Notes: generated by a model from the letters alone, not told the origin. A stretch of DNA of 64,000 nucleotides from Candidatus Eiseniibacteriota bacterium (GCA_963725865.1 CAVSAC010000010.1:736001-800000); one strand, 5' to 3'. Positions 1 through 64,000 are shown, counted from the first letter of the stretch. Program-made: numbers and translations.

Positions 1-691
1 CCTTCATACGCAGGTAGGCCGCGCCCACGCGCGCGCCGCGCGCCACCATGGTCGCGAGCTGCGCGCCGTTTACCTGTCCCGCGTGGCGCACGAACCCCAG
101 CTCCTCGCCCGCGAGCGAGGACTCGCCGCCGTTGGGCGCCCCGCTCAGGAGCGTCGCGCTCACGGGTCCAAGCGTGGCCTCGGCGAGCACGCCGTCGACG
201 TCGCGCGAGGGTCCGAAGCGCGAACGCGGGAAGCGCTGGTCGAGCACCACGCCGTTCAGCTCGAAGGCGCGCTGGATGAGGCCGCGGCCGAGGATGCTGT
301 AGAAGTTCCCGACCCGCACGCGGTAGCGATCGTCGTTCCAGTCGAGGAAGCGCTCGGTGAGGCCCTCGTAGGGGTACTGGTCCTCGCTGTTGCGATCGGT
401 CTCGTAGCGCAGACCGGCGATCCCCCCGGGAAACGCGTACATCAGGTTCACCTGGTCGTACGCGTCCAGCCGGTTCGCAGGCCCCCGGCCGGCGTAGGAC
501 TTTGGATAGTTCCCGGACTGGCCCTCGAACAGGTTGGTGCCGGAGAGCTGGGCGCGGGCGAGCGCGGGCGCCAGCGACAGCAGGCACACGGCGCCGATGA
601 AGGCCCGCGCGCCGACCCGCGCGGCGCCGGTCGCGAGCGCGGCGCGGCGCCCGATGCGCACCCCGCGCCGGCCCCGCTCAGCGCGTGCCAT
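1..691 (-). CDS. DUF6029-like outer-membrane beta-barrel protein (C-terminal part runs off left edge)
   Basis: Not in ORF track (no stop in window). Manual translation from ATG 691: signal peptide (...FIGAVCLLSLAPALARA-Q), then alternating beta-strand pattern and VRVGNFYSILGRGLI, resembling the DUF6029 GNFY..G.GL motif; follows tlpA as in Bacteroidota TlpA-DUF6029 loci. Start may instead be GTG 661. Confidence 0.6.
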   Translation of the reverse strand, partial: MARAERGRRGVRIGRRAALATGAARVGARAFIGAVCLLSLAPALARAQLSGTNLFEGQSGNYPKSYAGRGPANRLDAYDQVNLMYAFPGGIAGLRYETDRNSEDQYPYEGLTERFLDWNDDRYRVRVGNFYSILGRGLIQRAFELNGVVLDQRFPRSRFGPSRDVDGVLAEATLGPVSATLLSGAPNGGESSLAGEELGFVRHAGQVNGAQLATMVARGARVGAAYLRMK

Positions 692-1262
692 GCGCCCCCG
701 CCGTGTCGACGGCCGCGCGACCGTCGGGCCGCGCGCTCGAGTCGGCGCCGCTTCCCGTCGCGAGCAGCGTCACGATCCGCTGCTCCAGCTCCTCGCCCTC
801 GCCGGGGCGGTACCCCAGGCGCACCGATGCGATGCTGCCGTCGCGGTCGATCAGCACGGTGGTGGGCATCGCCACCACCTGATAGAGGTGGCGCAACCGC
901 TCGTCCTGATCGATGACGATCGGATAGGTGAGGCCGAGACGTGCCGCGAGCGGACGCACCCTGGTGTAGTTGCGCGGTCCGTCGACTGAGATCCCGATCA
1001 CCGTGAACCCGCGCGGGCCGTACGCCCTGTGCCAGCGCTCGAGCTCGGGCGCCGCATCCAGACAGGGCTTGCACCAGGTGGCCCAGAAGTCGAGCAGGAC
1101 GGGGCCGCGGCGCAGCAGATCGTCGAGCTCCAGCGTCCGTCCGAGGACGTCGTTCACCTTGAAGCGCGGCGCCGGGGCAGACCGAGCGGGGAACGCCGCC
1201 CGGGCGACGCCGGCGCCGACGCACGCAGCGATCGTCAGCGCGAGGATCGCGCGGGTCAGCAT
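678..1262 (-). CDS. TlpA/ResA-family thiol-disulfide oxidoreductase, exported
   Basis: C-terminal part of ORF 678..2114; ATG at 1262, signal peptide, LLDFWATWCKPC (CxxC) motif, cis-Pro motif MPTTVLID. Confidence 0.9.
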   Translation of the reverse strand: MLTRAILALTIAACVGAGVARAAFPARSAPAPRFKVNDVLGRTLELDDLLRRGPVLLDFWATWCKPCLDAAPELERWHRAYGPRGFTVIGISVDGPRNYTRVRPLAARLGLTYPIVIDQDERLRHLYQVVAMPTTVLIDRDGSIASVRLGYRPGEGEELEQRIVTLLATGSGADSSARPDGRAAVDTAGAHGTR

Positions 1263-1282
1263 CGTGCCGGCGCGACCGGCCG

Positions 1283-2137
1283 TCACCGCAGGATCACCAC
1301 GCGCAGGGAGCACCGCACCCCACCCACGTCGGAGCGGAGCAGATAGAGCCCGGGTCGCACCCGCGCGCCCTGCTCGTCGCGGCCGTCCCACGTGAGGCGC
1401 TTGGTCCCCGGCGGGATCTCGCCCTGCCACGGCGTGGCGATCCGCCGCCCGGCCAGGTCGTGCGCCGTCACCGTCGCGGGCCGAGCCGTGCGCTCCGGAT
1501 TCGACAGCTCGAGCGTGGTCTCGCCATGGAACGGGTTGGGGGCCGCGCGCAGCGAGTAACCGCTGGCTCCGGGTCCGGAGCCGACATCGAGGGGCGACGT
1601 CACCAGCGAGTCGATGCAGCCGCGTAGCTCGCCCACGTGATAGCGATTCCCGTAAGGCCACAGCAGGTAGGCGCTGTATCGCACGATCCCCTGCTTGCTG
1701 ATCACCGCGTAGCTGTCGCGGTCGCCGTAGGGGATGAACAGGTTCTCGTTCCCGGAGCCAAGGGCGCCGTTCAGAAGCAGCGGGAACGGAACGCCGGTCG
1801 CGGTCCTGAACGAGGTGAGGCTGGGAGCGTTTCCATTGAACAGGTCCGGCCCGAGCGCCTGCACCTGCCCGGGATAGTTCGTCTCGTAGTACTGCCAGAT
1901 CTCGCTGACGACCGACGGACCGTCGGCGATGCACTCGGGTCACGAGTACCCGAGCAGGAACAGGAAGACGACCTTGCCACGGTACTGCGAAAGCGTCTGC
2001 GAATTGCCCTCGAGGTCGACCTTGTGGAAGTCGGGCGCCACGTCCCCGGGATGCAGGACCGCGCGGGCCGGCAGCGGCGAAACGAGACATGCGAGCAGCA
2101 GGAGCGCCGCCCACGGCGGGACGGTTCGTCGGACCAT
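1283..2137 (-). CDS. Secreted thioredoxin/peroxiredoxin-like selenoprotein (UxxC) with FlgD-Ig/T9SS-like C-terminal domain, 284 aa
   Basis: ORFs 1940..2137 and 1283..1864 are in the same frame and separated only by TGA at 1942-1940; readthrough gives APDFHKVDLEG..LSQYRGKVVFLFLLGYS-U-PECIADG, with U at the first CxxC position; signal peptide; CTD (PNPF...WDGRDEQG...PGLYLL). Confidence 0.85.
1911..1927 (-). promoter_or_regulatory. Candidate bacterial SECIS hairpin
   Basis: mRNA after UGA reads CCCGAGUGCAUC GCCGAC GGUCC GUCGGU; 6-7 bp stem with G-led apical loop starting 18 nt after UGA, fitting the bacterial SECIS model. Confidence 0.65.
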
Positions 2138-2282
2138 GGCAACCTCACGCGGAGACGCGGCCGGCCGGGCTTCTGGCCGGCAGCATACCTCCGTGAGTCG
2201 CGCCCGAGTCAGCGATGATCGCGGGCGGCCCGCGGTGCTGAACTCCGTGCCGGGATCCGCTCGCGGATCGCGGGTCCCCCGC

Positions 2283-2316
2283 GGCGGGGAGTCCGACCTC
2301 GCTCGGACTCCCCGCC
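2283..2316 (-). terminator. Perfect 14-bp hairpin downstream of beta-propeller gene
   Basis: ggcggggagtccga / tcggactccccgcc, 6-nt loop, 11 nt after stop at 2328; no U-tract. Confidence 0.5.
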
Positions 2317-2327
2317 TCGCTCCCGGC

Positions 2328-4769
2328 TCAGCGCACGACCATGAGCTTGCGCGTCGCGACCGCGGCCCCGCTGGTCAGGTGGGCGAAGTAGAGCCCCGCC
2401 TTGAGCGACGCGGTCGGCAGCGTGACCGCGTGCGGGCCGGCGGTCATCGGCGCGCGGTCGAGCAGCGTCGTGACGCGGCGACCGGCGGCATCGAACACCG
2501 CCAGCGTCACCGGACCGGTGGCCGGCAACGCGAACTGCAGCTCGGTGCGGCCGCGTGCCGGGTTCGGGTAGTTGCTCAGCTGCAACCGGTGGGCGATCGA
2601 GCCCAGCGGCGCGTCCACGGTGCCCGGCACCGAGAGGAACGCCGCCATGCCCTGGGTCCACAGCCCGTGCGAGGTGCTGAAGTTGCCGCCGACGTACAAC
2701 GTGGAGGCGGTCCGCTCCATGCAGTAGACGGCGCTGTTCTGGTTGGGATCCCAGGTGAAGTCCGCGGCGCCCGAGCCGTCGATCGACGCCAGGTAATTGC
2801 GGGTCTGGCCGCCGACGAACGTGAACGCGCCGCCCGCGTAGACGGTGGAGCCGCTCACCTTCAGCACGTACACGGTGCTGTTCGCGTTCGGATCCCACGC
2901 CGTGGCGAGGCCGGTGGTGGCATCGAGCGCCGCGATGCGGTTGCGCGTCTGACCGCCGACGGAGGTGAACACACCGCCGGCGTAGACGGTGTTCCCGTCG
3001 CCCGACAAGTCGACGCTGTACACGACGTTATTCGCGTTCGGATTCCAGGTCGACGCCAGTCCGCTGCTGACGTCGAGCGCCGCGAGCCCGCTGCGCACCT
3101 GTCCGCCGATGTTGTTGAACGAACCACCCGCGTAGAGCGTCGATCCGCGCTTCGCGAGCGTGAGCACCTCGTTGTTCGAGTTCGGGTTCCAAGTGGTCGC
3201 GGCGCTGTTCGCGAGGTTCAACTCGGCGATCCGGTTGCGGGCCTGTCCGCCAATGTTCGTGAAGAGCCCGCCCACGTAGAGCGTGCTGCCGTTCAGCAGC
3301 ATCGTGTCGATCAGGTTGTTCGCGTTCGGATTCCACGGCGAGGCGAGCCCGGTGGTGGCGTCGAGCGCCGCGATTCGGTTGCGCACCTGCCCGCCGATGT
3401 TCGTGAACGGTCCACCCGCGTACACGGTGTTCCCATCGACCACGATGTCGTTGACCTGGTTGTTCGAGTTGGGATCCCACTCGGTGACGGCGCCGGTCAC
3501 GGCGTTCAACGCGGCGATGCGATTGCGCACCCGCGCGCAGATGATCGTGAACGCGCCGCCCGCGTAGAGCGTGGTGCCCTCGCGCGCGAGCGCGTAGGTG
3601 AAGTCGTTCGCGAGCGGGTTCCACGTGGTCGCAGCGCCGGTCGTCACGTCCAGCCCGGCGCAGTACGCGCGCGCCTGCGCCCCGATGTTCGTGAAGCCGC
3701 CGCCGGCGTAGAGCGTGGTGCCGTCCAGCACCAGCGCGTAGACCGCGCCGTTGGAATTCGGGTTCCAGGTCGACGCCAGTCCGGTCGCGGGATCCAGCGA
3801 AGCGATGCGATTGCGCACCTGGCCGCCGATGCTCGTGAACAGCCCGCCCACGAACACGGTGCCGCTGTTGAGCACGATCGCGCGGACCTGGTTGTTGGCG
3901 TTGGGATCCCACGCCGTCGCTGCGCCGGTCGCCAGGTCGATCTCGGCGATCCGGTTGCGCGTCTGCCCGCCGATGTTCGTGAACGCGCCGCCCACGTACA
4001 GCGTGCCGCCGTTGAGCGCCAGGGCGTACACGTCGAGGTTCGAGTTCGGATTCCACGCGGTGGCGGCACCGGTGCCGACGTCGACCGCCGCGATGCGCGG
4101 GCGGTTCTGGCCGCCGATCGTGGTGAAGACCCCTCCGACGTAAAGCGTCCCGCCGTCCAGAGCCAGTGCGTCCACGTTGCTGTTCGCGTTCGGGTTCCAC
4201 GCGGTGGCGAGCCCGGTGGCAGCGTCGATCGCCGCGATGTGATTGCGCGTCTGCCCGCCGACGAACGTGAATGCACCGCCGACGTAGACCGTGCTCCCGC
4301 TGACCGCGAGGGCGTAGACCGCGGAGTTCGCGTTGGGCTTCCAGGGCGCGATGGTGCCGTCGGCGAGCACGTGGACGAGATTCGTGCAGGCGACGCTGCC
4401 GATCGTGGTGAAGGTCCCCCCCAGGAACCAGCCGCCGAACCCATCGGGCGCGACCGCGTACAGCGTGCCGTTGACGCGCGGGAACGGCGACCGCGGCAGG
4501 AAGGTGGCCAGGTCGATCGCCGCGCCTCCGCCGGTGGTCGGGTATACCTGGGTGAACGTCCCCCCGATGTAGATGGTGTTGCCGACCCGCGTGAACGCGG
4601 TCACGGCGTTGTTCGCCATCCAGAGGGTGGAGTCCACCTGCTGCGCGCGCGCGCCATCCGGCCGTGCGCCGAGCCACGCGAGCGCGACGAGGCCGGCGGC
4701 GAGCGCGAGGAGCGGGGCGCGACGGGCGCGGCCACGACGGTGCGATGCGGTCGGAGAGAGTGCTGCCAT
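2328..4769 (-). CDS. Secreted tandem-repeat (double beta-propeller-like) protein with FlgD-Ig/T9SS-like CTD
   Basis: ATG 4769 with GGAGG RBS; signal peptide; 14 repeats of about 50 aa (LYVGG.FT.IGGQ.RNRIAALD..TG.AT.W.PN.N); CTD NYPNP...GLYFAHL...RKLMVVR. Confidence 0.85.
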   Translation of the reverse strand: MAALSPTASHRRGRARRAPLLALAAGLVALAWLGARPDGARAQQVDSTLWMANNAVTAFTRVGNTIYIGGTFTQVYPTTGGGAAIDLATFLPRSPFPRVNGTLYAVAPDGFGGWFLGGTFTTIGSVACTNLVHVLADGTIAPWKPNANSAVYALAVSGSTVYVGGAFTFVGGQTRNHIAAIDAATGLATAWNPNANSNVDALALDGGTLYVGGVFTTIGGQNRPRIAAVDVGTGAATAWNPNSNLDVYALALNGGTLYVGGAFTNIGGQTRNRIAEIDLATGAATAWDPNANNQVRAIVLNSGTVFVGGLFTSIGGQVRNRIASLDPATGLASTWNPNSNGAVYALVLDGTTLYAGGGFTNIGAQARAYCAGLDVTTGAATTWNPLANDFTYALAREGTTLYAGGAFTIICARVRNRIAALNAVTGAVTEWDPNSNNQVNDIVVDGNTVYAGGPFTNIGGQVRNRIAALDATTGLASPWNPNANNLIDTMLLNGSTLYVGGLFTNIGGQARNRIAELNLANSAATTWNPNSNNEVLTLAKRGSTLYAGGSFNNIGGQVRSGLAALDVSSGLASTWNPNANNVVYSVDLSGDGNTVYAGGVFTSVGGQTRNRIAALDATTGLATAWDPNANSTVYVLKVSGSTVYAGGAFTFVGGQTRNYLASIDGSGAADFTWDPNQNSAVYCMERTASTLYVGGNFSTSHGLWTQGMAAFLSVPGTVDAPLGSIAHRLQLSNYPNPARGRTELQFALPATGPVTLAVFDAAGRRVTTLLDRAPMTAGPHAVTLPTASLKAGLYFAHLTSGAAVATRKLMVVR

Positions 4770-5062
4770 CGGAGCCTCCGCTCGAGGTCGGTGTGGGGTG
4801 TGCGGCCCGCGCGGCTTCCCGCCCGCGGCGCCACCCGGCCCGGAACGGGGCGGGAGCGCCGGAAATGGAAGCGACTCATCCCCCATTGCGCAGGAGCGAG
4901 CCCGCAGCCGTCATCGAAGCTCGAACGGGCGTCCGCGCGGGGCTGCGCGATCGGGGCGCGATTCCCTCGCAAGTCCGTGTCGGTCGTGGCCGATAACGTG
5001 GATGGACCTCCGGCAACGCCTGCGGGAAGTCCACCCAATAGCCCCGGACGAGCGCATACGCC

Positions 5063-7310
5063 GTGCACCCCGACCACCCCTTCTCCGCGACCCACTCCCA
5101 GCGGCTCATGCTCACGACCGAGGCGCGTCGTGATGCGCTCGCGCGCGTGTGCGCACGGCTGGGCACCCGCGAGCCGTTCCTGCTGATCACGGGCGAGGCG
5201 GGCACCGGGAAGACCGCGCTGATGCTCGACGCGATCGCGCAGTGGCGCACCAGCGCGCGCGTGGCGACGATCACGGAGCCCGGCTCGACGCCGGTCGAGC
5301 TGCTCGAGGCGATCGCGCGGAGCTTCGGCGTCGAGCCGCCGGAGAACCCGGGCCGGCCTCAGCTGCTCGAGGCGCTCGAGCGGGTGTTCGCCGAGTGCGC
5401 GACCGCGCGGCAGGTCCCGATCGTGGTGATCGAGGACGCCCACGAGCTCGCGCCCGAGCTGCTCGAGGAGTTGCGTCTGCTCGCGAACGCCGCGACCGCG
5501 GCGCATCACGCATTCGAGGTGGCGCTGGTGGGCCTGCCGCCCCTCGAGGCGCGCCTCGCCACCCCGGCGCTCGAGCCGTTGCTCCAGCGCGTCTCGGTGC
5601 GGTGCCAGCTGCAGCCACTGTCGCACAAGGAAACGCGCCGCTACCTGCACCACCGCATGAGCGCGGTGGGCAGCGATGGGCCGCGGACCTTCCCGCGTGA
5701 GACTTGCCGCGAGATCCATCACCGCGCCCGTGGCATTCCGCGCGCCATCAACACGCTCGCCACCGAGGCGATGCGGCGCGCGCGCGAGGACGGGACGGAA
5801 AGCATCACGCCGGCGCACGTTCGCGCCGCCGCGGCGGCCCTGTGGGTCGACGCAGCCGCGATGGCCGCGAATCCCGTCGCCGGGACCTCGGTCGCCGCGA
5901 CGACGCCCGAGCCGGTTGCTGGAGCCCGCGAGTCCGGCCTCCGGCGTGCCCGTCGAAGAATCCCGGTCAGGCGGCGCCCCGGGCGCCCCCGAGTCCCCGG
6001 CTCCGCCGGCGCGCGCGGATGCGACGCCCGACTCCGCTCCGGCCACCGCTGTCGCGCCGCCGCCGGAGCCGGTGGCGTTCCCGTTGCTGCCGATCGCCCC
6101 CCCGCCGGAATTCGATCGCAGCGAGAACCCGCGCGTGCGCGAGTGGGTGCATCGCTTCCTCGGCAACCAGGGTCCGCCCCTCGTCGGCGTCGGGCTGTTG
6201 CCGGACCCCGACGAGGAAGGGGCATCGCCCTCCGCGCCGCGCCCGCGCCGGCTCGTGGTATCGCCGCCGCGCGAGTTGCCTCCATCCAAGGTCACGCCGC
6301 CCTCCAGCGGAACGGTCGCACGCGACGAGGCACACGCGGGCGCTGCGACCCCGGCTTCCGAGCCAACGGGGCACGGAACTCGATCCGCACCCGCACCGGC
6401 CGCGGAGGCTTCCGCGACCATCCCGCACGCCGCCGAGTCCGCTGCGTCCATCGAGACTCCGCCGCCCACGCGGTCGCGCGCGCCCCGCGCGCCGCGCGCC
6501 CCGCGCCACCACGCGCGCCGGAGCGGACGGCTCGCCGCGCGTCTTGGTCGGCTGCCGGCCTCGGCACTCTCGATCGCGCTCGTGCTGCTGGCCGCGCTCG
6601 CGACCGTCATCCTGTACCCGCGCGGGCAGCACAGCGGACCGCGTGCGGGTCGCCCCGCGGCGGTTCAGCCGGGCGCCTCCCCGCGCGTCGCGGAACGGCC
6701 GACCGCGGCCATCCGATCGAGCGCTCCCCAACCGCGTCCGGTGCGTGCGGCGCCCGCGGGCGAGGTCGACCTGGACGGCGAGGCGATCGCGCCGATCGTG
6801 CCCCCGCTCGCGAGCGATCCGCCCCGAGACGACGCGCTGGCACGTCCGCTACCCGTGACGGTCGCGGCGCGGTCGCCCGCGGGCGAACCCGCGCGGCACG
6901 ACGCCCCCCGGCGTCCGCTACCCGTGACGGTCGCGGCGCCGCGGCCCGCGGGCGAAGCCGCACGGCGCGGCGCCCCCGCGCGCCCGCTGCCCGTGACGGT
7001 CGCGGCGCCGCCACCCAGCGCGGAACTGGATCGCAGCGAGTCCGGCGCCGCGGGGCGCCTGACGCTCGACGTGGGGACCTATCTCGACGCCACCTACGCG
7101 CTCGCCCAGCGCGAGCGACTGCGGGCCACCACCGGACTCGAGGCGTGGATCGTCACGGACTCCGAGGGTGGAACCGAGAGTCATCACGTCATCCTCGGCG
7201 TCTACCGCTCGCCCGAGCGCGCCGAAGCCGCCGCCAATCTGCTGCTCGGCCGCGGGCTGGTCTCGCAAGCGAGCGTCGTGCCGCTGCCCGCCCGCCGCGT
7301 GCGGCACTAG
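5063..7310 (+). CDS. ExeA/GspA-like AAA ATPase fused to Pro-rich linker, TM helix and SPOR domain (one +1 frameshift near 5830-5940)
   Basis: Frame of 5063: Walker A GEAGTGKT, Walker B IVVIED, GIPRAIN; frame of 5676..7310 continues with linker, TM (LSIALVLLAALATVIL) and SPOR-like C-terminus (HHVILGVYRSPERAEAA). Confidence 0.7.
6843..7010 (+). repeat. 69-bp (23-aa) intragenic tandem repeat, about 2.5 copies (RPLPVTVAA)
   Basis: cg(t/c)ccgct(a/g)cccgtgacggtcgcggcgc at 6843, 6912 and 6981. Confidence 0.85.
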
Positions 7311-7532
7311 CCGTCCCGGGCGGGGCGTCCGCAGCGCGTCCCGCGCTGGCAGCGCTCCTCGCGTCGTTCGGCCGCATCAAACGGAGCGACCACCGCGCGC
7401 GACCGGTGCGAGCCCCGGGCCGGCGGCCGCATCCAACCGCGAACGATTCGCTTCGGCGCCTCCCCGTCGAGTGGGCAACCCTCCACGCGACCGTCCGAGC
7501 GGCAGGAAGTCCCGACGGCCCAAGGGGTGTCC

Positions 7533-8627
7533 ATGTCCGATCCGCAGCCACCACAACTCGTCGCGCTCGCCACCGCGGTGCCGCCCCACGTCGTCCGCCA
7601 GGACGACGTGTGCGGGCTCGCCGCCCAGTTGTTCTCGAGTGCGATCGCCGCGGACCCGCGCCTCGTCCAGGTGTTCGCTCACACGCAGATCGAGCAGCGC
7701 TCGACGTGCATGCCGCTCGAGTGGTACGCGTCGCCGCACTCGTTCGCGGAGCGCAACGACCTCTACCTGCAGCACGCGCTGGCGCTCGCGTGCGACGCGA
7801 CGCAGCGCGTGCTCGAGCGCGCGCGGCTCGCGCCCACGGATGTCGACCACGTGGTGTTCGTCTCGTCCACCGGGCTCGCGACTCCGAGCATGGACGCGCG
7901 GCTCGCGAATCGACTCAGGTTCCGCAGCGACGTGCGCCGCACGCCGATCTGGGGCCTCGGCTGCGCGGGCGGCGCGGCGGGGCTGGCGCGCGCGCGCGAT
8001 CTGGCGCTCGCGGATCCCCACGCGCGCGTGCTGCTGGTCGCGCTTGAGCTGTGCAGCCTCACGTTCCAGCACGGCGATCTCTCCAAGCGCAACCTGGTCG
8101 CGACCTCGCTGTTCGCCGACGGTGCGGCGGCCGCGCTGGTGGTCGGCGCGGAGGTGGACCGCGCGGGTTCCAACGGTCACCGCCCGCTCGAGCTGCGGGC
8201 CTCCCAGAGCACGCTGTGGAACGACACCGAGGACGTCATGGGCTGGACGGTCGACGGCGACGGCCTGCACGTGGTGTTCTCGCGCGACATCCCCACCATC
8301 GTGCGCGAGAACGTGCGGCCGAGCCTGATCTCGTTCCTCGAGCGCCAGGAGCTGACGCTCGAGTCCCTGCACCACCTGGTCGCACACCCGGGCGGCACCA
8401 AGGTGCTGATCGCGTACGGCGAATCGCTGGGGCTGCCGCCGGAGGCGTTCCGTCACGCGCGCGAGGTGCTGCGCGTGCACGGCAACATGTCCTCGCCGTC
8501 CTGCCTGTTCGTGCTCGAGCGCGTGCTCGACGCCGGCGAGATCGGCGCCGGACAGAACGCGCTGGTCGCCGCGCTGGGACCGGGCTTCGCGGCCGAGTAC
8601 GTGCTGATGCGCGGAGCCACCGCTTGA
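7533..8627 (+). CDS. Type III polyketide synthase (BpsA/SrsA-like)
   Basis: Catalytic triad motifs GLGCAGG, HPGG, GNMSS; LGPGF C-terminal motif. Confidence 0.92.
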   Translation: MSDPQPPQLVALATAVPPHVVRQDDVCGLAAQLFSSAIAADPRLVQVFAHTQIEQRSTCMPLEWYASPHSFAERNDLYLQHALALACDATQRVLERARLAPTDVDHVVFVSSTGLATPSMDARLANRLRFRSDVRRTPIWGLGCAGGAAGLARARDLALADPHARVLLVALELCSLTFQHGDLSKRNLVATSLFADGAAAALVVGAEVDRAGSNGHRPLELRASQSTLWNDTEDVMGWTVDGDGLHVVFSRDIPTIVRENVRPSLISFLERQELTLESLHHLVAHPGGTKVLIAYGESLGLPPEAFRHAREVLRVHGNMSSPSCLFVLERVLDAGEIGAGQNALVAALGPGFAAEYVLMRGATA

Positions 8628-9172
8628 GCGTCACGCCCCTGTCGCCGGGGCTGGTCGTCGGACTGGCCGTGTTCCTGGTGCTGCTCGGCGTGCAGCGCGT
8701 CGGCGAGCTGGTGCTGTCGGCCCGCAACGTCGCGCGCCTGAAGGCGCTCGGCGCGCGCGAATACGGCGCCGGGCACTTCCCCCTGATCGTGCTGGTGCAC
8801 GTGCTGTTCCCGCTCGGCCTGATCGCCGAGGTGGTGGGGCTGGGCGCGCGGCCGTGGCCGCTCTGGCCGCTGTGGCTGGTGCCGCTGCTGGCGGCCCAGG
8901 TGCTGCGCTACTCCGCGGTGCTGGCGCTCGACTTCCACTGGACCGTGAGCGTGTGGGTGGTGCCGGGATTGCCCCCGCTGCGCAGCGGTCCCTACCGGCG
9001 GATGCGTCACCCCAATTACCTGGCGGTGGTCATCGAGCTGTTGGTCACGCCCCTCATGTTCGGAGCATGGCGGACCGCCGTGGTGGTCTCGGCGCTGGAT
9101 CTGCTCGCACTCGCGATCCGCATCCGGGTCGAGGAGCGCGCGCTGCGCGAGGCGAGCGGCGGCGCGCGCTAG
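8624..9172 (+). CDS. Isoprenylcysteine carboxyl methyltransferase-family membrane protein (BpsB/SrsB-like)
   Basis: TTG start overlapping PKS stop (TTGA); QR..EL..S.RN and GPY...RHPNY motifs; hydrophobic helices. Confidence 0.88.
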   Translation: MSVTPLSPGLVVGLAVFLVLLGVQRVGELVLSARNVARLKALGAREYGAGHFPLIVLVHVLFPLGLIAEVVGLGARPWPLWPLWLVPLLAAQVLRYSAVLALDFHWTVSVWVVPGLPPLRSGPYRRMRHPNYLAVVIELLVTPLMFGAWRTAVVVSALDLLALAIRIRVEERALREASGGAR

Positions 9173-9425
9173 CAGGCGTCCGCGTCACCATCGTACGCGT
9201 CGCCCCGCGGAGGCGGGCGGCTGGCCCTTGGCGTAGCCGGCCGGCCATCGCGCGGCGCCCAAGCCGCTGCCCCGGGCGCGGATGACGGCATTCCGTCGCC
9301 GCGCGAAGCCGCTCCGATCCGCCACCGCCCGGCGCGCGATGTTCGGTTTCGCCGCCGCCGGCATGTCCTGCTTCGAGAGCGCCCGAGAGCCGCTGGGCGC
9401 GCCCCCACCGCTCGAAGGAGGCTCC

Positions 9426-10031
9426 ATGATCCGGATCGTCGCCGTCCCTGCGAGGCTCGCCCGGCCACTGTCGTGCGCAGTCGTCGCCCTGCTCGTCCCG
9501 CTGCTCGCGACTGCGGCGCCCTACCAGCGCCGCTGGTCGACCATCGACGGAGGCGGCCTGATCGTCGGGCGCGACTCCCTCAGTGTCTATCGGATCGGCG
9601 CGAGCGTCGGCCAGCCCGACGCCAGCCCGATGACCGGCATGACCGGCGGCGGCTACCGCATCGTCGGCGGGTTCTGGTGCCACGCCGCGAACGTCGGCTA
9701 CCTCGACGCGCCCGGGGTGCCGGAGCCGCAGGTGCTCGCGTTCCGCGCCCTCACTCCGAGCCCCAATCCCAGCCGCGGCACCACCACCCTCGCGTTCGAC
9801 CTGCCCGAGCCGCGCGCGGTCGTGGTGCGGGTGTGCGACGTCCAGGGCCGGCTCGTGCGCGAGCTCGACCGCGCGCAGCGCGCCGCCGGGCACCAACGCC
9901 TGGCGTGGGACGGGCGCGATGGGAGCGGCACGCGGCTGCCGCGCGGTCTGTACTTCGTCCACATCGACGCCGGTCGCGATCGCGCCGTCGTCAAGCTCGT
10001 GCTGCTCGATCCGGAAGGAGGTGCCCGATGA
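9426..10031 (+). CDS. Small secreted protein (W.TIDGGG...GQP...GGGY...GGFW domain) with FlgD-Ig/T9SS-like CTD
   Basis: ATG 9426 with GAAGGAG RBS; signal peptide; CTD PSPNP...WDGRDGSG...GLYFVHI. Confidence 0.75.
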   Translation: MIRIVAVPARLARPLSCAVVALLVPLLATAAPYQRRWSTIDGGGLIVGRDSLSVYRIGASVGQPDASPMTGMTGGGYRIVGGFWCHAANVGYLDAPGVPEPQVLAFRALTPSPNPSRGTTTLAFDLPEPRAVVVRVCDVQGRLVRELDRAQRAAGHQRLAWDGRDGSGTRLPRGLYFVHIDAGRDRAVVKLVLLDPEGGAR

Positions 10032-11467
10032 AGCGCGCTCTGCTCGTCCTCGTCCTCGGTCTCGCGGGGCTCGCGCTGCGGGCGCCGCTCGCGTCCGCCG
10101 CCGCGTTGTCCACCGCGTTCACCTATCAGGGGAGCCTCGACCACGCGGGGGTGCCCACCAGCGTGACCTGCGCGTTCTCGTTCAAGCTGTTCGACGCGCT
10201 CAATGGCGGCAATCAGATCGGCGGCACGCTCACGCCCGCGGTCACGCTGATGGAGAACGGGCAGTTCAGCGTGCCGCTCGACTTCGGCGTCGGCGTGTTC
10301 GACGGCAACCAGCGCTGGCTCGAGATCGCGGTGCAGTGTCCCGGCGATCCCTCGTTCTCGACGCTGGCGCCACGCCAGTCGATCACCGCCACGCCCTACG
10401 CGCTGTACGCGCTCACCGGGCCGGGCGCGGGCGGCGGCTTCGTGCTGCCGTTCGCGGGCGCGGTCACGAGCCCGAGCCAGGACGCGCTGCGGATCCAGAA
10501 CAACGCCGCCAGTACCACGGTCTCCGCGATCCATGGCATCTCGGCGGCCACCACCACCGGCGGCACCGGTGCGGTTTTCGGCGAGGCCACCGGGACCTCG
10601 GGAGCGACGCTCGGCGTCTACGGGCTTGCGACCGCGAGCCCGACCGGCACCGGCGTGGTGGGAAAGGCGGGCGCGACCGGCGCCTACTTCGAGTCCTTCA
10701 GCACGACGATCGGTCCCGACTACGCGGGCGTCTACGGCGTCGCCAACGCGCACCCTGGCGTCAAAGGCATCTCGACGCTCGATGCCGGCGTGCTCGGCAG
10801 CGGGTACATCGGCGTATGGGGTCACGGATCGAACAGCTCCGGCGTGTACGGCGAGAGCGCGCCCGGCTTTCCCGGGGTGCACGGCGTCGGCACCACCGGG
10901 GACGGCACCTGGGGGATCTCGTCCAGCGGGCACGGCGTCTTCGGCCAGACCAGCTCGGCGGCGAAGGCGGGGGGCTACTTCACCAACACCGCGGGCGGCC
11001 CGGCGCTGATCGCCAACGGTACCGCGCAGGTGAAGACGCTCCAGATCCTCGGCGCCGACCTCGCCGAGAGCTTCCCGGTCCGCGCGGAAGGCGTCGAGCC
11101 GGGCACCGTGCTGGCGCTGACCGGCGATGAGCAGGGCACGCTCGCGGTGTGCGACGCGCCCTACAGTCCGCGCGTGGCGGGCGTGGCGAGCGGTGCCAAC
11201 GGCCTGCCGGCCGGCGTGGTGCTCGAGGGTCGGGAGTTCGAACGCGCCGGCAAGGTGGCGGTGGCGATGTCGGGGCGCGTGTGGGTGAAATGCGACGCCA
11301 CGAGCGGCGCCATCGGCGTCGGCGACCTGCTCACCTCCGCGCCGCGCGCGGGTCACGCGATGCGCGCTGCGGATCCCGCGCGTGCCACCGGCGCGATCCT
11401 CGGCAAGGCGATGACCTCGCTCGCGCACGGCACCGGCCTGGTGCTGGTGCTGGTGAGCCTCCAGTGA
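10028..11467 (+). CDS. Secreted fibre/tailspike-like protein: FTYQG N-terminal domain, Gly-rich GVYG repeats, C-terminal peptidase-G2-like intramolecular chaperone
   Basis: ATGA overlap with upstream gene; signal peptide; FTYQG..WLEI..PRQ..PYA domain; GADLAESF...GRVWVK...GDLL...GAILGKAM tail. Confidence 0.72.
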   Translation: MKRALLVLVLGLAGLALRAPLASAAALSTAFTYQGSLDHAGVPTSVTCAFSFKLFDALNGGNQIGGTLTPAVTLMENGQFSVPLDFGVGVFDGNQRWLEIAVQCPGDPSFSTLAPRQSITATPYALYALTGPGAGGGFVLPFAGAVTSPSQDALRIQNNAASTTVSAIHGISAATTTGGTGAVFGEATGTSGATLGVYGLATASPTGTGVVGKAGATGAYFESFSTTIGPDYAGVYGVANAHPGVKGISTLDAGVLGSGYIGVWGHGSNSSGVYGESAPGFPGVHGVGTTGDGTWGISSSGHGVFGQTSSAAKAGGYFTNTAGGPALIANGTAQVKTLQILGADLAESFPVRAEGVEPGTVLALTGDEQGTLAVCDAPYSPRVAGVASGANGLPAGVVLEGREFERAGKVAVAMSGRVWVKCDATSGAIGVGDLLTSAPRAGHAMRAADPARATGAILGKAMTSLAHGTGLVLVLVSLQ

Positions 11468-13332
11468 GCGCGCGCGCGCAGTCCGTCGCGCGGACAAGCG
11501 CGGCGGCGTTCGCGCTGATGCTGTCGGCGCAGGTCGCCGGCGCCGTCGGGGTGGCATCCCCGGCGGCCGCGCGTCCGTCGCCCGCGCCCGCGCGCACCGC
11601 GGCGGTCGCCGCGCTCACGTCCGCGCTGGTCGCCTCGTCCGGCGGCGCGGCGGCGGCGGAGCTGCGCACCTCGTGGTCGCCGTCGGGAGCGCTCACGTAC
11701 CTGGGCGCCCCGGGCGGCACGGCGTTCGCGGCTCCGGAGCGGCACCCCGGCCAGCCGGAGGTCGCCGCGCGCGCGTTCGTGCTCGCGCATCGCGACCTGT
11801 TCGGGCTCGGCGGGGCCGGCGCCGACCTGCGCGCCGGGCGCGTGAAGGACCGCGGCGCGCGCCGGTTCACGCGTCTCGACCAGACTCATTTCGACGCGAA
11901 GGTGTTCGGCGCCGAGGCGGTGGTGCAGCAGGATCCCCAGGACGACGTCCAAGCGGTGATCGCCACGCTCGCGGTCGAGGACGGCGATCTGCCGACCGAC
12001 GCCGCGGCCGCCCGGCCGGGGCTCGATGCCACCGCGGCGGCCACGCGCGCCCGCACCCGCGCGGCGGAGCGCGGGGCCTCGCCGTCGGTGAGCATCGGCG
12101 CGCCGGAGCTGGTGTGGTTCGTGCCGCGGCTGATCGGCGATCCGGGGCCCACGCGTCTGGCCTGGGAGGTCGAGGTGCACGACCCCGACTCGCCCGCGCT
12201 GCACGCGCGCTGGTTCCTCGACGCGGCGAACGGCGAGCTGGTGCGCGAGCTGTCGCTGGCGGAGGACGCCCGGGTGCGCCGCATCTACGACATGGCCAGC
12301 GACACCAGCCAGCACACGCCGCCGGTGGCGCGCGGCGAGGGCGGACCCGCGACCGGGATCGCGCAGGTCGACCTGGCGTACCAGTACCTGGGCCTCACCT
12401 ACGACTTCTACGCCGCGCAGAACGGCCGCGACGGCATGAACGGCGCCGGACTTTCGATGGACGCGTGGGTGCGGGTGTGCACCCGGGTGCCGAATTACCA
12501 GTGCCCGTGGCAGAACGCGAGCTGGAACGGCTCCCTCCTGCAGTTCGGCGACGGCTGGGTGGCCGACGACATCGTGGCGCACGAGTTCACCCACGGCGTC
12601 ACGCAGTACGAGTCGAACCTGGTGTACGCGAACGAATCGGGGGCGATCAACGAGGCGCTGTCCGACATCTTCGGCGAGTTCGTCGATCTCGACGACGGCG
12701 TCGGCAACGACGCGGCGGGCGTCCGCTGGCAGGTCGGGGAGGACGGCATCGCCGGCACGCTGCGCTCGATGAGCAACCCGCCGCAGTTCGGCGATCCCGA
12801 CCGGCGCAACAGCTTCTTCTACTACACCGGGACCGACGACGACGGCGGCGTGCACACCAACAGCGGCGTCGCGAACAAGCTGTGCTTCCTGCTCACCGAC
12901 GGCCAGGCGTTCAATGGCCAGGTGGTGAGCGGCATGGGCTGGGCCGCCGTCGAGCAGTTGTTCTACGAGGCGCAGACCAACCTGCTCACCTCGACCGCCG
13001 GCTGGCTGGCGCTCGGCACCGCGCTCGAGCAGTCGGCCATCAACCTCGGCTGGAGCACCGCCGACCAGAACAACCTCTACCACGCCATCCTCGCGGTCGA
13101 GATCGCAGGCAACGCCGACATCGTGTGGGTGGACCTCACCAGCGGCTGCGCCCCGACCGGGCACTCGGTCTGCGGCGCGATCACCGGCCCCTACCACACC
13201 ATCGGGCAGGCGATGACCCTCACCCGCGTGGGCTCGACGGTGATCGTGCGCCCGGGCACCTATCACGCGACGGCGCTCTCGAAGGCCATGACCATCACCG
13301 CCGAGAGCGGCGGGGTGACCGTGGTCCCGTGA
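11464..13332 (+). CDS. Thermolysin-family (M4) metalloprotease with FTP/PepSY propeptide
   Basis: GTGA overlap; NASW, HEFTH, GAINEALSD and GVHTNSG motifs; short C-terminal extension (PYHTIGQA...VRPGTY). Confidence 0.9.
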   Translation: MSARAQSVARTSAAAFALMLSAQVAGAVGVASPAAARPSPAPARTAAVAALTSALVASSGGAAAAELRTSWSPSGALTYLGAPGGTAFAAPERHPGQPEVAARAFVLAHRDLFGLGGAGADLRAGRVKDRGARRFTRLDQTHFDAKVFGAEAVVQQDPQDDVQAVIATLAVEDGDLPTDAAAARPGLDATAAATRARTRAAERGASPSVSIGAPELVWFVPRLIGDPGPTRLAWEVEVHDPDSPALHARWFLDAANGELVRELSLAEDARVRRIYDMASDTSQHTPPVARGEGGPATGIAQVDLAYQYLGLTYDFYAAQNGRDGMNGAGLSMDAWVRVCTRVPNYQCPWQNASWNGSLLQFGDGWVADDIVAHEFTHGVTQYESNLVYANESGAINEALSDIFGEFVDLDDGVGNDAAGVRWQVGEDGIAGTLRSMSNPPQFGDPDRRNSFFYYTGTDDDGGVHTNSGVANKLCFLLTDGQAFNGQVVSGMGWAAVEQLFYEAQTNLLTSTAGWLALGTALEQSAINLGWSTADQNNLYHAILAVEIAGNADIVWVDLTSGCAPTGHSVCGAITGPYHTIGQAMTLTRVGSTVIVRPGTYHATALSKAMTITAESGGVTVVP

Positions 13333-13400
13333 CGTGTCCTGTCGTGGCATGGAGGCCTGCGCTATCCTCGTCGGCGCCTACGCGCCCGGAACGGTGGACG

Positions 13401-13430
13401 GGGAGGCACGCGATCCCGCGCGTGCCTCCC
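13401..13430 (+). other. Perfect 12-bp hairpin between M4 gene and ECF sigma gene
   Basis: gggaggcacgcg / cgcgtgcctccc with 6-nt loop; terminator or leader structure. Confidence 0.45.
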
Positions 13431-13472
13431 ACCCATCCCCACCCGGGTGCTTCGCCTCGGGGACCTCGCGGG

Positions 13473-14072
13473 ATGATCGATCCGCCGGCCGGCAGCGAAC
13501 CTCTCGACTCGACCGCCACTCTGCTCACGCTCGCGCGCGGCGGCGACGGCGACGCGCGCGAACGCCTGTTCGAGCGCTTCCTGCCGGTGCTGCGCCGCTG
13601 GGCGCACCGGCGGCTGCCGCCGCGCGCGCGCGGCCTCGCCGACACCGACGATCTCGTGCAGGTCACGCTCACGCGCGCGCTCGCCCGCCTGCCCGACCTC
13701 GAGCCGCGCCAGGAGGGCAGCTTCCTCGCGTACCTGCGCCGCATCCTGCTCAACGCCGTGCGCGAGGAGATCCGACGCTCCGCGCGGCGCGGCGAGCACG
13801 GCGAGCTGGGCGAGGAGCTGGCGGACCCGCGCGCCTCGGTGGTCGACGAGGTGCTCGGCCGCGAGAAGATGCGCCGCTACGAGGCGGCGCTCGCCCGGCT
13901 CGGCGACGAGCAGCAGCAGGCGGTGATCCTGCGGCTGGAGTTCGGCTACGCACACGCCCAGATCGCCGAGGCGCTCGGCAAGCGCAGCGCCGACGCGGCG
14001 CGCATGACGGTGGTGCGCGCGCTGATGCAGATGGCACGCGCCATGGAGGAGCACGATGAGTCCGATGCCTGA
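13473..14072 (+). CDS. ECF sigma factor (module 1)
   Basis: Region 2 (DTDDLVQ...FLAYLRRILLN) and region 4 (QQQAVILR...AQIAEALG...ARMTVVRAL). Confidence 0.9.
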   Translation: MIDPPAGSEPLDSTATLLTLARGGDGDARERLFERFLPVLRRWAHRRLPPRARGLADTDDLVQVTLTRALARLPDLEPRQEGSFLAYLRRILLNAVREEIRRSARRGEHGELGEELADPRASVVDEVLGREKMRRYEAALARLGDEQQQAVILRLEFGYAHAQIAEALGKRSADAARMTVVRALMQMARAMEEHDESDA

Positions 14073-15876
14073 GCCTCCGCGCCCCGACGACCTGGAGCTG
14101 ATGCGGCTGGCCGAGTCGATCGCCGACGACACGCCGCGCCCGGTGAGCGCCGACGGCGCGAGCAGCCCGCTGCTGCGTCACCTCGAGGTGATCGCCGAGG
14201 CGGCCGCGGCGTTCCGCGGCGCCGGTCCCGAGCCGGCGGCCGGCGGGACACCCGCGCTGTTCGCGTGGGGACCGCTCGAGGTGCGGCGCGCGCTCGGCGA
14301 GGGCAGCTTCGGCACCGTGTACGCGGCCTGGGACCCGCGGCTGCAGCGCGAGGTGGCGCTCAAGCTGCGCCACGACGACGCCGGCAGCGCACGCCGCTGG
14401 CTCGACGAAGCTCGCGCGCTGGCGCGGGTGCGCCATCCCAACGTGCTGACGGTGCACGGCGCCGACGAGCACGACGGGCGCGTCGGGATGTGGACCGATC
14501 TCGTGGTGGGGCGCGACCTCGAGGCGATCCTGCAGCGGCACGGCCCGTTCTCGGCGCGCGAGGCGTCCGCGGTCGGACTCGAGCTGTGCGCGGCGCTCGC
14601 GGCGGTTCACGCGCGCGGCCTGGTGCACGGCGACGTGAAGACCCGCAATGTGATGCGCGACGAGGGTGACGACTCGCCCGGCCGCATCGTGCTGATGGAC
14701 TTCGGCTCGGCGCACGACGCCGCGCTCGCGATGACGGCGGGGCGCGACGCGTCCATCGGCACTCCGCTCGCGATGGCGCCCGAAGTGCTGCGCGGCGAGC
14801 CCGCCACGCCGGCCGCGGATCTCTATTCGCTCGGGGTGCTGCTGTTCCGGCTCGCGACCGGGCGCTATCCGATCGAGGCCGCGACGCTCGACGAGCTGCG
14901 GCAGAAGCACGCGCAGCGCGCCCGCGCCTCGCTGCGCTCGCTGCGCCCCGAGCTGCCGCGCGGCTTCGTGCGGGCGGTCGAGCAGGCGCTGGCGCCCGCG
15001 CCCCGCGAGCGGTTCGCCGATGCCGCCGCGTTCGAGCGGGCGCTGCAGGCACCGGACGCGGCGCGTGCCGCGACCGCAGCTCGGCGCCCGCTGACGCTCG
15101 CGGTCGCCGCCCTCGCGGCGCTCGCCGTCGTCGCGCTGCTGGTGGTGGCTCCGTGGCGTCCGCGCCCGCGCGGGGGTGCGGGCGCAGGAGCCGCCGCGCC
15201 TGCGGGCACGACCGCGTCCACGGCGATCCCCTCCGCTCCCACCCGCGGCTCCACCGCGTCCGCCGGCGCCGCGCTCACGGTGGCCCCGCCCGCCGGATCC
15301 CAGGTCGGACTGCAGGCCGAGGCCACGCTGTATCGCACCCGCGCCGGCGAGGTCGTGGGACTCGCCTCGGGTGGCGAGATCGAGCCGGGCGACCGCCTCC
15401 ACCTGCTGGTCGCGAGCCCCGAGGCGGTGCACGCCTACGTGCTCGACGAGGACGGCGCCGGCCACGTGGTGGTGCTGTTCCCGTGCGCGGGCGCCGAGGA
15501 GCGCAACCCGCTCGCTCCGGGGGCGTCCCATCGACTGCCGGGCGCCGGAGCGCGACGCGAGCTCAATTGGCTGGTGACGAGCGCCGAGGGCCGTGAGACC
15601 TTTCTGATCGTGATCGCGCGCCGACCGCTCGAGGACCTCGAGCACACGGTCGCGGCGCTGCCGCAGGCGGGATCCGCCGGTGGACTCCAGTACGCCGCGC
15701 TCGACGAGGACCAGCTGCGCCGCCTGCGCGGGGTCACGCGCATCACCCACGACCCGGCGCCGAACACCCCGGCGGATCCGGGCCGGCTCGCCTCGCTCGC
15801 GCGCGCCCTCGGCGCGCGCGCCGACGCGACCGACCTGTGGATCCGACTCGTCCAGGTCGAGAACCCGAAGGACTAG
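14056..15876 (+). CDS. Membrane Ser/Thr protein kinase with extracytoplasmic DUF4384-like domain
   Basis: GEGSFG, VALK, HGDVKTRN, DFG and APE motifs; TM helix; C-terminal GDRLHL..HAYVL..VVVLFP..GRETFLIV segment resembling DUF4384; overlaps sigma gene. Confidence 0.88.
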   Translation: MSPMPEPPRPDDLELMRLAESIADDTPRPVSADGASSPLLRHLEVIAEAAAAFRGAGPEPAAGGTPALFAWGPLEVRRALGEGSFGTVYAAWDPRLQREVALKLRHDDAGSARRWLDEARALARVRHPNVLTVHGADEHDGRVGMWTDLVVGRDLEAILQRHGPFSAREASAVGLELCAALAAVHARGLVHGDVKTRNVMRDEGDDSPGRIVLMDFGSAHDAALAMTAGRDASIGTPLAMAPEVLRGEPATPAADLYSLGVLLFRLATGRYPIEAATLDELRQKHAQRARASLRSLRPELPRGFVRAVEQALAPAPRERFADAAAFERALQAPDAARAATAARRPLTLAVAALAALAVVALLVVAPWRPRPRGGAGAGAAAPAGTTASTAIPSAPTRGSTASAGAALTVAPPAGSQVGLQAEATLYRTRAGEVVGLASGGEIEPGDRLHLLVASPEAVHAYVLDEDGAGHVVVLFPCAGAEERNPLAPGASHRLPGAGARRELNWLVTSAEGRETFLIVIARRPLEDLEHTVAALPQAGSAGGLQYAALDEDQLRRLRGVTRITHDPAPNTPADPGRLASLARALGARADATDLWIRLVQVENPKD

Positions 15877-15902
15877 AGAGCGCGCCTTCCGTGACCCCTC
15901 GG

Positions 15903-18900
15903 ATGCTCGGCCGACTCGTGTTCCTCGCGACGCTGCCACTGGCGGCGGCGTTGGTGGCGCTGCCGGCTGCGGCGCGCGCGCCGGATGCGCGTGCGTGGCT
16001 GGCGCTCGCGCGTATCCAATGGGACGCCGCGCGCTATCGCGACGCCGACAGCCTGACCTGGCTCGCGGTCGCCGACCTGCGGGCCCGTCCGCCGCGCTCC
16101 GAGCGCGAGCGCCTCGCGCTGACCGACGCGATCGTGCGCTGCGCGCGGCCCGCGACCGCCGCCGGCTGCGACACCGTGATGGCGTGGGCGCGCTGGGTGG
16201 CCGACCGGCACGACGCCGAGCGCACCGGGAGCGCGCGCGAGCAGGCGTGGCTGCTGGCCGGGCGTGCCTGTCAGCGCGCCAGCCACGGGGACTCGGCGGC
16301 GGCGTGCTTCGAGCGCGCGGCCGCCGCCTTGCGCGCGCGGCCGGATCACACCGCGGACGACGAGGCGCGCCTGCTCGCGCGCATCGCGAGTTACCACCTG
16401 GCGAACGGGCGCACCCGCGACATGGCCCGCTACGCGACGGCGGCGATCGAGGCATGGGACCGCGCCCCCGGCGCGGATTCGCTCACGCTCGCCTTCGCGC
16501 TGGTGTCGCGCGCCCGCATGCGCGCCGAGCGGGGCGCGGCGGACTCGGCCGGCGCCGACCTGGAGGTCGCGCAGCGGGTGCTGCTGACGCGGCTGGGACC
16601 GGATCACGGCGAGCTCGTCTCCCTGTGGCAGACCATCGCGTCGGTGCGCGCCGTGTACGACGACCCCCGGGGCTGCACCGCGGCGATGGCCGAGGCCCTG
16701 CGCATCAACGCGCTCACGCGCCCGCCCGGCGATCAGGAGTTCGGCTTCCTCTACACCCAGGCGAGCGCGTTGTGGAGCGCCTCCGGGGACTACGTGGAGG
16801 CGTGCCGCTACGGCCGGCTCGCGGTGAGCGCCTCCGAGACGCGCTTCGGGCGCGAGAGCGTGCCGGCCGCGCGCAGCCGGCTGGCGCTCGCCAACAGCCT
16901 GCGCCAGCTCGGCGACCGGGCCTCGGCGCTCGCCGAGGCGCGCGAGGCGCTCGCGATCGAAACTCGCATCCTGCCGGAGCTGAACGGAGAGCGCGCCTAC
17001 GCGCTCAGCGTGCTCGGCGCGGTCGAGCTGGATCTCGAGCAGTACGCCGAGGGCTACCAGCACTACCGCGACTCCGCGCGGATCCGCGAGGCGCTGCTGG
17101 GCCCGGAGCATCCGTCCACGCTGCACTCGCTCACCGAGCAGGGCGAGGGCGCGCTCGGGCTCGGCCGCGTCGCGGAGGCGCAGGCGCTGCTCGATCGCGT
17201 GGCCCGCGCCGAGGAGGCACAGGGCCACAGCACCACGCTGCTCGACACCTGGTGCCTGCTCGCCGAGACCCAGCTGCTCGGCGGGCGCGACTCGCTCGCG
17301 CTCGCCACCATGGACCGGGTGGTGAGCGTGGCCGACACGATGTACGGCGCCACCAGCGCGCCCGCGCGGCACCACCGCTGGAACCGGCTGCCGTTCCTGC
17401 GCCATCGGGGCCACGTCGCGCAGGCCCTCGACGAGGCCCTGGCGCTGTCGGTGCTCGAGCGCGAACAGCTCGGCTGGACCAGCATGGCGGTGCCCGAGCG
17501 CGAGGCGCTGGCGGCGGCCGAAGTGCACTCCGACGCGCTCGCCGCCGCGATCGAGCTGGCGTGCTCGCCCGGGCTGCCGGCGGACGCGGCGCGACGCGCC
17601 TGGGATGAGCTCGCGCGCTCGCGCGCGCTGGTGTTCCGCATCCAGGCCGAGCGCCGCGAGCGCCGCGGCGCGAGCGACGCCGGCGCCCGGGCCGCGTTCG
17701 CGCAGGTCGACTCCACCCGCGCCGCGCTCGCGCGCGAGGTGATGGAGCCGATCGAGGGAACGGCGGTGAAGCGGGCGGAGCGCCTCGATTCGCTGCGCCG
17801 CGCGGCGGAGGAGTCGGAGCGCGCGCTGGCGGCCCGACTGCCGGCGCACGCCGACGACGCGCGCGCTCCGGGGATCGCCGCGCTCCTCGCGACGCTGGCG
17901 CCCGACGAGCGACTCGTCGCGTTCGCGCGCTTCAAGCGACTGGAGGCCGACTCCCCGTCCGCCGTGCCGGGCGGCGAGCGCCCGCTGGCGTACGCGGCAT
18001 TCGTGGGGGATCGCGGCGGTCGCGTGGTGGCGGTGCCGCTCGGCGACGCCGCGCCGCTCGAGGCGCGGGTGGCGCGCTGGTTCGCGCTGGTCACCCGCGC
18101 CGCCCATGACTCGACCGGAGAGGCGGCGCTGGAGCGGCGCACCGCAGAGGCGGGCGAGGCGGTGCGCCGCGGCTTCTGGGATCCGCTGGCGCCTCGCCTG
18201 GCCGCCGCGCGACGCGTGGACGTGGTCCCCGAGGGCGCGGTCACCAGCGTGGACTTCGCGGCGCTGCCGGCGCGGCGGGCCACGACGCTCGCCGAGGCCG
18301 GGCCGCTGATCGTGCCGCTCGCCACCGAGCGCGACGTGCTCCCGCAGCCCCACGCGGGGCGCGGCATGCTGGTGCTCGGCGCGCCGGATTTCGACCGCGG
18401 CGGCGCGGCGGCCGAGCCGCTGGCCGCGACCGTGGAGCGCTCCGCGATCCCGGATTCGCTGCGCCTGCACTTCGGCGCGCTGCCCGAGAGCGGCGAGGAG
18501 GCGCGCGAGGCGCTGGCGGCGTTCGACGGTGCCGGAGCGGAGGGGGCGCCCCGGGAGCTGCGGCTCGGCGCGGACGCGAGCGAGGCGGCGCTGCGCCGCG
18601 AGGCGCCCGGCTGCGGACTGCTCCATGTCGCGACCCATGGATTCCTGATCGATGGCGAGCGGCTCGTCGCGCCGGCGACGGGCGAACGCGGCGTGAGCGC
18701 GATCGTCGAGTCGCCGTCCGCCCGCCGCGCGCTGGTCGGAGGCGTGGACTGGTCGGTGGCGGGCCTCGCGCTCGCGGGGGCGAACGTCGCCGGGCCGCGA
18801 TCGCCCGCGGCCGACGACGGCTACCTCACCGGCGCCGAGATCGTCACGCTCGACCTGCGCCCGGTGCGCTGCGCGGTGCTCTCGGCGTGCCGCACCGGCG

Positions 18901-19178
18901 CGGCCCGCGCCGACCGGTTCGAGAGCCTGCAGGGCCTGGAGCGCGCGTTCCGCGGCGCCGGCGTGGGCCAGGTGGTGATGAGCCTGTGGCCGGTCGACGA
19001 CGCCGACGCGCGCGCGTGGATGCGCGCGTTCTATCGCGAGCACCTCGGTCGCGGCCGCTCGGTGGCCGAGGCGGTGCGCGCCGCCGATCTCGAACGCCTG
19101 CGCGCGCTGCGGAGCCCGGGGCGCACGCCGCGCCCGGCGCGCTGGGCTCCGTTCTTCGTGCGCGGCGAGCGCGACTGA
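15903..19178 (+). CDS. Exported TPR-repeat CHAT-domain (caspase-like, clan CD) protease (module 1)
   Basis: Signal peptide, TPR-like helices (LLGPEHPST), LHVATHG (His), LSACRTG (Cys), SLWPVDD, WAPF. Confidence 0.9.
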   Translation: MLGRLVFLATLPLAAALVALPAAARAPDARAWLALARIQWDAARYRDADSLTWLAVADLRARPPRSERERLALTDAIVRCARPATAAGCDTVMAWARWVADRHDAERTGSAREQAWLLAGRACQRASHGDSAAACFERAAAALRARPDHTADDEARLLARIASYHLANGRTRDMARYATAAIEAWDRAPGADSLTLAFALVSRARMRAERGAADSAGADLEVAQRVLLTRLGPDHGELVSLWQTIASVRAVYDDPRGCTAAMAEALRINALTRPPGDQEFGFLYTQASALWSASGDYVEACRYGRLAVSASETRFGRESVPAARSRLALANSLRQLGDRASALAEAREALAIETRILPELNGERAYALSVLGAVELDLEQYAEGYQHYRDSARIREALLGPEHPSTLHSLTEQGEGALGLGRVAEAQALLDRVARAEEAQGHSTTLLDTWCLLAETQLLGGRDSLALATMDRVVSVADTMYGATSAPARHHRWNRLPFLRHRGHVAQALDEALALSVLEREQLGWTSMAVPEREALAAAEVHSDALAAAIELACSPGLPADAARRAWDELARSRALVFRIQAERRERRGASDAGARAAFAQVDSTRAALAREVMEPIEGTAVKRAERLDSLRRAAEESERALAARLPAHADDARAPGIAALLATLAPDERLVAFARFKRLEADSPSAVPGGERPLAYAAFVGDRGGRVVAVPLGDAAPLEARVARWFALVTRAAHDSTGEAALERRTAEAGEAVRRGFWDPLAPRLAAARRVDVVPEGAVTSVDFAALPARRATTLAEAGPLIVPLATERDVLPQPHAGRGMLVLGAPDFDRGGAAAEPLAATVERSAIPDSLRLHFGALPESGEEAREALAAFDGAGAEGAPRELRLGADASEAALRREAPGCGLLHVATHGFLIDGERLVAPATGERGVSAIVESPSARRALVGGVDWSVAGLALAGANVAGPRSPAADDGYLTGAEIVTLDLRPVRCAVLSACRTGAARADRFESLQGLERAFRGAGVGQVVMSLWPVDDADARAWMRAFYREHLGRGRSVAEAVRAADLERLRALRSPGRTPRPARWAPFFVRGERD

Positions 19179-19264
19179 GTCGTGCGCGCCGCGATCCGCG
19201 CCGTGTCGGCGCCCGTTCGCCCGGGCCATCGCCCGTTCGCCACTCCCGACTCCGAGGATCCGCC

Positions 19265-20170
19265 ATGGAAGCCCGCGCGCTCGCCCGTGCCACCCGCAAG
19301 CTGAGCCGTCGCTATCGCGTCACCGACGGCAAGGGATTCCGACTTTCCGCGTTCGATCCCGCCGACACCGGGGAGCTCGGCGACCAGGACAAGCCGCAGG
19401 TCCGCGAGCAGCTCGCGCGCGGCATCGAGGCGCTCGCGGGCTTGCAGGACATGCTCTACGCGCAGGACCGCTGGTCGTTGCTGCTGATCTTCCAGGCGAT
19501 GGACGCCGCCGGCAAGGACGGCACCATCAAGCACGTCATGTCCGGCATCAATCCCCAGGGCTGCCAGGTCGCGTCATTCAAGGCGCCCTCGCCGCAGGAG
19601 CTGGACCACGACTACCTGTGGCGCTGCCAGCGCGAGCTGCCGGAGCGCGGCCGCATCGGCATCTTCAACCGCTCGTACTACGAGGAGGTGCTGGTGGTGC
19701 GGGTGCACCCCGAGTACCTCACCGGCGAGCGACTGCCGCCCGCGCAGGTGGACGACCGCATCTGGGAGCGCCGCTTCGCCGACATCCGCGCGTTCGAGCG
19801 CCACCTCACCCGCAACGGCACGGTGATCCGCAAGTTCTTCCTGAACGTCTCGCGCAAGGAGCAGAAGCGCCGCTTCCTGGCACGGCTCGAGGACCCGACC
19901 AAGCAATGGAAGTTCTCGGCCGCCGACGTGCGGGAGCGCGCGCACTGGAAGGCGTACATGCACGCGTACGAGGAGATGATCCGGGCCACCGCCACCGAGG
20001 ACGCGCCGTGGTACGTGGTGCCGGCGGACCACAAGTGGTTCACGCACGCGGTGGTCGCCTCGACGGTGGTCGACACGCTGGACCGGCTCGATGTCGCCTA
20101 TCCCACGCTCGACAAGGCGCAGCGGGCGGCGCTCGCCGTCGCGCGCAAGGAGCTGCTCGCCGAGCGCTAG
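19265..20170 (+). CDS. ppk2: Polyphosphate kinase 2 family protein
   Basis: QAMDAAGKDG Walker A, FNRSYYEEVL, WKFS, APWYVVPADHKW. Confidence 0.92.
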   Translation: MEARALARATRKLSRRYRVTDGKGFRLSAFDPADTGELGDQDKPQVREQLARGIEALAGLQDMLYAQDRWSLLLIFQAMDAAGKDGTIKHVMSGINPQGCQVASFKAPSPQELDHDYLWRCQRELPERGRIGIFNRSYYEEVLVVRVHPEYLTGERLPPAQVDDRIWERRFADIRAFERHLTRNGTVIRKFFLNVSRKEQKRRFLARLEDPTKQWKFSAADVRERAHWKAYMHAYEEMIRATATEDAPWYVVPADHKWFTHAVVASTVVDTLDRLDVAYPTLDKAQRAALAVARKELLAER

Positions 20171-20179
20171 CGCTCGGCG

Positions 20180-22645
20180 TCAGCGGACGTGCACGATGCG
20201 CCGCGTGAACACCACCCCGCCTGCGCGCAGCCGGGCCAGGTACACGCCTGCAGGAAGGTGCGTGGCGGTGAACGCGACCTCGTGGACGCCCGGAGCTCGG
20301 ACCTGATCCGGCACGGGCGTGGCCACCACGCGACCCGCCAGGTCGAACACCTCGAGCCGCACCCGTCCCGGGGCCGCGAGCGAGAATGGGATCGTGGTGT
20401 CGTCGCCGAAGGGATTCGGCCGGTTCGGTAGCAGCGCCGCCGCGCGCGACGGGCCGTGAGCGATCGGGGCGGCGGCGGTGGCGGCCGTGAACGCGACGAT
20501 CCCGCAGTGCGGCTGTCCGCCCGCAACGGTGAAATTGCCGCCCGCGTAGACGACGCCGTCCTTCACGACGAACGTGCGCACGTGGTTGTTGGCGCCGGGA
20601 TTCCACTCGTCGGAGTCCCCGGTGACCGCGTCGAGCGACGCGAGACGGTCCCGGTTCTGGCCGCCGATGCGAGTGAATCCGCCTCCCACGTAGACCGATC
20701 CCCCCTCGACGTGGATGCCATCGGCGTCGGCGGGGTCGTAGATGGAGTCGTTGCGCGGGTCGGGATCCCAGGCCCTGACGAGTCCCTGTTCGGAGTCGAC
20801 GGCGGCCAGACCGTTGCGTGGCTCCCCGCCGATGCTCGTGAAGTGCCCGCCGAGGTAGACGCCGCGATCGGTGACGTCGAGCGCCGCGAGCGGTCCGTCG
20901 GCGACGGGATCCCATGCGCTGAGGGAGCCATCCGAGAGGTTCCAGGCCGCGCCGAATCCGCGAACCTCGCCGCCGGCGGAACGGAAGTTCCCTCCCGCGT
21001 AGAGCCGACTCGAGAACCGCTTCAGGCAGTACACCCCGGCGGAGAGCTGGGGATCCCACGCGTCAGCCTGACCCGTGACGGTGTCCACGCGGGCGAGGTA
21101 CGCGGGCGCACCGCCGCCGATCGACCCGAAGTAGCCGCCGAGGTAGACGCGGTCCCCGTGGAGCGCCAGGTCGTAGACCGTCCCGTCGGTGCCGGGGTCC
21201 CAGCCGGTGAGCCGCCCACTGACCGCATCCAGCGCGGCGGCGTGCGCGCGCGTGACGCCCGAGACGTGGCGAAAGAACCCTCCGACGTAGACCACGCCGT
21301 GATCGATCGCGAGCGTGGCCACCAGATCGTCCGCCCTCGGATCCCAGCCGGTCGCGGCACCCGTCGTCAGGTCGAACGACGCGAGGCAGCTGCGCGACTC
21401 CGAGCCGACGCTCGTGAAGCCGCCGCCGGCGTAGATCGTGCTCCCGCCGACGGCGAGCGCGTTCGCCGCGAGATTCGGGCGCGGATCCCAGTCCGACGCC
21501 GCTGCCGTGAGCGAGTCCAGCGCCGCGAGGAATCGTCTCGATTGGCCGCCGATCTGGTGGAACGCGCCGGCGACGTAGACCGTCGATCCCTGCGCCTCGA
21601 TCGCGTACACGAGATCGTCGGCACCCGGATCCCACGCGCTTGCCGTCCCCGTCGTCGCATCCAGCGCGGCGATGAATCGATGCTCCCGACCCGCCAGCTC
21701 GAGGAACCGGCCCGCCACGTAGACCCGGGAATCCACCACACGCAGGCTGAAGATCGACGGAGTGTCGCCGTAGGGCGCCACGTCGGGCCGGGGATCCCAG
21801 GCGAGTGCCACCGCGTGCTCGGCGTCCAGCGCCGCGAGATTGCTCCGGGCCTGGCCAGCGATGTGGAGGAACTCCCCACCCACGTAGATCGCCGAGTCCC
21901 CGACCGCGAGCGCGCTCACGGGTCCGTCGGGGTTCGGGTTCCACTCCGTGGCCTCCGCGGTCACCCGGTCGAGCGCGGCGAGGTGGCGTCGCGCCTGGCC
22001 GCCGAGACTCAGGAATCTCCCTCCCACGAGCAGGGTCGAGCCCCGCAGGGCGAGCGCCTGCACGCCGGGCCCCCAGGGGTCGCCGGATGCGGCATGCGCG
22101 TCCCAGCTCCCGAGCTCCGCGCTGGTGGCGTCCAGCGCCGCGAGCGCGGCCCGCGGCTGCCCGGCGACGCGGGTGAAGAGCCCGCCCGCGAACACCGTCG
22201 CGCCGTCGCGAACGAGCGCGAAGACCGGCAGGTCGGCGTCGGCCTGCCACGCCGACACCGAGCGATCCGCGAGGATGTGGGCGAGATTCTGCCGCGCGAG
22301 ACCGCCCACGGCGGTGAACGCTCCGCCGATGAACCAGCCTCCGGACCCGTCGGTCGCGATGGCGTACACGTACCCGGTGACCTTCGGGAATCCGCCTTCG
22401 GGCTTCCCAGTCGAGGCGTCGATCGGCACCCCGCCACCCGTGGCCGGACCGACCTCCGTGAAGCCGCCTCCGACGTAGAGCGTGTCACCCGAGATTGCGG
22501 CGGCATAGACGCCGCCGTTCGTGGTCCACAGATCCTCGCGGATCGTGGGGGATCCGGCGGCGGCCGGGCGTGCGGGACCGAGGAGCGCGAGCGCCACGGC
22601 CAGGAACGGGCACCACGGGAACGAGTCGCGCAGCGAGCCAGGCAT
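20180..22645 (-). CDS. Secreted 14-repeat beta-propeller-like protein with FlgD-Ig/T9SS-like CTD (paralog of 2328..4769)
   Basis: Same architecture with more diverged repeats; shared N-terminal LW..N..V / TGGG / FP.V.G / DG.GGWF.GG segment; CTD PNRPNPF...GVYLARL. Confidence 0.85.
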   Translation of the reverse strand: MPGSLRDSFPWCPFLAVALALLGPARPAAAGSPTIREDLWTTNGGVYAAAISGDTLYVGGGFTEVGPATGGGVPIDASTGKPEGGFPKVTGYVYAIATDGSGGWFIGGAFTAVGGLARQNLAHILADRSVSAWQADADLPVFALVRDGATVFAGGLFTRVAGQPRAALAALDATSAELGSWDAHAASGDPWGPGVQALALRGSTLLVGGRFLSLGGQARRHLAALDRVTAEATEWNPNPDGPVSALAVGDSAIYVGGEFLHIAGQARSNLAALDAEHAVALAWDPRPDVAPYGDTPSIFSLRVVDSRVYVAGRFLELAGREHRFIAALDATTGTASAWDPGADDLVYAIEAQGSTVYVAGAFHQIGGQSRRFLAALDSLTAAASDWDPRPNLAANALAVGGSTIYAGGGFTSVGSESRSCLASFDLTTGAATGWDPRADDLVATLAIDHGVVYVGGFFRHVSGVTRAHAAALDAVSGRLTGWDPGTDGTVYDLALHGDRVYLGGYFGSIGGGAPAYLARVDTVTGQADAWDPQLSAGVYCLKRFSSRLYAGGNFRSAGGEVRGFGAAWNLSDGSLSAWDPVADGPLAALDVTDRGVYLGGHFTSIGGEPRNGLAAVDSEQGLVRAWDPDPRNDSIYDPADADGIHVEGGSVYVGGGFTRIGGQNRDRLASLDAVTGDSDEWNPGANNHVRTFVVKDGVVYAGGNFTVAGGQPHCGIVAFTAATAAAPIAHGPSRAAALLPNRPNPFGDDTTIPFSLAAPGRVRLEVFDLAGRVVATPVPDQVRAPGVHEVAFTATHLPAGVYLARLRAGGVVFTRRIVHVR

Positions 22646-22810
22646 CGCTCAGCCCTCCGAACTCACCGTCACGGCGTCAGCGCTCCGCACAGGTCATCGG
22701 GCCGGCGCGCGTAGCGGCGGCTTCCTCGAGGGATCCCTGCCCGGGAGTGTAGGCCCGTCCGGTGCACGAGGCCAGCCTCCTCGCCAGCATCCCGCGGCTG
22801 GCGAGTGGTA

Positions 22811-23090
22811 TCAGCGCAGCCAGACGAACCGGCGCGCGACCGTGCCTGCCGGCGAGCCGCGGCGCGCGAAGTAGACCCCCGCGCCGACCGGACGGCCGGC
22901 CGCGTCGGTGCCGTGCTCACCCACGCCGAAGGCACCTCGCGCCAACGTGCGCACCCGGCGCCCGTCCGCGTCGAAGCGCTCCAGAGCGATCGTGCCGGCG
23001 CGCGACTGCGAACAGACCAACTCGACCGCGCCGCGCGCCGGGGTGGGCGCGACCGGCCTGAGCGGCGAAGCCCTTTCGTCGCGCCGCGCC
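22811..23090 (-). pseudogene. Orphan degenerate FlgD-Ig/T9SS-like CTD fragment
   Basis: VAPTPARG..FDADGRRVRTL..DAAGRPVGAGVYFARR..RRFVWLR; lacks the WDG motif, own start and signal peptide; followed by a 9-bp hairpin at 22780-22805. Confidence 0.5.
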
Positions 23091-23093
23091 CGG

Positions 23094-24818
23094 CTACCTC
23101 CCTCCCGCCGCGCTCGCGCCCAGCGTCTTCTTGCGCGCGGCCTCGAACTCGTCGCCCGGGTACCACGCCGGCAGCTTCGAGCCGTTGGCGACCTCCAGCC
23201 CGACGAGATAGGCGAGCCGGGAGTCCTCGACCATCCCGCTGAAGTCCCAGTCCGGGCGCAGCTCGTCACTCGGCTGGTGGTAATGGTGCCGGCGGTAGTC
23301 CGCCTCGCGTTCCTTGCCCCAGCCGTCGGGGCGGCCGATGAAGGTCTGGCCGGACTTGAAGTAGAGCCCGGGCACCCCCACCCGCGCGAAGCTCAGTTGG
23401 TCGGAGCGGTAGTAGTAGCCCTTGTCGGGCTCCGGCTCGTCCACCACCACGCGCTGCTGGTTGCGCGCGGCGACCACCAGGCGGTCCTCGAGGTCGGACT
23501 TGCCCTTGCCGATCACGGCGACGTCCGAGGTGCGGCCGAAGATGTTCCCGCCGTCGATGTTCAGGTCCGCCGCGATGCGCGCAAGCGGGATCGTGGGATG
23601 CGCGGCGTAGTATTGCGAGCCGAGCAGCCCTTGCTCCTCGCCGGCGACGAACAGCGCGACGATGCTGCGCTGCGGGCGCGGCGTGGTCGCCGCGAACGCC
23701 TCGGCGATCGCCAGCACCTGCGCGCAGCCCGAGGCGTTGTCGAGCGCGCCGTTGTGGATGCGATCCCCTGTCGAATCGGGCGCGCCGACGCCGAGGTGAT
23801 CGTGGTGCGCGGAGAAGATCATCGCCTGATCGCGCAGCAGCGGATCGCTGCCGGGCAGCACGCCGACCACGTTCGCGGTCGGCGTCTTCTCCACCGCGAC
23901 GTCGAACGCCAGCGACGTCCGCACGCCCAGCGACATCGGGCGAAACGTCGGCCGCCGCGCGGCCATCCGCAACACGTCGAGATCCTTGCCGCCCAGCCGG
24001 CACATGCGGCGGGCCGCGTCCTCGGTCATCCACGCGCGGAACTTCAGCCGCGGCTCGCCGCCGGCGGGCAGCTCGAACTGCGTGCCGGACCAGGAGCGCT
24101 GCACCACGCTCCACGGATAACCCGCGGACTCCTCGGTGTGCACGACGATGGCGGCCACCGCGCCGTGCCGCGCGGCGGATTCGTACTTGTAGTCCCAGCG
24201 GCCGTAGTAGAGGCGCTTCACGCCCGCGAACAGTTTCGGATCCCAGTCGGGGTCGTTGTTCAGCATGAGCACGACCTTGCCGGTCACGTCCACGCCCTTG
24301 AAGTCGTCCCACTGGTACTCGGGCGCCTGGATGCCGTAGCCCACGAACACCACTTCGGCGTCGCCGAACGCGACCCGGGGTTCCTGCACGCCGCTGCCGC
24401 CGATGAAGTCGTCGCTCCAGCGGAACGCCGTGGTGCCGCCGTAGCCCGCGAAGCTCCACGCGTCGAGGTGCTGCACCGTCAGCCCGACGAACTCGATCGG
24501 CTGCTCGTAGCTCCCGTTCGCGCCGCCGGGCTGGTAGCCGAGCGCCTGCAGCCGGCGGATCAGGTAGCCGCGCGCCATGCGGTCCCCCGGAGAGCCGGGG
24601 CTGCGGCCTTCGGTCGAGTCCGCCGAGAGCGCGGCGATGTCGCCGCGCAGGCCGTCGGCGGTGATGCGCGCCTCCGCCGCCGCGACGCTCGCCGCCGGTG
24701 CGGCGGTCGCCGCGGCGGCAGCGGGCCGCGAAAGGGCCGGGCCGACAGCGAGGGTGACGACGGCGACGGCGATGATGGAAGCGATGGGCAGCGGGGCCGG
24801 GCGCAGCGCGGATGGCAT
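23094..24818 (-). CDS. M28 family aminopeptidase with PA domain, exported
   Basis: AGGAGG RBS, signal peptide; AHHDHLG, GALDNASG, GEEQGLLGS, RSDQ, HYHQPSD. Confidence 0.92.
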   Translation of the reverse strand: MPSALRPAPLPIASIIAVAVVTLAVGPALSRPAAAAATAAPAASVAAAEARITADGLRGDIAALSADSTEGRSPGSPGDRMARGYLIRRLQALGYQPGGANGSYEQPIEFVGLTVQHLDAWSFAGYGGTTAFRWSDDFIGGSGVQEPRVAFGDAEVVFVGYGIQAPEYQWDDFKGVDVTGKVVLMLNNDPDWDPKLFAGVKRLYYGRWDYKYESAARHGAVAAIVVHTEESAGYPWSVVQRSWSGTQFELPAGGEPRLKFRAWMTEDAARRMCRLGGKDLDVLRMAARRPTFRPMSLGVRTSLAFDVAVEKTPTANVVGVLPGSDPLLRDQAMIFSAHHDHLGVGAPDSTGDRIHNGALDNASGCAQVLAIAEAFAATTPRPQRSIVALFVAGEEQGLLGSQYYAAHPTIPLARIAADLNIDGGNIFGRTSDVAVIGKGKSDLEDRLVVAARNQQRVVVDEPEPDKGYYYRSDQLSFARVGVPGLYFKSGQTFIGRPDGWGKEREADYRRHHYHQPSDELRPDWDFSGMVEDSRLAYLVGLEVANGSKLPAWYPGDEFEAARKKTLGASAAGGR

Positions 24819-24941
24819 GAGACCTCCTGAGGTCGCGAGCGGATGCCATCCACGCCGAGCCATCGTGCTCTGCGGGCCCGGGCGCTTTGCGGGCCCGGTG
24901 GGGCATCGCGGGGGACTCTACATCAGTCCCCCGCGCTCTCT

Positions 24942-25502
24942 CTACGGCCCGCCCGCCGCTCCGATCATGACGGCGAACGCCCCCTGGGTCACCGTGACGT
25001 TGTAAGTCCCGGTGCTCCCGAACACGTACAGCGCGAACACGCCGTCGTCGCCGAGCTCATCTTCGAGTGCGGACTTGCCACCGGAGGTGAACAACCCGGC
25101 CGAATTGTCCCAGCTGAGCGTCTTGGTCTCGTTGGCCGCGAGCGCGACCGACCAGACCCTGACCCCGCCCGCGCCGGTGACCGCGGCCAGGTTCGGCAGC
25201 AGGGCGGCACTCGCCGGCGCCGCGAGCAGGTACACGTCCGCGCTGACCGGGGTCGCGAGGTTGTTCTTGAACGTCCCGAGGACCGCCACGTCCTCGATGG
25301 TCTTGAAGTCGCTCCTGTGGTCGCGGTAGGTGCCGTTCTCCGCGGGCAGGTTGACGTACTTGCCGGCCGATGCGGCGCCGTTGACCGCCGACAGGTTGCC
25401 CAGGTTGACGGTGACCAGCTTGACGACCTGCAGGCAGCCGCCCGTCCACAGGGCGGCGGCCGCCAGGCTCGCCAGGATCGTGAACGTCCGATGGGGTCGC
25501 AT
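24942..25502 (-). CDS. Hypothetical beta-rich lipoprotein
   Basis: ATG 25502 with GAGGAG RBS; lipobox-like ...AALWTGG-C; follows OMP gene after an 11-nt gap. Confidence 0.75.
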   Translation of the reverse strand: MRPHRTFTILASLAAAALWTGGCLQVVKLVTVNLGNLSAVNGAASAGKYVNLPAENGTYRDHRSDFKTIEDVAVLGTFKNNLATPVSADVYLLAAPASAALLPNLAAVTGAGGVRVWSVALAANETKTLSWDNSAGLFTSGGKSALEDELGDDGVFALYVFGSTGTYNVTVTQGAFAVMIGAAGGP

Positions 25503-25513
25503 GGAGCTCCTCC

Positions 25514-26059
25514 TCACTTCGCCGCGAAGGTGGTGAGCGAATAGGACACGCCCGCGGTGACGTTCGCGAACAGGCGTCCCGAGCCGCCCTCGGTGAGCGA
25601 CTGGGCCGCGCCGCGCAGATGCACCATGAACTTGGGCGCCGGCGCGAATCCGAATCCGAGCCCCCCGCCGAAGCCGGTCATGGTCTGGTCCGCCGAACCG
25701 TCCCGTGTCAGCTTGTTCGTCCCGATCGTGGCGAAGGGATAGAACTGGAACCGCGAGCCCAGCGTGAGCAGCGCGCTCATGCCGAAGCTGCTGATGCCGA
25801 ATCCGCTCCGGGTATAATCGAGCCCGGCGATGGTCGTTTGGACGTCCCCGTCGCTGGTCGCGGCGAAGTAGGGCTCGAGAGTGACGAGGCGGTGGATCGC
25901 GACGGGCACCCGCACGCCGAACGTGGAACCCTGGCCGTTGTCGTCCTGGACGATGGGAATGTCGACGCCGCCGAACGCGCCGATGCCGACGGTTCCGGCG
26001 GTGGCCGGGCCGGCCGCGACTCCCAGTGCGAGCACAGCGGTGGTGAGCAGCCGCTTCAT
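25514..26059 (-). CDS. Small outer-membrane beta-barrel protein (OmpA/OMP_b-brl-like)
   Basis: Signal peptide; alternating strands (FGVRV, FYPFATIG, GFGGGLGFGF, NVTAGVSYSL). Confidence 0.8.
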   Translation of the reverse strand: MKRLLTTAVLALGVAAGPATAGTVGIGAFGGVDIPIVQDDNGQGSTFGVRVPVAIHRLVTLEPYFAATSDGDVQTTIAGLDYTRSGFGISSFGMSALLTLGSRFQFYPFATIGTNKLTRDGSADQTMTGFGGGLGFGFAPAPKFMVHLRGAAQSLTEGGSGRLFANVTAGVSYSLTTFAAK

Positions 26060-26127
26060 GACGCGATCCCTCCGGTGATGGAACGGCCTCCCCCGGGTAC
26101 GAGCTGAGAAGGGGGCCTGGATGACAC

Positions 26128-26160
26128 GTCCACAGAGGCAGGCTCGGCTGGGAAATCACA
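26128..26160 (-). promoter_or_regulatory. Putative ECF promoter TGTGAT-N15-GCCTC-TGTGGAC upstream of OMP-lipoprotein operon
   Basis: Same elements and same 15-nt spacing as the motif at 29178-29210. Confidence 0.6.
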
Positions 26161-26197
26161 CGGCATCGGTCGGCGGCAGGTCCGCCCGGGGCGCATC

Positions 26198-29182
26198 GTG
26201 AGGCGCTCGCGGCCTCCGGGGGTCGGCGGCGAGCGCGCGCGCGGTGCCGCGGGGCGCCCGCCCGTCCGCTCGCGCCACGCCGCCGCCCGTGCCGCCTGCA
26301 GCCGCGGTGCGATCGCGCTGCTGCTGCTGGCGACCTTCGCGGCGCTGAGCCGGACGCCCGCCCGTGCGCTCACGCCGCTCGACCCGCGCGCGGCGACGGT
26401 GTTGCGCGACGTGGACTCGCTGGTGAGAGCGTGGCGGCTGGACACCGCGCTGGTGCTGCTCGATCCGCAGCTCACCCGGGCCCGCGCGCGCGGCGATCGC
26501 GAGCTCGTGATGCAGGTGCAGCTGCGGCGCGCCGCCTGCCTGGGCCTCACCGACCGCGCCGCACAGTCGGAGGCGGCCGCGCGGCCGGCGATCGCGCTGG
26601 CGGAGGCGCTCGGCGACTCCGCCGTGCTGCGCGACGCGGTGCGGTGGCTGGCGTTCTCGTGGCTCACGCGCGGACAACTCGACGAATCGCTGCGCGAGTA
26701 CCGCCGCCTGCTCGCGCTCTCGGTGCCCGCGGGGGACGCGCGCAACGAGGGCTACGCGCGCACTGCGCTGGCGTATCGCGACCTCATGGAGGGCCGCCTG
26801 CTCGCCGCCCGCGAAGGCTACCGGCGCGCTGTCGCCTGCATGGAGCGCGCGCGGGATCCGCGCGCGATGCTGACGCCGCTCGTCGGTCGGGCGCGCACCG
26901 AGTGCGGGCTCGGGGAATACGAGCTCGGCCGCCGCACATACCAGTCCATCGTGGCCCTGGCGCGGCGGCTCGATGCCCGGCGTCACGAGGCCGACGCGCT
27001 CAACAATCTCGGCACCCTCGAATACGACGTCGGCGACCCGGCCGCGGCGGTGCGACTGTGGAATCGGGCCGTCGCGATATACCGCGACCTCGGCGCCGCC
27101 GAGCCGATGCAGAGCTCCGCCAGCAACGCGGCCCTCGGCGAGGCCGACCTGGGGCACTACGACGAGGCCGCGCGACAGCTGGAGGCGCTGCTGGCGTTCG
27201 CCGTCGAGCGCGACTTCAGGCGGGACCAGATCCAGGCGTTGCTCCACCTCGCCGGCGTCCGCGACGCGCAGGGGCGGCACGAGGAGAGCATCCGGCTATT
27301 GCGGCGGTGCCTCGCGATCATGGGCGACCGGGAGCCGGGGTATCGGGTCGAGGCGATGCTGGGGATCGCCGACGCGCTGGCGGGCGAGGGCCGTCCGTCG
27401 GAGGCGCTCGCGGTGCTGGAGCGCGAAGCGCACCCGCTGGTCCCGCGGCTGAGCGCGGACCTGCGCGTGCGGCTGGAGCTGCGCGTCGCGCACCTGCTGC
27501 GCGCGACCGGGCGGACGGCCCGCGCGTACGCGGCGTTCGAGCACGCCGCCGAGTCCGCGACGGCGCTCGGGCTGGGCCCGCTCGAGCTCGACGCGCTCAC
27601 CGGGGCCGGCCGCTGCGACGCGGAGTCCGGCCACCCCGATCGTGCGCGCGCCACGCTGGCACGGGCGCTGGTGCTGTGGGAGAGCCAGCGTCGCGTGCCG
27701 AGCGATCCGGAATGGCGCGAACATCGCGGCGAGCTGGCCGAGGAGTTGTGCTTCGCGTTCGCGCGCGCGCTGCTCGACCCGGCGCGCGGGGTACCGCGGG
27801 CGCAGGCGGTGGCCGACGCCTACGACGTGATGCAGCGCTTCAAGGCGCGCACGCTGCTCGAACGCATGACCGGACCGGCGGGCTCGCTGCCGCGCGCCCG
27901 CGAGCCGGTCACGCTGAGCGAGCTGCAGCGGCAGGTGCTCGGCGAAGGCGACCTGCTGCTCGACGCGTTCGTCGGCCGCCAGCAGGGCTGGCTGTTCGCG
28001 ATCACGCCCCGCGAGGTGCGGCTGACCTGGCTGCCGGGCGGCGACTCGCTCGCGGCGCAGATCCAGCTCTACCGCGAGCTGGTGGCGACCCCGCCCCCGG
28101 CGGTGCGCGACCCCGGGCTCGAGGCGGTGCGTCATCGCGCCGCCCGACGCCTCGGGCAGGAGCTGCTCGGCGGGGTGGCCGACCTGGTGACGCGCTGCCG
28201 CCGCGTGATCCTGGCGCCCGATGGACCGCTGAACGCGATTCCGCTCGGCGAGCTGCCGCTGGCCGCGGACGGCGACGACGCGCCCCTGCTCACGCGCCGC
28301 GCGGTGGTGCGCATCCCGTCAGCGACGCTGCTCGCCGAGCTGCGGCGCCGGCCGCCCGCCGTCGCCGAGCGCGGGCTGCTCGCGCTCGGCGGCGCGATCG
28401 ACGCGAGCGGCCGTCCGCTGCCCGGCACCGCGGACGAAGTGCGCGAGCTCCGGCGCGACTTCCGCGGCGTGGACGCTCGCATCGCGGGCGACCCCGCCGC
28501 GGTGCCGCTGCGCGCGGCCGAGCTGTCGCGCTACCAGGTGCTGCACGTGGCGGCACACACCTGGGTCGACGACCAGCGCCCATGGAACTCGGGCCTGCTG
28601 CTCGGGAGCCGCTGGGCCGCGCCGCTGATCGCCGCTGCGGGCGCGCCCGCGGGCGCCCCGGCGGCCGGATCGGCCGCTGGCGCCGACCGCGAGGCGGCGG
28701 GCGCGCCGTGGCTGCGGGCCGCCGCGATCGCTTCGATGCGGCTGCCGGCGCGGCTGGCGCTGCTGTCGGGGTGCGAATCGGGAGGCGGGCGCATCGCCTG
28801 GGGCGAGGGCGTGCAGGGGCTCGGCGCGGCGTTCCAGAGCGCGGGCGTGCCGGCGGTGGTGGTGACGCTGTGGCCGGTCGACGATCGCATCTCGGCCGCG
28901 CTGGTGCGGACCTTCTACTCGCGACTCGCCGACGGCGAGACCGCGGCCGACGCGCTGCGCCATGCTCAGCTCGATCTCGCCCGGCGGCCCGCGACGGCGC
29001 ATCCATTCTTCTGGGCCGGCTACGTCTTGATCGGCGACGGCGAGGTGCGGGTGCCGCTCCACCGCCGATTCCCGGTGCCGCTCGTCCTCGCGTTCGCGGC
29101 AGCCGCGCTGGGACTGATTGTCGTATGGTCGTGGTCGACTCGGTCCGTCCGGCGTGCCGCGCGCCCGGGACCGCCGGTGTGA
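26198..29182 (+). CDS. TPR-CHAT protease with N-terminal signal/TM and C-terminal TM anchor (module 2)
   Basis: TPR repeats (ALNNLG), PDGPL..IP, LHVAAH (His), LSGCES (Cys), LWPVDD, HPFFWAGY; C-terminal hydrophobic helix. Exact start uncertain. Confidence 0.9.
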   Translation: MRRSRPPGVGGERARGAAGRPPVRSRHAAARAACSRGAIALLLLATFAALSRTPARALTPLDPRAATVLRDVDSLVRAWRLDTALVLLDPQLTRARARGDRELVMQVQLRRAACLGLTDRAAQSEAAARPAIALAEALGDSAVLRDAVRWLAFSWLTRGQLDESLREYRRLLALSVPAGDARNEGYARTALAYRDLMEGRLLAAREGYRRAVACMERARDPRAMLTPLVGRARTECGLGEYELGRRTYQSIVALARRLDARRHEADALNNLGTLEYDVGDPAAAVRLWNRAVAIYRDLGAAEPMQSSASNAALGEADLGHYDEAARQLEALLAFAVERDFRRDQIQALLHLAGVRDAQGRHEESIRLLRRCLAIMGDREPGYRVEAMLGIADALAGEGRPSEALAVLEREAHPLVPRLSADLRVRLELRVAHLLRATGRTARAYAAFEHAAESATALGLGPLELDALTGAGRCDAESGHPDRARATLARALVLWESQRRVPSDPEWREHRGELAEELCFAFARALLDPARGVPRAQAVADAYDVMQRFKARTLLERMTGPAGSLPRAREPVTLSELQRQVLGEGDLLLDAFVGRQQGWLFAITPREVRLTWLPGGDSLAAQIQLYRELVATPPPAVRDPGLEAVRHRAARRLGQELLGGVADLVTRCRRVILAPDGPLNAIPLGELPLAADGDDAPLLTRRAVVRIPSATLLAELRRRPPAVAERGLLALGGAIDASGRPLPGTADEVRELRRDFRGVDARIAGDPAAVPLRAAELSRYQVLHVAAHTWVDDQRPWNSGLLLGSRWAAPLIAAAGAPAGAPAAGSAAGADREAAGAPWLRAAAIASMRLPARLALLSGCESGGGRIAWGEGVQGLGAAFQSAGVPAVVVTLWPVDDRISAALVRTFYSRLADGETAADALRHAQLDLARRPATAHPFFWAGYVLIGDGEVRVPLHRRFPVPLVLAFAAAALGLIVVWSWSTRSVRRAARPGPPV

Positions 29183-29210
29183 TTCCCGCCTGCTGGGAGC
29201 CTCCGTGCAC
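29178..29210 (+). promoter_or_regulatory. Putative autoregulatory ECF promoter TGTGAT-N15-GCCTC-CGTGCAC, leaderless onto the sigma ATG
   Basis: Lies immediately before ATG 29211 with no well-placed RBS; matches the motif at 26128-26160. Confidence 0.62.
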
Positions 29211-29801
29211 ATGGAATCGGACGACTCGACGATCCCCGACGAGCAGCTGGCCCGGCGGGCCCGGCAGGACCCGCACGGACCGGCCGGTCGGCGGGCCGCC
29301 TCGCAGCTGCTGGAGCGCTACGGGGGACGGGTGTACGGATGGTGCCGGCGCTACGTCCGCGACCACGAGCGGGCGCTGGATCTCTCGCAGGACGTGCTGA
29401 TGCTCGCGTACCGGGGGCTGGCGGGATTCGAGGGTCGCGCGCCGTTCTCGGCGTGGCTGTTCGTCATCGCGCGACGCCAGTGCATTCGCGCGCTGGCTCC
29501 GCGGGTGCTGATGCGCGACGAGGGCGCCGTGGTGGACCGCCTGCTGGATCCCGGCGCGGGCCCCGACGATCAGCTCGAGGAGTCGCAGCGGCGCGAGGGC
29601 CTGCTGCGGCTGATCCACGAGACGCTGACCCCGCGCGAGCAGGACGCGCTGTGGCTGCGTTACGTGGAGAACGCGTCGGTCGAGGACATCACGCGCACGC
29701 TCGAGGTGTCCTCGGTCTCGGGCGCGCGCGGACTACTCCAGACCGCGCGGCGCAAGCTGCGCGCCGCGGTGGCGGCCCGCGGCGAACGGGGTGCGACGTG
29801 A
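29211..29801 (+). CDS. ECF sigma factor (module 2)
   Basis: ALDLSQDV...FEGRAPFSAWLFVIARR (region 2); LTPREQ...ARRKLR (region 4). Confidence 0.9.
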   Translation: MESDDSTIPDEQLARRARQDPHGPAGRRAASQLLERYGGRVYGWCRRYVRDHERALDLSQDVLMLAYRGLAGFEGRAPFSAWLFVIARRQCIRALAPRVLMRDEGAVVDRLLDPGAGPDDQLEESQRREGLLRLIHETLTPREQDALWLRYVENASVEDITRTLEVSSVSGARGLLQTARRKLRAAVAARGERGAT

Positions 29802-30502
29802 GCGAGCGCCACCTGAGCCTGATCGAGATCGCGAGCGCCGCGAGCTGGGCGCCGGACGATCCGCGCCGCCTCCATCTCGAGGCCTGCGCGCGCTGCCGGA
29901 TCGTGCACCGGCGCCACCAGCAGTTCGTGACGCCACCCACCCACGTGCCGGAAGCCGAGCTGCGCGACGCCGAGGCGCGGCTGCGGGCGTTCGTGGCCGG
30001 AGCGGTCGAAGACGCCGGCGCCGGCGCGCCCGCGCGGCCCCTCCCATCGCCGCTGCCGCTGCCGCGACCGGAGCGCCGCGCGTCCGCGTGGCGCGTGCCC
30101 GTCGCATTCGCGGCGGCCGCGGCGGTGCTGGTGGTGGCGGGCGCGTTGCTGTGGCCGGAGCTCGCGATCCGCGACGAGCGCGCGAGCGGCCGGCTGCGCG
30201 GAGGAACGCGCGGGCCGGCGACCGTCGCGCCGGTGCGCCGGGCGCCGCGCACGCTCGCCGACGGCGGCGTCGCGCTGGGCTGGAGCCGCGTCCCCGGCGC
30301 GGACGGCTACACCGTGCGACTCTTCACGCCCGAGCTGCGCGCGCTCGAGTCGCGCGAGGCGGCGCGCGAGACGGTGCTGGTGCTGGCTGCCGGCTCGATC
30401 GCGGGGGCGGGGCCCGGCGACACGCTGCTGTGGCGCGTCGAGGCGCGGCGCGGCGCGCAGCGCATCGCGCAGTCCGACCTCGGCACGCTGCGCGCGCCGT
30501 GA
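29798..30502 (+). CDS. Zinc-binding (HxxxCxxC) transmembrane anti-sigma factor with extracytoplasmic Ig/FN3-like domain
   Basis: GTGA overlap with sigma; HLEACARC; TM VPVAFAAAAAVLVVAGALLW; W..VPGADGY...WRVEA domain. Confidence 0.8.
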   Translation: MSERHLSLIEIASAASWAPDDPRRLHLEACARCRIVHRRHQQFVTPPTHVPEAELRDAEARLRAFVAGAVEDAGAGAPARPLPSPLPLPRPERRASAWRVPVAFAAAAAVLVVAGALLWPELAIRDERASGRLRGGTRGPATVAPVRRAPRTLADGGVALGWSRVPGADGYTVRLFTPELRALESREAARETVLVLAAGSIAGAGPGDTLLWRVEARRGAQRIAQSDLGTLRAP

Positions 30503-30554
30503 GGACGCGCGGTGCGCGGACGTCCACGCCGCGCGCCGGCTCGCACTTCCGGGA

Positions 30555-30583
30555 TTGAATCGCCGCGCCGCGTTCTCTACGCT
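30555..30583 (+). promoter_or_regulatory. Sigma70-type promoter TTGAAT-N17-TACGCT, (near-)leaderless spmAB transcript
   Basis: Canonical spacing; ATG 9 nt after -10 element; no RBS. Confidence 0.55.
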
Positions 30584-30592
30584 GCGGTTGGC

Positions 30593-31822
30593 ATGCTCAA
30601 CTGGATCTGGGCGGCGTTCTTCCTGATCGCCTTCGTCGTCGCGCTGGTGCAGGCACTGGCGTTCGGACGCCCCGACGTGCTTCGCGACGTCGTGGGCGCG
30701 CTGTTCGATTCCTCCAAGACCGGCTTCGAGATCGCGATCGGCCTGACCGGCGTGATGAGCCTGTGGCTCGGGCTCATGAAGATCGGCGAGAAGGCCGGTG
30801 TGATCGAGACCATCGCGCGCCTGGTGCGCCCGGTGTTCCGCCGCCTGTTCCCCGGCATCCCCGACGGCCATCCGGCGGCCGGCGCGATGGTGATGAACCT
30901 CTCCGCCAACGCGCTCGGACTCGACAACGCCGCCACGCCGCTCGGGCTCAAGGCCATGAAGGAGCTCGAGACGCTCAATCGCGAGCCCGGGCGCGCCACC
31001 GACGAGATGATCCTGTTCATGGTGATCAACGCCTCGTCGGTGACGATCCTGCCGATGACCATCTTCACGTTCCGCGCCCAGCTCGGCGCGCACGACCCCA
31101 CCGACGTGTTCGTGCCGATCCTGATCGCGACCTACGGCAGCCAGATGACCGGACTGCTCACGACCGCCGCGGTGCAGCGGATCCGGCTGTGGGACCCGGT
31201 CGTGATCGGATGGCTCGCGCTGCTCACGGCGACCGTCGGCGGCATGGTCGCGTACTTCATGCGGCTCTCGCACGACCAGGTGGCGGTGCAGTCGGGGCTG
31301 CTCGCGAACGGCCTGCTGCTCGCGGTGATCACGTTGTTCCTGGCCGCCGGCGCGCGCCGCAGGCTGCCGCTCTACGAGACCTTCATCGAGGGCGCCAAGG
31401 AGGGCTTCCAGGTCGCGGTCAGCATCATCCCGTTCCTGATCGCCATCCTGGTGGCGGTCGGCGCGCTGCGCGCGAGCGGCGCGCTCGACGCCGCGCTGGG
31501 CGCGATCCGCGCCGGCGTGGGCTCGCTGGGGCTGGACGCGCGGTGGGTGGACGCGATGCCGGTGGCGCTCATCAAGCCGCTGTCCGGCGGCGGCGCGCGC
31601 GGCCTGATGGTGGAGACCATGAAGACGCTCGGGCCCGACTCCTTCCCGGGGCGCCTCGCGTGCATCATCCAGGGCAGCACCGAGACCACGTTCTACGTGC
31701 TCGCGGTCTACTTCGGCTCGGTCGGCATCAAGCGCATCCGCCACGCGCTGCCCTGCGCGCTCGCCGCCGAGGCGGCCGGGGTGATCGGCGCGATCTTCGT
31801 CGCCTACCTGTTCTTCGGCTGA
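30593..31822 (+). CDS. SpmA/SpmB fusion (nucleoside-recognition Gate-domain membrane protein)
   Basis: MLNWIW start, ANALGLDNAATPLGLKAM, GSTETTFYVLAVYFGSVGI. Confidence 0.9.
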   Translation: MLNWIWAAFFLIAFVVALVQALAFGRPDVLRDVVGALFDSSKTGFEIAIGLTGVMSLWLGLMKIGEKAGVIETIARLVRPVFRRLFPGIPDGHPAAGAMVMNLSANALGLDNAATPLGLKAMKELETLNREPGRATDEMILFMVINASSVTILPMTIFTFRAQLGAHDPTDVFVPILIATYGSQMTGLLTTAAVQRIRLWDPVVIGWLALLTATVGGMVAYFMRLSHDQVAVQSGLLANGLLLAVITLFLAAGARRRLPLYETFIEGAKEGFQVAVSIIPFLIAILVAVGALRASGALDAALGAIRAGVGSLGLDARWVDAMPVALIKPLSGGGARGLMVETMKTLGPDSFPGRLACIIQGSTETTFYVLAVYFGSVGIKRIRHALPCALAAEAAGVIGAIFVAYLFFG

Positions 31823-31911
31823 GCGTCCGCGGCGCAACCGCTCGCCGGCCCGCGCATCCAATGGGCGCGGCCGCGAAACCCCACCCGGACGGACCCCCAG
31901 GAGATTCGGTG

Positions 31912-32559
31912 ATGGCAGGACGGAAGGTCGGTGTGCTCGGCTCGGGAGCGGTCGGCGAGACGCTCGCGAACGGCTTCCTGAAGTACGGCGACGAGGTGAT
32001 GCGCGGCAGCCGCGACCCCGCGAAGCTCGAGGGCTGGCGGTCCACTGCCGGCCCGCGCGCTTCGGTCGGCACCTTCGAGGCCGCGGCGCGCCACGGCGAG
32101 GTGGTGGTGCTCGCGCTCAAGGGCACCGCCGCGGAGTCGGTGGTGAAGTCGGTCGCGGGCGCGCTGGCCGGCAAGGTGGTGATCGACACCACGAATCCGA
32201 TCGCGGAATCACCCCCGCAGGACGGCGTGATCCGCTACTTCACCGACATCAACGAGTCGCTGATGGAACGCCTGCAGGCGCTGGCGCCGCAGGCGCGCTT
32301 CGTGAAGGCGTTCTCGTGCGTGGGGAACGCGCTGATGGTCGATCCCGCGCTGCCGTCGAAGCCCACCATGTTCATGTGCGGCAACGACGCGGCCGCCCGG
32401 GCCACGGTGCAGGAGATCCTGACGCGCTTCGGCTGGGAATGGGACGACTGCGGGACCGCGGTCGCCGCGCGCGCGATCGAGCCGCTGGCGATGTTGTGGT
32501 GCATCCCGGGCTTCCTGCGCAACGACTGGGTGCACGCGTTTCGTCTGCTGCGGCCTTAG
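31912..32559 (+). CDS. NADP oxidoreductase, F420-dependent (NpdG-like) family
   Basis: GSGAVG Rossmann motif, GSRDP, GKVVIDTTNP, VKAF, ARAIEP. Confidence 0.85.
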   Translation: MAGRKVGVLGSGAVGETLANGFLKYGDEVMRGSRDPAKLEGWRSTAGPRASVGTFEAAARHGEVVVLALKGTAAESVVKSVAGALAGKVVIDTTNPIAESPPQDGVIRYFTDINESLMERLQALAPQARFVKAFSCVGNALMVDPALPSKPTMFMCGNDAAARATVQEILTRFGWEWDDCGTAVAARAIEPLAMLWCIPGFLRNDWVHAFRLLRP

Positions 32560-32595
32560 CGCCGCCCGGCGGGGGACTCCTGCGGCCGGGCGGCG
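32560..32595. terminator. Hairpin between convergent genes
   Basis: cgccgcccggc / gccgggcggcg, 11-bp stem. Confidence 0.45.
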
Positions 32596-32610
32596 TCTGC
32601 GGTCGACGGT

Positions 32611-33051
32611 CTAGTCGCGGTCGTGCTCGCGCACGTGCTCGTGGCCCCGCCGCTCGGCCATCTCGCGGCGCTGGCCCCGCGCCGGACCCATGCGATGCGG
32701 GTGGTGCTTCCAGTGGCGATCGGGCACCCGCCAGACCGCGACGGGCACCGCGCGGTCCTGGACGCGCATGAACGGGCCGCGCCACGACGAGCACCGGTAC
32801 CAGTGGTCGTCGCGCATCACCCACCACGCGTCGCGATAGCGGAACATGTCGTCGTTGCAGCGCCGATCCTGCACGACGTAGACGTCGGCATCGCGCACGT
32901 ACACCACATCCGGCTGCGTGCGGTAGCTGAACCGCAGCGTCGTCGGACCGTCGGAGATCCGGGCGTCGACCCCGACCGAGGACTGCGCGTGCGCCATCAT
33001 CGGCAGGGCACCGATCAGGGCGATTGCCATCCAGATTCGAGCTTCCCGCAT
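32611..33051 (-). CDS. Hypothetical secreted protein with His/Arg-rich tail
   Basis: GAGGAGG RBS, signal peptide (AHA-Q), DMFRY..WW....WYR..SWRGPF segment. Confidence 0.75.
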   Translation of the reverse strand: MREARIWMAIALIGALPMMAHAQSSVGVDARISDGPTTLRFSYRTQPDVVYVRDADVYVVQDRRCNDDMFRYRDAWWVMRDDHWYRCSSWRGPFMRVQDRAVPVAVWRVPDRHWKHHPHRMGPARGQRREMAERRGHEHVREHDRD

Positions 33052-33345
33052 GACTCCTCCTCGCCGCCGTCGAGCCACCCCCGTCCGGGGAGCGGAGCGG
33101 CGGTCAGCGGATCTCGCAGCGTCCGTGCCAGCGCCCCCCGGGAGCCCGCGCCCCGAGCAGTCGCAATGGGTTCGCCCGCGGGATGTTCGCGAGGGCACGA
33201 GCCGCGGTCGGGAGTTTCGCATCGTCGTCGCGCGTCGGCCACGCCGCCGGGCGCCGACGCCGCTGGCGGGTTTGCTAGGATGACCCGGTCCGCGGCCGCA
33301 CCACCGCAACCGCACTCCACCTGTCATCCGTCACGGAGGACTCTC

Positions 33346-34236
33346 ATGGTCGCCCGGGCCTGGATCGCCGCCGCGCTGTTGCTCGCCGCCCCCGCCGCAC
33401 GCGCCGAGGACCCGCACGCCGGCCACGCGCACGAGCCCCCTCCTGCGTCCGCGACCGCACCCGCCGCCCGCGAGCCCGGGCTGCCGCCCGGCGAGGAGTC
33501 CGCGCGCGCGGCGCTCGACCAGTCGCCGCGGCACGGCGAGTTCGTGGACGTCGCGGTACCCGGCAGCGCGACGCCGATCCGCACCTGGGTGGTGTACCCC
33601 GAGCGTCGCGAGAAGGCGGGCGTGGTGCTGCTCATCCATGAGATCTACGGCCTCAGCGACTGGCTGCGCGCGGTCGCCGACCAGTGCGCGCGCGAGGGCT
33701 TCATCGCGGTGGCGCCCGACCTGATCTCGGGCTTCGGCCCGGGCGGCGGCGGCACCGAGTCGGTCGCGAGCCGCGATTCGGTGGTGCAGCTGGTGCGCAA
33801 CCTCACGTCGGAGCTCACCCGCGCGCGGCTCGACGCGGTGACCGACTGGGCCTCGCGCATCCCGTCCGCGAACGGCCGCGTGGCGACGCTCGGTTTCTGC
33901 TGGGGCGGCGGACGCTCCTTCGAGTACGCCGCCCTCCAGCCGCGGCTGCGGGCGGCGGTGGTCTACTACGGAGCCTCACCCGACAGCGCGTTGCTGCCCG
34001 AGGTGAAGGTGCCGGTGCTCGGCCTCTACGGCGGCGACGACGCCCGCGTGGACGCCACCATCGAGCCGGCGAAGCGCGTGCTGGACCGCCTCCATCGCCG
34101 CTACGAGCCGCATGTCTACGAGGGCGCCGGCCACGGCTTCCTGCGCGCGCAGAGCCTGCGCGACGGCGCCAACCAGAAGGCCGCCCGGCAGGCGTGGCCG
34201 CGCACGGTGACGTTCCTGCGCCGCTACCTGGAGTAG
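33346..34236 (+). CDS. Dienelactone hydrolase family protein, exported
   Basis: HEIYG, GFCWGG, D..V, GAGHGF. Confidence 0.9.
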   Translation: MVARAWIAAALLLAAPAARAEDPHAGHAHEPPPASATAPAAREPGLPPGEESARAALDQSPRHGEFVDVAVPGSATPIRTWVVYPERREKAGVVLLIHEIYGLSDWLRAVADQCAREGFIAVAPDLISGFGPGGGGTESVASRDSVVQLVRNLTSELTRARLDAVTDWASRIPSANGRVATLGFCWGGGRSFEYAALQPRLRAAVVYYGASPDSALLPEVKVPVLGLYGGDDARVDATIEPAKRVLDRLHRRYEPHVYEGAGHGFLRAQSLRDGANQKAARQAWPRTVTFLRRYLE

Positions 34237-34398
34237 GTCGCCGTCGTGCCGGGTCCGCGTCCGTGACCGCACTGGACGCGGACCCGGTCGCGGGCGTATC
34301 AGTACCTGCGCGCGGGCACCTCCCCGGTCCCGCGTCCCGGATCTCGATGCCCGGTCCCCCCCCCGGCGACGCGTGAACCCACTGCCCAGGAGTCGCCG

Positions 34399-35490
34399 GT
34401 GGCGTCCCGCCGCACGTCCCACCCGCAGCCGCTCGCCCGCCGCACGCTCGCACTCGCCCTGGCCGCCGTCGCCGTCGCGGGCGCGCTCGCGCTGCTCGCC
34501 GCGACGCCGCGCGCCCAGGAACCGCCGCCGGCACCCGCCAATCCGCACGGGCGCTTCCAGGGCGACTGCTCGGAATGCCACAGCGCCGACGCGTGGCGGC
34601 CCGCCCGCATCAGCCGGCGCTTCGACCACCGCAAGCGGTCGGGCTTCGCGCTCACCGGCGCGCACCTGGCCGCCGGCTGCCGCGCGTGCCATGCCTCGCT
34701 CGACTTCACGCAGGTCCAGCGCGAGTGCGTCGCCTGTCACCTCGATCCGCACGTGGGCGAGTTCGGTCCCGACTGCGCGCGCTGTCACACCACGCGCACC
34801 TTCATCGACCGCGCGGGCTTCGTCCGCATGCACCAACTCACGCGCCTGCCGCTGGTCGGCGGGCACGCCGCCCTCGACTGCCAGGCGTGCCATCCCCCGG
34901 TCTCGCAGGGACACGCCCGCTACGCCACCGCGTCGTCCGGTTGTCGTGACTGCCACGCGCCCGGCACCCAGCCCGACCATCGCGGCTTCTCCTCCGACTG
35001 CGCGACCTGCCACACGATGATGGCGTGGCGCCCGTCGCGGTTCGACCACTCGCGCACCGGCTTCCCGCTCACGTGTCCGCACCGCGCGCCGATCGCGTGC
35101 GTGGCGTGCCACGGCACCCCGTGGACGAACGCGGTGCCGCGGGACTGCGTCGCCTGTCATCGCGCGGCGTACGACGCCACCACCACCCCGGCACACGCCG
35201 CCGCCGGCTTCCCCACCGCGTGCGCCAGCTGCCACAAGGTGAGCGTCTGCGGGTGGACCGGCGCCAGCTTCGACCACGACGGCTTCTTCCCGATCGCGAG
35301 CGGACGCCACGGCGGCATCGCGTGCGCGACCTGTCACACGGTGAGCAGCGACTACGGGCAGTTCAGCTGCCTGAGCGGCGGCTGTCACCCGCAGGCCGAC
35401 ACCGACGGGCGGCACGGCGGCGTCCGCAACTACCGCTACGACAGCCAGGCCTGCTACGGCTGCCACCCGCGCGGCGCGGGCGGGGGTTGA
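34399..35490 (+). CDS. Multihaem cytochrome c (12 CxxCH plus 1 CX4CH)
   Basis: Motifs counted by hand; repeated FDH..GF.L.G.H units; signal peptide. Confidence 0.9.
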   Translation: MASRRTSHPQPLARRTLALALAAVAVAGALALLAATPRAQEPPPAPANPHGRFQGDCSECHSADAWRPARISRRFDHRKRSGFALTGAHLAAGCRACHASLDFTQVQRECVACHLDPHVGEFGPDCARCHTTRTFIDRAGFVRMHQLTRLPLVGGHAALDCQACHPPVSQGHARYATASSGCRDCHAPGTQPDHRGFSSDCATCHTMMAWRPSRFDHSRTGFPLTCPHRAPIACVACHGTPWTNAVPRDCVACHRAAYDATTTPAHAAAGFPTACASCHKVSVCGWTGASFDHDGFFPIASGRHGGIACATCHTVSSDYGQFSCLSGGCHPQADTDGRHGGVRNYRYDSQACYGCHPRGAGGG

Positions 35491-35492
35491 CG

Positions 35493-37091
35493 ATGCGGGG
35501 CCGGCGGCTGGTCGCCCTGCTCGCACTCGCGAGCGCGCTCGCGGCGCCCGCGCGCGCCGCGCGCGTGAGCTATGTCACCGGTGGATCGGTGTACGTGGAC
35601 GCCGGCGAAGCCGAGGGACTCCGCGCCGGGGACAGCCTCGGCGTGCTGCGCGGCGGAGCGCGGATCGCGGGCCTGCTCGCCAACTACGTCACGTTCCACC
35701 GCGCGGTCTGCGACACCGCGTGGACCGCGGCGGCGGTGCAGGTCGGCGACTCGGTGTTCTTCTCGCCCCACGTGATCGCGGTCCCGCCCGCTCCTGTGGC
35801 GGTCGCGCCACCGGGCAGCGCACCCCGGGACAGCGCGCGCGGACGCGCGGCCGCGGGGCTCGGCCGCCCGGCCGGGCTGCACGGACGGCTGGGCGCGCGC
35901 CTGTTCGCGGTCACCACCGACGGCGGCGGCCGGCTCACCCAGCCGGGCGGCGACGTACGACTCGAAGGCACCGAGCTCGGCGGCAGCCCGCTCGAGGTGG
36001 CGGCGGACTTCCGCGGCCAGCACGTGGTCAGTCGTCCGGCCGGAGGCGCCACCGTGACCGACACGCGGGGCGCGCTCTACCGCCTGACGCTCGGCGTCCG
36101 TTCCGCCGACGATCGCCGCCGCGTCACGGTCGGCCGCATGGTGGCGCCGGGCCTGGCCTCGCTCAGCCTGTTCGATGGCGCGCTGGCCGAGAGCCGCGGC
36201 GCGCGCTGGGATCTCGGCGCGTTCGCGGGCGTGCAGCCCGAGCCGCTGCGCCTGCGATTCGCGAGCGACGTCGTACAGGGCGGCGCGTTCGCGCGCTGGC
36301 ACACCACGACCGCGACCGTGCGCCGCACGCTGCTGGCCGGGCTCGCCTCGTCGACCTCGCACGGGCGGCCCGACCGCGACTTCGCGTTCCTGCAGGGCGA
36401 CTACGGCGACCGCACGGTCCGCGCGAGCCTGCAGCAGGAGGTCGATATCAACCGCGGATGGCGGCGCGAGCGCGGCGGGTCCGCGCTCACCGCGAGCGGG
36501 ACGCATGCGGATCTCACGCTCCATCTGCGGCCCCCGGGGCTCGCGCGCGGCCCGGCCCGCCGCATCACGGTGTTCGGCGGCTTCGACAGCCGCCGCAACG
36601 TGTGGGTGTACCGCGATCGCGCCACTCCCGAGACCGAGTTCGACGATCGCCTGCGCCAGGGCGCGTGGGCGGGCCTGGCACTCGACGGCGCGGACCACCT
36701 GCGCCTGAGCGGCGACGCGCGGGTCTCCACGATCGCCGGCGGAGAGCGCCAGACCGGCTGGTCGGCGGCGATCGAGGGCTCGCGCCTCGGCGCCGCGAAT
36801 CTCGGGCTGCGGGCGCGGATCGCCCGCCTCACCGGAGCGGGGCTCGTCAACCTGCTCGCCTCGGTGGGGGCGGGGCTCGACCCCAGCGACTGGGCGCACC
36901 TCGAGGTGACCGGCGGGCTGCGCCGCACTCACGACGACGTGGCCGCACTCACCGACGAGGTGCGCTGGGAGGGCGTGGACCTCGACGTGTCGCTGCCCCG
37001 GCGCACGTACCTCGACGCCTCGTTCGAGAACGACCACGGCGGAGCGGATCCGAGTCGGCAGGTGTACGCCAGCCTCTCGTGGCGATTCTAA
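35493..37091 (+). CDS. Outer-membrane beta-barrel protein, putative cytochrome-associated porin
   Basis: Starts 2 nt after cytochrome stop; signal peptide; amphipathic strands; C-terminal beta-signal VYASLSWRF. Confidence 0.75.
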   Translation: MRGRRLVALLALASALAAPARAARVSYVTGGSVYVDAGEAEGLRAGDSLGVLRGGARIAGLLANYVTFHRAVCDTAWTAAAVQVGDSVFFSPHVIAVPPAPVAVAPPGSAPRDSARGRAAAGLGRPAGLHGRLGARLFAVTTDGGGRLTQPGGDVRLEGTELGGSPLEVAADFRGQHVVSRPAGGATVTDTRGALYRLTLGVRSADDRRRVTVGRMVAPGLASLSLFDGALAESRGARWDLGAFAGVQPEPLRLRFASDVVQGGAFARWHTTTATVRRTLLAGLASSTSHGRPDRDFAFLQGDYGDRTVRASLQQEVDINRGWRRERGGSALTASGTHADLTLHLRPPGLARGPARRITVFGGFDSRRNVWVYRDRATPETEFDDRLRQGAWAGLALDGADHLRLSGDARVSTIAGGERQTGWSAAIEGSRLGAANLGLRARIARLTGAGLVNLLASVGAGLDPSDWAHLEVTGGLRRTHDDVAALTDEVRWEGVDLDVSLPRRTYLDASFENDHGGADPSRQVYASLSWRF

Positions 37092-37259
37092 GTGACGAGC
37101 GGGCGGCATCCGCCGCCGACCCGCGGCACGGCGGCCCGCTCGCGCCGGTGGCCGCCGGGTTGCGCCGACTCCGCGGAACCCGCACACTGCGCGATCGCGA
37201 CTCCGCAGCGGAGACCTCATCACCTCGCTTCCTCCATCCCCCGTGCATGAGAGGATTCG

Positions 37260-38165
37260 ATGCCCCAGCCCGAACAGCTCATCCACTGGCCCGACCCGCT
37301 GTTCGAACTGGTCGGCTTCCTCGCCTCGTTCCTGTCCTCGGGCGCGATCGGATTCCGCTACGGGGTGCTCGCGCGCCTGGCGCCGCCGCCCGCGGGCGCG
37401 CTGATGGCCGACGAGCAGCGCCTGCGCGCCGACGCGATCCATCGCGCGGCGCTGCTGGGAACGATCGGCATCCTGGTCAGCGCGGCGCTGCTGGGGCTAC
37501 AGCTGCCGGAACTCGCCGGGCGCCGGCACCTGACCGTCCTCCAGCTGGCGCTCGGGAACGCGATGGTGGGATCCCAGATCACGCTGCTGGCGATGGCGGT
37601 CGTCGGCTTCGTGCTGGCAAGCGTGCGCTGGAACCCGGGCTGGCTGCTGGCCGCCGCGGGAGTGCTGATCGGACCGATCCGCGCGGCGCTGTTCGGCCAG
37701 TACGAGCGGTTGCTGAGCCCGGTGCACGAGCTGGCCGCCGGGATGTGGATCGGCACGCTGTTCATGCTGGTGGTGGTGGGGATGTCCGCGACGCTGCGCA
37801 GCACCATCCCCTCGGCCCGTCGCGGAGTGGTGGTGGCCGACATGGTGTCGCGCTTCTCGCCCCTCGCGCTGGCGTCGGGGGCCGTGCTGATCCTGTTCGG
37901 CCTGCTGACCGCGTGGAGCCACCTCAAGACTCTGGATGCGCTGTGGACGACGCCCTACGGCTTCGCCCTCATCGCCAAGCTGTGCGTGGTGGGCACGGTA
38001 TTCGGGTTCGGCGCGTTCAACTGGCTCCGCCAGCGGCCGCGCCTCGGCACCGAGGCCGGCGCGCGCGCGATCCGCAGCTCCGCGACCGGCGAGCTGCTGA
38101 TCGCGATGGTCGTGCTGCTGATCACCGCGGTGCTCGTCAGTCTGCCCACGCCCGGCGACTCCTGA
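37260..38165 (+). CDS. CopD-family inner-membrane protein
   Basis: H.LAAGMWIG, RFS.LA, TPYG..L.AK, GAFN motifs. Confidence 0.8.
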   Translation: MPQPEQLIHWPDPLFELVGFLASFLSSGAIGFRYGVLARLAPPPAGALMADEQRLRADAIHRAALLGTIGILVSAALLGLQLPELAGRRHLTVLQLALGNAMVGSQITLLAMAVVGFVLASVRWNPGWLLAAAGVLIGPIRAALFGQYERLLSPVHELAAGMWIGTLFMLVVVGMSATLRSTIPSARRGVVVADMVSRFSPLALASGAVLILFGLLTAWSHLKTLDALWTTPYGFALIAKLCVVGTVFGFGAFNWLRQRPRLGTEAGARAIRSSATGELLIAMVVLLITAVLVSLPTPGDS

Positions 38166-38264
38166 GCGGCACGCCCCGCTCGCGCGGGCGCGATGGCAGC
38201 CGGCGAGGCGACGCTCCGCGGCCGGTTGGACAAAACCATTCGGATGCCGTTTCCTAGGCGCCCT

Positions 38265-40127
<1,863 letters not shown>

Positions 40128-40292
40128 AGTCGCGGCGCGACGGGTCGACCGCACGAGCGCCGCCCGCTCGCCCGGTCGCGCCGGCGGAAATCCGACCGGA
40201 GCGCCGCCCGGACCTCACGCAATCCTCGCATCGAACGCCGCGAGCCGCTAATCTAGCGCGCGCACGCGGCTGCACGACCGCACGGCCGCACC

Positions 40293-42344
40293 GTGTCGAC
40301 CCACAGGGCGCTGCGCCCGGAGGAGACGAGAACGTTGAAGGAGATCCGCGCCTGGACGATTCGGGACTCGGCCACGCTGTACAACGTCGCCGGCTGGTCC
40401 GCAGGCTTCTTCCGCATCAACGACGCGGGCCACGTCGAGGTCACGCCGACCGGCCCCGAGGGCCGCAGTGTCGACCTGCACGACCTGGTCCTCGACCTCC
40501 AGCGCCGCGGTCTGGACATGCCCCTGCTGATGCGCTTCTCGGACATCCTGCACAGCCGGGTGGCCACCCTGTTCGGCTGCTTCGACAGCGCTATCAAGGA
40601 GTACGGCTACCGCGGCCGCTACCGCGGGGTGTTCCCGATCAAGGTCAACCAGCAGCACCAGGTGGTCGAGGAGCTGGTGCGCTTCGGCAGCCCGTTCGGG
40701 CTCGGCCTCGAGGCCGGCTCCAAGCCCGAGCTGCTCGCCGGGCTGGCGTTGCTCGACAACCCAGACGCGCTGCTGCTGCTGAATGGCTACAAGGACATCG
40801 AATACATGGAGACCGCGCTGCTGGCGCAGAAGCTGGGGCGCTACCCCATCGTGGTCATCGACCGCTTCCGCGAGCTCGACCTGCTGCTCACGGTGGCGCG
40901 CCGGCTCGGCATCCGCCCGCACATCGGGGTGCGCGCCAAGCTGACCACCAAGGGCGCCGGCAAGTGGATGGAGTCCACCGGCGACCGCTCCAAGTTCGGG
41001 CTCACGGCCACCGAGATGGTGATGCTGGTCGACAGGCTGCGCGAGCAGCAGATGCTCGACTGCCTGGAGCTGGTGCACTTCCACATCGGCTCGCAGATCT
41101 CGGCGGTGCGCGCCATCAAGGACGCGATGAAGGAAGCCTCCCGCGTCTACGTCGAGCTGGCGCACGCCGGGGCGGGGCTCAAGTTCATCGACGCCGGCGG
41201 CGGCCTTGGCGTGGACTACGACGGGTCGTCGACCAACTGGCACTCCTCGACCAACTACACCATGCAGGAGTATGCGAACGACGTCGTGGCCTCGATCCAG
41301 GACGCCTGCGAGACCGCCGGCATCGCGCATCCCGACATCATCACGGAGTCCGGCCGCGCCCTGGTCGCCCACCACTCGGTGCTGGTGTTCAACATCCTCG
41401 ATGTGAACGAGGTGCTGGTCGGTCAGACCCCGCCGCGGGTCGACAAGAAGGAGCCGCCCGTCATCCAGCAGCTGGTCGAGACCTGGCGCGGCGTCTCGCG
41501 GAAGAACTTCCAGGAGTCCTATCACGACGCGCTGCAGCTCAAGGAGGAGGCGACCAGCCTGTTCAACCTCGGGCTGCTCGACCTCCGCGGCCGCGCGCGT
41601 GTGGAGCAGCTCTTCTGGGGCTGCTGCGAGGCGATCCTCAAGATCATCCGCGAGCTGGACTACGTGCCCGACGACCTCGAAGGACTCGAGAAGGGCCTCT
41701 CCGACACCTACTACGGCAACTTCTCGGTGTTCCAGTCGACGCCCGACCACTGGGCGGTGAAGCAGCTCTTCCCCACGATGCCGCTCCACCGGCTGAACGA
41801 GCGTCCGACGCGGCGCGGCGTGATCGCCGATCTGACCTGCGACTCGGACGGCAAGATGGACCAGTTCATCGACCTGCGCGACGTGAAGAACGCGCTCGAG
41901 CTGCATCCGTTCGACGGCAAGCCCTACTACATCGGCGTGTTCCTGGTTGGCGCGTACCAGGAGATCCTCGGCGACCTGCACAACCTGTTCGGCGACACCA
42001 ACGCCGTGCACATCGCGCTCGACGAATCGGGCTATCGCATCGACCACGTGGTCGAAGGCGACTCGGTCACCGAGGTGCTCGGCTACGTGCAGTACCAGAA
42101 GTCGTACCTGATGCAGCGCATGCGGCAGGCAAACGAGGAGGCGCTGCGCAAGGGCCTGCTCACGTTCGAGGAATCCGCGCTGCTCATGAAGCGCTACGAC
42201 GACGGGCTCGCGGGCTACACCTACCTCGAGGAGGAGGAGCCCACGCTGCGGCTCGCCAACGGCGCCGCGGGACTCACGGCGGTGGGCTCCGCGCTCCATC
42301 CCGTCGAGCACCCCGAGCCGCAGGGAGCGACCGAGAGCAAGTAG
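40293..42344 (+). CDS. speA: Biosynthetic arginine decarboxylase
   Basis: FPIKVNQ, GLEAGSKPEL, HFHIGSQ, ESGRA, TCDSDG, GAYQEILGDLHNLFG. Confidence 0.95.
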   Translation: MSTHRALRPEETRTLKEIRAWTIRDSATLYNVAGWSAGFFRINDAGHVEVTPTGPEGRSVDLHDLVLDLQRRGLDMPLLMRFSDILHSRVATLFGCFDSAIKEYGYRGRYRGVFPIKVNQQHQVVEELVRFGSPFGLGLEAGSKPELLAGLALLDNPDALLLLNGYKDIEYMETALLAQKLGRYPIVVIDRFRELDLLLTVARRLGIRPHIGVRAKLTTKGAGKWMESTGDRSKFGLTATEMVMLVDRLREQQMLDCLELVHFHIGSQISAVRAIKDAMKEASRVYVELAHAGAGLKFIDAGGGLGVDYDGSSTNWHSSTNYTMQEYANDVVASIQDACETAGIAHPDIITESGRALVAHHSVLVFNILDVNEVLVGQTPPRVDKKEPPVIQQLVETWRGVSRKNFQESYHDALQLKEEATSLFNLGLLDLRGRARVEQLFWGCCEAILKIIRELDYVPDDLEGLEKGLSDTYYGNFSVFQSTPDHWAVKQLFPTMPLHRLNERPTRRGVIADLTCDSDGKMDQFIDLRDVKNALELHPFDGKPYYIGVFLVGAYQEILGDLHNLFGDTNAVHIALDESGYRIDHVVEGDSVTEVLGYVQYQKSYLMQRMRQANEEALRKGLLTFEESALLMKRYDDGLAGYTYLEEEEPTLRLANGAAGLTAVGSALHPVEHPEPQGATESK

Positions 42345-42474
42345 CACGGCTCGCTCGCTCGCGAGCCGTGCGTCCGCGGACGATCGAACGTCACCGAATC
42401 CGCGCGCCCGAACCCACCGGCGCCCGCGAGCACCGCCAGAGCGACCCGCGTGGTCGCGTTCCGGGAGAGGTTCC

Positions 42475-43674
42475 ATGAAGACCAAGCCGCAGGGCTTCCA
42501 CACCCAGCTGGTTCACGCCGGCCACCGCGACGATCCCACCGGTGCGGTGACCGTGCCCATCTACCAGTGCTCGACGTTCGCGTTCCGCAGCGCCCAGCAC
42601 GGCGCCGATCTGTTCGCGGGCGCGGCCGACGGCTTCATCTACACGCGCCTCGGCAATCCCACCATCCGCGCGCTCGAGGAATGCCTGTCCACGCTCGAGC
42701 ACGGCCACGCCGGCATCGCCACCAGCTCGGGGATGGGCGCGGTTTCGGTGCTCTACCTGGCGCTGCTCGGCCAGGGCGCCCATCTGGTGAGCACCGCCTC
42801 GGTGTATGGCCCCTCGCGCGGTCTGGTCGAGAACCAGCTGTCGCGTTTCGGAGTCACCGCCACGTTCGTCGACACCTCGGACCCCGAGAACGTGCGCCGC
42901 GCGCTGCGCCCCGAGACGAAGCTCGTCTACGTCGAGTCGCCCTCCAACCCCGCGATGCAGGTGACCGACCTGCGTGCGGTGGCCGCGATCGCGCACGCGC
43001 ATGGCGCGCTGCTGGCGGTCGACAACACCTTCGCGAGCCCCTACCTGCAGCGCCCGCTCGACCTCGGCGCCGACGTGGTGCTGCACTCGGTCACCAAGTT
43101 CATCAACGGCCACGCCGACGTGGTCGGCGGCATCCTGGTGTCGAAGACCGCGGAGCTGGACCGCCGCCTGCGGCCGATGATGATCGCGCTCGGGTGCAAC
43201 ATGGACCCGCACCAGGCGTTCCTGGTGATGCGCGGGGTCAAGACGCTGGCGATCCGCATCGAGCGCGCCCAGCAGGGCGCGATGACGATCGCGCGCTGGC
43301 TCGAGAGCCGGCCCGAGGTCGCGTGGGTGCGCTACATCGGCCTGCCCTCCCATCCACAGCACGAGCTGGCGAAGCGGCAGATGTCGGGCTTCGGCTCCAT
43401 GATCAGCTTCGAGCTGAAAGCCGGCCTCGAGGCCGGACGCTTCCTGATGGACCACGTGCAGGTCGCGACCCTCGCCGTGTCGCTCGGCGGGGTCGAGACG
43501 CTCGTCGAGCACCCGGCCTCGATGACGCACGCCGGCATGTCGCGCGATCAGCGGCTGGAGGCCGGCATCACCGACGGCCTGGTGCGCTACTCCGTGGGCA
43601 TCGAGGACGTCGCGGATCTCATCGCCGACCTCGAGCAGGCGCTGGACGCGCTGCCGAAGCCGGTGCCCGCCTGA
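42475..43674 (+). CDS. Cys/Met metabolism PLP-dependent enzyme (methionine gamma-lyase/cystathionine gamma-lyase family)
   Basis: YTRLGNPT, SSGMGA, DNTF, SVTKFINGH, AVSLGGVETL. Confidence 0.9.
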   Translation: MKTKPQGFHTQLVHAGHRDDPTGAVTVPIYQCSTFAFRSAQHGADLFAGAADGFIYTRLGNPTIRALEECLSTLEHGHAGIATSSGMGAVSVLYLALLGQGAHLVSTASVYGPSRGLVENQLSRFGVTATFVDTSDPENVRRALRPETKLVYVESPSNPAMQVTDLRAVAAIAHAHGALLAVDNTFASPYLQRPLDLGADVVLHSVTKFINGHADVVGGILVSKTAELDRRLRPMMIALGCNMDPHQAFLVMRGVKTLAIRIERAQQGAMTIARWLESRPEVAWVRYIGLPSHPQHELAKRQMSGFGSMISFELKAGLEAGRFLMDHVQVATLAVSLGGVETLVEHPASMTHAGMSRDQRLEAGITDGLVRYSVGIEDVADLIADLEQALDALPKPVPA

Positions 43675-43683
43675 GCGCGAGGC

Positions 43684-44499
43684 TCACGAGCGCAGGCCCT
43701 CGAACAGGTCGGTCTCGCTCCGGCGCCCGCCGTTGACGGTGCTGACGATTCGGTAGAAGTGCTGGCGGCCCCACAGCGCCTCGTGCCCCGCCGGCGAGAG
43801 GTGGCGCAGCTTCTCGTAGTTCGCGATCTGGGAATCGTGACAGGCGACCGCGCGCCACACCGTCTCCCAGTGCGCGTGCGTGTCGATCACGGTGGTGATC
43901 GACCAGTCGGGCCACGGGCGGGACTCGCGCTCGACGCCGTCCACCATCGAGGTCAGGCGCTTGAACGCCTCCTGGTGCGCGTCCATCGCCGACGCGGGCC
44001 ACGCCATGTGGTAGAGCTTCGCGACCGCATGCGGCACCGCGTCCGCACCGTCCGCGAACGCGGGGTCGGCCGCCGCGACTGCGGCGGCGGTCGCGAACTG
44101 CGAGATCGCGATGTGGTCGGGATGGCCGTAGCCGCCGAGCGCGTCGAACGTGAGCACCACGTGCGGGCGGTGCCGTCGCAGCTCGGCCACGATGCGGCCG
44201 ATCGCCTCGCGCGGATCCGCCTGGTCGAGCTCGCCGTCGAGGTAGCCGAGCAGCGCCAGCTCGCGGACCCCGAGGACCGCCACCGCGGCTCGCAGCTCGC
44301 GCTCGCGGATGCGGCCGAGCTCCGTCGGGCCCGGGTGCCCGGGGCCCGCGCGATGCTCGCGGAAGCGTCCGCGCTCGCCGCGCGTGGCCGTCACCAGAAA
44401 CGTCTCCACGCCCTCGGCGGCGTAGCGCGCCAGCGTGCCGCCGACGCCGAGGGATTCGTCATCCGGATGCGCGAGCACCGCCATGAGGCGCAGTGCCAT
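43684..44499 (-). CDS. PIG-L/LmbE family deacetylase
   Basis: AHPDDE, GGYGHPDH, HDSQ. Confidence 0.9.
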   Translation of the reverse strand: MALRLMAVLAHPDDESLGVGGTLARYAAEGVETFLVTATRGERGRFREHRAGPGHPGPTELGRIRERELRAAVAVLGVRELALLGYLDGELDQADPREAIGRIVAELRRHRPHVVLTFDALGGYGHPDHIAISQFATAAAVAAADPAFADGADAVPHAVAKLYHMAWPASAMDAHQEAFKRLTSMVDGVERESRPWPDWSITTVIDTHAHWETVWRAVACHDSQIANYEKLRHLSPAGHEALWGRQHFYRIVSTVNGGRRSETDLFEGLRS

Positions 44500-44560
44500 C
44501 GATCAACTCCTTTCCGCGGCCCCGTTACCCGTGTGTCCGCGCCGCGCATCGCGCGCCGCG

Positions 44561-46420
44561 CTATCTCGCCAGCAGGCCGCCGACGACCAGCAGCGCCACC
44601 AGCACGCCCATCAGGCTCTCGCCCGCGATCAGCCCGCTGCTCACCGGAACCACGTAGCGCGCCGCGAACTCCGGCCGCCCGCGGCGCAGCAGCATCGCGA
44701 TCAGCGCGCCGGCGAACATGGCGAACGAGTTGCTGGCGGGCAGCACCATCGCGATCCCCAGCCCCGCCGGCGAGGGCACGAAGGTCTTCAGGCGCGCGGG
44801 CGCCACGCGCTCCATCACCGCGAGCGCCACGCCCAGCAGCAGGCCCGCGACCATGCCCGTGCGCGCGAGCGGATCGAGCCGGCCGATCCCGCCGGCGAAC
44901 GCCTCCGAGACGCCGGCCCACACCAGGCACGAGGGCGCCGGCCACGCGTCGCTGCCGAGCACGGTGGGATCCGGGATCAGCACGTTGAACGCGGGCACCA
45001 CGACCGCCGCGCCGGCCAGCACGCCGAACAGCTGCGCGTAGAACTGCACGCGCGGACTGGCGCCCAGCAGCCACCCGGTCTTGAGCGTGGTGAGCAGGTC
45101 GGCCGCGTGCAGCCCGATCCCGCCGGTGACGTTCGCGCTCATGATGTTGCCCGACAGGTTGCCGGGCGTGATCACGCCGTACACCAGTTGCGTGACCGGG
45201 CCGAGCGCCTTGGTGGGCGTGATGTCGGTCTCGCCGGTCACGCGCGCCGCCACGAAGCCCATCACCACCGCCAGCGGCACCGCGATCACGCCCGCCCACC
45301 ACGGGATGTGGAACAGCCACGTCATGAGCAGCACCACGATCGGCCCCAGCGCCACGAAGCCGGCGGGGAACCACCAGCCCGGGCACTCCACCGCGTCCAG
45401 CGGGTCCGCAGGCCCGCCCGCGGGGCGCCGCGACCACAGGCTGCCGAGGCCGGCGAACGAACGCGCCACGCTCCGCCAGTCGAGCGCGAACGAGGTCAGC
45501 CCCGAGGCGACCAGGATCGCGGCCCCCGGCCACACCGTCCAGCCCGCGATCGCCTTGTAGCTCACGTTCGCCACCGCGCCCTGGGCGACCAGCGCCGGCG
45601 CGAGCGTGGCGTACGTGAGCACGCCGCCGAGCAGCATCGACCACGTGGTCCGGAAGCTCATCAGCGCGCCCGCGCCCAGCAGCACCACCTCGGTCTTGAT
45701 CGCCAGCGTCCAGTCGGCCGCCGGACGCCCGGCGATCGTGAACGGCAGCGGGAACGCGGCGGGCAGGTTCGGATAGGGCAGCCACGCCGCGCGGGCGTCG
45801 CGCAGCCACGCGAGCGCCGCCGCGAACAGCGCGGCGAGGCCGAGCGCGCGCGCCTGCCGCGCGCCCTCGCCGACGTCCGCCGCGCCCTCCTCGCCGTGGA
45901 TCGCCCGCAGGGTCACGGCCGTGGCGGTGCCGGTCGGGAACGCGAGGGCCTCGCGGTTGATGAGCTGGCGCTTGATCGGGATCGCGGTGAACACCCCGAG
46001 CGCCGCGATGCACCCGAACCACGCGATCATCGGGACCTGCGGCGGACGCACCGCGGTCACCATCAGCAGCGCGCCGAACGCCGCCATGTTGCCGCCGCCC
46101 GTCATGTACCCGGCGCCCGAGGCGACCGTGGTGAGCGCGTTGTTCTCGAGCGCGGTCAGCGGCGCCCGCGAGAGGCGCAGCGCCGCCAGCAGGCGGAACA
46201 GCGCGAACGCCAGTATCGCCGCGGTGATGGTCACTCCCATCGACCAGCCGGTCTTGAAGAACACGTAGAGGTTGGACAAACACATGACCACGCCGATCGC
46301 CATCCCGCCGAGCACCGCGCGCACGGTGAGCTGGGCGGTGCCGGGGCGGTAGGTGTGGGCGAGCCAGTGGCGCTCGTCGCTCGTGCTCGCTGGCTCGCGC
46401 GGGTCGCGCGGATCGCTCAT
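44561..46420 (-). CDS. OPT family oligopeptide transporter
   Basis: QLTVRAV, KTGW, ENN, FPTGTATA, GETD, LKTG.L.G, SGLIAGES. Confidence 0.9.
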   Translation of the reverse strand: MSDPRDPREPASTSDERHWLAHTYRPGTAQLTVRAVLGGMAIGVVMCLSNLYVFFKTGWSMGVTITAAILAFALFRLLAALRLSRAPLTALENNALTTVASGAGYMTGGGNMAAFGALLMVTAVRPPQVPMIAWFGCIAALGVFTAIPIKRQLINREALAFPTGTATAVTLRAIHGEEGAADVGEGARQARALGLAALFAAALAWLRDARAAWLPYPNLPAAFPLPFTIAGRPAADWTLAIKTEVVLLGAGALMSFRTTWSMLLGGVLTYATLAPALVAQGAVANVSYKAIAGWTVWPGAAILVASGLTSFALDWRSVARSFAGLGSLWSRRPAGGPADPLDAVECPGWWFPAGFVALGPIVVLLMTWLFHIPWWAGVIAVPLAVVMGFVAARVTGETDITPTKALGPVTQLVYGVITPGNLSGNIMSANVTGGIGLHAADLLTTLKTGWLLGASPRVQFYAQLFGVLAGAAVVVPAFNVLIPDPTVLGSDAWPAPSCLVWAGVSEAFAGGIGRLDPLARTGMVAGLLLGVALAVMERVAPARLKTFVPSPAGLGIAMVLPASNSFAMFAGALIAMLLRRGRPEFAARYVVPVSSGLIAGESLMGVLVALLVVGGLLAR

Positions 46421-46615
46421 GCGGTCCTCGGGGATCGGCAGGCGTCGTGGGACGGGATGCCGGCGCGACGCGCCGCCGGGCGCGCGGAGACTACACTGGC
46501 GACCGGGTCCCGATCAGCGCTTTTCGACACCGCGGGACTCGGGCGCGACGCGGGCCGCGCTCTCACGCGGCCCGCTCACTGGAGCACCACCCTGCGGCGC
46601 ACGCCGCGCGCCGCG

Positions 46616-48734
46616 CTACTTGAGCCCGCGCCGCTCCAGCAGCGGATCGACCGACGGCTCGCGGCCTCGGAAGCGCCGGTAGAGCGCCATCGCGTCCTCG
46701 CTCCCGCCGCGCTCGAGCAGCGTGCGGAACGCGCGCGCGGTCGCGGGGTCGAACAGCCCGCGCTCCTTGAACGCCTGGAACGCGTCGGCGTCGAGCACCT
46801 CGGCCCACACGTAGCTGTAGTAGCCCGCCGAGTAGCCGCCCGCGAAGACGTGCTGGAAGTAGGGCGAGCGGTAGCGCGGCACGATGGTGGCGGGCATGCC
46901 GATGTCCTTCATCGCGCGGTCCTCGAACGCGGTCACGTCCAGCGCGCCCACCGGGCTCGCGAGCGTGTGCCACTTCATGTCGAGCAGCGACGCGGCGAGG
47001 TACTCGGTGGTGGCGAAGCCCTGGTCGAACTTCTGCGCCGCCTTGATCCGCTCGACCAGCGCCGCGGGGATCACCTCGCCGGTCTGCCAGTGCTTGGCGT
47101 AGACCGCGAGCACCTCGGGCTCGAGCGCCCAGTTCTCCATGATCTGGCTCGGCAGCTCGACGAAGTCCTGCGGCACGTTCGCCACCCCGTGGTAGCGCAC
47201 CTGCGAGAGCATCGCGTGCAGGCAGTGGCCGAACTCGTGGAACAGCGTCTGCGCCTCGTCCAGCGACAGCAGCGCCGGCGCGTCGCCCGCGGGGCGCGAG
47301 AAGTTGCACACGTTCACCACCACCGGCGCGGTCCGCACGCCGTCCTGCACGACCGCCTCGCGGTACTCGCTCGACCAGGCGCCGCCCCGCTTGCCGGCGC
47401 GCGGGTGATAGTCGACGTAGAACACCGCCAGGTGCGAGCCGTCGGTGTCCTTCACCTCGAACGCCTTCACCTCCGGGTGGTAGACCGGCAGGTCCGGGCG
47501 CTCGACGAACGTCACGCCGTAGAGCCGGTTCGCGACCCAGAACGCGCCCTGCCGCACGTTGTCGAGCGTGAAGTAGGGCCGCAGCGCGCCCTCGTCGAGG
47601 TCGTAGCGCGCCTTGCGGATCCGCTCGGTGTAGTAGAACCAGTCGTACGGCTGGAGCGCGAAGTCCTGCCCGTCCGCGCGGATCGCGGCCTGCAGGTCGG
47701 TCGCCTCGCGCGCCGCCACCGCCTTGGCCGGACCCCACAGTCGCTCGAGCAGCCCGTCCACCTGGGCCGGCGTCTTCGCCATGTTCTCGGCCAGCACGTA
47801 GTCGGCGTGGCTCGGGAAGCCCAGCAGCTTCGCGCGCTCGGCGCGCAGCGTCACGATGCGCGCGAGCACCGCCTTGTTGTCGTTCGCGTCGCCGTGATCG
47901 GCGCGGGTGGTGTAGGCCGGTGAAGATCCGCCGGCGCAGCTCGCGGTTGTCGGCGTACTGCAGGAACGGCCACAGGCTCGGCGCCTGCAGCGTGAACAGC
48001 CACTTGCCGCGCTGGCCCGCCTGCTCGGCGGCCGTGGCGGCGCCGGCCACCACGCGCTCGGGCAGCCCCGCGAGGTCCTTCGGGTCGGTGATCAGCAACT
48101 GGAACGCGTTGGTCTCGCTCAGCAGGTGGTCGCGGAACGTGACCGAGAGCCCGGCCAGCTCGGTGTTGATCGCCCGCAGTCGCGCCTTGCCCGCGGCGTT
48201 CAGCAGCGCGCCGCCACGCACGAAGTCCTTGTACGTGTTCTCGAGCAGCCGCGCCTGATCGGGCTCCAGCGCGCGCTTCGAGCGCGTGTCCCACACCGCC
48301 TTCACGCGCCGGAACAGCGCGGCGTCGAGGGCGATGTCGTCGCGGTGCGCCGCCATCATCGGCGCGGTCTCCTGGGCGATCGCCTGGAGCCCCGGCGTGG
48401 TCTCGGCGCTGGTCAGGTTGCCGAACACCGCGCTGACGCGCGCGAGCAGCTCGCCCGAGCGGTCGAGCGCCACGATGGTGTTCTCGAACGTCGGCGCCTG
48501 GCGCGAAGCGACGATCGCCTTGACCTCGGCGGTGTGGCGCGCGATCGCCTCGCGGTACGCGGGCAGGAAGTGCGCCTCGCGGATCTGGTCGAACGGCGGC
48601 ACGCCGAACGGCGTGGTCCACTCGGCCAGCAACGGGTTGGCCATCGCGGTTTCCGCGGCGGCGGACTGGGCCGTCGCGGGGAGGGCGACGAACAGGGACA
48701 GGAGCGCGATCGGGATCGAGAGTCGGCGGCGCAT
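46616..48734 (-). CDS. M3 family peptidase (peptidyl-dipeptidase Dcp/oligopeptidase A-like), one +1 frameshift at about 47918
   Basis: Signal peptide and NPLL..W.TPFGVPPF in frame of 49421; continues in 46616..47869 with HEFGH, DFVELPSQ, GYSAGYYSY. Confidence 0.9.
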
Positions 48735-48892
48735 CGGAGCGACCTCCACGGATGGTTGCGGCGGCGGGCGGGCGGGTCCAAGCCCGGTCCGCACCCACGC
48801 CCACGCCACGGTAGCAGGCCGGGCCGCCGGCCGCCCCCTCGGCACGGCGCGACTCGGACGAGCGCGGTCGGAGGGCGAGCGGGCGCGGCGGC

Positions 48893-49252
48893 TCAGCGCT
48901 CCGCAGCGCCCCCCGTGCGGCCGAAGCGCGCGCGCAGCCGCGGGTGCTCGAGCAGCGCGGCGGCCGCCAGCGCCACCAGCGCGACCGCCCCGAGGATGAG
49001 GCCCATGCGCAGCCACGGCTGGCCGCGCGCCTGGCGCTCGGCCGCCGATCCGACGAGCGTGCGCACCCACTCGGCGGCGTCCGCGAGCAGCGCGACCTGC
49101 AGCACGCGGACGGCCCACGGCCGTCGCACCCACAGCAGCGCGAACAGCGCCAGCGCGAGCAGCACCAGCACGAGCTGACCGTGGAAGAGGAGGTGCGCGC
49201 CCATCACCAGCACGCTCAGTCCCACCAGCGACAACGTGAGAGCGGTCCGCAT
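48893..49252 (-). CDS. Small hypothetical membrane protein
   Basis: Four hydrophobic segments; AH, EW.RT, GQPWLRM motifs; plausible codon usage. Confidence 0.7.
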   Translation of the reverse strand: MRTALTLSLVGLSVLVMGAHLLFHGQLVLVLLALALFALLWVRRPWAVRVLQVALLADAAEWVRTLVGSAAERQARGQPWLRMGLILGAVALVALAAAALLEHPRLRARFGRTGGAAER

Positions 49253-49334
49253 GGCGACGGAGTCTAGTCGCTCCGCCGCGCGGGAGCACCCTCACCACGC
49301 CGCGCATGCGTGGGCGGCTGCTGTCACCGCGCCT

Positions 49335-49363
49335 TTGACGCGGCCGTTCGCGTGCGTCAGATT
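49335..49363 (+). promoter_or_regulatory. Sigma70-type promoter TTGACG-N17-CAGATT
   Basis: Canonical spacing; ATG at 49371 lies 7 nt downstream. Confidence 0.45.
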
Positions 49364-49419
49364 GCCGCCCATGCGCCTCATCCCCGCCCGCGATCGCCGC
49401 GCGCGCGCGCGCCGGCTCC

Positions 49420-50871
49420 ATGCACGCAGCGCCTGAGCCGCTGTCGGCCGCGACCGCGCGCCGCTGGCTCGCGCTGATCCTGCTCGCGAGCGTGCTCGGA
49501 CACTTCTACCGGATCGGCGCGCCGCCGAGCGGCTTCCACACCTGGCGCGAGTGCGACACCGCGGCGGTCTCCGAGGCGTTCCTGCGCGAGACCTCGAACC
49601 TGTTCGAGCCGCGCACCCACCAGCGCGGCGCCACCTCGGGCGTCACCGGCATGGAGTTCCCGATCTACAACTACGCGGTCGCGCAGCTGTGGCGGCTCGC
49701 GGGCCAGCATCACTGGGTGCCGCGCGCGCTGTCGCTGGCGCTCGGCACGGTGGGCCTGGTCGGCGTGTACGCGCTCGGCGGCCTGCTGCTCGGCCGTCGC
49801 GCGGCGCTCGCGGCGGCGTTCTTCGCGGCGTGCTCGCCGCTGTACTTCTTCTACAGCCGCAAGATCCAACCCGACGTGCTGCTGCCCGCGGCGACCACGT
49901 GGGCGCTCTATCTGTTCCTGCGCGGCGAGGCGCGCGGCTCCCGTCGCGACTTCGCGGGCGCGCTCGCGCTCGTCACGCTCGCCGCGATGGTCAAGCCGAC
50001 CGCGCTCGCGGTCGGGGTGCCGATCCTGGCGTGGACGCTCGGGCGTGCGTCCGGCGCGCGCCCGCTCTCCCGCCTGCGCCCGCGCCACGTGCTGTTCGCC
50101 GTGGTGGCGCTGGGTGCGCCGATCGCGTGGTTCGCGTACGCGCGGCTGCTCGCGGATCGCTCGGGGCTGCACGCGTTCTACCTCGGCGGCGACCTGTTGG
50201 CGCTGTGGCGCCGCACGCACTGGGACCTGTTCGTGAGCAAGGGTCTGATCAGCTGGCCGCTCGAGCTGGGCCTTGGCCTGCCCGCGGTGGCCGCGATCGC
50301 CGGCGGGCTGCTGGTGCGGCGGCGCTTCGATCCGCGCCTCGCCCCCGCGCTCTGGTGGCTGCTCGGCTGCCTCGGCGCGTTCCTGCTGGTCTCGGAGGCG
50401 GTCACCAACTACCACGACTACTACGGGCTGATCGCGGTGCCGCCGTTCGCGCTGCTGACCGCGTCGGCGCTCGAGAGCCTGGCGGATTCGCCGCGCCGCG
50501 TGGCGCGCGCGTTCGCGGTGATCGTGCTGGTGGCGGCGCCGCTGGTGACGTGGGGCCGCATCCACCAGCGCTACGGCACCGCGACCGAGCGCGAGTTCGT
50601 GGCGCTGCGCGCGGTGGTCGACGCGTGCGTGCCCCGCGCCGCGCGCATCACGGCCGAGGACGAGACTCCGGCGATCGCGCTCTATCGGCTCGGACGGCCG
50701 GGGTGGACGTTCGCGCCCGGGGATCCCGACGCGCGGCTGCTGGAGCAGCACGCGGCCGGCGCCAGCCACGCGGTGTTCTTTCGCCGGGTGCCCTCGGATT
50801 CGCTCGCGGCGCGCCTCGAGGTGGTGCACCGCGATTCGCAGCTCACGATCGCGCGCTTCCGCGACCGCTGA
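49420..50871 (+). CDS. ArnT/PMT-like (GT-C) membrane glycosyltransferase
   Basis: WRE.DT...EFPIY, PD, VKP, HDYY motifs; many TM helices. Confidence 0.82.
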   Translation: MHAAPEPLSAATARRWLALILLASVLGHFYRIGAPPSGFHTWRECDTAAVSEAFLRETSNLFEPRTHQRGATSGVTGMEFPIYNYAVAQLWRLAGQHHWVPRALSLALGTVGLVGVYALGGLLLGRRAALAAAFFAACSPLYFFYSRKIQPDVLLPAATTWALYLFLRGEARGSRRDFAGALALVTLAAMVKPTALAVGVPILAWTLGRASGARPLSRLRPRHVLFAVVALGAPIAWFAYARLLADRSGLHAFYLGGDLLALWRRTHWDLFVSKGLISWPLELGLGLPAVAAIAGGLLVRRRFDPRLAPALWWLLGCLGAFLLVSEAVTNYHDYYGLIAVPPFALLTASALESLADSPRRVARAFAVIVLVAAPLVTWGRIHQRYGTATEREFVALRAVVDACVPRAARITAEDETPAIALYRLGRPGWTFAPGDPDARLLEQHAAGASHAVFFRRVPSDSLAARLEVVHRDSQLTIARFRDR

Positions 50872-50916
50872 GAGCGGGCGCGTTCCGTCGCCGGCCGGGG
50901 GTGTGGCCGCGCGGGT

Positions 50917-51135
50917 TCAGACGTCGACGTCGCTCTCGTCCGCCGGCGCTTCGGCCAGCGGGTCCGCGGGCGGACCATCGAGCGGCTCGAGCGACTCGAT
51001 CGCGTCGGTGTCGGGTCCGCCCTCCGCCTTCGCCTGCTTGCGGAGGCGCTTCGCCTCGCGCTTCTCGGCCGCGCGCGCCAGCCGGGTCTGCTCCTTCTGT
51101 CGCTTCAGGAATGACGGTCTCTGATGGCCTGCCAG
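50917..51135 (-). CDS. 72-aa small protein with CTG start (basic coiled coil plus acidic tail)
   Basis: Not in ORF track. GAGGAG RBS 6 nt before CTG; (M)AGHQRPSFLKRQKEQTRLARAAEKREAKRLRKQ...ESDVDV-stop. Confidence 0.7.
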   Translation of the reverse strand: MAGHQRPSFLKRQKEQTRLARAAEKREAKRLRKQAKAEGGPDTDAIESLEPLDGPPADPLAEAPADESDVDV

Positions 51136-51484
51136 GATGGGCTCCTCTCGCGCGCTCGGCGGCGGTGAGCGCAGGGTGTTGGGTCCGGCCGCGGGCCGGC
51201 CCGAGCCGCATCATCGCAGACTCCGGCCGCGGACGCACGCGCGGGCGGTCGACCGCCCAAGCCGGTGCGCCGCAGGCCGGCACCCGGCCCGCGCCCGGCC
51301 TGCGCCGGCCCCGCTCCGCACGGTTCCCCGTGCAGGCTGCATGACTCGGCGCGCGGCGTCACCCGCCACGCGGGCCGCGAACGTTCACGCGCCGACGCGA
51401 GAATGCGCGGGCGCGCATGGGCACCCCGATTGCATGCTCCGACCGCGGCCGGCGCCGCGATCCCGCCGGCCAGGGAGCGCTGCC

Positions 51485-53462
51485 ATGACGACCCGCCCGC
51501 ATTCCGCCGCGAGATCCCTCGCGCGCCTCGCTCGACTCGCCGCGCCGCCGCTGCTCGCCGCGATCCCGCTCGTGCCCGCACTCCCCGCGCACGCCGCACC
51601 CGTCGAGGTGACCGTCAGCCCGGCGCTCGACCGCCACCCGGTCAGCCCGCTGATCTACGGCGTGAACTACGGCGACGCGACCGAGTTCTCCGATCTGCCG
51701 TACCCGGTGCGCCGCTGGGGCGGCAACTCCACCACGCGCTACTCGTGGCAGCTCGACACCCACAACACCGGCTCCGACTGGTTCTTCATGAACATCCCCT
51801 CGGGCATCGCGAACCCCGCGGCGCTTCCCGACGGCTCCGAGGCCGACCTGTTCATCGCCGAGACCCGCGGCGCCGGCGCGGAGGTGGTGCTCACCATCCC
51901 CACCATCGGCTGGACGCCGCGCGAGCGCTCGAAGCGCTGGGGCTTCTCGGTCGCCGAGTACGGCGCGCAGACCGCAGACCGAGTGCACCGCGACCGGCGG
52001 CGCGTTCTGGTGCATGGCCGACGCCGGCAACGGCACGCGCGCCTCGAACGGCCAGCCGATCACCGGCAACGACCCGCTCGACACCTCGGTGCCGGTGGGC
52101 CCCGACTTCGCGAGCGGCTGGATGAGCCACCTGACGTCGCGCTTCGGCACCGGCAACGGCGGCGGCGTGCGCTACCTGGCGCTCGACAACGAGCCCGCGC
52201 TCTGGAACAGCACGCATCGCGACGTGCACCCGAACCCGCTCACCTACGACGAGCTGTGGCAGCGCACGCTCGACTACGCGAGCGCGCTCAAGGCCAGCGA
52301 TCCGACCGCGCAGGTGATGGGCCCGGTGTCGTGGGGCTGGTGCGAGTACTTCCACTCGGCCGCCGACGGCTGCACCGCCGGCGCCGATCAGGCCGCGCAC
52401 GGCGGACTGGCGCTGACCGACTGGTACCTGAAGCAGGTGCACGACCACCAGATCGCGACCGGCGTGCGGCTGGTGGACCTGCTCGACATCCACTACTACC
52501 CGCAGGACGGCTCGGCGCTCAACGACAACGAGGACGCCACCACCTCGGCGCGCCGGCTGCGCGAGCTGAAGAGCCTCTACGACCCGGCGTACACCGACGA
52601 GTCGTGGATCGGCCAGCCGGTGCGACTGATCCCGCGCATGAAGGGACTGATCGCCAGCCGCTGCCCGGGCATGGGCCTCGCCATCACCGAGTACAACTTC
52701 GGCGGCGACACCGGCATCTCGAGCGCGCTCGCGCAGGCCGAGGCGCTGGCGATCTTCGGCCGCGAGGGCGTGGACCTCGCGACTCGCTGGGTGGCGCCCA
52801 CCCACGGCAGCCGCGTGCAGGACGCGTTCCGGCTCTACCTCGACTACGACCACGCAGGGGCACGGGTGCGCGGGCAGAGCGTGCGCGCCGTCAGCTCGGG
52901 CGTCGACCGGATCGGCGCGTACGCGCTCGACGACGCGCCCGCGGGGCGGCTGTACGTGCTGCTGTTCAACAAGAGCACCGTGAGCGAGACCGCGCACCTG
53001 AGCGTGGCCGACGGGCTCGGCAGCGGCATCGCGCTGCACCGCTTCACCGCCGCCGCCGCACTGGCGCCGGCCGGCAGCGCGAGCCTGAGCGGCGGCGCCG
53101 TGGATCTGGCGTTGCCCGCGCGCTCGGCGACACTGGCGGTGATCACGCGCCCGGCCGCCGACGTGCCGCTCGCGGTCGGGCCGCGCTCGCCGCTCCAGTT
53201 GCGCGGATACCCGAACCCGTTCCGCCCGTCGACCACGCTGACGTTCGCACTGCCGAGTGCAGGCCACGCGCGGCTCGTGATCACCGACGTCGCCGGCCGC
53301 CGCGTGCGCACGCTGGTGGACGCGGAGCTTTCTGCGGGCGCGCACGACATCCCGTGGGACGGCCGTGACGACGCCGGCCAGCCCGTGCCGCAGGGCATGT
53401 TCCTGTGCCGGCTCATAGCGCTCGGCCTCAGCGTGGCGCACTGGGTGGTGCGGGTGCGGTAG
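51485..53462 (+). CDS. Glycoside hydrolase family 44 (endoglucanase/xyloglucanase-like) with FlgD-Ig/T9SS-like CTD; +1 frameshift at about 51972
   Basis: SPLIYGVN, RWGGN.TTRY.W, LDNEP.LW..THRDVHP, DIHYYP, ITEYN; CTD YPNPF...WDGRDDAG. Confidence 0.88.
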
Positions 53463-53759
53463 AGGCGGGGCGCTCGGCGGCTTCGAACCCCCCGGCGCGA
53501 TCCCCGCACCGGCCCCCCCGGGCCATCGCACATCGCACTTTTCCCAACCGGCCTGACGCCGTTCTGCGCTATCCTGTCCGCCGTCACGTCGCAGGACCTG
53601 CCCCCCACGGCGATCAGCGGCATCCTCTTGCTGCGCAACCTGGCTCCCGCCTTGGGGCTGCTCCGGCGACGGACTCGGCAGACCACGCCATCACTGCCGG
53701 GAGACCCGTGGCCCGTGAGCCCCGACTTGCCGGACGGATCTAGCAAGGAGGAGCGCACG

Positions 53760-55266
<1,507 letters not shown>

Positions 55267-55282
55267 GCACGCGAGGAGAACC

Positions 55283-56160
55283 ATGCCCCGGAAGGTGGTC
55301 GGTGGTCTGATCCAGTGCAGCAACCCGGTCAACGACGAGTCGCAGCCGGTCGAGAAGATCCAGCAGGCCGCACTCGACGAAGCACCTGACGATGGTCGAC
55401 GAGGCGGGCCAGCGCGGCGTGCAGATCCTCTGCCTGCAGGAGATCTTCAACGGCCCGTACTTCTGCCCCGGCCAGGACGCGCGCTGGTACGCCGCGGCCG
55501 AGGCAGTGCCCGGCCCCACCACCGAGGCGGTGGCGGCGGCGGCGAAGCGCCACCAGATGGCGGTGATCGTGCCCGTCTACGAGCGCGAGCAAGGCGGGGG
55601 TGTACTACAACACCGCCGCGGTCTACGACGCCGACGGCAGCTATCTCGGCAAGTACCGCAAGAACCACATCCCGCACACCTCGGGGTTCTGGGAGAAGTA
55701 CTTCTTCAAGCCCGGCAACCTCGGCTACCCGGTGTTCCAGACCCGCTACGCCAAGGTCGGCGTGTACATCTGCTACGACCGCCACTTCCCCGAGGGCGCG
55801 CGCCTGCTGGGGCTCAACGGCGCCGAGATCGTGTTCAACCCGAGCGCCACGGTGGCCGGGCTCTCGCAGTACCTGTGGAAGCTCGAGCAGCCGGCCCACG
55901 CGGTCGCGAACGGCTACTTCATGGGCTGCATCAACCGGGTCGGCACCGAGGCGCCGTGGAACATCGGCAAGTTCTACGGCAGCTCCTACTTCGTGGACCC
56001 GCGCGGCAACTTCCTCGCGACCGGCAGCGAGGACCAGGACGAGGTGGTGGTGGCCGAGATGGACCTCGACATGATCGAGGACGTGCGCCGCGTCTGGCAG
56101 TTCTACCGCGACCGGCGCCCGGAGACGTACCAGCCGCTGGCGGAGCTGGAGTCGTCGTAG
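55283..56160 (+). CDS. Nitrilase-family beta-ureidopropionase (N-carbamoyl-beta-alanine amidohydrolase); two +1 frameshifts
   Basis: QEIF.GPYFC, YRKNHIP, FWEK..F.PGN, ICYDRHFPE, FYRDRRP; shifts near 55379 and 55592; pyrimidine operon context. Confidence 0.85.
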
Positions 56161-56207
56161 GCCGCGGCCCGCGCACGCCGCGGGCCGGACACCTGGAGAG
56201 AGACTCG

Positions 56208-57654
56208 ATGGGCATCCTGATCAAGCACGGCACGGTCGTCACCGCCAGCGAGCGCATGCGTCGCCGACGTGTACTGCGACGGCGGCAAGGTGGCGGCGAT
56301 CGGGCAGGACCTCGAGAAGCGCGCCGCCGACCGACGAGGTGATCGACGCGGCCGGGCAGTTCGTGCTGCCGGGCGCGGTCGATCCGCACGTGCACCTGGC
56401 GCTGCCGTTCATGGGCACCGTGTCCGCCGACGACTACGAGTCGGGCACCGCCTGCGCGGTGGCCGGCGGCACCACGACGCTGATCGATTTCGTGATCCCG
56501 GCCCGCGGCCAGTCGCTGCTCGAGGGGCTCGCCGAGTGGGAGGCCAAGTCGGGCGGCGCGGTCGCCGACTACACCTACCACATGGCGATCACCGGCTGGA
56601 CCGACCGCACGGCCGAGGAGATGCGGATCGTCGTCCAGGAGAAGGGAATCACGTCGTTCAAGGTGTTCATGGCCTACAAGGGCGCCATCATGGTCGACGA
56701 TGGAGAGCTCTATCAGGTCATGAAGCACGCCGCGCAGCTCGGCGCGGTGGTCACCGTCCACGCCGAGAACGGCGACGCGGTGGCCGCGCTCCAGCGCGAG
56801 CTGCTGGCGGCCGGGCGCACCGCCCCGCGCGAGCACGGCGCGTCGCGGCCGAGCGCGGTCGAGGGCGAGGCCACCGGGCGCGCGCTGATGATGGCGCGGC
56901 TGCACGGCACCACCGCCTACATCGTGCACATGACCTGCCGCGAGTCGGTGCTGGCGCTGGCGCGCGCGAAGGCCGAGGGCCAGCGCTGCTACGGCGAGAC
57001 CTGCCCGCAGTACCTGCTGCTCGACGACTCGGTGTACGACAAGCCCGACTTCGAGGGCGCGGCGTACGTGATGTCGCCGCCGATCCGCCCGCGCGCGGGC
57101 GGGCACCAGGACGCGCTGTGGGCGCACCTGCAGGCCGGGCTGCTCGACACGCGTCGGCACCGACCACTGCTCCGTTCACGATGGCGCAGAAGCGCGCCGG
57201 GATCGCGGACTTCACCAAGATCCCGAACGGCGGCACCGGCGTCGAGGAGCGGCTGGCGTTGCTCTACACCTACGGCGTGTGCGAAGGGCGCATCACGCTC
57301 GAGCACATGGTCGACCTGCTGTGCACGCGCCCCGCGCGCATCTTCGGGCTCTACCCGCGCAAGGGCTCGGTGGCGATCGGCGGCGACGCCGACCTGGTGG
57401 TGTGGGATCCGACCGCGACCCGCACCATCTCGGCGCGCACGCACCACTCGAAGAGCGACCGCAACATCTTCGAGGGCTTCTCCGTGAAGGGGCGGCCCCG
57501 CTACGTGATCGTGAACGGCACGGTGCGCGTGCGCGACGGCGAGCTGCGCGTGGAGCGCGGCGCCGGCCGGTTCGTGCGGCGCGAGACCAGTATCGCGGCG
57601 GCCCGGGCGGATGCCGGGGCCGGCCTGGCAGGGGCACGGGCGCAGGCCCGATAG
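56208..57654 (+). CDS. hydA: Dihydropyrimidinase; four +1 frameshifts
   Basis: DPHVH, GGTTT, SFKVFMAYK, HAENG, GTDHC-PF, IPNG; shifts near 56259, 56331, 57152 and 57171. Confidence 0.88.
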
Positions 57655-57662
57655 GGGGAACG

Positions 57663-59000
57663 ATGGATCCGCAGACCACGCCCGAGGCGCGCGCGACGAA
57701 CTCGTCCGCCGAGGTGCGACGCAAGCACAAGGAGTTCCTGTTCCCGTCGGTGACGAACTACTACGAGGAGCCGATCGTCCTCACCGAGGGCAAGGGGATG
57801 CGGGTGAAGGACCTCGACGGGAAGTCGTACCTCGACTTCTTCGGCGGCATCCTGACCGTCTCGGTCGGCCACGCGAACGACCGCGTGAACGCCGCGGTCA
57901 AGGCCCAGCTCGACCGTCTCGGCCACGTCTCGACGCTCTACCCCACGCTGCCGATCGTGGAGCTGGCCGAGAAGCTCGCCTCCATCACGCCCGGCAAGCT
58001 CAAGAAGTGCTACTTCACCGCCACCGGCACCGAGGCCGACGAGACCGCGGTGATGATGGCGCAGGTGTTCACCGGCCGCTCCGAGATCGTCGCGCTGCGC
58101 CACGGCTACTCGGGCCGCTCGATGCTGGCGCAGTCGCTCACCGCGCACGCGCCGTGGCGCGCGCTGCCGACCCAGATCGCCGGCATCAAGCACGGGCTCT
58201 CGCCGTACTGCTACCGCTGCCCGCTCGGGCTCACGTACCCGAGCTGCGGCGTGAAGTGCGCGAAGGACCTCGAGGAGCTGATCCGCACCACCACGACGGG
58301 CCAGATCGCCGGGTTCCTCGCCGAGCCGATCCAGGGCGTCGGCGGCTTCGTCACGCCGCCGAAGGAGTACTTCCAGATCGCGGTCGAGATCGTGCGCAAG
58401 TACGGCGGCGTGTTCATCTGCGACGAGGTGCAGACCGGCTTCGGGCGCACCGGCGAGAAGTGGTGGGGCATCGAGCACTGGGGCGTCGAGCCCGACATCA
58501 TGACGATGGCCAAGGGGATCGCGAACGGCATGCCGCTGTCGGCCTGCGTCACCACCGCGCCGATCGCGGACTCGTTCAAGGCGCTCACGATCTCGACGTT
58601 CGGCGGCAATCCGATCTCGGCCACCGCGGGACGCGCCACCATCGAGGTGATCGAGTCCGAGAAGCTGCGCGAGAACGCGGCCACCCAGGGCAAGCGACTG
58701 CGCGAGGGGCTCGAGAAGCTGAAGAGCCGCTACCCGCGCGTGATCGGTGACGTGCGCGGCATGGGGCTGATGCAGGGCGTGGAGTTCGTGAAGGACGAGA
58801 CCGCGCAGGACCGCACCCCGAACCCGCAGGTGCTCGCGAAGCTGTTCGAGGAGACCAAGAAGCGCGGGCTCCTGATCGGCAAGGGCGGCCTCTACGGCAA
58901 CGTCGCGCGCATCTCGCCCGCGCTCATCGTGAGCGCCGCCGAGGTGGACGAGGCGCTGCGGGTCCTCGAGGAGAGCATGGCCGCCCTGGGGGCGGCATGA
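57663..59000 (+). CDS. Class III aminotransferase (AGXT2-like, probable beta-alanine aminotransferase)
   Basis: YLDFFGGI, AEPIQGVGG, DEVQTGFGRTG, MAKGIANG; pyrimidine operon context. Confidence 0.88.
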   Translation: MDPQTTPEARATNSSAEVRRKHKEFLFPSVTNYYEEPIVLTEGKGMRVKDLDGKSYLDFFGGILTVSVGHANDRVNAAVKAQLDRLGHVSTLYPTLPIVELAEKLASITPGKLKKCYFTATGTEADETAVMMAQVFTGRSEIVALRHGYSGRSMLAQSLTAHAPWRALPTQIAGIKHGLSPYCYRCPLGLTYPSCGVKCAKDLEELIRTTTTGQIAGFLAEPIQGVGGFVTPPKEYFQIAVEIVRKYGGVFICDEVQTGFGRTGEKWWGIEHWGVEPDIMTMAKGIANGMPLSACVTTAPIADSFKALTISTFGGNPISATAGRATIEVIESEKLRENAATQGKRLREGLEKLKSRYPRVIGDVRGMGLMQGVEFVKDETAQDRTPNPQVLAKLFEETKKRGLLIGKGGLYGNVARISPALIVSAAEVDEALRVLEESMAALGAA

Positions 59001-60328
59001 GCGGGGCGGCCGACGCCGGCGCCACCCGGCTCGAGCGTCAGCTCCCCGATCACCGTCCGGTCCTGACCGACGCGCAGGCGCTGGTCGAGTCCAATCGCTG
59101 CCTGTTCTGCCATGACGCGCCGTGCGTCGAGGCGTGTCCGACCGGGATCGACATCCCGGGCTTCATCCGCCGCATCGCGACCGGCAACGTGCGCGGCGCG
59201 GCGCGCACCATCCTGAGCGCGAACCTGCTCGGCTACTCGTGCGCGCGCGTGTGCCCGGTCGAGGTGCTGTGCGTGGGCGCCTGCGTGCACCAGCACGCCG
59301 GCAACGAGACCATCCAGATCGGCCGCCTCCAGCGCTTCGCGGTGGAGTCGGTGCTGAGCCCCGCGCTGGCGGCCACGCTGCTGCGGCGCAAGCCCGCGAA
59401 CGGCCGCAGCGTCGCGTGCATCGGGGCCGGGCCGGCGTCGCTCGCGTGCGCCGGCTACCTGGCGCTCGAGGGCCTCGAGTGCACGGTGTTCGAGAAGCGC
59501 GCGCTGCCGGGTGGCCTCAACACCACCGGCGTGGCGCCCTACAAGATGTACGTCGAGGACTCGCTCGCCGAGGTGGAGTTCATCCGCGCGCTCGGCGTCG
59601 ACATCCGCACCGGCGTCGAGGTCGGCCGCGACGTGCCGGCCGCGCGGCTGCTCGAGGAGCACGCGGCGGTGTTCATCGGGGTCGGGCTCGGGCCGGACTC
59701 GCGGCTCGGCCTGCCGGGCGAGCAGGGCCCCGGCGTGGCGGGCGCCACGGCCTGGATCGAGCGCCTGAAGGTGGAGCCGGGCTTCTCGCTCGACGGCATC
59801 GCCCAGGCGGTGGTGATCGGCGGCGGCAACACCGCGATCGATGCCGCGCGCGAGCTGCGTCACCTGGGCGTCCAGCAGGTCACGCTCGCCTATCGCCGCA
59901 CCGAGGCCGACATGTCGGGCTACGCGCACGAGCTGGCGCAGGCGCGCGCGGAGGGCGTGCTGCTGATGGAGCGCGCGGTCCCGCAGGAGTTCACGCGCGC
60001 CGCCGATGGCGCGCTGAGCGGCGTGCGCTTCGCCGACGGCCGCTCGCTCGCCTGCCAGCTGGCGCTGGTGGCGATCGGGCAGTCGCCGCTGCCGGAGCTG
60101 CTGAAGGCGTTCCCCGGCGTGGCGCTGGAGGGCAAGGGCCGCATCGTGGTCGACGCGGCCACCGGCCGCACCGGGAACCCGCGCGTGTACGCCGGCGGCG
60201 ACGCGATCAGCGGCGGCGAGCTGGTCGTGACCGCGGCCCAGCAGGGCAAGCGCGCCGCGCGCGCGATCTGCGCGCAGCTCGGCATCCCACTCGAGAAGGG
60301 CGCGCCGGCGCTGGCCGGGCATCCCTAG
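58997..60328 (+). CDS. preT: Dihydropyrimidine dehydrogenase subunit PreT (GltD-like)
   Basis: RCLFC.DAPC...CP, CARVCP...C...C, GAGPA, GGGNTAID; ATGA overlap. Confidence 0.9.
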   Translation: MSGAADAGATRLERQLPDHRPVLTDAQALVESNRCLFCHDAPCVEACPTGIDIPGFIRRIATGNVRGAARTILSANLLGYSCARVCPVEVLCVGACVHQHAGNETIQIGRLQRFAVESVLSPALAATLLRRKPANGRSVACIGAGPASLACAGYLALEGLECTVFEKRALPGGLNTTGVAPYKMYVEDSLAEVEFIRALGVDIRTGVEVGRDVPAARLLEEHAAVFIGVGLGPDSRLGLPGEQGPGVAGATAWIERLKVEPGFSLDGIAQAVVIGGGNTAIDAARELRHLGVQQVTLAYRRTEADMSGYAHELAQARAEGVLLMERAVPQEFTRAADGALSGVRFADGRSLACQLALVAIGQSPLPELLKAFPGVALEGKGRIVVDAATGRTGNPRVYAGGDAISGGELVVTAAQQGKRAARAICAQLGIPLEKGAPALAGHP

Positions 60329-60350
60329 ACCCCAGCCCGAGGAATCCACG

Positions 60351-61685
60351 ATGGCCGATCTCTCGATCGATCTCGCCGGCATCCGCAGTCCCAACCCGTT
60401 CTGGCTCGCCTCGGCGCCGCCCACCAACACCGGCGACCAGATCATGCGCGCGTTCGACCTCGGCTGGGGCGGCGCGGTGTGGAAGACGCTCGGCGACCCG
60501 ATCGTCGACACCTCGAGCCGCTTTGGCGCGATCGACGTCGGCGGCGCGCGCATGGCGGGGTTCAACAACATCGAGCTGATCACCGACCGGCCGCTCGAGA
60601 CGAACCTGCGCGAGATCCGCGAAGTGAAGCGCCGCTACCCCGACCGCGCGGTGGTGGTGTCGCTGATGGTGGAGAGCCGCGAGGACTGGCGCGAGATCAT
60701 CCGCCGCGTCGAGGACACCGGCTGCGACGGCCTCGAGCTCAACTTCGGCTGCCCGCACGGCATGTGCGAGCGCGGCATGGGCTCGGCGGTGGGCGCGGAG
60801 CCCGACGTGCTCACCACGGTGGCGGGCTGGGCGGTCGAGGACGCCACGCTGCCGGTGCTGGTGAAGCTGACGCCCAACGTGGGCGACATCCTGGAGCCGG
60901 GGCTGGCGGCGGTGAAGGCCGGCGTGCACGGCCTGTCGCTCATCAACACCATCAAGAGCCTCACCGGGGTCGACCTCGACCGCATGGTCCCCTACCCGGT
61001 GGTCGGCAATCGCTCCACCAACGGCGGCTATTGCGGGCCGGCGGTCAAGCCGATCGCGCTCCACATGGTGGCGGCACTCGCCCGCGATCCGCGCATCACG
61101 GTGCCGATCTCGGGCATCGGCGGGATCGCGAACTGGCGCGACGCCGCCGAGTTCATCGCGCTCGGCGCCACCTCGGTGCAGGTGTGCACCGCCGCGATGC
61201 ACTACGGCTTCCGCATCGTCCAGGACATGATCGAGGGCCTCAGCGACTTCCTCGACTCCAAGGGCATGAAGTCGGTGAACGACCTCCGCGGCCGGGCGCT
61301 GCCGGCGTTCGTGGAGTGGGGCGACCTCGACCTGAACTACAAGGTGATCGCCCACGTCGATCCCGAGCGCTGCATCGGCTGCGAGCTGTGCCTGGTGGCG
61401 TGCCGCGACACCTCGGTGAACTGCATCCACCCCGCGGACGCGCCGCTCGCCGCCGGCCACCACGCCCCCACCCGCGCCGCGGCGGGCGAAGCCGCGCGCG
61501 CGAAGCACACCCACGTGGTGTGGGTGGACGAGACCGAGTGCATCGGCTGCAACCTGTGCTCCCACGTCTGCCCGGTGCACGGCTGCATCACGATGAAGGA
61601 CGTCACCGGGGACGCACCGTTCGAGTCCTGGAACGACCGGATCGCCAAGGGAACCGCGCACGTCCCCGGCGGCCTGCACGGATGA
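60351..61685 (+). CDS. preA: Dihydropyrimidine dehydrogenase subunit PreA
   Basis: NPFWLASAPPT, NNIELI, ELNFGCPHGM, KLTPN, two C-terminal 4Fe-4S motifs. Confidence 0.95.
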   Translation: MADLSIDLAGIRSPNPFWLASAPPTNTGDQIMRAFDLGWGGAVWKTLGDPIVDTSSRFGAIDVGGARMAGFNNIELITDRPLETNLREIREVKRRYPDRAVVVSLMVESREDWREIIRRVEDTGCDGLELNFGCPHGMCERGMGSAVGAEPDVLTTVAGWAVEDATLPVLVKLTPNVGDILEPGLAAVKAGVHGLSLINTIKSLTGVDLDRMVPYPVVGNRSTNGGYCGPAVKPIALHMVAALARDPRITVPISGIGGIANWRDAAEFIALGATSVQVCTAAMHYGFRIVQDMIEGLSDFLDSKGMKSVNDLRGRALPAFVEWGDLDLNYKVIAHVDPERCIGCELCLVACRDTSVNCIHPADAPLAAGHHAPTRAAAGEAARAKHTHVVWVDETECIGCNLCSHVCPVHGCITMKDVTGDAPFESWNDRIAKGTAHVPGGLHG

Positions 61686-61775
61686 GCGGATGGTGATTGC
61701 GCCACGGGACGGCCGCGCCGCGCGCGCGGCGGTCGCGGTCCTCCTCATGGCTGCCTGCCTCCGTCCCCCGATCGC

Positions 61776-63038
61776 GTGACGCCGGACCTCGCGCCCGCGC
61801 CGCGCCCCGTCGCGGCCCCTCCCACGCCCGCCCTCGAGCCGCCCGGCCGCTGGCGCGCGCTGGTGTGGCTGGCGCTCGCCGCGCTGCTCGGCATGAGCAC
61901 GTGGTTCTCGGGCACCGCGGTGGTGGGGACGCTGCGCCAGACCTGGCACCTGTCGCCGGGCGCGGCGGCGTGGCTCACGATCGCCGTCCAGATCGGCTTC
62001 GTCGCCGGCTCGCTGCTGTCGGCGGCGGCCAACCTGCTGGACCTGCTGCCGCCCCGGCGCGTCCTGATCGCCTCGTGCGTCGCGGCCGCGCTCGTCAACG
62101 CCGGGTTCGCGCTGGTGCGCACGCCGGCGCACGCGTTCGCGCTGCGCTTCGTCGCCGGCGCATGCCTGGCGGGCGTCTATCCCACCGCACTCAAGCTGAT
62201 GGCGACCTGGTTCCGGCGCGACCGCGGCACCGCGCTCGGCGTGATGGTGGGGGCACTCGCCGTGGGCTCGGCGTCCCCGCACCTGGCGACCGCGATCGGC
62301 GGGCTCGACTGGCGCGCGGCGGTGTTCAGCAGCTCGCTCACCACCGCGCTCGGCGCGCTGATCGCGTGGCGCTGGGTCCACGAGGGCCCGTTCCCGTTCC
62401 CGCGCGCGCGGTTCGACCCCTCGCAGGCCGGACAGGTGCTGCGCGAGCCGGCGCTGCGGCTGGCGTGCTTCGGCTACTTCGGCCACATGTGGGAGCTGTA
62501 CGCGATGTGGGGCTGGTTCGGCGTCTACCTCGCCGACCGCTTCACGCGCGCGGGGATCGCGGTGCAGCCGTGGGCGCCGCTGGGCGCGTTCGCCGCGATC
62601 GCGGCCGGCATGGCGGGTTCGTGGTGGCTGGGTGCACTCGCCGACCGCTGGGGTCGCACGCGCGCGGCCGCGCTCGCGATGGCGGTGTCGAGCGTGTGCG
62701 CGGTCGCCGCCGGGTTCGCGTTCGGCGCGCCCCCCTGGGTGGCGGTGGCGCTGGGGCTGGTGTGGGGAGCGTCGGCGCTCGCCGACTCGGCGCAGTTCTC
62801 GGCGATGGTGACCGAGCTGTCCGACCCGGCCTACGTGGGCACCGCGCTTACCGTGCAGCTCGCGATCGGATTCTCGCTCACCACCGCCACGCTGTGGCTG
62901 ATCCCGCTGCTGCGCGACGCGTGGTCGTGGCACTGGGCGTTCGCGATCCTGGCGCCGGGGCCGCTGATCGGCATCCTCGCGATGGCGCGGCTGGCGCGCC
63001 GGCCGGAGGCGGTGCGACTCGCCGGCGGCCGCGGATGA
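61776..63038 (+). CDS. MFS transporter
   Basis: About 12 TM helices; GVYP..LK, HMWELYAMW, G.LADRWGR, DSAQFS. Confidence 0.88.
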   Translation: MTPDLAPAPRPVAAPPTPALEPPGRWRALVWLALAALLGMSTWFSGTAVVGTLRQTWHLSPGAAAWLTIAVQIGFVAGSLLSAAANLLDLLPPRRVLIASCVAAALVNAGFALVRTPAHAFALRFVAGACLAGVYPTALKLMATWFRRDRGTALGVMVGALAVGSASPHLATAIGGLDWRAAVFSSSLTTALGALIAWRWVHEGPFPFPRARFDPSQAGQVLREPALRLACFGYFGHMWELYAMWGWFGVYLADRFTRAGIAVQPWAPLGAFAAIAAGMAGSWWLGALADRWGRTRAAALAMAVSSVCAVAAGFAFGAPPWVAVALGLVWGASALADSAQFSAMVTELSDPAYVGTALTVQLAIGFSLTTATLWLIPLLRDAWSWHWAFAILAPGPLIGILAMARLARRPEAVRLAGGRG

Positions 63039-63135
63039 GCCACGCGATCCTACTTTCCCGCAGACAGCCGCCCGGCGGCTCCGGTAGCTTGCCGCCCATG
63101 CCGAACCCGCAGTGGACTCCTGGCCCGGAGGCACG

Positions 63136-64000
<865 letters not shown>

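Follow-up and report, generated by a model that had tools for sequence, protein, structure and literature searches.

A putative split variant of the DdvS/DdvA system encoding a predicted periplasmic TPR-CHAT protease, an ECF sigma factor and its anti-sigma

Positions 24942–30502 of the window (the whole stretch of 64,000 nucleotides of Candidatus Eiseniibacteriota DNA that was analysed) carry genes for a TPR-CHAT protein, an ECF sigma factor and an anti-sigma on the plus strand, with genes for a small outer-membrane protein (OMP) and a lipoprotein running divergently. Judged by its sequence, this locus is a split variant of the DdvS/DdvA system of Myxococcus xanthus. The three plus-strand products may form an envelope switch of the split DdvS/DdvA type, in which the CHAT protein would cut the linker of the anti-sigma and the freed sigma factor would drive the output, a reading to which we give slightly less than an even chance. 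All of the parts named in an initial annotation of this DNA were found at or near the positions it gave, the start of the lipoprotein gene being corrected to 25502 and that of the sigma gene lying most likely at the ATG at 29211.

The TPR-CHAT, sigma and anti-sigma proteins

The TPR-CHAT gene (26198..29182, plus strand, 994 aa), called from matches to the Pfam CHAT and TPR families, specifies a protein with an Arg-rich N-terminal stretch followed by a hydrophobic signal/anchor segment (residues 32–50), a TPR region (approximately 110–500), a CHAT domain (647–947), a C-terminal TM segment (958–976) and a basic tail. The match to Pfam CHAT (PF12770) has an E value of 4.5e-53 and covers profile positions 2–289 of 289, and there is an Ala/Gly/Pro-rich insert at approximately 805–835. 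Residues H783, H787 and C859 are invariant in 16/16 aligned relatives and, in a wider CHAT set, were retained in 41/41, 39/41 and 40/41, respectively. This whole-domain profile match, together with the catalytic His and Cys, identifies the predicted protein as a member of the clan CD cysteine peptidases. Among the 41 relatives, 30 have a C-terminal anchor of the same kind and 28 a hydrophobic segment at the N-terminus, and the position of the CHAT domain, between the N-terminal signal/anchor and a C-terminal TM segment with a basic tail, supports an extracytoplasmic location. The Pfam match, the hydrophobic segments and the invariant residues together bear out the earlier description of an exported, membrane-anchored TPR-CHAT protein with an intact His/Cys dyad, the CHAT domain being predicted to be periplasmic and not cytoplasmic.

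The CHAT protein does not include an anti-sigma domain. When it was used as a single sequence to search the PDB, only TPR proteins were found and DdvA was not reached; a profile built from the family matches DdvA (8rot_B residues 823–971, the CHAT domain) at E 4.2e-11, and no other CHAT-domain structure appears in the best 60 PDB matches of that profile.

The sigma gene (29211..29801, plus strand, 196 aa from the ATG at 29211, with a GTG at 29205 as an alternative start) begins 29 nt past the CHAT stop codon. Its product matches Sigma70_r2 (6.9e-16), Sigma70_r4_2 (1.9e-5) and TIGR02937 (3.6e-22, 78.7 bits against a cut-off of 42.9), and the closest solved structures are ECF sigma factors such as SigH and SigE. 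By these matches, it is classed as an ECF (group IV) sigma-70 factor made up of regions sigma-2 and sigma-4 only.

The GTG start codon of the anti-sigma gene (29798..30502, plus strand, 234 aa) overlaps the TGA of the sigma gene (GTGA). The gene was identified from an HxxxCxxC motif, here H26-x3-C30-x2-C33 (H26LEAC30ARC33), a single TM segment (approximately 100–118/129) and an AlphaFold2 model with a mean pLDDT of 82.3. The model consists of a helical N-domain (pLDDT 85–97), the TM segment, a linker at 129–138 that is modelled as disordered (pLDDT <50) and carries L133-R134-G135, and a periplasmic FN3 domain (146–234), and the top Foldseek matches to it are FN3 domains. A helical N-domain with HxxxCxxC followed by a TM segment is the arrangement of the class I zinc-binding anti-sigma factors (ZAS), to which the modelled protein is assigned. 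Pfam zf-HC2 gave no match at E<=0.01, and HxxxCxxC is preserved in 25 of 35 anti-sigma relatives. The profile scores, the GTGA overlap, the motif and the TM segment agree with the ECF sigma and translationally coupled HxxxCxxC TM anti-sigma of the initial annotation, to which the periplasmic FN3 domain and the linker with its invariant-Arg motif are new additions.

Searches with the anti-sigma as a single sequence returned no matches in the PDB, and a word-based homologue search returned only 3 proteins; the family comprises about 720 representative clusters at E<=1e-30. The Arg of the linker motif, R134, lies approximately 15 residues outside the membrane and is invariant in three sets of sequences (20/20, 35/35 and 147/147), the largest set consisting of representatives that are <50 % identical to one another. 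In that set, the residue before the Arg is L, M or V in 141/147 and the residue after it is G in 126/147, and the flanks on either side of the motif are hypervariable. This hydrophobic-Arg-Gly motif is, hence, a candidate cleavage site.

Promoters and output genes

Two ECF-type promoters were found at the locus, one preceding the sigma/anti-sigma operon (29177..29210, plus strand; GTGTGATT-N15-CCTCCGTGCAC) and the other preceding the OMP-lipoprotein operon (26128..26161, minus strand; -35 box GTGTGATT, a 15-nt spacer and -10 region CCTCTGTGGAC). Read from 26161 to 26128 on the minus strand and from 29177 to 29210 on the plus strand, they share GTGTGATT-N15-CCTCYGTGSAC with the same spacing, and we take the boxes to be of the ECF type, GTGAY being close to the consensus GGAAC and CCTC/CGTC serving as the -10. 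When both strands of the 5.23 Mb genome were searched with the strict two-box pattern TGTGATT-N15-CCTCYGTG, there were 2 matches and both are at this locus, confirming the earlier claim that the divergent OMP-lipoprotein operon shares the promoter motif of the sigma gene. Over the whole 34-mer the two promoters are identical at 21/34 positions, a level that 183 of 20000 Markov-shuffled versions of the intergenic region also attain, and this modest identity indicates that the signal is in the two boxes, not in the spacer. A scan of 22800–32000 for sigma-70 and terminator consensus sequences gave no matches.

The CHAT stop codon falls within the -35 box of the sigma promoter, and the promoter block ends 1 nt before the ATG at 29211 with the end of its -10 box 7 nt before it, which implies a leaderless mRNA. 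On this reading of the sequence, the sigma/anti-sigma pair has its own promoter, separate from CHAT, and, judged by the spacing alone, the operon is probably self-regulated and its transcript leaderless. For the OMP promoter, the predicted start is near 26128, leaving a 5′ UTR of approximately 69 nt. The sigma-type promoter motif is absent upstream of the CHAT gene, and de novo comparison of the sequences preceding CHAT genes yielded no shared bipartite motif, only GC-rich noise. Expression of CHAT would, thus, be independent of the sigma factor, which fits an upstream sensor and not an output.

In a same-genus orthologue, the motif is conserved both before the sigma gene and in the divergent intergenic region, of which the promoter block is the conserved part. 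A like box pair was seen by eye 1–8 nt before the start codon in 16 of 17 trio sigma genes, and, of 30 additional cases screened with an automated regex, 16 gave the -35 box. Leaderless, self-regulated sigma operons may, as this locus suggests, be the rule in the lineage.

The first gene of the divergent operon (25514..26059, minus strand) encodes a small outer-membrane beta-barrel protein of 181 aa with a signal peptide, whose match to Pfam OMP_b-brl (E 3.2e-7) scores 31.1 bits, above the cut-off of 28.7, and the Shine-Dalgarno-like GGAGGGA is found 8 nt before its ATG. The second (24942..25502, minus strand), called as an ORF with the support of codon bias, encodes a lipoprotein of 186 aa with a signal peptide and then a Cys (MRPHRTFTILASLAAAALWTGGC...). 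No match to the lipoprotein was found in Pfam or NCBIfam, and its atlas neighbours are clusters of uncharacterised lipoproteins. Of 41 related genomes, 32 have a homologue of it, which in almost every case follows immediately on a homologue of the OMP. In the same-genus orthologue, the same promoter precedes a gene for a T9SS-tailed beta-propeller protein, and in three other trios second copies of the trio's own sigma promoter precede neighbouring genes for secreted proteins. The proposal that output genes can be read from the shared promoter motif holds for this and for four other trios, but the OMP-lipoprotein pair itself is a lineage-specific output that is not conserved with the trio.

Conservation of the trio and comparison with known systems

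The gene order CHAT>ECF>anti-sigma was present in 10 of the 18 loci surrounding CHAT relatives in 14 related genomes. Around the best anti-sigma match in each of 20 genomes from other families of the class, CHAT is adjacent in 18/20 loci, the order being CHAT>ECF>anti-sigma or ECF>anti-sigma>CHAT. Conservation of the gene neighbourhood, which the initial annotation had set as a check, hence extends well beyond the genus. The genome studied here contains 19 CHAT loci, 15 of them within 5 kb of an ECF gene, and, of the 8 anti-sigma genes of this family listed there, 6 have a CHAT gene next to them. The remaining 2 do not, nor does locus L167 from the anti-sigma-based sample, and CHAT is, therefore, not obligatory for the anti-sigma family. 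A search for related loci that started from the CHAT protein as a single sequence recovered nothing but distant CHAT proteins from other phyla, and 3 of the 80 loci include an ECF gene, as called by a lineage-specific HMM that may miss divergent sigmas.

The module is flanked by genes for an M28 peptidase, a Gate transporter and a PPK2. A divergent 554-aa gene in G001 was tested as an orthologue of the M28 peptidase gene of the window and ruled out. T9SS cargo genes occur frequently in the genome, which also includes an RseP-like M50 gene (PF02163; C10:200071-201303, E 1.1e-55). No CRISPR array was found in the window and a PADLOC search with the trio and output proteins gave only weak TPR/BovA matches (E ~5e-4), in keeping with the CRISPR-independence proposed initially.

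In E. coli, sigma-E is controlled through RseA, DegS and RseP by regulated intramembrane proteolysis. The locus resembles that system in having a single-pass anti-sigma with a cytoplasmic sigma-binding domain and positive autoregulation of the sigma operon (here inferred). There, a periplasmic site-1 cut licenses an M50 site-2 protease; here, an M50 gene is present and the site-1 cut is proposed. However, the place of the PDZ serine protease would be taken here by a caspase-like TPR-CHAT protein of clan CD as the candidate site-1 enzyme, and the ectodomain of the anti-sigma is an FN3 domain. The RseA/DegS/RseP pathway is also described in the available part of PMC10028731.

Though Craspase-type CRISPR systems had been put forward as the nearest precedent, this was not borne out and the closest known system is DdvS/DdvA. 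According to the part of the published account available (PMC11506125), DdvA is a fused ZAS-TM-TPR-CHAT protein with a dimeric, arrow-shaped ectodomain and an incomplete active site that lacks three helices. Its periplasmic TPR-CHAT was proposed to be its own site-1 protease, cutting its own linker before RseP, and in that part protease activity was not demonstrated and cleavage was not seen. As this proposal has already been published, the idea of a site-1 CHAT protease is not unprecedented. The same part states that the DdvS/DdvA regulon is a CBASS/CRISPR-Cas defence island and that DdvA-like fused forms are, per the authors, confined to the Myxococcota and one Comamonas (PMC11506125).

Both systems include an ECF sigma gene adjoining a TPR-CHAT gene, a zinc-type HxxxCxxC domain, a single TM segment, a large periplasmic TPR-CHAT with a His/Cys dyad (here predicted from sequence) and a flexible juxtamembrane linker as the proposed cleavage site, with an RseP-type second step. 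However, the anti-sigma (ASD-TM-FN3) and the TPR-CHAT are two proteins here whereas DdvA is one polypeptide. The CHAT protein of this locus carries a signal peptide and a C-terminal anchor of its own, and the anti-sigma bears a separate, small FN3 ectodomain. An OMP-lipoprotein operon, and not a CBASS/CRISPR island, forms the predicted output, and the split family, with its approximately 720 clusters, stands against the restricted set of fused forms.

In Craspase, the TPR-CHAT protein Csx29, acting with Cas7-11, cleaves Csx30 and releases CASP-sigma, the cut site lying around M427 and not after an Arg (PMC10028731, available part), and the SAVED-CHAT/PCaspase cascade (bioRxiv 10.1101/2023.06.23.546230, available part) is a further CRISPR-linked CHAT system. 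These systems also tie a CHAT protease to an ECF-like sigma and an inhibitor (here by genetic linkage), involve cleavage in a flexible loop (here proposed) and have sigma binding motifs within their own locus. However, they are cytoplasmic, activated by RNA or cyclic oligoadenylate and CRISPR-associated, and their inhibitors are unrelated, whereas the sensing parts are predicted to be periplasmic here and there is no CRISPR nearby.

For ECF54 of the Actinobacteria, published bioinformatic work connects an ECF sigma with the TPR-CHAT protein encoded next to it and proposes proteolytic control, the conserved neighbours being TPR-CHAT, subtilase and carboxypeptidase-regulatory-like genes (Casas-Pastor 2021, PMC7826278; review PMC8999054). 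In the available parts of these sources, ECF54 is described as restricted to Actinobacteria, with other neighbours and without an anti-sigma, whereas a canonical anti-sigma is present here. No split periplasmic CHAT/anti-sigma system appears in the available portions of the literature on CHAT/orthocaspase proteins with ECF sigmas, and PMC7826278 may describe further CHAT-linked ECF groups.

Proposed mechanism and alternatives

At rest, the zinc-type anti-sigma would hold the ECF sigma at the inner membrane, as expected for its family, and would expose the flexible linker and FN3 domain of the model to the periplasm. The TPR-CHAT protein, by the topology predicted from its sequence and from family conservation, would be exported and tethered to the same membrane by its C-terminal helix, which would place the caspase-like active site next to the juxtamembrane linker of the anti-sigma. 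A periplasmic signal, probably a protein bound by the TPR array, would act as the trigger, CHAT would then cut the linker at the hydrophobic-Arg-Gly motif and an RseP-type site-2 protease encoded in the genome would remove the stub and free the sigma factor. The freed sigma would transcribe its own operon and the divergent OMP-lipoprotein operon from the two promoter copies. Specificity for Arg at the P1 position, familiar from separase and the metacaspases, may extend to this CHAT protein, but Craspase does not cut after an Arg. That CHAT is a true site-1 protease cutting after the invariant Arg, and that each trio is a private sensor channel with its own signal and output, is a tentative proposal whose chances we place moderately below even.

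The evidence for linkage of the trio would also fit if CHAT were a sensor or co-regulator and not the site-1 protease. By binding to the FN3 domain or to the Arg motif, it would shield the anti-sigma from, or expose it to, another periplasmic protease (DegS-, Prc- or CtpA-type), and the target of its own catalysis would be the signal protein or CHAT itself. Protein binding is typical of TPR arrays and of FN3 domains, the bulky TPR-CHAT of DdvA, for which protease activity is unproven, sterically blocks RseP, and, as some genes of the anti-sigma family have no CHAT neighbour, another protease must be able to act. However, retention of the catalytic His and Cys by almost every member speaks for a working protease. 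The invariant Arg is placed by the model in a disordered linker and not on a folded surface, and the C-terminal anchor would set CHAT at the membrane surface beside that linker. We regard such a sensor or co-regulator role as unlikely. Less likely again is that CHAT is an envelope processing or quality-control protease acting on the sigma-controlled proteins (OMP, lipoprotein or T9SS cargo) and not on the anti-sigma. Trios do often adjoin genes for OMPs or for large secreted proteins with a T9SS-type C-terminal domain, and the promoter-bearing neighbours all encode envelope or secreted proteins, but these neighbours vary between loci around an unvarying trio, T9SS cargo genes are frequent in the genome anyway and CHAT, which does not have the promoter of the sigma factor, would not be co-induced with its supposed substrates.

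It is also very improbable that the trio is an anti-phage sensor like DdvS/DdvA, in which the TPR-CHAT would detect a phage protein and the output, an OMP and a lipoprotein instead of CRISPR/CBASS, would remodel the cell surface; the internal mechanism may then be the same as that proposed above. The sole relative to have been studied controls a defence island and protects against a phage, and the many rapidly diversifying paralogues in the one genome, with the lineage-specific outputs, resemble conflict systems. However, PADLOC recovered no family beyond the weak TPR/BovA matches, the window is without a CRISPR array and the genes adjoining the module carry no hallmarks of mobile elements or defence islands.

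Returning to the envelope switch, DdvA is the one studied case of a periplasmic TPR-CHAT linked to an ECF sigma, and there a single polypeptide is both the protease and its presumed substrate. Here the two are encoded apart, the candidate cleavage motif is precise and has an Arg shared by all 147 diverged relatives, a defined promoter comes with a readout gene beside the module, and about a dozen sister modules in the genome allow specificity swaps. With these features combined, the site-1 hypothesis could be put to a direct test in a heterologous host. A sizeable and uncharacterised family of anti-sigmas, with the layout ASD-TM-linker-FN3, is also defined by the locus. If the proposal is true, the DdvA hypothesis would gain a two-protein system in which enzyme and substrate are separable at the bench, and caspase-like proteases would be a widespread and previously unproven class of trigger for regulated intramembrane proteolysis. 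The TPR array of each trio would then recognise a different periplasmic protein, and its sigma factor would switch on a different surface or secreted protein.

Genes of the locus and a shared promoter

The window has a G+C content of approximately 73 %, which fills raw ORF lists with spurious frames; genes were therefore chosen by third-position G+C and by the codon log-odds of a caller that had been trained on this genome. The initial annotation described an exported CHAT protein, an ECF sigma factor, a coupled anti-sigma factor and divergent OMP and lipoprotein genes, and all of these were recovered by gene calling, Pfam and motif and TM searches. The minus strand carries the genes for a lipoprotein of 186 aa (24942–25502) and an OMP beta-barrel of 181 aa (25514–26059; Pfam OMP_b-brl, E 3.2e-7). 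The plus strand carries those for a TPR-CHAT protein of 994 aa (26198–29182; Pfam CHAT, E 4.5e-53, plus TPR families), the ECF sigma factor (29205 or 29211 to 29801; Pfam Sigma70_r2 and r4) and an anti-sigma factor of 234 aa with an HxxxCxxC motif and one TM segment (29798–30502), followed by a Gate-domain membrane protein (30593–31822). The sigma stop codon and the GTG start of the anti-sigma gene overlap (GTGA), and Pfam found no family for the anti-sigma factor or the lipoprotein. Genes for an M28 peptidase and a T9SS-tailed beta-propeller protein lie upstream of the locus on the minus strand. Elsewhere in the window, three tandem copies of a 69 nt unit (6805–7011; 71–77 % identical to the reference copy) sit inside a called gene with a weak coding score (5916–7310, plus strand).

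The sigma gene and the OMP operon were also said to have a promoter motif in common, and two matching sites with identical spacing bear this out, both of the form GTGTGATT-N15-CCTCYGTGSAC (minus strand, 26161 to 26128, and plus strand, 29177–29210). The strict two-box pattern, which was defined from these sites themselves, has exactly two matches on both strands of the 5.23 Mb genome, namely these two, and the others among the 17 matches found when up to three substitutions were allowed all have at least two. Over the whole 34-mer the sites share only 21 of 34 positions, a level that 183 of 20000 Markov-shuffled versions of the intergenic sequence also reach, and hence the evidence rests on the boxes and their spacing. 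Independent support comes from the orthologous locus in a same-genus genome, G001, where the CHAT protein is 63 % identical to that in the window. There, TGTGATT-N15-CCTCCGT stands before the sigma gene, and TGTGATT-N15-CCTCTGTGGA lies in the intergenic region upstream of the CHAT gene, a block that is conserved where the rest of the spacer has diverged.

On the sigma side, the motif stops 1 nt short of the ATG at 29211, and the CHAT stop codon falls inside its −35 box. The other copy is 69 nt upstream of the OMP gene, for which a good ribosome-binding site is present. ECF-type promoters have a GGAAC-like −35 and a CGTC-like −10 box. The box spacing fits a promoter of this type with a transcript that would start at or next to the sigma start codon, making the sigma/anti-sigma operon leaderless and self-regulated. 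When the sigma genes of 17 trios (TPR-CHAT, ECF sigma and single-pass anti-sigma genes) were inspected by eye, 16 had a TGTGAY or CTGACG box followed after 14–18 nt by a CTCC, CGTTC or CGTC box that ends 1–8 nt before the start codon. With a stricter regular expression, 16 of 30 sigma genes from relatives yielded the −35 box, and seven of the 14 missed have GTGAT or GTGAC variants by eye. Searched on their own strand, the upstream regions of the CHAT genes showed no such motif. A weaker promoter-like site (TGTGATTT...CGTCT, or GTGTGATTT, 14–15 nt, then CGTCT) is located approximately 1 kb before the window start (source genome G000, contig C10, 735014–735044, minus strand; locus L169), 65 nt before a gene for a 1197 aa protein in which Pfam finds no family. 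The window sigma factor, or a sister sigma factor, may act at this site as well.

The CHAT protein and the anti-sigma factor

The open CHAT frame has a single start codon, the GTG at 26198. The protein begins with an Arg-rich stretch, a hydrophobic segment (residues 32–50) and an Ala-x-Ala site, and its last 45 residues include a TM segment (958–976) and a basic tail. Among 41 CHAT subfamily proteins from the source genome and its relatives, 30 have the C-terminal TM segment and Arg-rich tail and 28 the N-terminal hydrophobic segment, and several of those missing terminal segments are probably start-codon miscalls. By the positive-inside rule, the TPR-CHAT body of approximately 900 residues is predicted to lie in the periplasm, anchored to the inner membrane next to its CHAT domain, in agreement with the extracytoplasmic location originally proposed. 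The dyad is conserved in the same 41 proteins, with H783 present in 41, H787 in 39 and C859 in 40, the sole gap at C859 being a contig-end truncation. H787 is replaced at two loci (L053 and L057), and at both neither a sigma nor an anti-sigma gene was detected. A low-complexity insert rich in Ala, Gly and Pro (residues ~805–835; window 28610–28700) lies between the catalytic His and Cys regions and is skipped when the protein is aligned to most relatives, a comparison that rests partly on an unpublished genome, G026.

The anti-sigma factor has the motif H26-x3-C30-x2-C33, and its AlphaFold2 model (20-sequence alignment, mean pLDDT 82.3) consists of a helical N-domain (1–74, pLDDT 85–97), a TM helix (102–129), a low-confidence linker (pLDDT <50 at 129–138) and a confident beta-sandwich (146–234). 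Foldseek gave 76 matches to the sandwich with E≤0.001 (top 3.7e-5), and fibronectin type III domains make up nearly all of the best ones. The linker is hypervariable except at R134, which is invariant in alignments of 20, 35 and 147 sequences, the last being full-length representatives with <50 % mutual identity; in that set the preceding residue is Leu, Met or Val in 141 and the following one Gly in 126. An invariant short motif in a seemingly disordered juxtamembrane segment has the look of a target for protease cleavage or for docking. Separase and the metacaspases, which are clan-CD enzymes, cleave after Arg. Cleavage by Craspase is not after Arg (PMC10028731).

The anti-sigma family comprises 720 representative clusters at E≤1e-30, counts at looser thresholds being inflated by generic FN3 repeats. 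A 1150 aa protein encoded directly after an ECF gene (G000:C14:1230044–1233496, minus strand) matches the family at model positions 5–192 only and has a large remainder with no CHAT match; it is a long anti-sigma factor fused differently.

Conservation of the trio and its candidate outputs

Lack of conservation of the trio would have counted against the initial annotation, but conservation was confirmed from both ends. It is complete, in the order CHAT>ECF>anti-sigma, at 10 of 18 loci fetched around CHAT relatives in 14 related genomes; one of the remaining eight is truncated where its contig ends, at another the CHAT gene adjoins the anti-sigma gene with no sigma gene detected, and six have neither. 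The anti-sigma family was found in 91 of 206 genomes of a phylum sample (including G026), and in 20 genomes from other families of the class a CHAT gene adjoins the best anti-sigma match in 18, with all three genes called, in either order, at 15; one of the two misses is at a contig end. Generic CHAT proteins of other phyla rarely have a sigma neighbour, with 3 of 80 loci by our own lineage-specific HMM.

With the cut-off applied, the source genome has 19 CHAT loci and 36 ECF genes, and 15 of the CHAT loci lie <5 kb from an ECF gene, in at least four gene orders: CHAT>ECF>anti-sigma of ~230 aa (five, including the window locus), ECF>Ser/Thr kinase (Pkinase+DUF4384)>CHAT (four), ECF>CHAT with a divergent zf-HC2 anti-sigma gene (two), ECF>anti-sigma>CHAT (two) and looser arrangements (two). 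Six of the eight anti-sigma family genes listed for this genome adjoin a CHAT gene, the exceptions being a pair on contig C9 and the 1150 aa fused form. At both zf-HC2 loci there is also a gene for a T9SS-tailed protein, and an ankyrin-repeat gene follows downstream. One kinase-type module lies 7 kb upstream in the window (13473–19178, plus strand), with an ECF sigma factor (13473–14072), a Ser/Thr kinase with one TM segment and DUF4384 (14056–15876) that matches PADLOC kinase families such as PD-T4-6, and a 1091 aa TPR-CHAT protein with a signal peptide (15903–19178).

As a conserved two-gene cassette, the OMP and lipoprotein genes occur in 32 of 41 related genomes (G026 included), with the OMP gene followed by the lipoprotein gene at eight of nine loci inspected. 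At five of these eight (L140, L144, L146, L147 and L148), a gene of ~228 aa, of a size to encode a B3_4 domain, lies upstream in the same orientation, and Pfam detected B3_4 in both of those checked; together the three genes form a conserved set. Since the cassette occurs elsewhere without an adjoining trio, and three copies are present in the source genome, the window cassette seems to be an additional copy that has come under the sigma factor's promoter. The gene that this promoter faces in G001 encodes a 554 aa SBBP beta-propeller protein carrying a T9SS sorting domain; this protein was considered as the counterpart of the window M28 peptidase and rejected, the two being unrelated. In further trios, too, the trio's own sigma promoter occurs a second time in front of a neighbour: a 218 aa gene divergent from CHAT (L046), the gene for a 656 aa FlgD_ig-tailed protein (L051, one mismatch) and a downstream gene for a 677 aa FG-GAP protein (G000 C12). 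These promoter-bearing neighbours point to outputs that are local, predicted to be envelope or secreted proteins, and different between lineages. Among the neighbours of several trios (L045, L051, L052, L055, L058, G000 C19 and C12) are large secreted proteins (FG-GAP, reprolysin, papain-like and DUF11) that end in FlgD_ig or Por_Secre_tail domains.

Relationship to DdvS/DdvA and a possible protease-gated switch

The closest known system is DdvS/DdvA of Myxococcus xanthus. DdvA is described as a single protein with a ZAS anti-sigma domain, a TM segment, a flexible linker and a periplasmic TPR-CHAT region, and cleavage of the linker in trans by the CHAT domain, ahead of RseP, has been proposed; its authors call it the only characterised anti-sigma factor of its kind and report fused relatives only from Myxococcota and one Comamonas (PMC11506125). 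The CHAT subfamily profile matches DdvA (8rot_B) in the CHAT domain (E 4.2e-11), the only CHAT structure among its best 60 PDB matches. However, the anti-sigma and TPR-CHAT parts are separate proteins in the window locus and the regulons differ, since the window contains no CRISPR array and PADLOC assigned no defence family to the module; the locus is therefore a split variant of DdvS/DdvA and not a member. Craspase and SAVED-CHAT/PCaspase, which are cytoplasmic and CRISPR-linked, offer analogies (PMC10028731; bioRxiv 10.1101/2023.06.23.546230).

Of the readings considered, a protease-gated ECF switch has the best support. The CHAT protein, expressed independently of the sigma factor, would be the upstream sensor protease, responding to a presumed signal, and would bind the anti-sigma linker motif and cleave it, possibly after the Arg. 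That it acts as the site-1 protease is a tentative assignment, which we hold to be somewhat short of probable, with the remaining weight on rival readings. Release of the sigma factor may then depend on RseP, and an RseP-type M50 protease is encoded in the genome. The outputs would be the sigma factor's own operon, with a putative leaderless start, and the OMP-lipoprotein operon. The concept is not without precedent. A neighbourhood link between ECF sigma factors and TPR-CHAT proteins has been reported bioinformatically at least for ECF54 of Actinobacteria (PMC7826278; PMC8999054). The locus is attractive because the candidate enzyme, the substrate motif, the promoter and the readout are all defined.
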